42,687 bases of DNA from Rhodothermales bacterium (lineage in GTDB: Bacteria > Bacteroidota > Rhodothermia > Rhodothermales > VXPQ01): assembly GCA_040904565.1 (NCBI GenBank), contig JBBDTI010000033.1:1-42687 (forward strand), in the 5' to 3' direction. Below, piece by piece: positions 1 through 42,687 of this stretch. The stretch's first letter is position 1, and every line of letters begins with the position of its first letter. The notes beneath the pieces are model-generated. The model was not told where the DNA came from, did no database searches, and saw only the letters and a program-made list of their open reading frames with translations. The translations under genes were made by a program, and so were the position numbers.

Positions 1-393
1 ATCCCACGGGCCCGTCAGTTCCTTGAGTGCTGCGCGGCCGGGTTCGAGTGCGCGGGCTCCCGGTCCCCATCCGAAGACCATGTCCCAGAGTACACGGCAC
101 CGGTAGGCGAAGCCCCTTGCTGACTCTAGGATGCCGCGTCGGACATTGGAGGAGCTCTGAAAAGGTGGGGGAAAGGCTGATGTCTTCATGGACAGTACCG
201 CCTCATACCAGTCGAGTCGTAAGCTATACGTTACACCTATGACCGAGCCCATTGATACGCCTACGATGGCGTCCGGTACGAGCCCTTCGTGCTCCAGGGC
301 TCGCAGCACGCCGGCATGCGAGAATCCGCGGGCGCCGCCGCCCGCCAGAACCAGCGTAAAGGGCCTCGGATGATCGATGCGATCAACGTCCAT
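1..393 (-). CDS. Patatin-like phospholipase (5' part; runs off the left edge)
   Basis: Not in the ORF track. Hand translation from ATG at 393 gives MDVDRIDHPRPFTLVLAGGGARGFSHAGVLRALEHEGLVPDAIVGVSMGSVIG..., with the glycine-rich GGGARG loop and the G-x-S-x-G nucleophile (GVSMG). Frame stays open to base 1. Confidence 0.9.
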   Translation of the reverse strand, partial: MDVDRIDHPRPFTLVLAGGGARGFSHAGVLRALEHEGLVPDAIVGVSMGSVIGVTYSLRLDWYEAVLSMKTSAFPPPFQSSSNVRRGILESARGFAYRCRVLWDMVFGWGPGARALEPGRAALKELTGPWD

Positions 394-460
394 CGAATGG
401 TCTCAAGTAACGTCAAATCACGATTTCATCGGATGATGTCCGATAATGTCGTCAGAATGA

Positions 461-499
461 CCTGAACACCACCTTAAGTGCATCTTAAATTCCTTTCAG
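461..499 (-). promoter_or_regulatory. Tandem 11-bp-periodic response-regulator box (copy A), upstream of the patatin gene
   Basis: + strand CCTGAA-N5-CCTTAA-N6-CTTAAA-TTCCTTTCAG; aligns without gaps to 6720-6758. Confidence 0.7.
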
Positions 500-520
500 G
501 TGAAGTGCGGGCCTCCGTGT

Positions 521-1270
521 TCACCGCCACAAACGGACCCCGAAGACCACCGCGCCGTCATTCGGATCCTCGCCATCGCCTCGGGCGAGATCGGCCGTCT
601 CTCCGAACATCCACCGCTGCGTATAGCCGACGTAGGGTGCGAACTTGCGATGGAACTCGTAGCGAAGGCGTACACCGAGCTCGACGTCATTGACGCCTGA
701 GCCGACGCCCCAATCGGGCACCGACTGCACGGCGGCACGAGCTTCCACTTCCGGTTCCAGGATCAGTCGCTGCGTGAAGAGCACGTTGTACGACGCAGTG
801 AACTCGGCGGAGACGTCGCCTTCATGGCTGACGTAAAGCGTCGGCTCGACCTCGAACAGGTAGGGAGCCAGGCCCTGCATACCCGCGGCGAGAAATCCGC
901 GCCTGGCATCGTCGCGCCCCCAGCGTACGTCGGTGCGGACGCCGGCGACGGCATCAAAGTAGGGCGTGACGAGCCGACCGTACAGAGCCTCGATCTCCGC
1001 CTCGCCCTCGCCGTTCAGGCCTTCCCGGGTCGACTGTTCCCCCTCGGCGCGAATCCACGCTCGATTGATGTCGCCACCGAACCAGCCTATCGCTTCCAGT
1101 CCGATCGGACGTTCAGACGGCTGCGGGGCGTACTCCAACTGGTCGAAAAGGAAGAAGACGTAAGGTTTGTCGTCGGGGATCTGTGCCGACGCCGACGGCG
1201 GCGCGGCGACTCCCGCCACCAGAAGGGCAGTAACGACCGTCCAGTATGCGCATTCGAGGTATTTATTCAT
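521..1270 (-). CDS. copB: Copper resistance protein B (CopB/PcoB outer-membrane barrel)
   Basis: Start reassigned to MNKYLEC (1270). Signal peptide ending ASA-Q; motifs FDQLEY, GWFGGDINRAW, QGLAPYLFEVE, LRYEFHRKFAPYVG; ends GVRLWR; directly downstream of copA. Confidence 0.9.
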   Translation of the reverse strand: MNKYLECAYWTVVTALLVAGVAAPPSASAQIPDDKPYVFFLFDQLEYAPQPSERPIGLEAIGWFGGDINRAWIRAEGEQSTREGLNGEGEAEIEALYGRLVTPYFDAVAGVRTDVRWGRDDARRGFLAAGMQGLAPYLFEVEPTLYVSHEGDVSAEFTASYNVLFTQRLILEPEVEARAAVQSVPDWGVGSGVNDVELGVRLRYEFHRKFAPYVGYTQRWMFGETADLARGDGEDPNDGAVVFGVRLWR

Positions 1271-1332
1271 CTCGTTTGATCTCTTACTGAGTGAGTGACG
1301 GCAGGTGCTCCAGGCTTTGTCTCTCATTCGTG

Positions 1333-3288
1333 TCACCGCTCGGCACGTACGACATCGTAGTAGAACTGCTCGTCGGATCCCGGTCTCGGTCCGACGTAGA
1401 AGACGCGTGCCATCCCCGTGTCCATGTGGTAAAGGATGTGGCAGTGGAAAAACCAGGGGCCCGACTCGTTCATCGTTATCAGCCCCGAAACCCGCTCGGC
1501 GGGCTTCACGAGAATCGTGTCGATCAGCGGACATCGCTCGCCATGGCCGTTCTCCAGCTCCATGAACATGCCGTGCAGGTGCATCGGATGGTTCATCATG
1601 GTGTCGTTGACGATGGTGAGCCGGATGCGCTCTCCATATTCGGTAAGGATCGGTTCGGCCTCGGAGAATTCGACGCCGTCGATCCCCCACATGAAGCGCT
1701 CCATGTTACCTGTCAGATGCAGCTCGATCTCGCGGTCGGGGGCGCGAAACTCGGGCTTGCTATCGAGCGCTCGAAGATCGGTATACGTCAGCACGTTGCG
1801 CCCATCGTTTCCCAGTCCTATGCCCGGCTCGTGAAGCCGGGAGCGGGTCATCATCGGGAGGCCCGCATGGCCCGGACCGTGCCCGCGGTCGGGATCGTGC
1901 GTCACCGGTTCGGGTAGAGTGCCGGGCGGACGCAAACTCCCACCGCTCATCTCGTCGTCATCCATCCCCTCGTGACCCATCCCGTCGTGCCCCATCCCGT
2001 CGTGATCCATGCCCCCGTGCTCCGCGCCGTTCATCTCTCGGCTGTCGCCGCCGCCATGGTCCATCCCGTCCATTCCTTCCATACCGTCGTGCACCATGCC
2101 CATGTCGGCCATCGTGAGCACCGGACGCTTCCGGGCCTCGGGAATGGGAGCCTGCATCCCTTCTCGCGGCGCGAGCGTTCCCCGCGCGTAGCCGCTCCGG
2201 TCGATCGCCTCGGCGAAGACGGTATAGGCCCGATCCTCGCTGCCGGGCTCGACGACGACGTCGTAACGTTCCGCGACACCGATGCGGAATTCCTCGGTCC
2301 GAACCCGCTCGACGTGCTGACCGCTCACCTGTACCACGTCCATTTCCAATCCCGGCAGACGCACGTCGAAGATGGTCGCGGCGCTCGCGTTGACGAAGCG
2401 AAGGCGGACTCGCTCGCCGGGATGGAAGAGTCCGGTCCAGTTCGCTCCGGGCGACTGGCCGTTCGTGAGGAACGTGTACGTGGCTCCCGTCACATCGGAA
2501 ATGTCGGTGGCTTCCATCCGCATGCGCTTCCAGGCGAGCCGATCGGCCACCGTGTCCCACAGTCCGTTTTCCCCTACGTCGTCCCAGAAATCGCCTACCG
2601 TGCGTTTCTGGAAATTGTAATAGCCTTCACCTTTTTTCAGGTTGGCCAGGATGGCATGGGGATCCTCGAACGTCCAGTCCGACAGCACGATCACGTGCTC
2701 CCGGTCGTACGTCACCGGATCCGAACCGGCCGGGTCGATCACCAGCGGACCGTAGTGCCCCAGCTGCTCCTGAAGGCCGGAGTGGCTGTGGTACCAGTAC
2801 GTTCCGTACTGGCGAACGGGAAATTGCACCTCGAACGTCTCACCGGGTGGCAGGCCGGGAAAGTTGATCTCCGGCACGCCGTCGAAGCGGTTCGGAATCA
2901 ACAGGCCGTGCCAGTGGATGGACGTGTCCACGTCGAGGCGGTTCGTGTACCGGAGCACGGCCTCCTCGCCTTCCTGGAGGCGAATGAGCGGGCCGGGCAC
3001 GCTGCCGTTGAGTGTGATGGAGCTCGTACGCCGTCCGTCGATCTCGAAGGAAGTCCGGCTGATCTCCAGGTCGTATTCCACGCGGTTTCCGACACGCCGG
3101 GTTGGCTCGAGAGCGGCCGGACGGACGCGACCGCCCGAATTCTCTAGAGGCGGCACGGTACGAGCCCAGGCCGGCAACAGCGACTGAATGCCGGTTAGGG
3201 CTGCTAGGGCGCCGGCGCTGCGGAGGAAGTGCCGTCGTGAGAGGGCGTGTTTCGTAAAGGATTGCGACTCTCGTGCGTTGCGCATCAT
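1333..3288 (-). CDS. copA: CopA/PcoA-family copper-resistance multicopper oxidase, Tat-exported
   Basis: Tat signal SRRHFL; Cu motifs HWHG, YWYHSH, HPMHLHG, HCHILYHMDTGM; Met/His-rich insert. Confidence 0.95.
   Translation of the reverse strand: MMRNARESQSFTKHALSRRHFLRSAGALAALTGIQSLLPAWARTVPPLENSGGRVRPAALEPTRRVGNRVEYDLEISRTSFEIDGRRTSSITLNGSVPGPLIRLQEGEEAVLRYTNRLDVDTSIHWHGLLIPNRFDGVPEINFPGLPPGETFEVQFPVRQYGTYWYHSHSGLQEQLGHYGPLVIDPAGSDPVTYDREHVIVLSDWTFEDPHAILANLKKGEGYYNFQKRTVGDFWDDVGENGLWDTVADRLAWKRMRMEATDISDVTGATYTFLTNGQSPGANWTGLFHPGERVRLRFVNASAATIFDVRLPGLEMDVVQVSGQHVERVRTEEFRIGVAERYDVVVEPGSEDRAYTVFAEAIDRSGYARGTLAPREGMQAPIPEARKRPVLTMADMGMVHDGMEGMDGMDHGGGDSREMNGAEHGGMDHDGMGHDGMGHEGMDDDEMSGGSLRPPGTLPEPVTHDPDRGHGPGHAGLPMMTRSRLHEPGIGLGNDGRNVLTYTDLRALDSKPEFRAPDREIELHLTGNMERFMWGIDGVEFSEAEPILTEYGERIRLTIVNDTMMNHPMHLHGMFMELENGHGERCPLIDTILVKPAERVSGLITMNESGPWFFHCHILYHMDTGMARVFYVGPRPGSDEQFYYDVVRAER
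1962..2021. repeat. Four imperfect 15-nt tandem repeats encoding H-D/E/G-G-M-G/D in copA
   Basis: Units ccatcccctcgtgac / ccatcccgtcgtgcc / ccatcccgtcgtgat / ccatgcccccgtgct. Confidence 0.8.
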
Positions 3289-3390
3289 ACGTTCGTTCGT
3301 GTGGTAGGTCGGAAGTCCGGATGGACGCGCCGATACACGCGGCGCGCGGAAAGTTAGATGAGCGGGTCTCGAGAGGCGACGAAGGATAGC

Positions 3391-4455
3391 TTATCGGAGG
3401 GACGATGCTTCCAGCGAACGCACGTAAAGGGTGCCGTCACCGTGTACGAAGAAACCGGCCGGACCGGCCTCGGGTGCGCCGGCGTGTGGATGCGTGACAA
3501 GCTCCTCGCCGAGATAGCCGCGAAAGTGTGTCCCGTCGGCTACAGCCCGAAATCCGAGCCACCCGGAAACGTCGGCGACGGCTTCATCGAGGACTTGCTC
3601 GGTCCCGTTCTCCACAAGGCCCTGCAACATCCGGTCGTCACGAATCTCGAGATAGTGGTAGTTCTGGGCGTCCTTCACGTGATGGACGAGTCGAATGGAG
3701 CCGTCGAATTCGTCGAGGCGAACCTCGCCGCGCACCTCGACGCTGCCGATCGCCCCACCCGCCGTGAACAGGGTTGGACCGCCGACGTTGCTAATTGCCA
3801 GCGATGAATCGGCCTCTGAAAATTCGATGGTGGGAGGGTTGTCTCCACCCTGAACGAGTGAGAGCTCGCGCTCGAAGAGATTGGAGGGGTTCCGGCCCGG
3901 GACGATGCGCCATGCGTTCTCTCCGAAATATTCTACACGCGCCTCCATGCCCGGTTCGATGGTGGGCCCGCGATTATCGATCGTGCGTTCGACGGACTGT
4001 ACGCCGAGGCCGTGCTCGAATACGAGCCGCGCGCCCAGATCTCCGGTACGGACGAGGAGCGCCAGTCCGCCGGCTCCGACGACAAACAGGATCACGTGGG
4101 GCCAGGCGGCGCCAAGCTCCCGCCGCCGGCTCCACCAGTAATACGCGATTCGAAGTACGGCGTAGACGCCGAAGAACCAGAGCGTCAGCTCCGCTGCATC
4201 GGCGTGGTCCGTGACGTGGGGAACGAGCTCCGAAGGAAGGTCGAATCCGTCCGCGGCCGCTTCCCCGGTGAGGTAGGCGGCGAGGGCACCGATCGCTCCG
4301 AGCACGAAGGCAGCGACCGCCGCGCCGTGGACGGCGACCTTCTTGCGCATCAGCACCGCAATCAGGTCCACCAGTACCGCAAGAGGCAGCAGCGCCACCG
4401 GGAAGTGCACAATGAGGGGATGGAGATTGGGGGCCCACTCCGGAAGCTGAAGCAT
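3391..4455 (-). CDS. DUF2231-type membrane protein fused to a C-terminal beta-sandwich (concanavalin/DUF1080-like) domain
   Basis: N-terminal NLHPLIVHFPVAL, about four TM helices and TGDLGARLVFEHGLGV are typical of DUF2231; the soluble beta-rich C-terminal half ends like LamG/DUF1080 domains. Confidence 0.75.
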   Translation of the reverse strand: MLQLPEWAPNLHPLIVHFPVALLPLAVLVDLIAVLMRKKVAVHGAAVAAFVLGAIGALAAYLTGEAAADGFDLPSELVPHVTDHADAAELTLWFFGVYAVLRIAYYWWSRRRELGAAWPHVILFVVGAGGLALLVRTGDLGARLVFEHGLGVQSVERTIDNRGPTIEPGMEARVEYFGENAWRIVPGRNPSNLFERELSLVQGGDNPPTIEFSEADSSLAISNVGGPTLFTAGGAIGSVEVRGEVRLDEFDGSIRLVHHVKDAQNYHYLEIRDDRMLQGLVENGTEQVLDEAVADVSGWLGFRAVADGTHFRGYLGEELVTHPHAGAPEAGPAGFFVHGDGTLYVRSLEASSLR

Positions 4456-4473
4456 ATCTATGGGGGAACGGCG

Positions 4474-5184
4474 TTAGTGGGGTTTAGAGGCTTCGATCAT
4501 CCTGAAGATGCCGTTTCCGGTTAGCGACGTGACGTTCTGGATGGTCCAGCCCGCTTGCCGCACGTTGTCAACCGTGCGACGGGCTACGTGCACGCCGGAG
4601 AACCAGTGTACGACAGGGTCGAGGGCATCCATGAGACGGCCCGGCCAGCCGTCGGCTCGAACATGTTCGAGGAGCAGGAGGCGTCCGCCCGGTCGAGCGA
4701 CGCGGAGCGCCTCTCGAAGCCCCTGGACGGGATTCGGCACCGAGCAAAACACGAATGTGGCTACGACGTCGTCGAATGTGTCGACGTCGATCTCGAGATG
4801 CTGCGCATCCATTTTCAGGAGACACGTGCGTCGGTCGGGATACCTCTCTACCGTGCGGCGAGCGCGCCGGAGCATCCGCTCGGACAAATCGACTGCGACA
4901 ACTCGAACGACCGGCGGATAATACGGGACGTTTTTGCCTGTACCCACACCGATCTCCAACACGTCCGGCCCTCGAACATTCGACCAGAGGTGCTCTCGCC
5001 AGGAAGCATAGAGCATGCGCTCGATGGGCACCTCTAGCAGATCGTAGAACGGTGCCACGAGATCGTACCGTCGCCGTGTATGACGCGTGGCGTGATCATC
5101 ACCAGCGCCACGACGGGCGCTACTTTTGCCGGCCGCTTTAGAGCGGGCGGTGGTGTGAGTTTTCGACTCACGCGGAATCGTCAT
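4474..5184 (-). CDS. Class I SAM-dependent methyltransferase (UbiE/PmtA-like)
   Basis: VLEIGVGTGKN motif I, AVDLSERML, FDDVVATFVFCSVPNP, LLEHVR; 4-nt overlap with the upstream SHOCT gene. Confidence 0.9.
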   Translation of the reverse strand: MTIPRESKTHTTARSKAAGKSSARRGAGDDHATRHTRRRYDLVAPFYDLLEVPIERMLYASWREHLWSNVRGPDVLEIGVGTGKNVPYYPPVVRVVAVDLSERMLRRARRTVERYPDRRTCLLKMDAQHLEIDVDTFDDVVATFVFCSVPNPVQGLREALRVARPGGRLLLLEHVRADGWPGRLMDALDPVVHWFSGVHVARRTVDNVRQAGWTIQNVTSLTGNGIFRMIEASKPH

Positions 5185-5408
5185 TCGAAGTCACCGTTCT
5201 TCTGGAGCCGAGACTTGCGCTCCTCATAGTCCTCCGTCGAAATCTCGCCGGCTGCATACCGCTGCTCGAGTACCTCAAGCGGAGTTTTTCGTCGGGGTCT
5301 CGTTGAGCGGCTTCGGGCAATTAAGAGGACGATCGCCACGGTGGCGACAATCCAAAGGATCAACCACCCCCAGTGCATGCCCCACATCCAGTCGTGTCCG
5401 TTAAACAT
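5181..5408 (-). CDS. SHOCT-domain small membrane protein
   Basis: GHDWMWGMHWGW N-terminus, one TM helix, TPLEVLEQRYAAGEISTEDYEERK SHOCT motif. Confidence 0.9.
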   Translation of the reverse strand: MFNGHDWMWGMHWGWLILWIVATVAIVLLIARSRSTRPRRKTPLEVLEQRYAAGEISTEDYEERKSRLQKNGDFE

Positions 5409-5450
5409 GGCTATATTTCTGGCAAGTCAATTGGCGTAACGATGATGCCC

Positions 5451-5633
5451 TTATCGTGAAAGCCGGCGTCTCCGTTCTTCGTACTCCTCCGTAGTTAGCT
5501 TCCCCGATGCGTACTGGTGCTGGAGCTTTTCGAGTGATGTTTCTTTCTCCTCGGTGCTCGGCATGAGGCCTGGCGCCAGGCGTAGAAGCATGACGAGCAC
5601 GACGATGAGCAGTATCGACCAGAAGATCATCAT
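5451..5633 (-). CDS. SHOCT-domain small membrane protein (second paralog)
   Basis: One TM helix plus SLEKLQHQYASGKLTTEEYEERRRRL. Confidence 0.8.
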   Translation of the reverse strand: MMIFWSILLIVVLVMLLRLAPGLMPSTEEKETSLEKLQHQYASGKLTTEEYEERRRRLSR

Positions 5634-5686
5634 ATGATGGGTCTTGCCGTGAGACGATTGTTCGGGACCCGACGGCAGCGACGGGA

Positions 5687-6454
5687 TTATCGGTGATGTT
5701 GACCTCTCGGCGCAGCGTCCCTTTGCATCGCGCCTTGATCCATCATGCCACCTTGCATCATGCCACCTTGCATCATGCCACCGTTCATCATACCGCCATG
5801 CATCTTGTTCATCATCTGCATCATGTCCATCATCGACATGTTTTGCATCATGTGACGGTGCATGTCGGCGGGCTCCATCTCGCCGAGTGCGTTTTGCTGT
5901 TCGGTGGAGAGCACATTCTTCATCTGCTGCGAGATGGCAAACATCGAGGCCTGCATCTCCGCATGGGCTTCGGCCGAACTCTTAAGTAAGGACGCAACCC
6001 TGGAGGCATCCGGCTCTTCCTGCGCCAGCAGATCGTCCAATTCCGACCTCCTTTCCTTCATACGTTCGGCGAGATCGGCGTGGGAGGCCATGAGGTTCTC
6101 ATGGAGCCCTTTCAGCCGGTCGACCTGAGCCTCATTTAAGTTCAACGGCTCCTGCATCGTTGGAAGCATGTGGACGAGCATCATGGCGCGGTGCATCGGC
6201 TGCTGCATCATACCCGTCATGCCTCCGCCCATTCTCGACCCTTGCATGCCTGCGCCTTGCATCCCGTCCATCATGTCGCCCATGTCGCCCGCATGCATTG
6301 CCTGCATCATCATCATACATGCCTGCATGCCTTCGCCGGACATGTCCATCATTCGCTGGTTCTCTTGCATAGCGTGATTTTCGCCCTGCTGTGCCGCGGC
6401 CGGCGCGGCCACGAATAGAGCCAGTACGATTGCGAATCTCGATAACGTTTTCAT
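5687..6454 (-). CDS. Met-rich periplasmic Spy/CpxP/ZraP-like protein (putative metal sensor or chaperone)
   Basis: Start MKTLSRF with an AGGTGA RBS; signal peptide AAA-Q; LTxxQ-like motifs LNLNEAQ and VLSTEQQ; about 20% Met by manual count. Confidence 0.8.
   Translation of the reverse strand: MKTLSRFAIVLALFVAAPAAAQQGENHAMQENQRMMDMSGEGMQACMMMMQAMHAGDMGDMMDGMQGAGMQGSRMGGGMTGMMQQPMHRAMMLVHMLPTMQEPLNLNEAQVDRLKGLHENLMASHADLAERMKERRSELDDLLAQEEPDASRVASLLKSSAEAHAEMQASMFAISQQMKNVLSTEQQNALGEMEPADMHRHMMQNMSMMDMMQMMNKMHGGMMNGGMMQGGMMQGGMMDQGAMQRDAAPRGQHHR
5741..5800. repeat. Four 15-nt tandem repeats encoding x-G-G-M-M
   Basis: catcatgccaccttg twice exactly, then catcatgccaccgtt and catcataccgccatg. 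Confidence 0.85.
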
Positions 6455-6467
6455 TGATATCACCTAT

Positions 6468-6671
6468 TCATTTGTCTTCTGTAATGGTGGTGTCGCGACC
6501 GGGCCGGTGGAACGCTTCGCGTCGTGCCGGATGCCGGTCGCTGCTTCTTCGCACGTTGCTTCGCTCGCTCTCCTCTTCGTCAATCGAACAATCGAGCCAG
6601 ACCCAGCAGAGCAGCAGCAGCGTGATCCATAATGCGATACCGACAGCGAACCATGTCATCATACTGGGCAT
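6468..6671 (-). CDS. Small hypothetical single-TM protein, possibly the first gene of the copper operon
   Basis: Hydrophobic N-terminus (WFAVGIALWITLLLLCWVW) and charged tail; lies between operator B and the Spy-like gene. Confidence 0.45.
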   Translation of the reverse strand: MPSMMTWFAVGIALWITLLLLCWVWLDCSIDEEESERSNVRRSSDRHPARREAFHRPGRDTTITEDK

Positions 6672-6719
6672 CAGGCAGTGGAGGAGTGTTTCGGTCTGAC
6701 TAGAACTTCGCCAATCGTG

Positions 6720-6758
6720 CCTGAAACGAACCTTAATACCGGCTTAAAATCCTTTCAG
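6720..6758 (-). promoter_or_regulatory. Tandem 11-bp-periodic response-regulator box (copy B), upstream of the copper operon
   Basis: + strand CCTGAA-acgaa-CCTTAA-taccgg-CTTAAA-ATCCTTTCAG; same spacing as 461-499. Confidence 0.7.
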
Positions 6759-6871
6759 CCGCGTGACGCATGTGTTACGGATGCACGTTCAGACTGACGG
6801 TGCGCCCGGAATTCCTGGATTGAAGAAGTCGCTCCTGCGATTCATTTCGAATACTAGATAGCCCTCATACT

Positions 6872-6908
6872 CTTAAATCAGGCTGAACCGTGTCTTAAAC
6901 TTTGTTAA
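6872..6908. promoter_or_regulatory. Third copy of the direct-repeat box, upstream of the response regulator
   Basis: CTTAA (6872), CTGAA (6883) and CTTAA (6894) at exact 11-bp spacing, then GTTAA (6904). Confidence 0.55.
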
Positions 6909-6994
6909 GGTCTGAAACATTGCGGGCCCATGGGGTTCTCGTATCTGGGCGTGTTGGATCACGAAAGGTCATTTGGACAGAACGACCCGTAATC

Positions 6995-7696
6995 ATGTGG
7001 ATTCTGCTGATCGAGGACGAGGAGCGGCTCGCGAATTCCCTGGCGACCGGCCTTGAGGAGGAGGGCCACGTTGTGGACGTGTCCGGCGATGGAATCGAGG
7101 GCCAATCCATGGCGATGGTCAACGCCTATGATGCCCTGATCGTCGATTGGCGCCTACCGGGACGAGACGGTAAGGCAGTCATCGAAAACGTGCGCGAGGC
7201 TGGACGGAAGTATCCCATCCTCATGCTGACGGCGTTGGGTGACGTGGAGCACCGCGTACAGGGTCTCGATGCGGGAGCCGACGACTATCTTCCGAAACCC
7301 TTCAAGTTCGAAGAACTGCTCGCCCGGTTGCGCGCCCTCCAGCGAAGGCCCCCGTTGGCCGCTCAGGACGACGTTCTGTGCGAAGGATCGCTGGAGGTTG
7401 ACACAAAGCGTCGGCAGGCCGCGCTGAACGGAAACCGCCTCGACCTCCGTCCGAAGGAATTTGCCCTCCTGGAAGATTTCATGCGGCACCCACAAGAGGT
7501 TGTCTCGCGCACCGTAATTGCCGAGCGGGTGTGGGGCGATCCGTTTTACGTCAGCGATAACGTGATCGATGTCACCATATCCGGCCTTCGCCAAAAGCTA
7601 GACGATGCGTACGACGCCGATACGCCGAAGGTGCGGATCGAAACGATTAGAGGCGTAGGCTACCGGCTCGTTAACGACGCGGGATCAGCCGAATAA
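6995..7696 (+). CDS. OmpR-family response regulator (CusR/CzcR-like)
   Basis: Start reassigned to MWILLIEDE; phospho-Asp in IVDWRLPG; GLDAGADDYLPKPF; winged helix ending IETIRGVGYRL. Confidence 0.93.
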   Translation: MWILLIEDEERLANSLATGLEEEGHVVDVSGDGIEGQSMAMVNAYDALIVDWRLPGRDGKAVIENVREAGRKYPILMLTALGDVEHRVQGLDAGADDYLPKPFKFEELLARLRALQRRPPLAAQDDVLCEGSLEVDTKRRQAALNGNRLDLRPKEFALLEDFMRHPQEVVSRTVIAERVWGDPFYVSDNVIDVTISGLRQKLDDAYDADTPKVRIETIRGVGYRLVNDAGSAE

Positions 7697-7700
7697 AGCC

Positions 7701-9119
7701 ATGCTGAAGCTGCGCACGGATCTCAGACTTCGCATTTCCACACGCCTCACGCTGTGGTACGGGCTGACGTTGCTCATCCTCTTGAGTCTGTTTGCGCTCT
7801 TTAGTTACCTCTATTTCCACACGAGTCTGCATCGCGATTTTGACCGCCACCTCGCTCACGAGAAGCGGCAGCTGATGCCGTTTGTCCGGACGACCGGCGA
7901 CGTTCCGACGTTCGCCGGACTGAGCGAGCTTCGTTCCGTCGCGTACCAGACCGACGGCGTCTATGGGACGTACGTTCGACTGGCCGATGCGGACGGCGGG
8001 GTCGTCTACCGAAGTCCGAACTTCGAGAACCACGATCCGTTGCCTCTCGATTCGCCCGATACGCGGGAGGAGGCGACGCTCAGTCGTGTATGGGAGGGAG
8101 ATCCCATTCGGAGTGTGTACACGCCAATTTTCGACTCTGATGGAGGGCTTCACGGCTGGTTGGAGGTGACCGGCTTCGAGTGGACGCTGCACCAGGAACT
8201 GGAGAACCTCCGTGTATCCATGCTGGTCAGCATCGTGCTCGGTGTAATTCTAGCTATCGGAGGGGGGTATATGCTCGCTCGACGAGCCCTCCATCCGGTA
8301 GCGTCTCTCACAGAAGCCGCGAAGGAGATCCACGCGACGGATCTGAGCACGCGTTTGCCGACGAGCTTCGGCGTGCGGGACGAGCTGACTGATCTCGCAG
8401 AAACGTTTAACAACATGATCGAGCGGTTGGAGGCTTCGTTCGATCGAGAGCGCCGCTTCACGAATAACGCGGCGCACGAGATTCTTACGCCGCTGGCAAC
8501 GATCCGCAACAGCGCCGAGATTGCCCTTCGACGTGGTCGGACATCCACGGAGTATCAGGAGACAATCCGAAATATCCTGGCCGACGCCGAAGAGATGACG
8601 GATACGGTTAGAGGTCTCCTTCAGCTCGCCCGCGTAGATCGCATTCAAGAGCTGTCGCGCGAAAACATCGATCTGTCGGCGGCGGTCGAAAGGCACGTTG
8701 CCAGGGTGCGCGAAAGAGCACGACGGGAGGGGATCGAGCTCGCGGTGAATGTGGACCCTGGCGTGACGATCCTTGCCGACGAAGGTCACGTCGGTGAAGT
8801 AGTCACTAATCTGGTGGACAATGCTGTCAAATACACGCCGCGAGGAGGACGGGTGGATGTCTCTGTGCGGCGTGTCGATGGAAAGGCCCGGCTCGTCGTG
8901 TCCGACACGGGCGTCGGTTTCGAGCCTGAACAGGCCGAGCACCTTTTCGACAGGTTCTACCGCGCCGACGTGCCGGAAGTGCAGGCGCGGAGCGGCAGCG
9001 GGCTGGGACTCGCCATTGTCAAGGCCATCGTGTCGGTCTATGGCGGCCGGGTGACCGCCGTCAGCGAGGGTATTGGGAAGGGCAGCACGTTCGTTGTGGA
9101 GCTCCCCACGGTTTCCTGA
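7701..9119 (+). CDS. Heavy-metal-type sensor histidine kinase (CusS-like; HAMP-HisKA-HATPase)
   Basis: RLTLWY N-terminus, two TM helices, HAMP domain, H-box AAHEILTPL, NLVDNAVKYT, DTGVG, GSGLGL. Confidence 0.93.
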   Translation: MLKLRTDLRLRISTRLTLWYGLTLLILLSLFALFSYLYFHTSLHRDFDRHLAHEKRQLMPFVRTTGDVPTFAGLSELRSVAYQTDGVYGTYVRLADADGGVVYRSPNFENHDPLPLDSPDTREEATLSRVWEGDPIRSVYTPIFDSDGGLHGWLEVTGFEWTLHQELENLRVSMLVSIVLGVILAIGGGYMLARRALHPVASLTEAAKEIHATDLSTRLPTSFGVRDELTDLAETFNNMIERLEASFDRERRFTNNAAHEILTPLATIRNSAEIALRRGRTSTEYQETIRNILADAEEMTDTVRGLLQLARVDRIQELSRENIDLSAAVERHVARVRERARREGIELAVNVDPGVTILADEGHVGEVVTNLVDNAVKYTPRGGRVDVSVRRVDGKARLVVSDTGVGFEPEQAEHLFDRFYRADVPEVQARSGSGLGLAIVKAIVSVYGGRVTAVSEGIGKGSTFVVELPTVS

Positions 9120-9201
9120 GCAGCGTCGACGGGCGCCGAGGTGCTCGACCCGGAATTCATTGCGAGGTCCCATGCCCTCGTAGCATGCCTCACCGAGTCC
9201 G

Positions 9202-10392
9202 TTAATCCGGGTGATGACGAGGGGTCGGCACCGGGGTTCGATCCACTCTTGCGTCACCGAGCCTATTGCCGTGGTCGTCGAAAACGACCCGTCCGGTCAC
9301 GCCGTCCCCATCGATTTTTGCCAGCGCCTTTCGAATCTTGTCGTGGTCCAGCCCACCTGAGCGAATCGCTTCGATAACGGCCCGGGTACCGTCGTATGAG
9401 TAACCGGCGGCGACGTGCGGCTGCCTTCCGAATCGCTCGCTATAACGCTTCCTGAAGGAAACGTAAGTCTTCGTTTCAGGGATACGGAAGGTGGTGAAGA
9501 GAAATCCCCCTTCTCGAGCGACCGCGGAGAAGGATGGATCTGATAGAGAGACGGGACCGAACAGGGAAGGGCGCACGTCCGTCGCCGCGAGTTCGCGTAC
9601 GAACCCTTCTGCCGCTTGATGGCTGCTGAAGAGGACGACAGCGTTTATGGGCGTTCGCCGGATCGTGGAGACAGCATGTTTTACCAGAAGACGGTGTTCG
9701 ATGCTGCGCCCACGCTTCGCCGCTTCATCGGCGAAGACAGCCTCTGCCGCTTTTGCATCGGAGGTTTTGTCTCGGACCGTGGCCATGCGTGCATCGGCAG
9801 GAATCGTACGAAGGAGCATCTCCGCCTGCCGCCTGTCGTCGGGCACGACGCGAAACATCCATGGGACGTATGCCCCCGTAAGAGTGGGATCAGAGGCCCA
9901 CGGAGTGACGAACACGACGCGTCGCTTGGTCACAATTTGTTCGATGAGATGCGCCTCGCGACCGCCGATACCCCCGAGCACGGCCCAGACGGGCTCATCG
10001 AAGACGAGACGAACGATCTCGCTGCTGCCGGCGCCCCAGGCACCCTGAACCGTTCGCACGATGAGCTCAAACGGCCGACCCGTGTATCCGCCATTCGCGT
10101 TGGCATCGGCGACGGCGAGCTCCGCTGCATTACGGACTGCAGCGGCTACCTCAGCGTGAACCTGGTTACCAGGCAGAAGAAGGCCAATCTTCACCGTCTG
10201 CGTCTGCCGTTCACGCGTCGGAATCCGCGATGCACCTGCCTGCAGCTGCGATGCACGCATTTTCACCTGTGCCTCCCTCGGAAAGGTCTGCGACATCTCC
10301 ATTTGAAACATCAGTTCCTGCGATGAGACCTTCCGTGCGGGGCCCATCAGGAAAAAAAAGAGGACAAGAACGATGAGGCCTCGCCTACACAT
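9202..10392 (-). CDS. Branched-chain-amino-acid-type (LivJ/Peripla_BP_6) solute-binding protein
   Basis: Signal peptide; VKIGLLLP, ANANGGYTGRPFELIV, SDPTLT, GVTGRVVFDDHGNR. Confidence 0.85.
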   Translation of the reverse strand: MCRRGLIVLVLFFFLMGPARKVSSQELMFQMEMSQTFPREAQVKMRASQLQAGASRIPTRERQTQTVKIGLLLPGNQVHAEVAAAVRNAAELAVADANANGGYTGRPFELIVRTVQGAWGAGSSEIVRLVFDEPVWAVLGGIGGREAHLIEQIVTKRRVVFVTPWASDPTLTGAYVPWMFRVVPDDRRQAEMLLRTIPADARMATVRDKTSDAKAAEAVFADEAAKRGRSIEHRLLVKHAVSTIRRTPINAVVLFSSHQAAEGFVRELAATDVRPSLFGPVSLSDPSFSAVAREGGFLFTTFRIPETKTYVSFRKRYSERFGRQPHVAAGYSYDGTRAVIEAIRSGGLDHDKIRKALAKIDGDGVTGRVVFDDHGNRLGDARVDRTPVPTPRHHPD

Positions 10393-10569
10393 ACATCGTG
10401 TTGATGATTACGGTGAATTCGCGTACGGCCCCTCTCGTTCGCTACGGGCGATGCGCGGTGCATATCGGTTGGAAGGGTGAACTCACGCCGGATGCTGACG
10501 GCCGATGTCACGCCGGACGGGCGGCAGATCGGGACGGGTTGGGAGAGCTCATGCCCGGATCAAGACCCG

Positions 10570-11874
10570 CTATCGATCCGGCAGCGGCGACGGGATGAAC
10601 TCGAACGTTCCGTCCTTCAGCCGCGCCAGCATAACCGGCCCGATGTCGTTCCGGGTCGGATCGAGGATAATTTCCCCCGTTATCCCGTCGAACCGATGGT
10701 AGGAAGTAAGGACGTCGCGAATACGCGTGCGATTGAGTCCACTTCGCTCGATACTCTCCAGGATCAGGCGCATGCCGTCGTATGCGTGTGCGGCAACCCA
10801 GTCGGGTTTTTCGCCGAAACGCGCCGCATACTTGTTGAAGAACGATACTCTATCGGCATCCTTTCTTCCCGGATCGTAGGGATAGGCGGCAACCAGCCCT
10901 ACCGCAGCCTCCCCCGCGTTGGCGATGAACGAAGGCTCGACGATGCGGTCGTTGGCGTAGACCGGAAGCTCGATTCCCATTTCGCGCATCTGTTTCAGAA
11001 TAAGGGCGCCTTCCTCCGGGTCCGTCCAGAGCAGCAAGGCATCCGCCGAGGATTTCTCGATGCGATCCAGCTGCCGCCTAAAATCGGTATCCCCCTTTTC
11101 GTAACGAAGTTCGAAAAGTAATGGGTGACCGAGCCGGCGCGATCCGTCTTGAAACTCGACCACGCCTACGCGACCATACCGATTGTTCACGCGCAAGACC
11201 GCGACGCGCTGATGCCCCATAATCTTATACACATACCACGCCAGGGCGTAGCTCATCTGCCGGTCGTCGGCATTGACGCGGACGAGCCAGGGAATCCGCG
11301 TCTCGGTGAGGGTCGGGTCCGTCGATCCGCTGGTCACGATCGGGAGTTCCGCCTTCAGGGCTGCTCGGAGTGCGATGTGGGTGCTCTGCCCATCGATCGA
11401 ACCGAGAACCGCCCAGACGCTCTCGTCGTTCAGCTCGACGAGCTTGTTGCTGGAAGCGCCCCAGGGCCCGACGTCGTTACGGACGACGAGCTCGTAGGGC
11501 AGCCCGCCATATCCTCCTTGCTGGTTAGCCTCTTCGATCGCGATCGCCGCACCGCCGAGCATGCGTTCGCCGAGGTATGCCTCGTGAGACTCAGCGAGCG
11601 GCGCGAGTACGCCGATTCTCACACTTTCCAGATTAGCCGGAGGGGCTTTCTCGCGTCCGCTACCCAGAAAAGGCTGCTCATAAATGAAGAACGACTTGTA
11701 GTGGTCGTGGAATCGGTCGTACGGGCGCATTTCGACGGGCGTGCCCGCATAGGGGCGCACCTGTTCGTTCGAAGAAGCCTCCTTCGATGCAGCGTCCTGA
11801 CCGCCGGCAGGGGACAGTCCGCCGATCACGAGACCGATCACGACGAGGGAGAACGCGATTCGCCGTGCGATCAT
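10570..11874 (-). CDS. Branched-chain-amino-acid-type solute-binding protein (second paralog)
   Basis: Start reassigned to MIARRIAF (ATGA overlap with the Rid stop codon); VRIGVLAPL, ANQQGGYGGLPYELVVRND, STDPTLTE, GITGEIILD. Confidence 0.88.
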   Translation of the reverse strand: MIARRIAFSLVVIGLVIGGLSPAGGQDAASKEASSNEQVRPYAGTPVEMRPYDRFHDHYKSFFIYEQPFLGSGREKAPPANLESVRIGVLAPLAESHEAYLGERMLGGAAIAIEEANQQGGYGGLPYELVVRNDVGPWGASSNKLVELNDESVWAVLGSIDGQSTHIALRAALKAELPIVTSGSTDPTLTETRIPWLVRVNADDRQMSYALAWYVYKIMGHQRVAVLRVNNRYGRVGVVEFQDGSRRLGHPLLFELRYEKGDTDFRRQLDRIEKSSADALLLWTDPEEGALILKQMREMGIELPVYANDRIVEPSFIANAGEAAVGLVAAYPYDPGRKDADRVSFFNKYAARFGEKPDWVAAHAYDGMRLILESIERSGLNRTRIRDVLTSYHRFDGITGEIILDPTRNDIGPVMLARLKDGTFEFIPSPLPDR

Positions 11875-12458
11875 CTCGATCCCTCGGATTTCTTTCGCTG
11901 TACGGCGATAGCCTCGATTTCGACGAGCAGCTCCGAACGGCAGATGCGGGCCTGGATCGCGGTGCTGGCCGGAAGCGGATCGAGTGCGAGCCATCCGTAA
12001 AACCTGTTCCGGATATCGTTGAAGTCGCCGTAGTCACGCTCGATGTCGCGGAGGTAACAGGTCGTACGCACGATGTCGTGCCAGGTAAGGTCTTCGGCTT
12101 TCAGAAGCTCGGTGATGTTTCTAAAGGTTCGCCAGAGCTGCGCGCGAAAATCACCGACGTGAATGGTGTCGCCCTTCTCATCGACGCTTGCAGTACCGGA
12201 GACGAGCACGACCCTGGTATCGGAGATGTCGAAAGCGAGGGCTCTAGAAAATGCGGATCCATAGTCGTATGCCTCATTTAGAACGCTTTGAGCTACGACG
12301 GCACGGCGGGCTACGGAGGGTCCTCCATCCGGCCGAGGAGGCGCAGATAGAGGTTCACCGCGGGATGAATGAAGCCCGATTCGCCTCATCTCGTCATCTT
12401 CCGCGGTCGTTCCGGTGTCCAAATCTGCTTTACTTTCGATTACGGCATTCATCGACAT
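11871..12458 (-). CDS. Rid/YjgF-family protein resembling the FkbO/Hyg5 chorismatase C-terminal domain
   Basis: SAFSRA, VSGTASVD, CYLRD, PAST and ICRSELLVEIEAIA motifs. Confidence 0.85.
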   Translation of the reverse strand: MSMNAVIESKADLDTGTTAEDDEMRRIGLHSSRGEPLSAPPRPDGGPSVARRAVVAQSVLNEAYDYGSAFSRALAFDISDTRVVLVSGTASVDEKGDTIHVGDFRAQLWRTFRNITELLKAEDLTWHDIVRTTCYLRDIERDYGDFNDIRNRFYGWLALDPLPASTAIQARICRSELLVEIEAIAVQRKKSEGSR

Positions 12459-12482
12459 TAAACTATCTGTGAGGTTATCCGC

Positions 12483-13700
12483 TCAATTAAACTGTATGTC
12501 GAGGGAGTCGACTGGAATGGTACGGTCGGGCGTCCCCTTCGAGACGCCGTGATGTGTTGCAACCCATACCGTGTCTCCCTCAAAGTCGACGCCGAGCACA
12601 AAATTATGGCTGAGCGCCGTCGCGGTGTTAATCCGCCGAAGTGTGTTGCCCGTCTCATCGTAGACGGCCATCTGACCGCGTCCGTCGGGTAGTCGCGTGT
12701 AGGTACGCCAGATCCGCCCGTCGAACACACTCAGGCCGCGATCCGTGCAAAGAAAGCCGACCGACTCGTCCGTTCGGACGTAATTGATGAAGTTGGATGC
12801 AAGTCCGCTGTCGTCGTCGAAATATCCCTTCCATCGTGCGCCGTCGTACAGGCTGAGGCCGAAATACGTCGCTGCCCACACGATTCCGTTTCCGTAAGAG
12901 ACCGAAGAAATGATGTCGTGGACCAGTCCGTCATCCGGGAAGATGTCCAGCTCCATTTCGCCGTCGGGATCGACGTAGTCCCTCCAGCGCTCCGTTTTCT
13001 TATTCCATTCCAACAGTCCTCCGCCCCAGGCGCCGACGTAAATCTTATCGCCGCCCGCGGCGAGCGCGTAGGTCCAGGGCTCGTGCATGGGGGCGTTCTG
13101 CTCGTTGTGGATTCGCCACCGGCCGGTGTACACGTCAAGATCACTCGCACCGGCCGCGGTAGCCGCCCATACGTGATGTCCGTCGACCAGAACCCCATAG
13201 ACCACGTTGTTGGCCAGACCACTGTTTAACTGGGTATACGTCTCCGTGCGGCCGGCGGAGATGCTCGTCAATCCGGCCATGGTTCCAGCCCACACGGTCC
13301 CCGTAGTGGAATCGACATCGAGCGTCAGTACACTGTCGTGAGCGAGCCCGTCGTCCGTCGTGTAGACGCGCTGCACGCGACCGTTTTCGTAGAGCGCCAG
13401 ACCCTCATCGGTACCGAACCAGACGCGGTCGCCGTCCACCCGCACGCTGAAGACCTTCTCCCCAGGAAGACCGTCGTCGGTCGTCAACGTCTCCCAGCGA
13501 TATACGACGGGGGGCGTCGGCGTGAGGTCGGACAGCCGCTCGGACGATGCCGTGGCAGTAGTTCCGCCGTCTGCCGGCGAGGCGGAGTGCTCCTGCACGG
13601 GGGCCGGCGACGTCATCTTCATCAACCCCGCAGTCCCTACCAAAACGAACAGGGTTGCCGCAAGCACCAGATACATTCGGAGGTCCTCGTTCATGGTCAT
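12483..13700 (-). CDS. Stand-alone Reg_prop (two-component regulator propeller) beta-propeller protein, N-terminally anchored
   Basis: Repeats TTDDGLP...VWFGTDEGL, NSGLANNVV, DSGLASNFI; N-terminal hydrophobic segment; no kinase domain. Confidence 0.8.
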   Translation of the reverse strand: MTMNEDLRMYLVLAATLFVLVGTAGLMKMTSPAPVQEHSASPADGGTTATASSERLSDLTPTPPVVYRWETLTTDDGLPGEKVFSVRVDGDRVWFGTDEGLALYENGRVQRVYTTDDGLAHDSVLTLDVDSTTGTVWAGTMAGLTSISAGRTETYTQLNSGLANNVVYGVLVDGHHVWAATAAGASDLDVYTGRWRIHNEQNAPMHEPWTYALAAGGDKIYVGAWGGGLLEWNKKTERWRDYVDPDGEMELDIFPDDGLVHDIISSVSYGNGIVWAATYFGLSLYDGARWKGYFDDDSGLASNFINYVRTDESVGFLCTDRGLSVFDGRIWRTYTRLPDGRGQMAVYDETGNTLRRINTATALSHNFVLGVDFEGDTVWVATHHGVSKGTPDRTIPVDSLDIQFN

Positions 13701-13704
13701 CTGA

Positions 13705-15726
13705 TCAATCGGTCGGAGGGGGCGCGAGTGTCTTCAAATACTCGACCAAATCGTTGAGCTGGTTCTTCCCTAAATCGCTGACCACCCCGTGCTCGTCGTT
13801 TACGCTGTTTTCCGTCCAGATCTGTTCGAGCGTTGACGCGCTGCCGTCGTGCAGATAGGGTGCCGTGTCGTAGATATTCACCAGCTGCGGGGTGTCGAAC
13901 AGGACGCCGGGCGTGTCGGCGCTTCGGCGAGTGCCGACGTCGAACTTTTTCCCGTTCGTGAAATAGGTACCGCTATGGCACGTACTGCATCGGCCTGCCG
14001 GCTCGATGGGTACTCCGGTGAGCGTTTCCGCACGCTCGAAGATGTTCTTGCCGCGCTGCTGCTCTTCCGTAAGCTGCTTTTCGTTGATCCGCCGGTGGCG
14101 GTTGGGAGGTGCCGGGATCGAGTATACGTAGGCGACGAGCGCCTTCAGGTCGTTTTCGGGAAAGACGGCCATGCGCGTCAGAAATTTCGCGAAGCGGACG
14201 CCGTCCTGCATGTACAGGCTCGTATTCGTACCGGTCCACTTGAACGGAGCGGTTGCGCCGATGTCGCGCAGCGTCATCGTATTGACGACGTTTTTCCCGA
14301 TGCCGTCTCCTCCAAAATCCCAGGAAAGCCCATCTTGATCGCCGTCCGGATGGCAGCCGCGGCAACTGAACTGTCGCTGAAACGCGCGCGCGGTATGAAA
14401 TATCTGTGCACCTCGACGAACGACGGTCACCTCATCCGGTCCGCCAAGGGCGATGGAGTCAACCGGCTCCAACCGATCGGTGTCGACGACTAGAATACGG
14501 TCGTCGAGGCGCTCCGCGATGTACAGTTTCTTACCGTCGGGTGAAAGGGCCAGGCCTTTCGGATTGTATCCCGTCGGAATCCTGGCTGTCACGAAGCGGC
14601 TACTCATGCCGAGATGGTTAGGGAGGATGCGGAGGCTGTCCTCGGTCGCGTCCTCTACAACACGGCGAATCGCGTCCACATTGAGAACACTCACGGTTCG
14701 GGCGGCTGCGTGCGTCACGTACGCTTGCCGCCCGTCGGGCGAAATAAGCACGTCGTGTGGATCGGCGTAATAGGCATTGGCGTCGTCCGTCAGCAGCTGA
14801 AGGACTCGCTGCTGGCCGCTCCGTTCGATGACCCCGATGCCATAGGTGAGCATCCATCCGCGATGGAGCTGCGTGCTCGGAATGAGATTTTTCGGACGAA
14901 CGAGCGTAGTAAGGGCGAGATCGCCCTGTGGTGTAAAATCAACGCCCTCCACTACGTGGGCGCCCTCCAATGCCTTTCGGTCGGCGATGCGGCCGGACTG
15001 TGTGTCGACGACGGTGATTTCGGTCTCGGGCGTGTCGCGCATGTGCGAGCTCGCCCGAACGAGGCGATTCGTCACATAGACTTGCCTGCCATCCGGCGAT
15101 AAGGCGACGGCGTATGGATTGTTGCCGGCCGGGAGCCGATGATCTTCTCGTCCGGCTTCCAGGTTGACGACAGAGATATCGTCCGAGTACATGTTGGCTA
15201 CGTACAGGAAACGCTGGTTTCGGTCGAGCGCCAGACCGGACGGGCCACTGCCTACGGGCAGCACGCGTACTACGTCACGGCTCTCGAGATCGATCTCCGA
15301 CACCGTGTCGGACCAGCCGTTACTCACGTACGCCATCGTGCCATCGCGCGTAAGAGCGACGCCGTACGGTCGTCGGCCTACCGGGATCCTCCCTTCGACG
15401 CGGTTCTCTTCCGTCGAAACGACGAGGAGGGCTTCTTCCTCTTCGGCCACGACGTACAACTCCGTCCCCGACGGATTGACCGCGAGCGCTCCAGGCGACA
15501 CGTATTCTTTCTCGAAGAAATGCTTTACCAGGGTTTGCCGGCCCATATAGCCGTGGCACGAAACGCAGTTCGGAGAGGCCGGCGTACCACCCGTCACGTA
15601 TAAAACATGGTCCCGGGCCGCACGGAGGGCGAAAAAGGCGGCGATGACGAGTATCAGCACTCCCGACCAGGCCATTAAAACTGGCCTGTGTAACCTGTTA
15701 TTCCGTAGGGAATCAGTCCCTTTCAT
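13705..15726 (-). CDS. YVTN beta-propeller plus di-heme cytochrome c peroxidase/MauG-like fusion with an extra N-terminal heme (HzsB/C-like architecture)
   Basis: Start reassigned to MKGTDSL (15726); TM anchor; CVSCH; YVxN repeats (AYVSNG, LYVANM, VYVTNR); CRGCH...TAPFKWTG; CSTCH...DTPQLVNIYDTAPYLHDGSA...LVEYLKTL. Confidence 0.85.
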   Translation of the reverse strand: MKGTDSLRNNRLHRPVLMAWSGVLILVIAAFFALRAARDHVLYVTGGTPASPNCVSCHGYMGRQTLVKHFFEKEYVSPGALAVNPSGTELYVVAEEEEALLVVSTEENRVEGRIPVGRRPYGVALTRDGTMAYVSNGWSDTVSEIDLESRDVVRVLPVGSGPSGLALDRNQRFLYVANMYSDDISVVNLEAGREDHRLPAGNNPYAVALSPDGRQVYVTNRLVRASSHMRDTPETEITVVDTQSGRIADRKALEGAHVVEGVDFTPQGDLALTTLVRPKNLIPSTQLHRGWMLTYGIGVIERSGQQRVLQLLTDDANAYYADPHDVLISPDGRQAYVTHAAARTVSVLNVDAIRRVVEDATEDSLRILPNHLGMSSRFVTARIPTGYNPKGLALSPDGKKLYIAERLDDRILVVDTDRLEPVDSIALGGPDEVTVVRRGAQIFHTARAFQRQFSCRGCHPDGDQDGLSWDFGGDGIGKNVVNTMTLRDIGATAPFKWTGTNTSLYMQDGVRFAKFLTRMAVFPENDLKALVAYVYSIPAPPNRHRRINEKQLTEEQQRGKNIFERAETLTGVPIEPAGRCSTCHSGTYFTNGKKFDVGTRRSADTPGVLFDTPQLVNIYDTAPYLHDGSASTLEQIWTENSVNDEHGVVSDLGKNQLNDLVEYLKTLAPPPTD

Positions 15727-15745
15727 ACGCCACCACATCTGCATA

Positions 15746-17143
15746 CTAATCGGGAAGCAGCGATACTGCGGGCTCGTCGAAGGCCTGCTTGACCAGGTTG
15801 TCCGGGACCAGCTCGCGATTTTCATGGCAGCCGATGCAGCCTCGACGTTCGTTGGGTCGAACCCATAGCCATTGAGACGGTCCGCGCACCACTTCACCGG
15901 CATCGTTCAGCGTCTCGAAGCGAAGTGGCGTATCGTGCGGCACCTCCAGCCGAAACGAACCGTCCGAATGCACGGGCACGTCGGCGAGAACGCCGGTCAC
16001 CCCGCGAATGCGGATCGTAACGGTTGGACCCGGCGCTTGAGTAACCAGCGTCGATCGATCGGCGTCCATGGCATATAATTCGGCCGGATGGGACGAATCG
16101 ACGATGCTCACGAAACTCTCAGGTTCGAATCGTGGAGCAGCTTCAACCGGCTCGACGGCATGAACCTTTTCGTCGTGTGTGAGTCGTGCGCCGAGTTCGC
16201 CGGTCTCGGGATCGAACATGTAGAGGGCAAACGGCTCTTGTTCCGTGTCTCGATAGGATACAATCCATCGGTTTTTTCCGGCTGGATAAACCGAGTGGAA
16301 TCCCTCGAGGCTCGGCGCAAGATCCCGATACGAGTGCAGCGGGCGATCGTCCCTGACGGAGACGAGTCGGCCGGCCTGGGCGTCTCGATCCGACTTCTCG
16401 ACGAAGATGAGTCTGCGATCCTCCGTCTCCCGCGCACGCGACGGGAGCCATGCCCCCTCCTGACTTTCGTAGTACAATTCAACGCCGGTCCCGTCATAGC
16501 GCATCGCCAGTAATTGCGAGGCGCTCGGGCCGTTGGAGGGGCCGGACCGGTTGCTAGCGAAGAGGATACGGTTGTCTCGCAGTGCGACGGAGGCGTAGTC
16601 CGCATCCGGATGGAAGGATATGCGCTCGAGGCAGCAGCCGTCCAGTCCGCTGGTGAAGAGCGCCAGGGTGCGCCCTTCTTCCGGGCGATCCTCGAGGATC
16701 GGCGCCATTGCACTAAAGGCGATCAGTCCTCCGGGAAGGTACGTTGGGTCGGCGCATCCTTCGAGGCTCTGAGCGAAACGACGTGTTGTTCCTCCGTCGA
16801 GCGGTCGCTCCCATATTTGCCAGGCGCTGCTGTCGGACGTACGTCCCGCAAAGAGAAGGCGCTTCCCATCGAATGAAATCTCCGGTGCCCTGGCCGCAGC
16901 GAAGCCGGGAGTCAAGATCTGGGGATTGGCGGCTGGATTCGCGGGATCGACCGCCACGATGCGGCTGTTTTCCGGAAAAAGCTGGTTCGGGTCGGCCTCG
17001 GCCGGCACTTCCGTATAGACGATGAGATTGCTTCCTTCACGATTGCCCCCGCCCTCCTGAAACGGCCTGTTTACGGCGAGGAGGGTCAATACGACGACTC
17101 CGGTCAAAAGAGCGGGTAACAAGCCTCTTCTGGATCTCACCAC
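15746..17143 (-). CDS. HzsA-related protein: TolB-like propeller plus hydrazine-synthase alpha middle domain with one CxxCH
   Basis: APEISFDGKRLLFA, DPTYLPGGLIAFS, DNRILFASNR, MRYDGTG; C-terminal VPVHSDGSFRLEVPHDTPLRFETL...WLWVRPNERRGCIGCHE matches the HZS-alpha middle-domain pattern as I recall it. Confidence 0.8.
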   Translation of the reverse strand: MVRSRRGLLPALLTGVVVLTLLAVNRPFQEGGGNREGSNLIVYTEVPAEADPNQLFPENSRIVAVDPANPAANPQILTPGFAAARAPEISFDGKRLLFAGRTSDSSAWQIWERPLDGGTTRRFAQSLEGCADPTYLPGGLIAFSAMAPILEDRPEEGRTLALFTSGLDGCCLERISFHPDADYASVALRDNRILFASNRSGPSNGPSASQLLAMRYDGTGVELYYESQEGAWLPSRARETEDRRLIFVEKSDRDAQAGRLVSVRDDRPLHSYRDLAPSLEGFHSVYPAGKNRWIVSYRDTEQEPFALYMFDPETGELGARLTHDEKVHAVEPVEAAPRFEPESFVSIVDSSHPAELYAMDADRSTLVTQAPGPTVTIRIRGVTGVLADVPVHSDGSFRLEVPHDTPLRFETLNDAGEVVRGPSQWLWVRPNERRGCIGCHENRELVPDNLVKQAFDEPAVSLLPD

Positions 17144-18882
17144 GTTCCCCCCGAATCAGTGACGGCACTACCGGACGGCTCTTCCTCGATCCGCACGAAC
17201 TGGTTGATCGGTATATTTTCCAGCACCTGTACGGTCCCCGACGGCCAGCGAATCTCGATTCGATCGACGATCTCCGCCTTTCCGAGCCCGAAATGCATGC
17301 GCGGGTCGTTCGTCGAGAGGTATCCGCCGGCACTTTCTTTAGGTGCGGACTGCACCTTTCCTCCGGCCGTCACTTCTACGAGGGCACCGACTCCGTCGCG
17401 GTTGCTCTCGCTACCGGCGAGCGCCACGGTGATCCAATGGTTGCCCTGGAGGTTCTCGTTCCTGAGCAGGACGGCCCGTTCGTTCAGGTTGACGATAAGA
17501 ACGTCCACGTCCCCGTCGTTATCATAGTCGCCGAAGGCCGCACCGCGAGAGACCCATTCAGACTGGAAGTGCCGGCCACTTTCGATCGAGACATCCAGGA
17601 AGGACCCGTCCCCCTGATTCTCGAAGAGCTGATCCTCATGCCCAAAGAGGTGATTCAAATCCCCATTGACCTTGAAGATGTCTACGTCCCCGTCGTTATC
17701 GTAGTCCATGAAGGAGGAGCCCCATCCGTCGTACTGGCCGCTGAAAGCCGCGATGCCGGAGGGTACCGTAACGTCGGAGAAGAGTCCGCCGCCTTCATTG
17801 CGGTACAGCGCACTAAAGTGAATGTCGCTGACGAAGAGATCCGGCCGGCCGTCTCCATCGTAGTCGGCGAAGTCGACAGCCATACTGGAGGTTTCTTCTC
17901 CTCCTTCACTGAAGGCAACGCCGGAACGATAACTGACGTCATCAAAACGACGTCCGAGGTCGTTGCGAAAGAGATAGTTGGCCATCGCATCATTGGCAAC
18001 GTAGATGTCGACGTATCCGTCTCTGTCGTAGTCGGCGGCGGCAACGCCCATCATGCGACCTTCGGGGCGGTAAAGCCCCATCTCCTTGGTGACGTCGGCA
18101 AAGGTGCCGTCACCACGGTTGCGGTATAGGACATCGGGCTGTCCGGCATAGGACGTTGGAGGAGGAAAGGCATCCGGAGCATAGTAAGAGGTGTACTCGG
18201 CGTCGTATTCGAGATAGTTTCCTACGTACAGGTCGAGGTGCCCGTCGTTGTCAAAATCGAGCCAGACTGCTCCTACGGTATTAGCGTCACCTCGAAGGCC
18301 GGCCTTCTTCGCCACGTCGGTGAACGTGCCGTCCCCATTGTTTCTGAAGAGCACGTTCGGCCCGTAGTTGCACTGAAGGATGTCCGGGTAGCCGTCGTTG
18401 TCGTAATCAGCCACGGCCACACCCATCCCGAAGCCTTTCTCGTCGGCTACTCCCGCACGATGCGTCACGTCCTCGAAGTATGCGCCCTCGTGATTCCGAT
18501 ACAGCCGGTTGCGGGGTAGTTGCGACGGCCGCTCGCCCGAGCTCACAGACTCCATAAACGTATTGTTGGCGATGTAGACGTCCATCCAGCCGTCTTGATC
18601 GTAGTCCAGGAAAGCCGCTCCGCTGCCCACCGTCTCGACAATGTTTGATAGATCGCCGTCTCCGATCGAGTGAACGATGTCAACGCCGACGTATTCGGTC
18701 ACGTCGACGAAGTAGGCGCCTTCTTCGCTCGGAGCTGGTCCGCGGTCGGTCGGACCGGTCATGGTCGCGTGCTCGGACGACGGCGTGCAGCCGGCCGTGG
18801 CAAGCGCGACCATCAATAGCACGCCGGACATCGAGAGCGCAACGCGCGTGTCGCAGGCAGACGGGGACGTTATCAGGGACAT
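17137..18882 (-). CDS. CRTAC1-family protein (FG-GAP/VCBS Ca-binding repeats plus ASPIC/UnbV domain), probable lipoprotein
   Basis: Repeated DYDxDGxxD motifs; SNRDGVGALVEV, GYLSTNDPRMHFGLG, IEIRWPSG; ATAGC lipobox-like motif. Start uncertain (18882 or 18831). Confidence 0.9.
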   Translation of the reverse strand: MSLITSPSACDTRVALSMSGVLLMVALATAGCTPSSEHATMTGPTDRGPAPSEEGAYFVDVTEYVGVDIVHSIGDGDLSNIVETVGSGAAFLDYDQDGWMDVYIANNTFMESVSSGERPSQLPRNRLYRNHEGAYFEDVTHRAGVADEKGFGMGVAVADYDNDGYPDILQCNYGPNVLFRNNGDGTFTDVAKKAGLRGDANTVGAVWLDFDNDGHLDLYVGNYLEYDAEYTSYYAPDAFPPPTSYAGQPDVLYRNRGDGTFADVTKEMGLYRPEGRMMGVAAADYDRDGYVDIYVANDAMANYLFRNDLGRRFDDVSYRSGVAFSEGGEETSSMAVDFADYDGDGRPDLFVSDIHFSALYRNEGGGLFSDVTVPSGIAAFSGQYDGWGSSFMDYDNDGDVDIFKVNGDLNHLFGHEDQLFENQGDGSFLDVSIESGRHFQSEWVSRGAAFGDYDNDGDVDVLIVNLNERAVLLRNENLQGNHWITVALAGSESNRDGVGALVEVTAGGKVQSAPKESAGGYLSTNDPRMHFGLGKAEIVDRIEIRWPSGTVQVLENIPINQFVRIEEEPSGSAVTDSGGTW

Positions 18883-19195
18883 CTTCAGCAAACAGGTAGA
18901 AGATAGATGCGCGTGCACCGGGATCGGCTAGATCTCAGGATGGCAGACTGGACGGGACGCCGGCTCGGCGGGCATCAAACGAATCTCGCGACTGTGTCGA
19001 TTGAAGCCTATCGAAAGTATCGCTGCAATCCTGTGGAGGAATTACGCGATCCGATGTAGGATAATGGACCACATCACGGCGCACGGTTTCCGTCCGAAAT
19101 CGCCGGCGAAGCTGGGATCCGTCGCCGCACCTGGATACTCGCCTGCGGTCGTTCACCGTTCCGAGGGTCTCACAAGCAGAGAAAAGAGCTCTTCG

Positions 19196-19244
19196 TGTCA
19201 CGTCTCCGTGAATCCAGCCTAGATGCTGTCACACGAACGTGACG
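19196..19244. promoter_or_regulatory. Paired palindromic enhancer (UAS) candidates for a sigma54 activator
   Basis: TGTCAC-N6-GTGAAT (19196-19213) and TGTCAC-N6-GTGACG (19227-19244), 31 bp apart, about 120-170 bp upstream of the -24 element. Confidence 0.55.
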
Positions 19245-19365
19245 CTTCGCGGTCCGTCGAAGGCGTCGCGACGGCCGATCTGTAAAAATAAATCCACTCA
19301 AGATTTCATATAAACTCTTGTACATCATATAGTTATGGTGATGATATTGTGTGCTTAATATTGCA

Positions 19366-19381
19366 TTGGCACGCCGGTTGC
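19366..19381 (+). promoter_or_regulatory. Sigma54 (RpoN) -24/-12 promoter
   Basis: TTGGCACGCCGGTTGC fits the consensus TGGCAC-N5-TTGC; preceded by an AT-rich tract; a GAFTGA activator is encoded downstream. Confidence 0.85.
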
Positions 19382-19413
19382 GGGGGGTGATGTGTAGCTC
19401 CGCAAGGAAAGCA

Positions 19414-19869
19414 ATGCACAGAACCACACAAGATTGGCACCCCATGAAGGTCATTGGACACATAAAGTCACGTTGGATCGCGGCAGGCGTCATCGCGCTC
19501 GCTGCCGTTTTTCTATCACCCGCAGATAGTCGCGCGCAGTCTGTACCGGACGGCGAGGTGATCGATGTCAAAATGGTTGACAACGGCGGCGGGCAGTGGC
19601 GATTCGAACCGGCGTATATCGCCGCGCAGCCCGGAGATCTCGTGCGGTTCGTGCAGGAGGATGTCGTGCCCCACAACGTGGAATTCAAGCAGTCTCCGGA
19701 GGGTACCGACCTCGGTGATGCTAGAGTCGGGCCGCTCATCTTCACGAAGGGGGAAGCGTACGAGCTTGCCATCGACGATCGATTTGCATCCGGTGAGCAC
19801 GAATACGTGTGCACGCCGCACGCGACTATGGGAATGAAGGGCATCATCATGGTCCGGGACGTCCCCTAA
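19414..19869 (+). CDS. Plastocyanin/azurin/halocyanin-family type-1 blue copper protein
   Basis: Signal peptide ending SRA-Q; FEPAYIAAQPGDLVRF, PHNVEF, YVCTPHATMGM (His, Cys, His, Met ligands). Start 19414 (AAGGA RBS) or 19444. Confidence 0.92.
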   Translation: MHRTTQDWHPMKVIGHIKSRWIAAGVIALAAVFLSPADSRAQSVPDGEVIDVKMVDNGGGQWRFEPAYIAAQPGDLVRFVQEDVVPHNVEFKQSPEGTDLGDARVGPLIFTKGEAYELAIDDRFASGEHEYVCTPHATMGMKGIIMVRDVP

Positions 19870-19920
19870 CAGGCCGCCACGAAATAATACACCACCTAAC
19901 TCTATAGGGAGGCAACCGCC

Positions 19921-20670
19921 ATGCGTATACGCACAATGATACTCACGATCGCGCTCGGACTCTTTTTGATGGCCGGCTGCTCGGAGAATCCGACGGCCGT
20001 GGAGGAGGAAGACGGACATGAAGACCTTTCGGTCGAGCTATCTCTTTCGGATGACCACATCCACACGCTGTCCCCCATCACGTTCACCGTAGCGGTGCAC
20101 GACGCACACGGCGCGGCGTTTACCGCCTTCGATACGTTGCGCGTGGAGCGTCAGGTGGCAGGAGAAGACACGTGGAGAGCGACTGACCTGATCCCGTCAG
20201 GCGGTATGTTTACCGGCGAATACATGTTCATGTCGTCAGGATCCTACCACCTACGCGTGGCCGGTCGTACGCACGACCACGGCCATATGGAGGTCCTCCA
20301 CGCGATGCATGAGCCGATTGAAGTAGCGCGTGCCCACGAGGTCGCGGGCGGGTACCGCGTCGAGTTCGAAAATTATCCCGGCCACGTGCATGAAGGGCAG
20401 GAGGCCACGATGAAGTTCTGGATACTGGAAGCAGAACGAGACGACGACGGCGTCCGTGCGCCCATTGAGGGTCTGGAGGTGACGATCAACTGCGAGGACG
20501 CAAGTGGCAAGCAGGAGAGCCACACGCCGGAAGAATCGGAGCCTGGCGTATACGAGGCGACGCACACGTTCGACGGCAACGGTGAGGCGCATCTGAGCAT
20601 CAGCTATCCAGGTACGGATGGAGAGGTAGCTGAGGCCGATTTCCATATACCGGTAGCGCACGGTCACTAA
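19921..20670 (+). CDS. His-rich lipoprotein with two Ig-like (YtkA/FixH-like) domains
   Basis: GGAGG RBS; lipobox LMAGC; ESEPGVYEATHTF YtkA-like motif; His clusters HDAH, THDHGH and terminal AHGH. Confidence 0.7.
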   Translation: MRIRTMILTIALGLFLMAGCSENPTAVEEEDGHEDLSVELSLSDDHIHTLSPITFTVAVHDAHGAAFTAFDTLRVERQVAGEDTWRATDLIPSGGMFTGEYMFMSSGSYHLRVAGRTHDHGHMEVLHAMHEPIEVARAHEVAGGYRVEFENYPGHVHEGQEATMKFWILEAERDDDGVRAPIEGLEVTINCEDASGKQESHTPEESEPGVYEATHTFDGNGEAHLSISYPGTDGEVAEADFHIPVAHGH

Positions 20671-20734
20671 CCCAAACGTTCGGTCCGACCGAAACGTCAT
20701 CACGATGCCGTCAATCTCAAAGATGCTTCCAGCC

Positions 20735-21913
20735 ATGAAAGCCTTACGCTTCCCGCGCGTCGTCGCCGTGTTCCTCTCGATCGCTATCATCGTCGTGCAG
20801 GTGGCGACGGCGCAAACACAGGGAGAACCGGCACCTCTCGCGAATTTCGTGGTCGCGGGGTACGGCTCGGCGACCTACGGCGCCGTCACGTCCGAAGATC
20901 TGTCGAACGACTTCACGGCCGCCGTCTCGCCGGTCATGCTCTACAGCATGGGATCGGACCTGCTCTTCGAGACGGAGCTGGAGTTCGGGCTGAGCGGGCA
21001 GGCCACCACGACGGCCCTCGAGTATGCGCAGGTCGACTACCTCGGCTTCAACCGCGTACAGCTGATCGCGGGCAAATTTCTGATGCCGTTCGGCGTGTTC
21101 ACGGAGCGGTTTCACCCGTCGTGGATCAACAAAATGCCGACGGCCCCGCTACTCTATGGGCACGCTCACGGCGGAGTGGCGGAAGGCGCGCTGCTCCCGA
21201 TGCTTTCCGATGCGGGTGTGCTCGTTCGAGCGAAGCAGCCCGTCGGCGGCGCGTGGTCGCTGGACGTATCCGCGTGGGTGACCCAGGGTCCGCGCCTGGT
21301 CGAAGCCGGTGCGGGCGGGGACGACCACGCGGAAGAAGCAGACGACGGGCACGCCCACAAAGTCGGCGGCGTCCTCGACGAGGACCACGGCGAGGAGCTC
21401 TCGGCGAGTGATCTGACCATTCCTGACGTAGGATTCGGCGTCGCGTTCGCCGACAACAATAAGAACAAGCTGATTGGGGGGCGTGTAGGGGTCGTCCATG
21501 GGCCACGGTTCGAGTCGTACGTATCCGGTTTCTACGCCATGTACGATGACGAGAGCTTTCTCCACATCTACGGGCTCAATTACTCGTTGGACGTGCAGTC
21601 CGCGGGCTTCGAGTTGCACGGCGAGGCCACGGTCCTGCACCAGGAGTTTCCAACCGATACCGGTTACGACGAATTCGCCAGGTGGGGCTATTACGCTCAG
21701 GTGTCCCGTCGCGTAGGATCATTCGAACCGGTTGTCCGGTGGTCGCAACTGGCCGAATCCGAGGTGCGCGGCGTCGTCGCGTTCGAGGACCGGCAGGAGT
21801 TCGCCGCCGGGCTGAATTTCTGGATCAGCCCGTCGGTCCCGGTGAAGGTGGCCTACGCGTTGGATTCTAACGGCGACGATCGAATTCTCGTACAGTGGGC
21901 TTTTGGTTTTTAG
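20735..21913 (+). CDS. Outer-membrane beta-barrel porin (OprO/P-like) with His-rich loops
   Basis: Signal peptide; FETELEF, LEYAQVDY, AGKFLMPFG, DNNKNKLIGGRVG; ends QWAFGF; loops GHAHGG and DDHAEEADDGHAH. Start 20705-20735. Confidence 0.8.
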   Translation: MKALRFPRVVAVFLSIAIIVVQVATAQTQGEPAPLANFVVAGYGSATYGAVTSEDLSNDFTAAVSPVMLYSMGSDLLFETELEFGLSGQATTTALEYAQVDYLGFNRVQLIAGKFLMPFGVFTERFHPSWINKMPTAPLLYGHAHGGVAEGALLPMLSDAGVLVRAKQPVGGAWSLDVSAWVTQGPRLVEAGAGGDDHAEEADDGHAHKVGGVLDEDHGEELSASDLTIPDVGFGVAFADNNKNKLIGGRVGVVHGPRFESYVSGFYAMYDDESFLHIYGLNYSLDVQSAGFELHGEATVLHQEFPTDTGYDEFARWGYYAQVSRRVGSFEPVVRWSQLAESEVRGVVAFEDRQEFAAGLNFWISPSVPVKVAYALDSNGDDRILVQWAFGF

Positions 21914-21938
21914 AATTGGCTAGAGCACGGAGGACGCC

Positions 21939-22415
21939 ATGCGTATCCTGATTTCGTTCCTGATTACACTTTTCGTCGCTGCCGCCGGTTCGTTCGGTGC
22001 ACGGGCTCAGGACATGGAGCTCGTCATGGACGGTGCGCGGTACTGGTCGCAGAACTGCACGCGCTGCCACAACGCCCGATCGCCCCTCGAGAGAACTGAC
22101 CGAGAATGGGTCACCATCGTCCAGCATATGCGAGCTCGCGGAAATCTCACCCGGACGGAGGCCGTGGCCGTTTCGGCTTTTCTCAAGTCATCCAACGGTA
22201 TTCCGTCCAACGACGCGCCATCCAACGAATCCGAGTCCCCGGAATCCCCCGTGAGCGACAATATCCCGCCGTCGTCCGACGCGCAAGATGGATCCAGGAC
22301 ATCGACCGATCGAGCCGAGTCGCCTCTAAACCAGGCCGATCGAATGGGTACGTCGCCGGAGCAGGTCGAACCTTACGAGTTGCGGCAGGTTCGCGCATTT
22401 CTCCAGGAATGGTAG
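21939..22415 (+). CDS. Exported monoheme cytochrome c with an acidic, Ser/Pro-rich tail
   Basis: GGAGG RBS; signal peptide; GARYWSQNCTRCHN and EWVTIVQHMR (likely distal Met). Confidence 0.88.
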   Translation: MRILISFLITLFVAAAGSFGARAQDMELVMDGARYWSQNCTRCHNARSPLERTDREWVTIVQHMRARGNLTRTEAVAVSAFLKSSNGIPSNDAPSNESESPESPVSDNIPPSSDAQDGSRTSTDRAESPLNQADRMGTSPEQVEPYELRQVRAFLQEW

Positions 22416-22594
22416 AGACTGCTGCTGAGGGGGGATGATCGATGACGTGTGGGGAATTTCCCCCGGTACGATTGGGGAGTGGCCCCTCAGCATTACTACG
22501 GCGTTCGGTTAGATTTACGTAAGATAGTTCCGCCCGAACTGCGGAGCCCGATCCTAACCGCGGGGCCCGATTCCCCCAATCCGCCACAAAGACC

Positions 22595-24649
22595 ATGGAT
22601 CCGATCGAACAACATTCGAGGAGGGTCTCCTCAGGCTCGATAGAGCGTGCATCGTCTGAGGCGGAAGCAGGCGAACCGCTGTCACTGACCCGGCCGGTAC
22701 TCGAAGCGCTTGCCGCGGCCATCGTCGTCTTCCTCCTTTATGAGATCGTCGAGTGGCTCTGGCTTTCCGATGTCGACATGCGTACCACGCATCTCCTTCA
22801 TCGGGGCCGGGAGTTTCTGGTCGCCGTCGTCGTGGCCGTGGTCGCCGGGCGGTCCGCATTTGGGCGGTCATTCACGCTCCTGGCAACGCCTCTTTCACTG
22901 AGCCGGGCATCTCGGCATGCGCCTCCGTCGACCTCTTCGCCTCACAGGGCGTACGTGCAGTGGTTCATCCTTATGCGATGGATTGCGATCGTGGCCGCAT
23001 CAGTGCTCGTGTTCGTCGCCGTCCAGATCGTCGGCTGGCTCCCGGGGGACGTGTGGTATCCGCTCCTCGGCACGATAGCGGGCCTCGCCGTCGCAAACGC
23101 GATTTATACATTTTTACTGCAGCTGGGGACGGACCTCCGCGTCCTGCTTGCAGGGCAGGCGTACGCCGATCTTATCTTCCTGACCTTCTTGCTTCATTTT
23201 TCCGGCGGCGTCGAGAACCCCCTGTCGCTGATCATGATCTTTCACGTGATCATCGCGGGCATCGTATTGTCTCGCCGCCAGTGTTTTGCGATTGCCGCGG
23301 CCGCCGCTCTGCTGTTTGCGGCCCTGGCGGGGGCCGAGCTCACTGGGATGGTGGACCACTACACGCTGCAGGTATTTCCTCACGTGGACGACCACGGAAG
23401 TACGACGCATGCGGCCCATTCGGGACTCTTTGTGGGAAGCTACATCGGACTCCAGGCAGGGATTCTGCTTTTGACGGCGGTGTTCGTCACGTCACTTGCC
23501 GAGCGGCTACGATACGACGAGAAGAAGCTGGAGGAGATGGCCGATACCGCACTGACGCAGAGGCAGATGCTAGAGCGCGCACTGGAAACGACAGGTACGG
23601 GGCTCTGCGTCCGAGATCGTCGCCTGGAGCCGCTGCGCATCAACGGAAATGCCCGGGGTAAATCAGGCAGCGAACTGATCGGTTCCAAGTTACCGTGGCC
23701 GCTGCCGAACGCTGATACACCTGCGCAATTGACGCTCCAGGACGGCGCGCTCCGAGTTACAGAGACGACGCTTGCCGAACATACGTCGCCGGCAACGTCA
23801 CATACGGAATCAAGAGGTCGAACCATCCAGCTTACGACGGCTCCCCTCCACGGCCGGGACGGGCACGTTACGCACGTCGTTCAGTTGCTGAGAGACGTCA
23901 CGGACCAGAAGTCCGCCCAGGCCCAGATGCTCCGCGCCGGACAGCTTGCGGCGGTGGGTGAACTGGCGGGGCAGGTGGCGCATGAGGTCAACAACCCGAT
24001 CGGCATCATCAGCGCCAAGGCGCGGCTGTTACTTTCCGATCATCGCCGCGAGATGTCGGAACGCACGGCGGAGGAGCTGAAAAAGATCGTGGAGCTCGCA
24101 GACCGGGTGGCGCAGGTAGCACGGGGGCTGCTTTCCCACAGCCGGCCCTCACTGGGTGACCAGCGGCGGGTCGACGCGGCGACCTGCGTTCGCAGGGCAC
24201 TATCGATGGTCGACCAGCGTGCGGCCTCGCAGGGCATCCACGTCGACGACTTCGTGCCGCATCACATGCCAAAGGTGCGAGCCAATGCCCAGGAACTCGA
24301 GCAAGTATTATTGAACCTCTTGATCAATGCGATGGATGCCATGCCCGACGGCGGGACGTTGACCCTGTCCGCCGTCCCGAACGGAGGCCGTAACGCAGAC
24401 GAGCCCGGTTTCGTCTCAATCAGTGTCGAAGACACAGGGGTCGGTATTCCGTCGGAGGTCCGGGACGACGTGTTCGAACCCTTTTTCACGACAAAACCTC
24501 CGGGACAGGGGACCGGTCTCGGTCTTTCTATCTGCCGGGGGCTGGTAATGAGCTACGGCGGGAATATGGTAATCGAGAGCCAGGAACATGTCGGGACCCG
24601 CGTCACCGTGAACATTCCGATCCAGTCAGAGGAGGCTGATTATGGTTGA
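22595..24649 (+). CDS. NtrB-type multi-TM sensor histidine kinase with a PAS-like region
   Basis: About eight TM segments including HFSGGVENP; H-box [10 protein letters not shown]; [28 protein letters not shown]. Confidence 0.9.
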
Positions 24650-26030
24650 CATGCGCGTTCTCATTGTTGATGACGAAGCCGGCATGCTCGAGGTGTGCGG
24701 CGACACGCTGCGCAAGCTTCCGCGGACGGACATAGTGCTGGAGCAGGACAGCAACCATGCGGCCGAGCGGATCAAGGAGGAACACTGGGATCTTCTCGTC
24801 GCCGACATCCGCATGCCAGGGCTGAGTGGCGTGGATCTGCTGCGGTTGGTGCACGAGCATGCATCCGACATCGACGTGCTCATGATAACGGCCTTCCCCA
24901 GCGTCGATTCGGCTGTTGAGTCGATGAAGCTCGGGGCGGCCGACTATCTGACAAAGCCGTTTCTTCCGGACGAACTCCGCTCGGCGGTTCGGCGCATTCT
25001 CGATAACCGGCGCCTCCGGCAGGAAAATATGCTCCTCAAGCGGCAGCTGGAGCGTCCGTATTCATTCGGGGAAATGATCGGACAGAGCGATGCCATGCTC
25101 TCGGTTTTCGATACCGTAGAACGCGTGGCGGCTACGGACGTCGACGTACTCATCCAGGGCGAGACGGGAACGGGAAAGGAACTGGTCGCGCGGGCGATTC
25201 ACACACACGGAGGTCGAAAGGAGAAGCCGTTCGTCCCGGTCGACTGCGGAGCCATCCCCGAGGATCTCCTCGAAAGTGAGTTTTTTGGGCACGAGCGAGG
25301 AGCATTTACCGGAGCCACCAGGAGGAGTATGGGATTGATGGAGTATGCGAGCGGGGGCACGCTCTTGCTGGACGAGGTGGGCGAGCTGCCGATCCACCTG
25401 CAGGCCAAGCTCCTTCGAGCCATCCAGGAACGCCGCGTTCGACGCGTCGGCGGCAACAGCGAGATCGACGTCGACGTACGCATCGTGGCGGCCACGTCTC
25501 GCGACCTGGACGAAGAGGTTCGGCACGACCGCTTTCGGTCGGATCTCTATTACCGAATCAACGTCGTGCGAATCGACCTGCCTCCCCTGCGCGAACGGCT
25601 GGACGATATCCCGGCGCTTCTGCGTCACTTCCTGCAGCGCTACGCGCGAGAGATGGGACGCGAGGATGTCGAGATGGATACGTCCGCCGCCGAAGTCCTG
25701 GCCAGCTACTCGTGGCCGGGCAACGTGCGTGAGCTGCAAAACGTCGTCAAGCGAATGCTTGCCATGGCACCGGATTCAACCATTAGCATCAACGACCTCC
25801 CAGCAGAGATCCGGGGCGAGGCGGGCTGCGACGGAGAGGCCGGCCAGCCCGGCTTCTTCGACCTCCGTGATCGTCAGCTGGAGGCTTTCGAGCGACGGTA
25901 TCTGGGGAATCTCCTGGAAACCAACGGTGGCGACGTCACCGCGGCCGCGTCCGAAGCCGAGGTGCCCCGGGGTACCTTTTACCGGCTGCTTAACAAACAC
26001 GGAATTACGCCGTCGGATTACCGGAATTGA
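24642..26030 (+). CDS. Sigma54-dependent NtrC-family response regulator (REC-AAA+-Fis HTH)
   Basis: LIVDDE, DIRMPG, GETGTGKE, ESEFFGHERGAFTGA, LDEVGE, WPGNVREL; overlaps the kinase stop codon. Confidence 0.95.
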   Translation: MVDMRVLIVDDEAGMLEVCGDTLRKLPRTDIVLEQDSNHAAERIKEEHWDLLVADIRMPGLSGVDLLRLVHEHASDIDVLMITAFPSVDSAVESMKLGAADYLTKPFLPDELRSAVRRILDNRRLRQENMLLKRQLERPYSFGEMIGQSDAMLSVFDTVERVAATDVDVLIQGETGTGKELVARAIHTHGGRKEKPFVPVDCGAIPEDLLESEFFGHERGAFTGATRRSMGLMEYASGGTLLLDEVGELPIHLQAKLLRAIQERRVRRVGGNSEIDVDVRIVAATSRDLDEEVRHDRFRSDLYYRINVVRIDLPPLRERLDDIPALLRHFLQRYAREMGREDVEMDTSAAEVLASYSWPGNVRELQNVVKRMLAMAPDSTISINDLPAEIRGEAGCDGEAGQPGFFDLRDRQLEAFERRYLGNLLETNGGDVTAAASEAEVPRGTFYRLLNKHGITPSDYRN

Positions 26031-26437
26031 GTGGAAGCCGTCGACGAAGAGCATCAAGACGATCGCACGCATCTGAGTGCCGGCAAAACTCGGACCTGCA
26101 GTGTTTTCAAAACCGAGGAAGCTCGATGGCCAACGACCACCGGGATCGACAGGCGCGCACGGTTCTCGCCGCGGCCTCGGGCACACGACGCCGCTGTTTG
26201 AGGTGGTAGGATGGGTCCGAGCAGCGGCTGCGTGAGGGACGAGGGCCACGATCCTCCCGTCAGGCACGCTTGGCGAAGGCCGGAGGCCGTCAGGATCCGC
26301 ATCCTTTTTTCTTTCCATGCGGCGTACTCTGCCGTGCTTCGGATCTCGGAGAGAGCCGGGCGATCCCACATGGACGATGCTCGTGACCGTTCCATCATCT
26401 CTTGCGGAGGGGCGTGAGACTGCGTAATATTGCTACT

Positions 26438-27982
26438 ATGAGCCGTGCGATTCCCATCTGCCTCTGCGTGCTACTCCTGGCCGGATTGGGCCGGCCGCCG
26501 TCGGATGCGGCCGCTGACCCGGACGCCCAGGAGCGTCCAAACGTCCTGCTGATCTTCACGGACGACCATCGGGCCGACGCGCTCGGGGCCGCGGGGAATC
26601 CGTACATTCGGACGCCGGCGCTCGACAGTCTGGCCGGCACCGGATTCCGCATGCGGAACGCATACGTCATGGGCGGGCACCACGGCGCCGTCTGCGCGCC
26701 GAGTCGGGCCATGCTTATGACCGGACGCAGCCTGTTTCACGTCTACGACAACCTCGACTCGCTCCGGACCTTTCCGCAGCAGCTGCAGGCCGCCGGCTAC
26801 CGAACGTTCGGCACCGGCAAGTGGCACAACAGCCGCCCCTCCTTCGCGAAGTCCTTCGAGGAAGGCCGCCGCATCATGTTCGGGGGGATGTCGGACCACA
26901 CGGAGGTTCCACTCGTCGATATGCGACCGGATGGCACGTATACCGGCGTCGATTCCCTGGGCTTCTCTACCGCGCTTTTTGCCGACGCGGCGATCGACTT
27001 CATCGACGGCTACGCGGAAGCGGAGACGGAAGCGCCCTTTTTCGCTTACGTCGCTTTCACCGCGCCGCACGATCCGCGTACCCCACCGGAGGACTACCTT
27101 TCGGCGTATTCCGAGACGGGCGTTCCGCTGCCGCCCAACTACATGCCGGCGCATCCCTTCAACATCGGTCCGCAAACCATGACGGTGCGCGATGAGCATC
27201 TTGCGGCCTGGCCGCGCACGCCGGAGGTCATCCGGTCGCAGATCAGTGAGTACTACGGGCTCATCTCGCACATGGACGCGGAAATCGGCCGGATCCTGCA
27301 GGCGCTGCGGCGCCACGGCCTCGCCGAGAACACGGTCGTCGTCGTCGCGGGCGACAACGGCCTGGCGTTGGGATCGCACGGACTCCTCGGCAAGCAGAGC
27401 CTCTACGAGCACAGCACGCGCGTTCCGCTCATCGTGGCGGGTCCGGGCGTACCGCGCGGCGAAAGCGAGGCGCTCGTCTACCTCTACGACGTCGCGCCGA
27501 CGATCATCGAGCTTACCGGCGCCGACGGACTGGAGGGGATGGACGGGAGGAGCCTGGCCGACCTCTGGCGGGGCGACCGGGTTGAATGGCGCTCGGCGAT
27601 GTTCAACGCCTACGCGAACGACGTCCGCAGCGTGCGGGAAGGCCGGTGGAAGCTGATCTCGTACCCGCGCATCGGACACGCGCAGTTGTTCGACCTGGAG
27701 GGCGATCCGTACGAGCTGAACAATCTGGCGGATGATCCCGAGTATGCCGCCACGCGGTCGCGCATGGAGGAGATGCTCCAGAGCGAGCAGGTGCGGGCCG
27801 ACGACCCGCTGGCTCCGGGCGCGGTGCTGACCGGCGACGAGCCGGTGCAGCCGGGCGATCCGCTCGCGTTCGAGTTCGATTATTCTGACGTCCAGCGCGA
27901 AGTCGACCGGTGGCAGCCGGACTGGGTGATCGAGAAGTATTTCGTCCCCGATCCGGCGTTCGTCCAGGACCCTCCGCGGTGA
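26438..27982 (+). CDS. Formylglycine-dependent sulfatase (choline-sulfatase-like), exported
   Basis: RPNVLLIFTDD, CAPSR catalytic motif, GKWH, GDNG, GKQSLYE; start at MSRAIP. Confidence 0.92.
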   Translation: MSRAIPICLCVLLLAGLGRPPSDAAADPDAQERPNVLLIFTDDHRADALGAAGNPYIRTPALDSLAGTGFRMRNAYVMGGHHGAVCAPSRAMLMTGRSLFHVYDNLDSLRTFPQQLQAAGYRTFGTGKWHNSRPSFAKSFEEGRRIMFGGMSDHTEVPLVDMRPDGTYTGVDSLGFSTALFADAAIDFIDGYAEAETEAPFFAYVAFTAPHDPRTPPEDYLSAYSETGVPLPPNYMPAHPFNIGPQTMTVRDEHLAAWPRTPEVIRSQISEYYGLISHMDAEIGRILQALRRHGLAENTVVVVAGDNGLALGSHGLLGKQSLYEHSTRVPLIVAGPGVPRGESEALVYLYDVAPTIIELTGADGLEGMDGRSLADLWRGDRVEWRSAMFNAYANDVRSVREGRWKLISYPRIGHAQLFDLEGDPYELNNLADDPEYAATRSRMEEMLQSEQVRADDPLAPGAVLTGDEPVQPGDPLAFEFDYSDVQREVDRWQPDWVIEKYFVPDPAFVQDPPR

Positions 27983-28007
27983 GCTTCAGGGTCGGACCGA
28001 GCATCAG

Positions 28008-28109
28008 TTACCACGTATCTGCTACGGCATATCCACCTACGATCAGATAACGAACGTCACGATCGTTTAAAGACGCGGCAAACTCTCTGAAGTCTGGGGC
28101 GATCGTCAT
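28008..28109 (-). pseudogene. Truncated nucleotidyltransferase (DUF6036/MNT-like) N-terminal fragment
   Basis: MTIAPDFREFAASLNDRDVRYLIVGGYAVADTW* matches the family start (PDFxEF...VxYLxVGGYAV) but stops before the catalytic RxTxDxD motif. Confidence 0.7.
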
Positions 28110-28257
28110 CTGACGCGGCATCTGGTGACCAGTTATGATATTCCCGGCGCAGGGATTCGACCGTGCTGAGACGCTCATGAGGTGGTCGCGAACGCCAGTA
28201 GTCCGCATCGCTGGAGGTCTCATGCAAGTTGACCTTCCTGACGATTTTGCGAATCAT
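28057..28257 (-). CDS. Small partner protein of the nucleotidyltransferase pair (putative TA-like module)
   Basis: MIRKIVRKVNL...DADYWRSRPPHERLSTVESLRREY...PRLQRVCRVFKR resembles small genes that overlap such NTases; it overlaps the NTase start. Confidence 0.7.
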   Translation of the reverse strand: MIRKIVRKVNLHETSSDADYWRSRPPHERLSTVESLRREYHNWSPDAASDDDRPRLQRVCRVFKRS

Positions 28258-28258
28258 T

Positions 28259-29611
28259 TTAGGACCAAACCGTCTCTTCCAGAAAAGCATTTCGGAACTT
28301 GCCGTCCGGGTCGTACTGCCGGACCAGCTCGCGGTAGTCCGCCAGCCGTTCGTACCGAGATTGCAGCTGAGTCCGGGGCAGCGTGAACATCTTGCCCCAG
28401 TGCGGCCGCGGTTCGTACGGGGCGAGCGCTTCCTCGATGACCGGGAGGATCTGCTGCAGCGCCTCCCAATCCTGCTCGCACGTGAAGTGGACCGCGACGC
28501 TGTCCCGGCCGTAGGCCGTGCTCATCCACAGATCGTCCGCCGCGATCGTGCGCACCTCGGAGATCATCAGGATCGGGTCCAGACGGTCTCCCATCTCGTA
28601 GAGAAGCTGAAGCGCTTCGCTCGCGGCTTCGCGGGGGATGAAGTATTCGGCCTGGAGCTCCGTGCCGCTGCTGGGCGTGAACCACATCCGGAAGTGCGGC
28701 AGGCGTTCGTGCCAGGGGCCGGGGACGCCCATCTGCTCCGTACAGTTCTCCGCCGAGATCTCGATGATGGGATGGACGTTCCGCGTGGCCGGACGCGCGC
28801 CGAAAAAGTCGGCCTCGGCGGGCTCGTCGTCTCCTGCGGCCTCGTCGGCCCTCCGTTTGACCCACACCTGGTTGACAGTGTCGGACTGGTAGTCGGTGAA
28901 GAGGCTTACGCTGTAGCCGCTCGACATGATTTCGTCAAAGTGGTCGCCCAGCGCCGCGCGCGGAAGATCCAGATAGACGTGCTGTACGACGTCGAACGTG
29001 GGTTCGACGTCCAGCGTGATCCGCGTGATGACGCCGAGTCCGCCGAGATGCACGGCGGCTCCCGAGAACGCGTCGTCGTCCCGCGTCAGCGTATGCAGGT
29101 CGCCGCGGGCGTCGATGAACTCGATCGCCGAGACGGGCGTGGCAAGGTTGCCGTTGGCGACGCCCGACCCGTGCGTCGCGGTGGCGATCGCTCCGGCGAC
29201 GGATATGTGGGGCAGCGAAGCCAGGTTGTGTACGGCGTACCCTCGCTCGTGCAGATAGGTGCTCAGGTCGCCGTACAGAATGCCGGACTCGACGGTCACC
29301 TGGTTCGAGGCTTCGTCGAGCTCGACCACGCCGTTCATGCGCCCGAGCGAGATCTGGCTGACCGGACTGTCCGCGATCGTGTTGAAGCAGTGGCGAGAGC
29401 CGAGTGGACGAACGGTCGAGCTGTTTCGGACGATCTCCCGGGCCTCCTCGACGCTCCCGGGAAGATGAAGCGTCTCGGCGCTGTAGGTCAGGTTGCCGGC
29501 CCAGTTGGTACGCGGTGCCGCCATCTCCTCGGATCGGCAGGCGGCGAGGGGCGAAAGGAGTCCTCCCGCGACGACGGCGGCCGAGGTTTTCAGAAAGGTT
29601 CGTTTGTCCAT
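28259..29611 (-). CDS. FAD-linked alditol/xylitol oxidase (AldO/XyoA-like, ALO C-terminal domain) with Tat-lipoprotein-like signal
   Basis: NWAGN, GSRHCFN (His for covalent FAD), NLASLPHISVAGAIATATHGSG, PWHERLPHF, PRPHWGK. Confidence 0.9.
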   Translation of the reverse strand: MDKRTFLKTSAAVVAGGLLSPLAACRSEEMAAPRTNWAGNLTYSAETLHLPGSVEEAREIVRNSSTVRPLGSRHCFNTIADSPVSQISLGRMNGVVELDEASNQVTVESGILYGDLSTYLHERGYAVHNLASLPHISVAGAIATATHGSGVANGNLATPVSAIEFIDARGDLHTLTRDDDAFSGAAVHLGGLGVITRITLDVEPTFDVVQHVYLDLPRAALGDHFDEIMSSGYSVSLFTDYQSDTVNQVWVKRRADEAAGDDEPAEADFFGARPATRNVHPIIEISAENCTEQMGVPGPWHERLPHFRMWFTPSSGTELQAEYFIPREAASEALQLLYEMGDRLDPILMISEVRTIAADDLWMSTAYGRDSVAVHFTCEQDWEALQQILPVIEEALAPYEPRPHWGKMFTLPRTQLQSRYERLADYRELVRQYDPDGKFRNAFLEETVWS

Positions 29612-29781
29612 ATCGTTTTATGCCGCGACGAGACGAGAATCGGGAGTGGCTACTACGATAAGAGATTTTTGGATGGCATGCCGATCGTCGCGTCGCGCCC
29701 ATCGCGGATTATCGCGGACCGGCGAGACATGCGGCGTTGCGTCAGGCTTTACATGACGTCCTGGGCCGAATCAGACCGAAA

Positions 29782-30867
29782 TCAGTGTGGGCCGTGCCGG
29801 GGGGGTGGGGCCTGAAAATCGTATTCTCCCGTCTCGATCATCTTCAGGATCTGGCCGATGCTCGGACGATCCCCCCAGTACGTCCCGACGTGGGCGAGTC
29901 GCACGATGCCTTCCGGGTCGATGATGACGGTGGTAGGGCGATTCACGTATTCGGAGTGGACGGCGAACTGCAGCGGGCTGATGCCGTAGCGCGCACCCAC
30001 GACCGCCCCGCGGTCGATGAGGTGCGGCCACCAGATGCCGTCGGCATACGGGTCGTGGGGATGGTCGCCCGGCAGGTTGTCGGCAAACCAGTAAGGAGGA
30101 TGGAACTCCCTGCCCACCATCACACGCCCCCGGTAGCGATCGTGGCATTCCAGTGTAGCCACCGCCACGTCCAGTTCCCGAAAACGGGCTTCGTGCCGAA
30201 TTAGTCCGTGAAATTCCTTGTGGCAGACCGGACACCAGTCGGCGAAGATCCAGATCAAAACGACCGTTTTATCTTCCCGAAGGTCGGACAGCGACCACGT
30301 GGTTCCCTCCGTGTCTTCGAGCGAAAAGTCAGGAGCCGGTTCGCCGACCTGAACCCGGTCAAACGACGAGGTCTCCAGGCCGGCAAAGTGCTCGGCGCTC
30401 TCCGGCTCGACGACCTCATTCTTGCGGACGCGGTCCAGCGCCACCGTACACTGATGGCGTACGTCGGTATGATCGGCTCCTTCCACGTGTTGGACCAGTA
30501 CGTCCGCGCCGGCGCCGATCTGTCCGAGCGCAATCGCTGCCTGAGATCGAACGACGGGATCGGAATCCTGCCGGAGAAGGTGGCTCAGCGGCCCCACAGC
30601 CCCCTCGGCCCGGAGAAGACCCAGCGCCATCGCCGCGACGTGGCGGACGTGCTCACTGCCATGATCCAGTAATTCTATAACAGGTCTGGATTGTTTTCGC
30701 CCCACCCTGATAAGATCGCGTACGGCGAGGGTGCGCACGCGTCCGTCGGGGCTTTGCAGGTCGGCGACGCCGTCATTGCCCGTCTCGGGGTCCACGGTGA
30801 ATCCGTTGTGGACGGGGGCGAACGCATGCCGCGCCACCTCTTCGGCGGTACGTGATGATGAGGCCAT
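29782..30867 (-). CDS. HEAT-repeat plus AhpC/TSA redoxin fusion protein
   Basis: HEAT/PBS repeats (HVRHVAAMALG, VVRSQAAIALGQIG), then VGEPAPDFSLED, WIFADWCPVC, PTTVIIDPEGIVR. Confidence 0.85.
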   Translation of the reverse strand: MASSSRTAEEVARHAFAPVHNGFTVDPETGNDGVADLQSPDGRVRTLAVRDLIRVGRKQSRPVIELLDHGSEHVRHVAAMALGLLRAEGAVGPLSHLLRQDSDPVVRSQAAIALGQIGAGADVLVQHVEGADHTDVRHQCTVALDRVRKNEVVEPESAEHFAGLETSSFDRVQVGEPAPDFSLEDTEGTTWSLSDLREDKTVVLIWIFADWCPVCHKEFHGLIRHEARFRELDVAVATLECHDRYRGRVMVGREFHPPYWFADNLPGDHPHDPYADGIWWPHLIDRGAVVGARYGISPLQFAVHSEYVNRPTTVIIDPEGIVRLAHVGTYWGDRPSIGQILKMIETGEYDFQAPPPRHGPH

Positions 30868-31070
30868 GCTCAGGTTGGCAGGTAATTTCTGACGACAACA
30901 GGCACTACATATTACAAGCTGACGAGGACGGCGTTTAGATCCTTTTCAACGCCGTTCGTATCGACTTTGACGGCCAGGCAAGCCGGTGCCTGCTGCGACA
31001 CATACGGCGACAAGACATCCGTCTTAAAACATGAAGGCGGTGTTAATTGGTAGAATGTGTCGGGTATCTT

Positions 31071-31118
31071 ATTTAGATCGTGTCTAAATTCGAGTTTGAA
31101 TTTAGACATGGTCTTAAT
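31071..31118. promoter_or_regulatory. Two tandem Bacteroidota-type Fur-box-like palindromes
   Basis: ATTTAGA-tcgtg-TCTAAAT (31071-31089, perfect arms) and ATTTAGA-catgg-TCTTAAT (31100-31118), ending 20 bp before the receptor ATG. Confidence 0.8.
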
Positions 31119-31137
31119 AAACGTGAACACAAGCGCT

Positions 31138-33591
31138 ATGACGTCCTTCGTACGAGTTGGTCTACTTGCCGCGCTGTTTACGCTGTTTCTACCGTCATTC
31201 GCCTACGCACAGGCAAACGGTCGCATTGCCGGTACGGTGCTGTCCGCCGATACGGGCGAAACGATCCCCGGCGCCAACGTCGAGCTCGTAGGCACGACCT
31301 TCGGTGCAGCGGCCGACGAGCTTGGCCGCTTTGAAATAGCGGGACTTCCCGCCGCGCCGCATGTGCTGCGAGTATCGACCATCGGGTACGAGACGAGTGA
31401 ATTCAAGGTCAACGTGGGGGCCAACGAAACCGCTACCGTGCGCATTCCTCTGGAGCCCGCGGTACTCGAAATCCCCGAGCTGATTGTGGAGCGCGAAAGC
31501 ATGCTGGCCCATCCGCTCGGAATGGAAGGCATCCCAGGATCAGCCCACCGAGTGACGGCCCGCTCGCTTGAAAAATTCGAGGCTAACGATGTCAACCGTG
31601 CCCTGCGTGGCGTGCCAGGAATGAACCTGCAGGAAGAAGATGGCTACGGACTTCGTCCCAATATCGGTATTCGCGGAAGTGGGGCGGAGCGTAGTTCGAA
31701 GATCAGCATCATGGAAGACGGCATTCTGGTAGCGCCGGCGCCGTATGCCGCATCGGCCGCCTACTATTTTCCGACGATCGGACGCATGGAAGAAATTGAA
31801 ATAAGGAAAGGCTCAAGTCAAATCAAATATGGTCCATATACGACGGGCGGGGCCATCAACCTGCTCTCCAAGTCCATTCCCGAGAAGTTTAAGGGTGAGG
31901 CCCGCGTGCAGGCCGGTGAAGAAGAAAGCCTCACGCTTGAGGGGTTCGTAGGCAATTCGTGGAAGTACGGCGGCTTCCTCGTGCAGGGCTTCAATGCCCA
32001 AACGAACGGCTACAAAGAGCTCGACTCCGGCGGTGAAACAGGCTTCGACAAGACCGACATTATGTTTAAGGGCCGCGTCAACACGGAAAAGAACGCCGCC
32101 GTGTACCAGGCCTTGTCCGTCAAGGCACTCTTCACGGACGAGGTATCTGATGAAACGTATTTGGGGCTGACCGATGCGGACTTCCGGTCCAATCCGATCC
32201 GCCGCTACGCCGGATCGGCGCAGGATCAGATGAACACGGAGTACCGGCAGGTCATGATGCGACACCTGATTGTGCCGAACGAAAAGCTAAAAATCACGAC
32301 GACCGCTTACCGCTCCACGTTCGCCAGGAACTGGTATAAGCTTGATAAGGTGGGCGGCATCTCCATTGCCAACCTGCTCGAGAATCCGACCGCTCATGCG
32401 CAGGAATTCAGTGTCATGCAGGGCACTTCAACAAACCCGGACACGGAGTTGGGTGTGAAGGCCAACAACCGTGAGTATCTGTCCCGTGGTATCCAGGCGA
32501 CCGCGCAGTTCAGTACGGAGACTACTGCCGGTCAGTTCGATGTCGAGCTCGGCGCGCGCATCCATGAGGACGAAATGGACCGTTTCCAGTGGGTCGACGG
32601 CTTCCAGATGACAGACTCCGGCATGAATCTGGTGAATCCGGGCACGCCGGGAACCGAATCCAACCGAATTGAGACGGGAACGTCCAACGCATTCTTCGTG
32701 CAGCCGCGCCTCATCACAGGCCGCGTGACCATTCAGCCCGGGCTCCGCTATGAGGACATCACCATACGGCGTGAGGACTACGGCAAGGCTGATCCGGGGC
32801 GTACGGGCGCAAATCTCACCGAGCGCGAGAACAACGTCGATGTTTGGATTCCGGGTCTGGGCGTATCGGCTGAAATCTGGCCCGACGCCACCCTCTTCGG
32901 CGGCGTGCACCGCGGATTTGCACCTCCCGGATCGAAGGAGGGTACGAATCCCGAGAAGAGCGTGAACTACGAAATTGGAGTACGCTACCAGGAGGGTGCC
33001 CGCCGCGCGGAAGTGGCCTTCTTCTACAATGATTTCGCGAACCTGTTGGGTACTGACCTGGCGGCCGGTGGCGGCAGCGGAAGCGGTGACCTCTTCAACG
33101 GCGGCGAGGCCACGGTGCGCGGCCTTGAGATCACGGCACGCGAAAATCTGGGGCGCTTAATGGACTGGCGCCTTTCTATTCCGGTGGGCGTCTCCTATAC
33201 CTTCACCGATGCCACCTTCGAGTCTTCCTTCGCGAGCGATTTCGCCAACTGGGGCGAGGTAGAGGTAGGCGATGAGTTGCCTTACGTACCGCGCAATCAG
33301 TTCACGGTTGATGTGGGCTTGAATGCCGGTCACTTCGACCTGGCACTGCAGGGTTCTTGGGTGGATGACATGCGGACGATTGCCGGACAGGGCGACCTGG
33401 TGCCGGAAGAGTCGGTAGGCTCGTTTTTTGTTGCCGAGGCATCGGTTGGATACGAGGTCTATCGAAACGTGCGTATATTTAGCATCGTGAAAAATTTGTT
33501 CAATAAAGAATATGCCGTGGCCCGCCGGCCCGCCGGACTCCGTCCGGGACTTCCCCGCACCCTACTTGCCGGTGTCCGGTTTGCTTTCTGA
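31138..33591 (+). CDS. FecA-like TonB-dependent iron receptor with N-terminal CarboxypepD_reg-like domain
   Basis: Start MTSFVR; GETIPGANV; plug QEEDGYGLRPNIGIRG, IRKGSSQIKYGPYTTGGAINL; ends GLPRTLLAGVRFAF. Confidence 0.92.
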   Translation: MTSFVRVGLLAALFTLFLPSFAYAQANGRIAGTVLSADTGETIPGANVELVGTTFGAAADELGRFEIAGLPAAPHVLRVSTIGYETSEFKVNVGANETATVRIPLEPAVLEIPELIVERESMLAHPLGMEGIPGSAHRVTARSLEKFEANDVNRALRGVPGMNLQEEDGYGLRPNIGIRGSGAERSSKISIMEDGILVAPAPYAASAAYYFPTIGRMEEIEIRKGSSQIKYGPYTTGGAINLLSKSIPEKFKGEARVQAGEEESLTLEGFVGNSWKYGGFLVQGFNAQTNGYKELDSGGETGFDKTDIMFKGRVNTEKNAAVYQALSVKALFTDEVSDETYLGLTDADFRSNPIRRYAGSAQDQMNTEYRQVMMRHLIVPNEKLKITTTAYRSTFARNWYKLDKVGGISIANLLENPTAHAQEFSVMQGTSTNPDTELGVKANNREYLSRGIQATAQFSTETTAGQFDVELGARIHEDEMDRFQWVDGFQMTDSGMNLVNPGTPGTESNRIETGTSNAFFVQPRLITGRVTIQPGLRYEDITIRREDYGKADPGRTGANLTERENNVDVWIPGLGVSAEIWPDATLFGGVHRGFAPPGSKEGTNPEKSVNYEIGVRYQEGARRAEVAFFYNDFANLLGTDLAAGGGSGSGDLFNGGEATVRGLEITARENLGRLMDWRLSIPVGVSYTFTDATFESSFASDFANWGEVEVGDELPYVPRNQFTVDVGLNAGHFDLALQGSWVDDMRTIAGQGDLVPEESVGSFFVAEASVGYEVYRNVRIFSIVKNLFNKEYAVARRPAGLRPGLPRTLLAGVRFAF

Positions 33592-33706
33592 ACGGCTACG
33601 ATCTGTATCGACAACAGCGCGGCGCCCCCGATGATATGGTCCGCGCATTGACGCCCCTGACCGTCGTTGCGAAACGGGGCTGTCAGCAGCCGAGTTGATC
33701 CGCTGC

Positions 33707-35455
33707 TCACGACTCCTTGTCCAGATACGCGCGAAGCTCCTTTTTCACGTTCGCCCACTGCTTCTGGTCGCCGCGCAGCGCGCCGATCATTTCTTTCACC
33801 TTCGACACGCCGAAATTCCGCGCCTGATGAAGTGTAATGTCCGGCGGCAGCGACAGTTCGCCGCTCGTAACGTGTGCGTTAAGTACAAAAGGTACGGTCG
33901 ACGATCGGGCCTTTTCGACGGCGTCGAGGATGTCGCCCGGCTCGACCAGGTTTACGCCGTCCCCACCGCAGAGCTCGGCGTAGCGCGCGAAATCGAAGTT
34001 CTCGAGCTCGAGCGCGTCGAAATTCGGTGCCAGGCCCGCCTCTTCCATTTCAATCTTCACGAAGCCGAGCTCCGAGTTGTTGAGCACCACGATCTTGATG
34101 GGTAGATCGTACTCCACGGCCGTCGAAAATTCGTGAAGCGACATATTGAAGGCGCCATCGCCCACGAGCGCCCATACCTCCCGGTCGGGATAGAGCAGCT
34201 GCGCGCCGATGGCCCCGGGAAGGCCCACCGCCATCGACCCGTGGTTAAACGAGCCGATCATGCGGCGATCCGAATGTAAGTTCATGAAATTGGTGGACCA
34301 GATGGCTGACGTCCCCGTGTCTATCACGAAGATGGCGTCGTCGGCCGCCACGTCACTTATGGCGCGTGATACCACCTGCGGGTGCATCACCTGGAAGTCC
34401 TTTGACGTGCTCGACGTGCGGCAATTATTGTCCTTCCAGGCCACGAATTCTTCGTTCAGCTTCTTCACGAATCGGGCATCCCGCTTCGCCAGACACTGTT
34501 CGACCACGTACCGCACCACGTACCCCACGTCGGCATGTATGCCCAGCGTCACGTTCGTACGGTTGCCGATGTTCTCCGGGCGGATGTCCACCTGGATCGT
34601 CTTCGTCGATTCCGGCAAATAGTTTACGTACGGAAAGTCCGTTCCCAGCATGAGAAGCAGATCACACTCCATCACTGCCTTGTAGCCCGACGGATTGCCG
34701 ATGAGTCCGGTCAGACCTACCACATTCTCGCTGCCGTGGTCGAAGATGTCAGCCGCCCGCACCGTATGTGTGATGGGTGCATTCAGCTTCCGAGCAAACG
34801 CCAGCACCTCTTCTCGGGCTTCGCGGCATCCGGCGCCGGCGAGGATGCCCACCGTGTCGGCCTCGTCTATAAGCCGCACCGCGTCATCGAGCTGCGCCTT
34901 GGGCGGCGTCACGACGGCCTTTGACCGAAATACCTGGTGCACGTACGGCACGTTCTTAGCCGGCATTTCGGCAATGCCGACCGGCAGCTCGATCCGGCAC
35001 ACACACTTGTGGTTGATGGCAATCCGGAGGGCACGGAGAATAACCCGCGGCGCTTCCTCCGCGCTGCGGATTACGGCCTGATACGTACACACGTCGTCGA
35101 ATACCTTCGCAAGATCTACTTCCTGGTGGTAATTCGTTCCGATATGCTCGATGGGTACCTGTCCCGTAATGGCCAGCACAGGCGACCGTTCCTTTTTGGC
35201 GTTGTAAAGCCCGTTCACGAGATGGAGCGCTCCCGGGCCCACCGTACTGGCACACACGCCAACATTCCCGCTCAACTCGCCCTGGGCAAATGCGGCAAAA
35301 CTGGCGTTCCCCTCATGCTTCATCTTGACCCATTTGATGGCATCCTGCTTCCCTATAGCCGTCACGAGCGGATTCAACGCATCGCCCGCGACGCCCAAAA
35401 TCTGTGTCACGCCCTCACTTTTGAGAATTTCGAGGAGTTGTTCAGATACGTTCAT
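33707..35455 (-). CDS. Thiamine-pyrophosphate-dependent pyruvate oxidase/dehydrogenase (PoxB-like)
   Basis: Start MNVSEQL; GVAGDALN, KHEGNASFAA, GPGALHLVNGLYNA, SFNHGSMA, TPP motif GDGA...NN. Confidence 0.9.
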   Translation of the reverse strand: MNVSEQLLEILKSEGVTQILGVAGDALNPLVTAIGKQDAIKWVKMKHEGNASFAAFAQGELSGNVGVCASTVGPGALHLVNGLYNAKKERSPVLAITGQVPIEHIGTNYHQEVDLAKVFDDVCTYQAVIRSAEEAPRVILRALRIAINHKCVCRIELPVGIAEMPAKNVPYVHQVFRSKAVVTPPKAQLDDAVRLIDEADTVGILAGAGCREAREEVLAFARKLNAPITHTVRAADIFDHGSENVVGLTGLIGNPSGYKAVMECDLLLMLGTDFPYVNYLPESTKTIQVDIRPENIGNRTNVTLGIHADVGYVVRYVVEQCLAKRDARFVKKLNEEFVAWKDNNCRTSSTSKDFQVMHPQVVSRAISDVAADDAIFVIDTGTSAIWSTNFMNLHSDRRMIGSFNHGSMAVGLPGAIGAQLLYPDREVWALVGDGAFNMSLHEFSTAVEYDLPIKIVVLNNSELGFVKIEMEEAGLAPNFDALELENFDFARYAELCGGDGVNLVEPGDILDAVEKARSSTVPFVLNAHVTSGELSLPPDITLHQARNFGVSKVKEMIGALRGDQKQWANVKKELRAYLDKES

Positions 35456-35546
35456 CAGAGGGTTGCACTGATTTTTTTCATGGTGGACGAGGTTCTTTTC
35501 CCGTTGAACGACGTCTTCTCGTTTCACCACGGACGGTTTCGTTACG

Positions 35547-36251
35547 CTAGAGCTCTCTCACCCGCACGTTCCTCCACGACACCTCCCACGGTCCCGCGTC
35601 GCCGATACCGTGGACCTGGAGGCAGATGAGTCCTTCCTGGTGATCGGCGTAGATCTCCTCGTTGGTGAGGTCGGCGATGGACTCGCCGTTGATCCAGGTC
35701 TGGATCCGGGGCCCCTGGGCGACGATCCGGTACCGGTTCCACTCGCCGTCCCGGAAGCTCGTGTGCGGCTGCAGCTCTTCCTCCGGCGTCAGCCAGCCCG
35801 TATCGAGGGCCTCGCCGTAGATGTAGCCGGATTCAGTTCCTTCGGCGCCGCCGGCCTCGATCTCGACCTGTGGACCGTAGACGCGGTCATCTTCCTGACG
35901 GACGTGCGAACGGATCTGTACGCCGGAGTTGAGCGAGTCGTGGACCATCGTCTCGAATTCGAGCTCGAAATCTCCGAACGTCTCGTTCGTGCAGAGAAAG
36001 GCGTTCTCCGAGTTCGGGGCGGTCGTGCCGACGACGGTGCCGTTTTCGATGCGGTAGGTGGCCGCGCCGCCGTGCTTCGGAAATGCGTCGGCGCTTTCGC
36101 CTTCGAAGAGGGTCGTCCACTCGCCGGTTCCGGCGGCGGCTTCCATATCTGCCATGGCTGCACTGTCTGTGGCATCCGACGCCGTGTCGGTGTCCGCGCA
36201 TCCGGCGAGGACGAAGAGGAGGGCGAGTGCGGGGATCAGAAGATTTCTCAT
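35547..36251 (-). CDS. DUF1080 (3-keto-disaccharide hydrolase) lipoprotein
   Basis: Lipobox LAGC; FGDFELEFE, NSGVQIRS, GEWNRYRI, GLICLQVH, VSWRNVRVREL. Confidence 0.9.
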   Translation of the reverse strand: MRNLLIPALALLFVLAGCADTDTASDATDSAAMADMEAAAGTGEWTTLFEGESADAFPKHGGAATYRIENGTVVGTTAPNSENAFLCTNETFGDFELEFETMVHDSLNSGVQIRSHVRQEDDRVYGPQVEIEAGGAEGTESGYIYGEALDTGWLTPEEELQPHTSFRDGEWNRYRIVAQGPRIQTWINGESIADLTNEEIYADHQEGLICLQVHGIGDAGPWEVSWRNVRVREL

Positions 36252-36305
36252 CGGGATGGTTTCGGTTATGAATCGATGTTAGCGAAGGATGATTTCGGAG
36301 CGCCG

Positions 36306-37196
36306 CTACGCGTCGAAGAAATGGGCGTACTCCGCCGGAATCGCGTCGACGTTCCGGATGCGTATGTCTTTAAAGAACACTTCCGCTGCTTCGCTCTGCA
36401 GCTGGATCTTGCCCGACGTGAGCGGCTGCGCTACCCCGTCTTCGATGAAGCGGGAGTTGCGCAGGACCATCACGACCTCGCCGTTGACGAGGTGAAGGGC
36501 CTTGTCCTCGAAGGTGATGAGCTCGAGGGTCGTCCAATCGCCCATCGGACTCTCGTAGTCGGCCGTCCGAAGGCAGAAGCCGCCCTGATCGGTTCCGTCG
36601 CTGAAGGACCGGAACGGCCGGTCGTGGCTCGCCATCGCGCTCATGGCACCTTCCTCGGGGAGCGATCGGATGTCGATGGCCGCGCTGCCGATGCTCCAGT
36701 AGTCGCCCATGTGTCCTTCCATGACCTGGAATTCCTGCGAGAGGGGCCACGCGCGCCAGTAGTCGATACCGCTTTCACCGACGGCGTGATAGAGCACGCC
36801 GGAATCCAGCATCAGGTTCGTCCTCGGGTCCCACTTGATATCTCCCCAGCGCACCTGCAGCGTGAGGTGGTAGTTTTCGAAATCCTCGTCCGTCGAGATG
36901 CTGCCATAGTATTCGCCGCTGATGCGCAGGACCGGCTCGCCGTCCTCCTGGATCATCGTGAAGACGTCGTTGACGTTCCGGTCGTATCCGACCGGCACGA
37001 GCGGGTCTCCGTTTTCGTCGGTCGGGACATCCCCGTCGTAGTCGGCCGGCAGCTTATAGCCCAGGTACGTATACCAGCCGGCTAGATCCTCCGTGAGGAG
37101 GGTTCGCCATTCCGACTGGGCGGTCGAGCAGCCCGAAACCAGCGCGATGGGAACGAGCAGGAGCAAGGGTAGCAGGCGGCGTGCTGAAAGCGGCAT
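36306..37196 (-). CDS. DUF1080 (3-keto-disaccharide hydrolase) lipoprotein
   Basis: Lipobox VSGC; FENYHLTLQVRWG, DSGVLYH, SQEFQVMEG, GKIQLQSEAAEVFFKDIRIR. Confidence 0.9.
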   Translation of the reverse strand: MPLSARRLLPLLLLVPIALVSGCSTAQSEWRTLLTEDLAGWYTYLGYKLPADYDGDVPTDENGDPLVPVGYDRNVNDVFTMIQEDGEPVLRISGEYYGSISTDEDFENYHLTLQVRWGDIKWDPRTNLMLDSGVLYHAVGESGIDYWRAWPLSQEFQVMEGHMGDYWSIGSAAIDIRSLPEEGAMSAMASHDRPFRSFSDGTDQGGFCLRTADYESPMGDWTTLELITFEDKALHLVNGEVVMVLRNSRFIEDGVAQPLTSGKIQLQSEAAEVFFKDIRIRNVDAIPAEYAHFFDA

Positions 37197-37474
37197 GTCG
37201 ATCGTGACGGGTTCGAAATGGACAAACATCCAATTACGGCATCATGCAGAAGATACACACCGAAAGGGTCGACGCGCTTGAGATTTCGAGCCTCGTCAGG
37301 GTGCACCTACTTCCTGTGCTCACATCGTTTGAATGTTGCACGGTCGGTAGCATGTAAAATTGTAGATACTCTTGGAAAGATGTGAGTCTATTTGTTTTTG
37401 TGAGGGGTACTACATAAAAGGTTAAAAAGATTGGCCTTACTGTCATAATATTTGGATTAAGAGGTAAGTGAATC

Positions 37475-38923
37475 ATGCGCGTTTTTACGATTAACAGAAC
37501 AGGTATCTTGGACCGTTGGATGCGCATACTTTGCGCCGCTCTGATGGTTGGTCTGACGGCATTCATGATGCCCGGAGAGGCCGTTTCACAATCGCCCGAG
37601 CCGGTCGAGCTTGGAGCGGCTGCACGATTCGGGGTTCTGGGCGGTTCGACGGTCACCAGCACCGGTAATACCGTAATTAATGGAGATTTGGGATTAAGCC
37701 CCGGCTCGGCGGTGGACGGATTTCCTCCCGGTCAGGTGACCGGTGATATCTTTATCAATACGCCGGAGGCCGTGAATGGCCAAGCCGACCTGACGACCGC
37801 GTACAACGATGCGGCCGGGCGAACGACGAATCCGATCACGGTGGCCGGAAACCTGGGCGGACAAACCCTCCCACCCGGACTGTACAAATCTCAAACGTCT
37901 CTTGAAATATCTTCAGGGGACCTCACGCTAGACGCCCAGGGAGACGCGAATGCGGTCTGGATTTTCCAGATGGGATCCACCCTCACGACGACGTCAGGTC
38001 GCCAGGTGGTCTTGAGCGGAGGAGCCGAGGCGGCTAACGTCTTCTGGCAGGTCGGTTCGTCGGCTACGATCGGTACGACCTCCGCCTTCGTCGGGACCAT
38101 CATGGCCGATCAGTCCATCACGCTGGAAACGGGGGCGACGCTCGACGGACGAGCTCTGGCGCGCATCGGCGCCGTCACGCTCGATGAGAACACGGTTACG
38201 GTCCCGTCGGAGCCGCCGCCGCCCGTAGAAGAGGTGACGCTGACGCTGCCGGAGAGCGGTGCGGAGCCCAACGTGGCGATATCCATTCCGATAACGACCG
38301 ACGACATCGACGGGAAGGACGTCCTTTCGTTTGACTTTACGGTCATGTACGACCCGGACGTGATCACGCTGGACAGCGTTGAAACGGCCGGAACGCTTTC
38401 CGAAGACGCACAGATTACCATTGACGCCACCAGCGGCAGCATCAACGTGGTTGGTTCCGTCGGTACGGCGATCGACGGCAGCGGCGTGTTCATCTACCTG
38501 ACGGGGACGTCGGGTAGCGAAGGTACGACCGACCTGACATTTGCTAATCTTACCTTGAACGACGGCACGCCCCTCGGGATAGGGGTCGATGGGAGCATAC
38601 AGGTGGGCGTGGGGCTCACGACGGAAGGCTCGGATGAATTGCCTGGATCGTTCAAGTTGCTCGGCAACTATCCCAACCCGTTCAATCCTTCCACCACCAT
38701 ACGATTCGATCTACCCGAGTCGGCTGAAGTTCACGTCCAGATCTTCGACATCCTGGGACGTCAGGTACTGACGCTTCCCTCGACGATGGTCCAGGCGGGC
38801 GCGGATCGCAGTATGCAGTTCGACGCCGGTTCGATGGCCTCGGGTATCTACATCTATCGGGTGATAGCGACGTCCGCTACGAACACGATGGTAGAGTCGG
38901 GACGGATGACGCTCCTGAAATAA
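37475..38923 (+). CDS. Ice-binding-family (DUF3494) protein with cohesin-like domain and T9SS type A sorting domain
   Basis: LGAAARFGVLGGSTVT, DLTTAYNDAAGR, LGGQTLPPGLY, DANAVWIFQ, NVFWQVGSSAT; SFDFTVMYDPDVI cohesin-like segment; GNYPNPFNPSTTIRFDLP...MTLLK sorting domain. Start 37475 or 37520. Confidence 0.9.
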   Translation: MRVFTINRTGILDRWMRILCAALMVGLTAFMMPGEAVSQSPEPVELGAAARFGVLGGSTVTSTGNTVINGDLGLSPGSAVDGFPPGQVTGDIFINTPEAVNGQADLTTAYNDAAGRTTNPITVAGNLGGQTLPPGLYKSQTSLEISSGDLTLDAQGDANAVWIFQMGSTLTTTSGRQVVLSGGAEAANVFWQVGSSATIGTTSAFVGTIMADQSITLETGATLDGRALARIGAVTLDENTVTVPSEPPPPVEEVTLTLPESGAEPNVAISIPITTDDIDGKDVLSFDFTVMYDPDVITLDSVETAGTLSEDAQITIDATSGSINVVGSVGTAIDGSGVFIYLTGTSGSEGTTDLTFANLTLNDGTPLGIGVDGSIQVGVGLTTEGSDELPGSFKLLGNYPNPFNPSTTIRFDLPESAEVHVQIFDILGRQVLTLPSTMVQAGADRSMQFDAGSMASGIYIYRVIATSATNTMVESGRMTLLK

Positions 38924-38973
38924 TAGTGGACTTTCGCGTTCAACCACGCGCGTCCCTCCTATAGGCAGTAGTG

Positions 38974-39017
38974 AACCCCTCGAGCTTGGCCCGAAAGGGT
39001 CGGGGTCGAGGGGTTTT
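38974..39017 (+). terminator. Rho-independent terminator hairpin after the ice-binding protein gene
   Basis: AACCCCTCGA...TCGAGGGGTT perfect 10-bp outer stem, inner stem with G-U pairs, GAAA loop, short T tail. Confidence 0.8.
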
Positions 39018-39029
39018 GCTGTGCCGGCC

Positions 39030-39067
39030 TCACTCATTCAACCAGTCCAGCGAGTTCTGGATCAACC
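39030..39067. repeat. 38-bp direct repeat, copy of the ThuA-like gene 3' end (41597-41634)
   Basis: 36/38 identical; begins exactly at the stop codon. Confidence 0.9.
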
Positions 39068-39081
39068 TTTCCAATCAGTCA

Positions 39082-39120
39082 ATCACGCTGGGCAGCGTCG
39101 AAACGGCCGGAACGCTTTCC
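39082..39120. repeat. 39-bp direct repeat, copy of 38363-38401 inside the cohesin-like coding region
   Basis: 37/39 identical: ATCACGCTGG(A/G)CAGCGT(T/C)GAAACGGCCGGAACGCTTTCC. Confidence 0.9.
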
Positions 39121-39125
39121 CAAGT

Positions 39126-41489
39126 TCATGCGGTCGTTCGCAGCCACCGCCTGATGCGTGAGCGCCCGGGTATGTTGCGCCGAGCCATAATAATCATTCC
39201 GGACCCGCGCCGGGCTATGGCCTCGGGGAGATCGCCCGCGACCAGCCGGCTAATCAGAGGCTCCCGCGTCGCACCCAGCACGGTTAGATCCACCTTCTCG
39301 GTCGCGGCAACCAGGGCGTCTTCCACGTTGTCGCTCGCCTCCAACCGGAGTTCAACGTCGATACCGACCTCCACGAATGCGTCCTTGAATGCCTCGAGTG
39401 CCTCGCGGGATGCCGGCTCTTCGTCGCCGGGTCGCAACACGCGGTACAGGACGACGCGTGCCCCGGTTTCCCGAGCCATCGACCGGGCTACGGCTACGGA
39501 AAGATCGGAATGGGGGCCTCCCGCTACGGGAACGAGAATGGAGGACACCTCGGCGGCGGCCTGCTCGCCGATTCGCTCGACCAGCACGTCGCAGGGAGCG
39601 AAGTCCAGAATGTCGTCCAGGTTGGAGCCGAGGATGATGTCACGGCGGTGATGGGTCTCCCCCCTCCAGCCGACGATGACTGCATCACAGTCGTGTTGGT
39701 CGATGGTGTTAAGCACGGCGTCGGCGACGCGGTGAGCGATCCGGATCGTCCCGGTGACCGTGAGCCCGGATCCCTCAGCAAAGCCTATCGCCTCCTCCAG
39801 CAGCTTTCTCTGCTCCGAGACCTGTCCACGTCCCTCGCTGAGAGGGGTCTGGTCAGGTACGATGACCGCCGACATCACGAGGAGCTGTCCACCGCGATCC
39901 CGCGCAACAGCCATTCCCGTGCGCATCAGGCGCGCGATGTGGGCAGGATTCGAAATAGCCACGAGGATGCGCTCCTCGGACGGATGTCCCGCATACTCGG
40001 CCACCGCGGTGGGCGTCTCCTCCTCCGCAATGCGTGAGGAGACGGGTCGAGCACGCCAGAAGAACCAGAACAACACGCCGACGGCCTGGGCCAGAATGCC
40101 CAGAACGAGTGCCTTCACGCCCAGGTTTAGAAGCAGTCCCAGATTGGCGAGTATGGCCAGGATCGGTATCACGGGTACGAAGGGCACTCGAAAGCCGCGC
40201 TCGAGATCGGGTTTGGTGCGGCGGGACCAGATCAGGGCTATGTTGACGGTTATCAGTCCGCAGAGCAGGAGATAGTTGGCATACTGGGCAATGCCGGAGA
40301 GCCCGACCTCCAGCCCGAACAGCGGTGGGGCTTCGCTTCCCGGAGCCCGCGCGAACAAGATCCCGAAGACAACCACGTAGAAGAGGATGATACCGCCGGT
40401 GAGGAGCACCGTCTTGTGCGGCGTCCGGAGCCGCGGGTGAAGATCCCGGAAGTGCCGGGGCAGGTGGTCTCGCCTTGCCATGGCGAGCTTCACCCTGGAG
40501 CCGGCGATGATGGTCGCGTTGGCGGCCGAGACCATGGAGATAAGAGCCCCGACGATGATGACATAGAAGCCCACGTCACCCAGGTAGTACTGGGCGGCCA
40601 GCCCCATGGCCACCTCGCCGTGACCGGTCACGTACTCGGCGGCATCCAGCCCACCAAGGTCAACGCGCTCCGAGAGGAAGGTGAGGAAGGCAGGGTCGTT
40701 AACCGCTACGACCACGACCAGAACCACCAGCGCGTAGAGAACCGTGACTACGGCCATGCTGATGTAGATGGCCCGCGGCACGGTGCGGCCGGGAGACCGG
40801 ATATCTTCCGACGACGCGGCTATCGCGCTGAACCCGAAGAACGTGATGAACACCAGAGCGCTGGTCGTCCCGATGCCGGCAAGGTCTCCGATGTTTCGCT
40901 CTATCGAAGCCATCACCACGCTCGGTTCCATGGCTCTAAGGCCGCCGTAGAGAAAGATGATCAGAAGCACGACCTTCGTCGCGGTGAATACGATCTGGAA
41001 GAGCGTCGATTCTTTCGTTCCCTTGAAATTCACGGCGACTAGAAGCGCGATCATGACCAGGCCGGATACCCAGAAGGGAATCGTTTCGGGTATTCCGAAC
41101 ACGGGGTGAATGAAGTGATAGAACCAGTCGGAGAAGCTGGTCAGGTAGAAGGCGGCACTGGCCGGATACCCCAGTATCATGGTCCAACCCAACAGGTAGG
41201 TCAGGTTGGAGTCAAACGTGTTGGCGACGTAGGCGTACTCGCCGCCGCTCTCCGGATAGATGGACGCGAACTCGGCATAAGCGGCCGCGGTAAGGGTCAC
41301 TACGAGTCCGGCGAGCACGAAAGAGAGGATCGCAACGGCTCCAACCATGCTGACGGCCAGGCCGGACAGGACAAAGATGCCGGCGGCGATCATCGTGCCG
41401 ATTCCCAGCGCGAGGGCACCCGTGAGCCCCATGACGGGGACCAGGTCGACCTGGTCGCGCGAATGCTGTGAACTTCCGTTCGCGTTCAA
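39126..41489 (-). CDS. APC-family amino acid permease fused to two UspA-like domains
   Basis: GIGTMIAAGIFVL, PESGGEY, FITFFGF, about 12 TM helices; RILVAISNP and SILVPVAGGPHS Usp domains. Start uncertain (TTG 41489 or a downstream ATG). Confidence 0.9.
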   Translation of the reverse strand: MNANGSSQHSRDQVDLVPVMGLTGALALGIGTMIAAGIFVLSGLAVSMVGAVAILSFVLAGLVVTLTAAAYAEFASIYPESGGEYAYVANTFDSNLTYLLGWTMILGYPASAAFYLTSFSDWFYHFIHPVFGIPETIPFWVSGLVMIALLVAVNFKGTKESTLFQIVFTATKVVLLIIFLYGGLRAMEPSVVMASIERNIGDLAGIGTTSALVFITFFGFSAIAASSEDIRSPGRTVPRAIYISMAVVTVLYALVVLVVVVAVNDPAFLTFLSERVDLGGLDAAEYVTGHGEVAMGLAAQYYLGDVGFYVIIVGALISMVSAANATIIAGSRVKLAMARRDHLPRHFRDLHPRLRTPHKTVLLTGGIILFYVVVFGILFARAPGSEAPPLFGLEVGLSGIAQYANYLLLCGLITVNIALIWSRRTKPDLERGFRVPFVPVIPILAILANLGLLLNLGVKALVLGILAQAVGVLFWFFWRARPVSSRIAEEETPTAVAEYAGHPSEERILVAISNPAHIARLMRTGMAVARDRGGQLLVMSAVIVPDQTPLSEGRGQVSEQRKLLEEAIGFAEGSGLTVTGTIRIAHRVADAVLNTIDQHDCDAVIVGWRGETHHRRDIILGSNLDDILDFAPCDVLVERIGEQAAAEVSSILVPVAGGPHSDLSVAVARSMARETGARVVLYRVLRPGDEEPASREALEAFKDAFVEVGIDVELRLEASDNVEDALVAATEKVDLTVLGATREPLISRLVAGDLPEAIARRGSGMIIMARRNIPGRSRIRRWLRTTA

Positions 41490-41596
41490 GGGCGATACCT
41501 GTGCTACAGATGCGGTTGCTCTCAGATCATTTTCAGAGCATGCTCAGAGCATGTTGCACGACCTGACGTTACGGAGTCAAGCTTACGTTGTCAACG

Positions 41597-42385
41597 TCAC
41601 TCGTTCAACCAGTCCAGCGAGTTCTGGATCAGCCGGTTGATCATCGGGTGTTCGATGGTGTCCATGAAATGGCCGGGGATGAGGACGACCACCTTGCCGT
41701 CTCCAAACGTGTGCGCCCAGCCCTGGGGAGACCGGCCGTGTTCCGGGGAATGACTCTCCAGAAAGACGTTCGTCTCGCTCTCGTCCATCTCCACGACGTA
41801 TTCCTCGTCCCGGACTACGAACGAGTCCGCGACGCCCTCCGTGATCTCCGGCATGCCGTCCAGCGTGGACACGGTAATTTCGATGCGCTCGGGATGGCTG
41901 ATGAAGCAGGACCGCGCCAGAAGCACCGTGCCGAACTCACAGGGCGTGCTGCCGAATCCGTCGTGGTAGAGCAGTATGCTTCCACCGGATTCGACGTACT
42001 CCACGAACAGCATGCTCTGTTCCAGCGTCATCCAGGTCTTCCGCTCGGCATCCGGATTTCTATCCCGATACCGGTAATAATCGAAGTCTTCCTGCCCGTA
42101 GCGGCTCAGGATGATCAGATCGTAGTTCTCGAAATCATCCCAGGGGACGTCGTAATCCATGATAACGTCCGCCATCCACCCCTCGTCGCGCAGCGGGCCG
42201 ACGAGATGCCGGTCGAGAAAGGCCGGCCGATGCCACACGTCGCCGAGAATGGCGAGGACCGTCTTCTGATCTCCATCATTCTGTGCAACATTCTGTGAAG
42301 TATTCTGCGCGGCCGCGTCATCGACCCACGAAGGGGTGGATGTCAGACACAGTATGGCTGCGATTAGAAGGGTCAGTTTTCTCAT
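41597..42385 (-). CDS. ThuA-like (class I glutamine-amidotransferase fold) exported protein
   Basis: Signal peptide; GDVWH, YVESGGSILLYH, FVVRDEEY, GWAHTFGDGKVVVLIPGH. Confidence 0.85.
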   Translation of the reverse strand: MRKLTLLIAAILCLTSTPSWVDDAAAQNTSQNVAQNDGDQKTVLAILGDVWHRPAFLDRHLVGPLRDEGWMADVIMDYDVPWDDFENYDLIILSRYGQEDFDYYRYRDRNPDAERKTWMTLEQSMLFVEYVESGGSILLYHDGFGSTPCEFGTVLLARSCFISHPERIEITVSTLDGMPEITEGVADSFVVRDEEYVVEMDESETNVFLESHSPEHGRSPQGWAHTFGDGKVVVLIPGHFMDTIEHPMINRLIQNSLDWLNE

Positions 42386-42544
42386 TACACGCTCCACTTG
42401 TTTCTTGATCGGGGCACCGGCCGCCGGCGGCTTCGAACCAACGTAATGATTCTCTTTATATTATTCTGCCGGATTTGACGCCACGGCGTTCAACGCAGAG
42501 ATGCGCGAATTGTCATCGGCCTTTCAATCAACAGTCCGCGGCGC

Positions 42545-42687
42545 ATGCCATCCACCATGGACAAAAGCCCTCGTGAACGCCTGCTCGATGCGGCGAGCAG
42601 GTTGTTCTACGCGCAGGGCTACCATTCTACCGGCGTCAACCAGCTGATCGACGAGGCCGGTGTAGCAAAGGCCAGCTTCTATCAACA
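42545..42687 (+). CDS. TetR/AcrR-family transcriptional regulator (5' part; runs off the right edge)
   Basis: Not in the ORF track. (MPST)MDKSPRERLLDAASRLFYAQGYHSTGVNQLIDEAGVAKASFYQ is a TetR HTH; start 42545 or 42557. Confidence 0.92.
   Translation, partial: MPSTMDKSPRERLLDAASRLFYAQGYHSTGVNQLIDEAGVAKASFYQ

Follow-up and report, generated by a model that had tools for sequence, protein, structure and literature searches.

We find that a seven-gene cluster in a Rhodothermales bacterium encodes, at its center, true homologues of the hydrazine synthase (HZS) subunit HzsA and of fused HzsB/HzsC. The cluster lies on a contig of 42,687 nucleotides (assembly GCA_040904565.1, contig JBBDTI010000033.1), the whole of which we refer to as "the window", and it is a real, widely conserved operon. 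Judged from profile scores and residues, the enzyme composed of the A-like and BC-like proteins is not a hydrazine synthase. We put at roughly 55% the probability of our preferred reading, namely a membrane-anchored, periplasm-facing four-heme complex that has the HZS architecture and is not a hydrazine synthase; a peroxidase/MauG-like mechanism for it, taken alone, is less likely than not. An earlier note on this DNA had implied that the cluster was novel; that implication has to be withdrawn, as clusters of this type are already published as HZS-homologue "clade III" by Hägglund et al. (2025, Genome Biol Evol, PMC12758564; here and below, statements about this paper refer to part of its main text).

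All seven open reading frames (ORFs) that the earlier note had listed as co-oriented are present on the minus strand, at 9202-18918 (ORF calls with Pfam and NCBIfam profile searches). From upstream to downstream, they encode a CRTAC1-family protein with an FG-GAP/VCBS propeller and an ASPIC/UnbV domain, a probable lipoprotein (17137-18882; the earliest possible start is 18918, and 18882 corresponds to Met13); the HzsA-like protein of 465 residues (15746-17143); the HzsB/HzsC-like fusion of 673 residues (13705-15726, extendable to 15903); a membrane-anchored Reg_prop-type beta-propeller protein of 405 residues (12483-13700); a Rid-superfamily protein of about 172 residues (11871-12389; a start at 12458 is possible, and comparison with homologues places the true start at 12389); and two LivJ/HAAT-type periplasmic binding proteins, of which binding protein 1 (10570-11874, within an ORF of 10570-11994) has a signal peptide at the chosen start and binding protein 2 (9202-10392) is more divergent. 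The CRTAC1 and A-like genes overlap by 7 nt, the A-like and BC-like genes are 19 nt apart, the BC-like and Reg_prop genes 4 nt, and the Reg_prop and Rid genes 93 nt (24 nt with the longer Rid start); the Rid gene overlaps the gene of binding protein 1 by 4 nt, and 177 nt separate the two binding-protein genes. The description of these genes as mostly overlapping or under 25 bp apart thus fits 4 of the 6 junctions, or 5 with the long Rid start, and the export signals or anchors ascribed to all products but Rid can be read from the sequence as an N-terminal hydrophobic helix or lipobox in every cluster protein except Rid. Among the ORFs scanned in the window, we saw no HAO-type gene, in agreement with the earlier note, no nitrogen-cycle genes, and no PQQ or quinoprotein genes. 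An OmpR-type response regulator (6902-7696) and a HAMP histidine kinase (7701-9119), both assigned by Pfam and encoded on the plus strand, are convergent with the end of the operon and are possible, though unproven, regulators of it. Among the best 80 of 586 related loci, 22 have a similar regulator and 25 a similar kinase upstream of their CRTAC1 gene. The identities to the window copies (38-44% for 22 full-length regulator matches, and 26-31% for 24 kinase matches with the remainder weaker) are at a level generic for such families.

The HzsA-like protein consists of an N-terminal anchor helix, a TolB-like propeller, and an HZS_alpha middle domain, in which its one CXXCH heme motif lies (C436/C439/H440). 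A search with the HZS_alpha profile, which had been proposed as a check, gives 61.1 bits against a cut-off of 26.6 (PF18582), the only match in the whole genome, and the hydrazine_alpha profile NF052339 gives 98.1 bits against an equivalog cut-off of 800. By sequence search the protein matches 5c2v_A with E 7.9e-20. Its AF2 model (pLDDT 89.5, helix at 9-30) has 5c2v_D (E 6.1e-24) and 5c2v_A (E 7.4e-24, TMq 0.74) as top Foldseek matches. The chain stops 25 residues past its sole CXXCH, and the heme alpha-II domain is absent; no Tyr occurs in the tail after C436-x-x-C439-H440, and a Gln is aligned to alpha-Cys303 in the 5c2v_A alignment. Exactly one CXXCH is present in each of the 63 A-like family members, 61 of which lack a Tyr within 8 residues after it.

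Four parts make up the HzsB/HzsC-like fusion: a transmembrane anchor, an N-terminal heme site (H40, C54/C57/H58), a 7-bladed YVTN propeller, and a CcP/MauG/HzsC-like di-heme domain (C455/C458/H459 and C580/C583/H584, with W497 and H646). Its scores are 201.5 bits for hydrazine_BC (NF052342, cut-off 1250), 173.1 bits for hydrazine_beta (NF052340, cut-off 560), and 82.4 bits for hydrazine_gamma (NF052341, cut-off 625); CCP_MauG (PF03150) passes marginally at 30.1 bits against 25.6, with no single stretch passing alone, and NF040606 and TIGR03791 reach 21.1 and 22 against cut-offs of 150 and 444. Sequence searches match the fusion to both 5c2v_B (E 7.8e-42) and 5c2v_C (E 1.5e-17), and Foldseek places 5c2v_B at the top for its AF2 model (E 1.8e-34, TMt 0.91, rmsd 2.5; pLDDT 81.6, helix at 13-45). 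The models of both proteins are heme-free, and that of the fusion falls below pLDDT 50 at 472-479, 493-519, and 590-612, where residues of the di-heme domain are interpreted. The three CXXCH motifs, W497, and H646 are each conserved in 71 of 71 BC-like members. The second heme of the di-heme module is probably bis-His ligated through the invariant H646, as in HzsC, and the N-terminal heme is probably bis-His ligated by H40 and H58, at the membrane. In the alignment to 5c2v_C, W497 is opposite gamma-His144, D508 opposite gamma-Cys165, and F512 opposite gamma-Asp168, the last two placements being less certain than that of W497 since they come from a gapped stretch of one pairwise HMMER alignment.

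The A-like and BC-like proteins are predicted to form a heterodimer, with a score of 0.61 versus 0.00 for the best of 3 controls, which agrees with the interface that had been claimed between them. The ipSAE was 0.61, 0.67, and 0.59 across three runs, with a partner pLDDT of 84 and at least 80% of contacts common to the runs. Of 80 solved complexes, 58 reach the pass mark, as do 2 out of 110 mismatched pairs; these counts apply only approximately here, since we supplied our own alignments. The predicted interface comprises residues 190-191, 215, 219-220, 435, and 443-447 of the A-like protein, flanking its CXXCH, and residues 279-294 (aligned to the HzsB loop region), 449-450, and 510-521 of the BC-like protein, the latter two segments flanking the first CXXCH of the di-heme domain. 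Across 71 BC-like and 63 A-like sequences, many of the interface positions do not vary. The pass may be owed to the model's memory of the solved 5C2V complex; it speaks for likeness and does not prove that this copy binds.

Among 586 related genome loci, the best 80 show this gene order again, as the co-occurrence claim had anticipated, and the recurrence puts the arrangement far beyond chance. Carriers among these 80 belong to Rhodothermales, Gemmatimonadota, Bacteroidota, and other phyla; many are, to judge by their record titles, Bacteroidales and Rikenellaceae metagenome-assembled genomes, which are assumed to be from anaerobes. Counting only loci with enough flank among the best 80, the A-like gene is present in 69/70, a CRTAC1 homologue is directly upstream of the A-like gene in 64/64, and the Reg_prop gene is downstream of the BC-like gene in 68/68. 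The genes of binding proteins 1 and 2 are present in 59/59 and 49/53 loci, the Rid gene in 52/67, and the six-gene core in 44/49. Most relatives also have a DAHP synthase gene between the two binding-protein genes, which is absent from the window.

The accessory proteins are recognizable by family. The CRTAC1 protein scores 184.7 bits for FG-GAP_3 and 81 bits for UnbV_ASPIC in Pfam and carries a lipobox-like LATAGC; two paralogues in the same genome stand next to c-type cytochromes (51777-53939 with 53971-55791 on C92, and 5096-7897 with 7894-9606 on C17). The Reg_prop protein matches Pfam Reg_prop at 24.3 bits, and every one of its neighbours in the Atlas is a "hypothetical protein" cluster of Reg_prop type. 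Binding protein 1 (Peripla_BP_6, 147.8 bits) has 3td9, 4mlc, 4gnr, 3hut, and 4ey3 as nearest solved structures and no paralogue elsewhere in the genome besides binding protein 2, to which it is 30% identical; the latter scores 108.1 bits for Peripla_BP_6 and has weak PDB matches only, the best being 4gnr at 38 bits. ABC permease or ATPase genes were found neither among the scanned window ORFs nor among the conserved neighbours, and outside the window the genome has two BPD_transp_2 genes, on C91 and C79.

The Rid protein belongs to the Rid/YjgF superfamily (Ribonuc_L-PSP, 71.6 bits against a cut-off of 27.3), has no signal peptide, and has a conserved N-terminal extension. It reads PAS opposite the PAR of 2dyy_A and 1qah_A, which places a Ser at the essential-Arg position of RidA, an Arg that we take to be Arg105 of E. 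coli RidA, which binds the substrate carboxylate. The consensus of 49 cluster-linked Rid proteins has no conserved Arg here, and their alignment shows conserved motifs. With the essential Arg replaced and TIGR00004 at 54.8 bits, below its cut-off of 106, we rejected an assignment as a RidA enamine/imine deaminase. Of the dedicated accessory set proposed in the earlier note, the conservation alongside the central pair stands, and the handling of a reactive periplasmic imine by Rid is doubtful, given the missing signal peptide and the Ser in place of Arg.

The closest relative with a solved structure is the HZS of Kuenenia stuttgartiensis (PDB 5C2V/5C2W). The window pair resembles it in the TolB-like propeller and heme-bearing middle domain of alpha, the 7-bladed YVTN propeller of beta, the CcP/MauG-like di-heme domain of gamma, the beta loop segment at the alpha interface (here predicted), the equivalent heme motif positions, and a total of four c-hemes per protomer. 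The proposal that the adjacent pair has an HZS-type alpha/beta/gamma architecture with touching subunits is supported by the sequence matches to 5c2v_A, 5c2v_B, and 5c2v_C, the fold matches (TMq 0.74, TMt 0.91), and the predicted complex. The active sites are another matter. For HZS, part of PMC12607021 gives the roles of His587/Zn and Tyr591 at the alpha-I site, describes those of the three Cys links and Asp168, and proposes Asp168 as the proton source in hydroxylamine formation. Unlike HZS, the HzsA-like protein lacks both the C-terminal bis-His heme alpha-II cytochrome domain and the alpha-I arrangement of a proximal Tyr591 with His587 bound to a zinc shared with Cys303; its heme has a canonical His ligation motif, and alpha-Cys303 is replaced by Gln. 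The gamma-I pocket (Cys165 as third covalent link, distal Asp168, and His144) is not retained either, with gamma-His144 replaced by Trp and, less certainly placed, gamma-Cys165 by Asp and gamma-Asp168 by Phe. The beta-gamma fusion further differs by its extra N-terminal heme and transmembrane anchor, alpha precedes beta-gamma in gene order, and the neighbours are CRTAC1, Reg_prop, Rid, and binding-protein genes instead of anammox genes. These catalytic differences are consistent with the suggestion of chemistry other than anammox; the N-N or N-O coupling that the earlier note offered as a possibility is speculative.

A genuine hydrazine synthase was accordingly considered and rejected. For a cryptic one, performing anammox-type N-N bond formation outside Brocadiia, to be encoded here is very improbable: common ancestry and architecture are all that speak for it, the equivalog scores (98 vs 800, 201 vs 1250) and the single HZS_alpha match in the genome argue against it along with the missing alpha-II heme and the replaced alpha and gamma residues, and clades I-III were likewise judged not to be hydrazine synthases in PMC12758564.

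Our own reading is of a periplasmic heme enzyme with two sites, whose chemistry would be closer to that of a peroxidase or MauG than to NO reduction and for which we infer the catalytic direction and substrate class. The one-heme alpha-like subunit and the three-heme fusion would give four c-type hemes anchored at the membrane, and the two candidate catalytic hemes would face a common subunit interface that includes the beta-propeller loop. We tentatively suppose that the di-heme module works as MauG or the cytochrome c peroxidases of bacteria do, with an oxidant activated at its first heme; from there, a small intermediate or oxidising equivalents would cross the interface to a substrate near the alpha-like heme, with the putative bis-His relay heme (C580/H584 and H646) and anchor heme (H40, H58) passing electrons to or from the membrane side. 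Common to the module and the di-heme CcP/MauG/MbnH family are a pair of CXXCH motifs and a conserved Trp that lies between the two, and the di-heme peroxidase 1iqc matches residues 604-668, around a PYLHDG motif. The module differs from that family in its fusion to a propeller, in having another heme protein as its partner, in a second heme that is probably bis-His ligated as in HzsC, and in family-specific NCBIfam scores that are all far under their cut-offs. The propeller scores 116.8 (cut-off 287) for the PQQ-associated TIGR03866 and 58.4 (cut-off 223) for the quinohemoprotein amine dehydrogenase beta family TIGR03907, both of which are, like it, 7-bladed propellers of YVTN type that occur in the periplasm alongside redox enzymes. 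Genes of TIGR03866 are also found together with those for LivJ-like binding proteins. CRTAC1, Reg_prop, and the two transporter-less LivJ-type binding proteins would be extracytoplasmic partners, possibly capturing an amino-acid-like or aromatic ligand, and the Rid-like protein, plus DAHP synthase in other genomes, would act in the cytoplasm. That the cytoplasmic Rid and DAHP synthase have no evident link to a periplasmic enzyme counts against this explanation, and carriers that are assumed to be anaerobic would have less evident use for a reaction driven by peroxide.

Three further explanations deserve weighing. It is rather unlikely that the complex is a reductive nitrogen-oxide enzyme, in which a gamma-I-like heme reduces NO (or nitrite/hydroxylamine) and the alpha-like heme processes the product, as a detoxification or respiratory side reaction amounting to the first half of HZS chemistry without hydrazine. 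In keeping with it are the homology shown to each of the three HZS subunits, a matching predicted layout of the two-heme interface, the Cys kept at the third heme link of gamma-I in some relatives, and the suggestion, in part of PMC10732223, that hzs-like genes form a wider family with alternative substrates. However, the window protein has Asp at that link and Phe opposite Asp168, His144 is replaced by Trp in every one of the 71 members, and no nitrogen-cycle genes were seen among the scanned window ORFs.

The invariant inter-heme Trp would also suit a MauG/MbnH-like maturase, whose di-heme module would convert a residue of the alpha-like, CRTAC1, or Reg_prop partner, by oxidation, into a protein-derived cofactor, the mature partner being the real catalyst or receptor. 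We consider this unlikely: the weak matches to MbnH (32.6 bits), a MauG-like family (27.9 bits), and MauG (22 bits), the amine dehydrogenase beta match of the propeller with 1jju_B in its Foldseek list, and several strictly co-conserved extracytoplasmic partners point toward it, but all family matches are far under their cut-offs, and the alpha-like subunit's own heme by the interface suits a small-molecule site better. Quite unlikely, finally, is a non-enzymatic electron-transfer or scaffold module of the cell envelope, whose hemes would do no more than exchange electrons with CRTAC1-type proteins or an external acceptor. The CRTAC1 paralogues adjoining other c-type cytochromes (on C92 and C17) and the BC-like anchor helix with its probably bis-His heme at the membrane would fit such a role, but four hemes distributed across two propeller proteins would conduct electrons poorly, the polar residues that do not vary are concentrated at the interface next to the hemes as those of an active site would be, and the nearest relative of known structure is an enzyme.

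We assign the locus to the clade III-type clusters by features listed in the text of PMC12758564 and not by tree placement. As described there, an FG-GAP gene stands upstream of a short alpha, followed by a fused beta-gamma that has one additional heme motif and, downstream, by two genes for ABC-type substrate-binding proteins; where HZS has gamma-His144, clades I-III have the Trp of CcP and MauG. In the window, the FG-GAP/CRTAC1 gene is likewise upstream of alpha and alpha upstream of the fusion, alpha lacks heme alpha-II and the C-terminal part, the fusion has its additional heme motif, the two binding-protein genes (10570-11874 and 9202-10392) lie downstream, and the Trp and the lack of a Tyr591 equivalent recur. 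The part of the main text on which we draw proposes no function for clade III, and in it we did not find the Reg_prop, Rid, and DAHP synthase genes or a Cys/Asp split at gamma-Cys165. Relative to that text, the new elements are the conserved Reg_prop and Rid genes in the cluster, the DAHP synthase gene that lies between the binding-protein genes elsewhere and is missing here, and the apparent split at the position aligned to gamma-Cys165, which is Asp in 58 and Cys in 13 of the 71 BC-like members. In the beta loop, 57 of the 71 relatives have Glu, whereas the window protein has His. Given this Cys and this Glu, some BC-like relatives may be closer to HZS chemistry than the window protein.

The window belongs to a genome assembly of 4.02 Mb in 95 contigs (94.9% complete), which we searched alongside it. 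Between positions 9202 and 18918 it carries seven co-oriented genes on the minus strand, and we assigned their products to families with Pfam and NCBIfam. First in gene order is a CRTAC1-type protein with FG-GAP/ASPIC matches (17137-18882), followed by a 465-residue HzsA-like protein (A-like; 15746-17143) that matches the HZS_alpha middle domain at 61 bits and the hydrazine_alpha model at 98 bits. Next comes a 673-residue HzsB/HzsC-like fusion (BC-like; 13705-15726), which scores 201.5 bits against the hydrazine synthase beta-gamma fusion model, 173 bits against beta and 82 bits against gamma. A Reg_prop propeller protein (12483-13700), a Rid-superfamily protein (11871-12389) and two binding proteins, both Peripla_BP_6 (binding protein 1, 10570-11874; binding protein 2, 9202-10392), complete the set. 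In this order, the first two genes overlap by 7 nt, the next three junctions are gaps of 19, 4 and 93 nt (the last shrinking to 24 nt if a longer Rid start is used), Rid and binding protein 1 overlap by 4 nt, and 177 nt separate the two binding-protein genes. Comparison with homologues set the start of Rid at 12389, and the signal peptide set that of binding protein 1 at 11874. The open reading frames and family matches confirm the seven-gene arrangement described in the earlier note, with two start codons slightly corrected. Every product except Rid has an N-terminal hydrophobic helix or lipobox, with helices modelled at residues 9-30 of the A-like and 13-45 of the BC-like protein, and the operon is a conserved unit of six extracytoplasmic proteins and one cytoplasmic protein. 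A scan whose consensus may not fit this phylum gave no excess of promoter-like sites (3 versus a shuffle mean of 3.5) or of terminator-like sites (8 versus 7.9), and an Atlas search with the Reg_prop protein matched only unnamed Reg_prop clusters. The sequencing runs listed comprise four DNA runs from sediment metagenomes of a single study, two of them possibly the source of this DNA, and no RNA run.

At the 3' end of the operon lie an OmpR-type regulator and a HAMP kinase (6902-9119, plus strand, convergent) and a CpxP/LTXXQ-like gene (5687-6463, minus strand), so that 5687-9119 looks like an envelope-stress-type regulatory set. Among the 80 related loci that we fetched, an OmpR-type regulator is found upstream of the cluster in 22 and a histidine kinase in 25, and the identity between the window's pair and theirs is at a level generic for such families.

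The homology of the A-like and BC-like proteins to anammox hydrazine synthase (HZS) is real. By sequence, the sole PDB match of the A-like protein is the alpha chain of the Kuenenia stuttgartiensis enzyme (5c2v_A, E 7.9e-20, in three stretches), and the BC-like protein matches the beta and gamma chains (5c2v_B, E 7.8e-42; 5c2v_C, E 1.5e-17); its C-terminal part also matches the di-heme peroxidase 1iqc, and its Pfam CCP_MauG match is marginal. AF2 models built from family alignments of 63 A-like and 71 BC-like members reached a pLDDT of 89.5 and 81.6, respectively. In Foldseek searches of the PDB, the A-like model retrieved 5c2v_D (E 6.1e-24) and 5c2v_A (E 7.4e-24, TMq 0.74), with TolB next at E about 1e-11, and the BC-like model retrieved 5c2v_B first (E 1.8e-34, TMt 0.91, rmsd 2.5 Å). 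The HZS architecture proposed in the earlier note is thus upheld by both the 61-bit HZS_alpha match and the fold comparison.

The pair is nevertheless not a hydrazine synthase: both are heme proteins with the HZS fold in which the HZS-specific catalytic residues are replaced, and both miss the NCBIfam equivalog cut-offs for hydrazine synthase by a wide margin. The A-like chain stops 25 residues past a single CXXCH and thus lacks the heme alpha-II domain; all 63 A-like relatives likewise have one CXXCH. No Tyr follows this motif in the window protein, nor is there one within 8 residues in 61 of the 63 relatives, and alignment to 5c2v_A places Gln at the position of alpha-Cys303; this precludes a Tyr591/His587-Zn site of the kind known from HZS (PMC12607021). 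In the BC-like protein the position of gamma-His144 is taken by W497 (Trp in 71/71), and alignment to 5c2v_C puts D508 at gamma-Cys165 and F512 at gamma-Asp168. All 71 BC-like members contain three CXXCH motifs, the extra one lying after the transmembrane anchor together with an invariant H40. The invariant H646, aligned to the "MHG" His of HzsC, is probably the distal ligand of the gamma-II-like heme. As in HZS, there are four hemes in total, but their distribution differs.

Two alignment columns vary within the family. At residue 508 (window about 14203-14205), which corresponds to HzsC Cys165, the Cys that makes the third heme link, 58 of the 71 members have Asp and 13 have Cys. In the beta loop, 57/71 have Glu at position 288, where the window protein has His. 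Two types of active site may exist within the clade.

Prediction of the A-like/BC-like complex gave scores of 0.61, 0.67 and 0.59, the best control scoring 0.00. The result lies above a pass mark that 58/80 solved complexes and 2/110 mismatched pairs reach; as the HZS complex is already solved, this pass may reflect likeness to it. The pLDDT of the partner was 84, and the runs had at least 80% of their contacts in common. On the BC-like side the interface comprises residues 279-294, which align with the HzsB loop region, and 449-450 plus 510-521, which flank the first di-heme CXXCH; on the A-like side it comprises 435 and 443-447, flanking the A-like CXXCH. Many of these positions are invariant in the family alignments, and the HzsB loop 245-260 has been placed at the HZS tunnel (PMC12607021). 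The prediction is of a heterodimer in which the flanks of two heme motifs and a beta loop would meet, in agreement with the interface anticipated by the earlier note, although an interface kept in the model does not imply that these copies bind.

The cluster belongs to a common clade. Of 8,000 candidates scored in a word-indexed search, 547 were full-length relatives (46-61% identity); the few that bore a name were Rhodothermales, Gemmatimonadota and Bacteroidota. In a species-representative genome collection, at least 599 stretches matched and at least 586 encode a relative; we fetched the best 80 of these loci, and since they are the nearest relatives, the figures below hold for this clade alone. 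The genes share one strand and follow the order CRTAC1, A-like, BC-like, Reg_prop, Rid, binding protein 1, binding protein 2. Where the flank is long enough to judge, A-like is present in 69/70 loci, CRTAC1 in 64/64, Reg_prop in 68/68, Rid in 52/67, binding protein 1 in 59/59 and binding protein 2 in 49/53. The six-gene core is complete in 44 of 49 loci, so the co-occurrence that the earlier note expected holds among the nearest relatives. Among the matches listed, the closest BC-like relatives are from Rhodothermaceae MAGs (61% identity), and the alpha-like family as a whole has 1,419 representatives at 50% identity with E <=1e-30. For comparison, a TPP enzyme encoded in the window retrieved names from Bacteroidota and Gemmatimonadota. 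As at least one cultured bacterium, Maribacter arenosus, carries the clade, its biochemistry is testable.

Its distribution is patchy. Across 151 same-phylum genomes searched with the A-like profile, the only full-length match (507 bits) was in the window's own genome, and the cluster was not found in the others, including 11 of the same order. Three genomes (G009, G037, G145) gave matches of ~96-101 bits within ORFs of 757-803 aa, which are longer HzsA-like proteins of another type, and one gave 94- and 55-bit matches inside a 1206-aa ORF; the remaining matches (41-59 bits) are confined to the profile's propeller part. The HZS_alpha Pfam domain was also matched in Bacteroides thetaiotaomicron, used as a control.

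Two further genes recur in the related loci. A type I-beta DAHP synthase lies between the binding-protein genes in 50 of 57 loci (e.g., L008:15357-16205), a bona fide assignment at 449 bits against the NF006421 cut-off of 335. The window has a 177-nt gap (10393-10569) at that spot instead, and the only strong DAHP synthase match of its genome is on contig C91. The gene might be a chance housekeeping neighbour. Of five carrier genomes checked, two have a second copy above the TIGR01361 cut-off, and in the other three the cluster copy is the sole match above it. Downstream of binding protein 2, a ~1,146-aa protein with TPR, FG-GAP and ASPIC parts is encoded in 40 of 49 loci (L008:2706-6146); it is absent from the window's cluster, and the same genome has two copies on contigs C72 and C58. 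This gene is often trailed by another CRTAC1 gene, and SusC-like and SusD-like genes lie upstream in 15/80 and 10/80 loci.

Elsewhere in the window's genome, about a dozen or more CRTAC1-type paralogues are spread over nine contigs. Two of them lie directly downstream of c554-like four-heme cytochromes (C92:51777-55791, locus L087; C17:5096-9606, locus L088 and its flank), which suggests a recurring cytochrome-CRTAC1 partnership. By motif count, four ORFs of 630-795 aa contain 7-8 CXXCH (C55:2319-4208, C67:34536-36704, C60:2-2242, C16:50580-52964). They are c554-like; that on C55 has a HEAT repeat and the other three are TPR fusions, and none of the four is recognisable as a hydroxylamine oxidoreductase. 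Within the window, 37475-38923 joins ice-binding-like, cohesin and type IX secretion C-terminal sorting domains in one protein, and 33707-37229 holds a TPP-dependent enzyme beside two 3-keto-disaccharide-hydrolase-like genes, with a sulfatase (26402-27982) and a TonB-dependent receptor (31057-33591) nearby.

Clusters of this kind have been described. Hägglund et al. (Genome Biol Evol, December 2025, PMC12758564) sorted co-localised alpha and beta-gamma homologues into clades I-IV. In their clade III, an FG-GAP/CRTAC1 gene precedes the alpha gene, the alpha protein is shortened, without heme alpha-II and with a gap at Tyr591, the beta-gamma fusion has one extra heme motif and Trp at the gamma-His144 position, and two ABC substrate-binding protein genes follow downstream; the window has every feature listed there. 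Reg_prop, Rid and DAHP synthase may already appear in its gene maps. The conclusion of that paper states that key residues are not conserved and proposes no function, and its top alpha matches included no protein of confirmed function. An earlier paper had suggested that hzs-like genes belong to a broader family acting on other substrates (PMC10732223). Only these two papers proved relevant in our literature search, which found none assigning a function; the accessible text of PMC9325076 holds nothing on non-anammox homologues.

As to function, the complex would be a two-site heme enzyme. Because of the conserved Trp, the C-terminal match to 1iqc and the marginal CCP_MauG match, a peroxidase or MauG-like oxidative mechanism is our best single guess, held tentatively at a probability of about 0.3; reductive N-oxide chemistry, protein maturation and pure electron relay rank after it. 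No paralogues of the binding proteins occur elsewhere in the genome and no transporter genes lie beside them, and their nearest solved relatives bind amino acids and, in some cases, aromatic acids, which makes delivery of a ligand plausible but unproven. The earlier note's interpretation stands in part: the HZS-type heme pair and its predicted interface are supported, but the proposal that Rid quenches a reactive periplasmic intermediate is unlikely as stated, since this is a cytoplasmic protein without the RidA arginine. A broader scenario, decidedly more speculative than the peroxidase or MauG-like guess, would make the A-like/BC-like pair an uncharacterised two-site heme enzyme found in Bacteroidota, Gemmatimonadota and allied phyla, with a new oxidative coupling or heteroatom chemistry whose substrate is an aromatic or amino-acid-derived metabolite. 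The binding proteins would bring in this substrate, and DAHP synthase and the Rid-like protein would supply or process it in the cytoplasm. More generally, c-type cytochromes of the periplasm would have CRTAC1 propellers as obligate partners, the two together making up a redox module not recognised so far.

The cluster is thus a genuine, uncharacterised enzyme system and no longer a discovery; the value of the window lies in confirmation and added detail. To our knowledge, hydrazine synthase was long thought to be without relatives. The accessory gene set is strikingly constant across the clade, and such non-anammox homologues are the only handle on the origin of hydrazine synthase.
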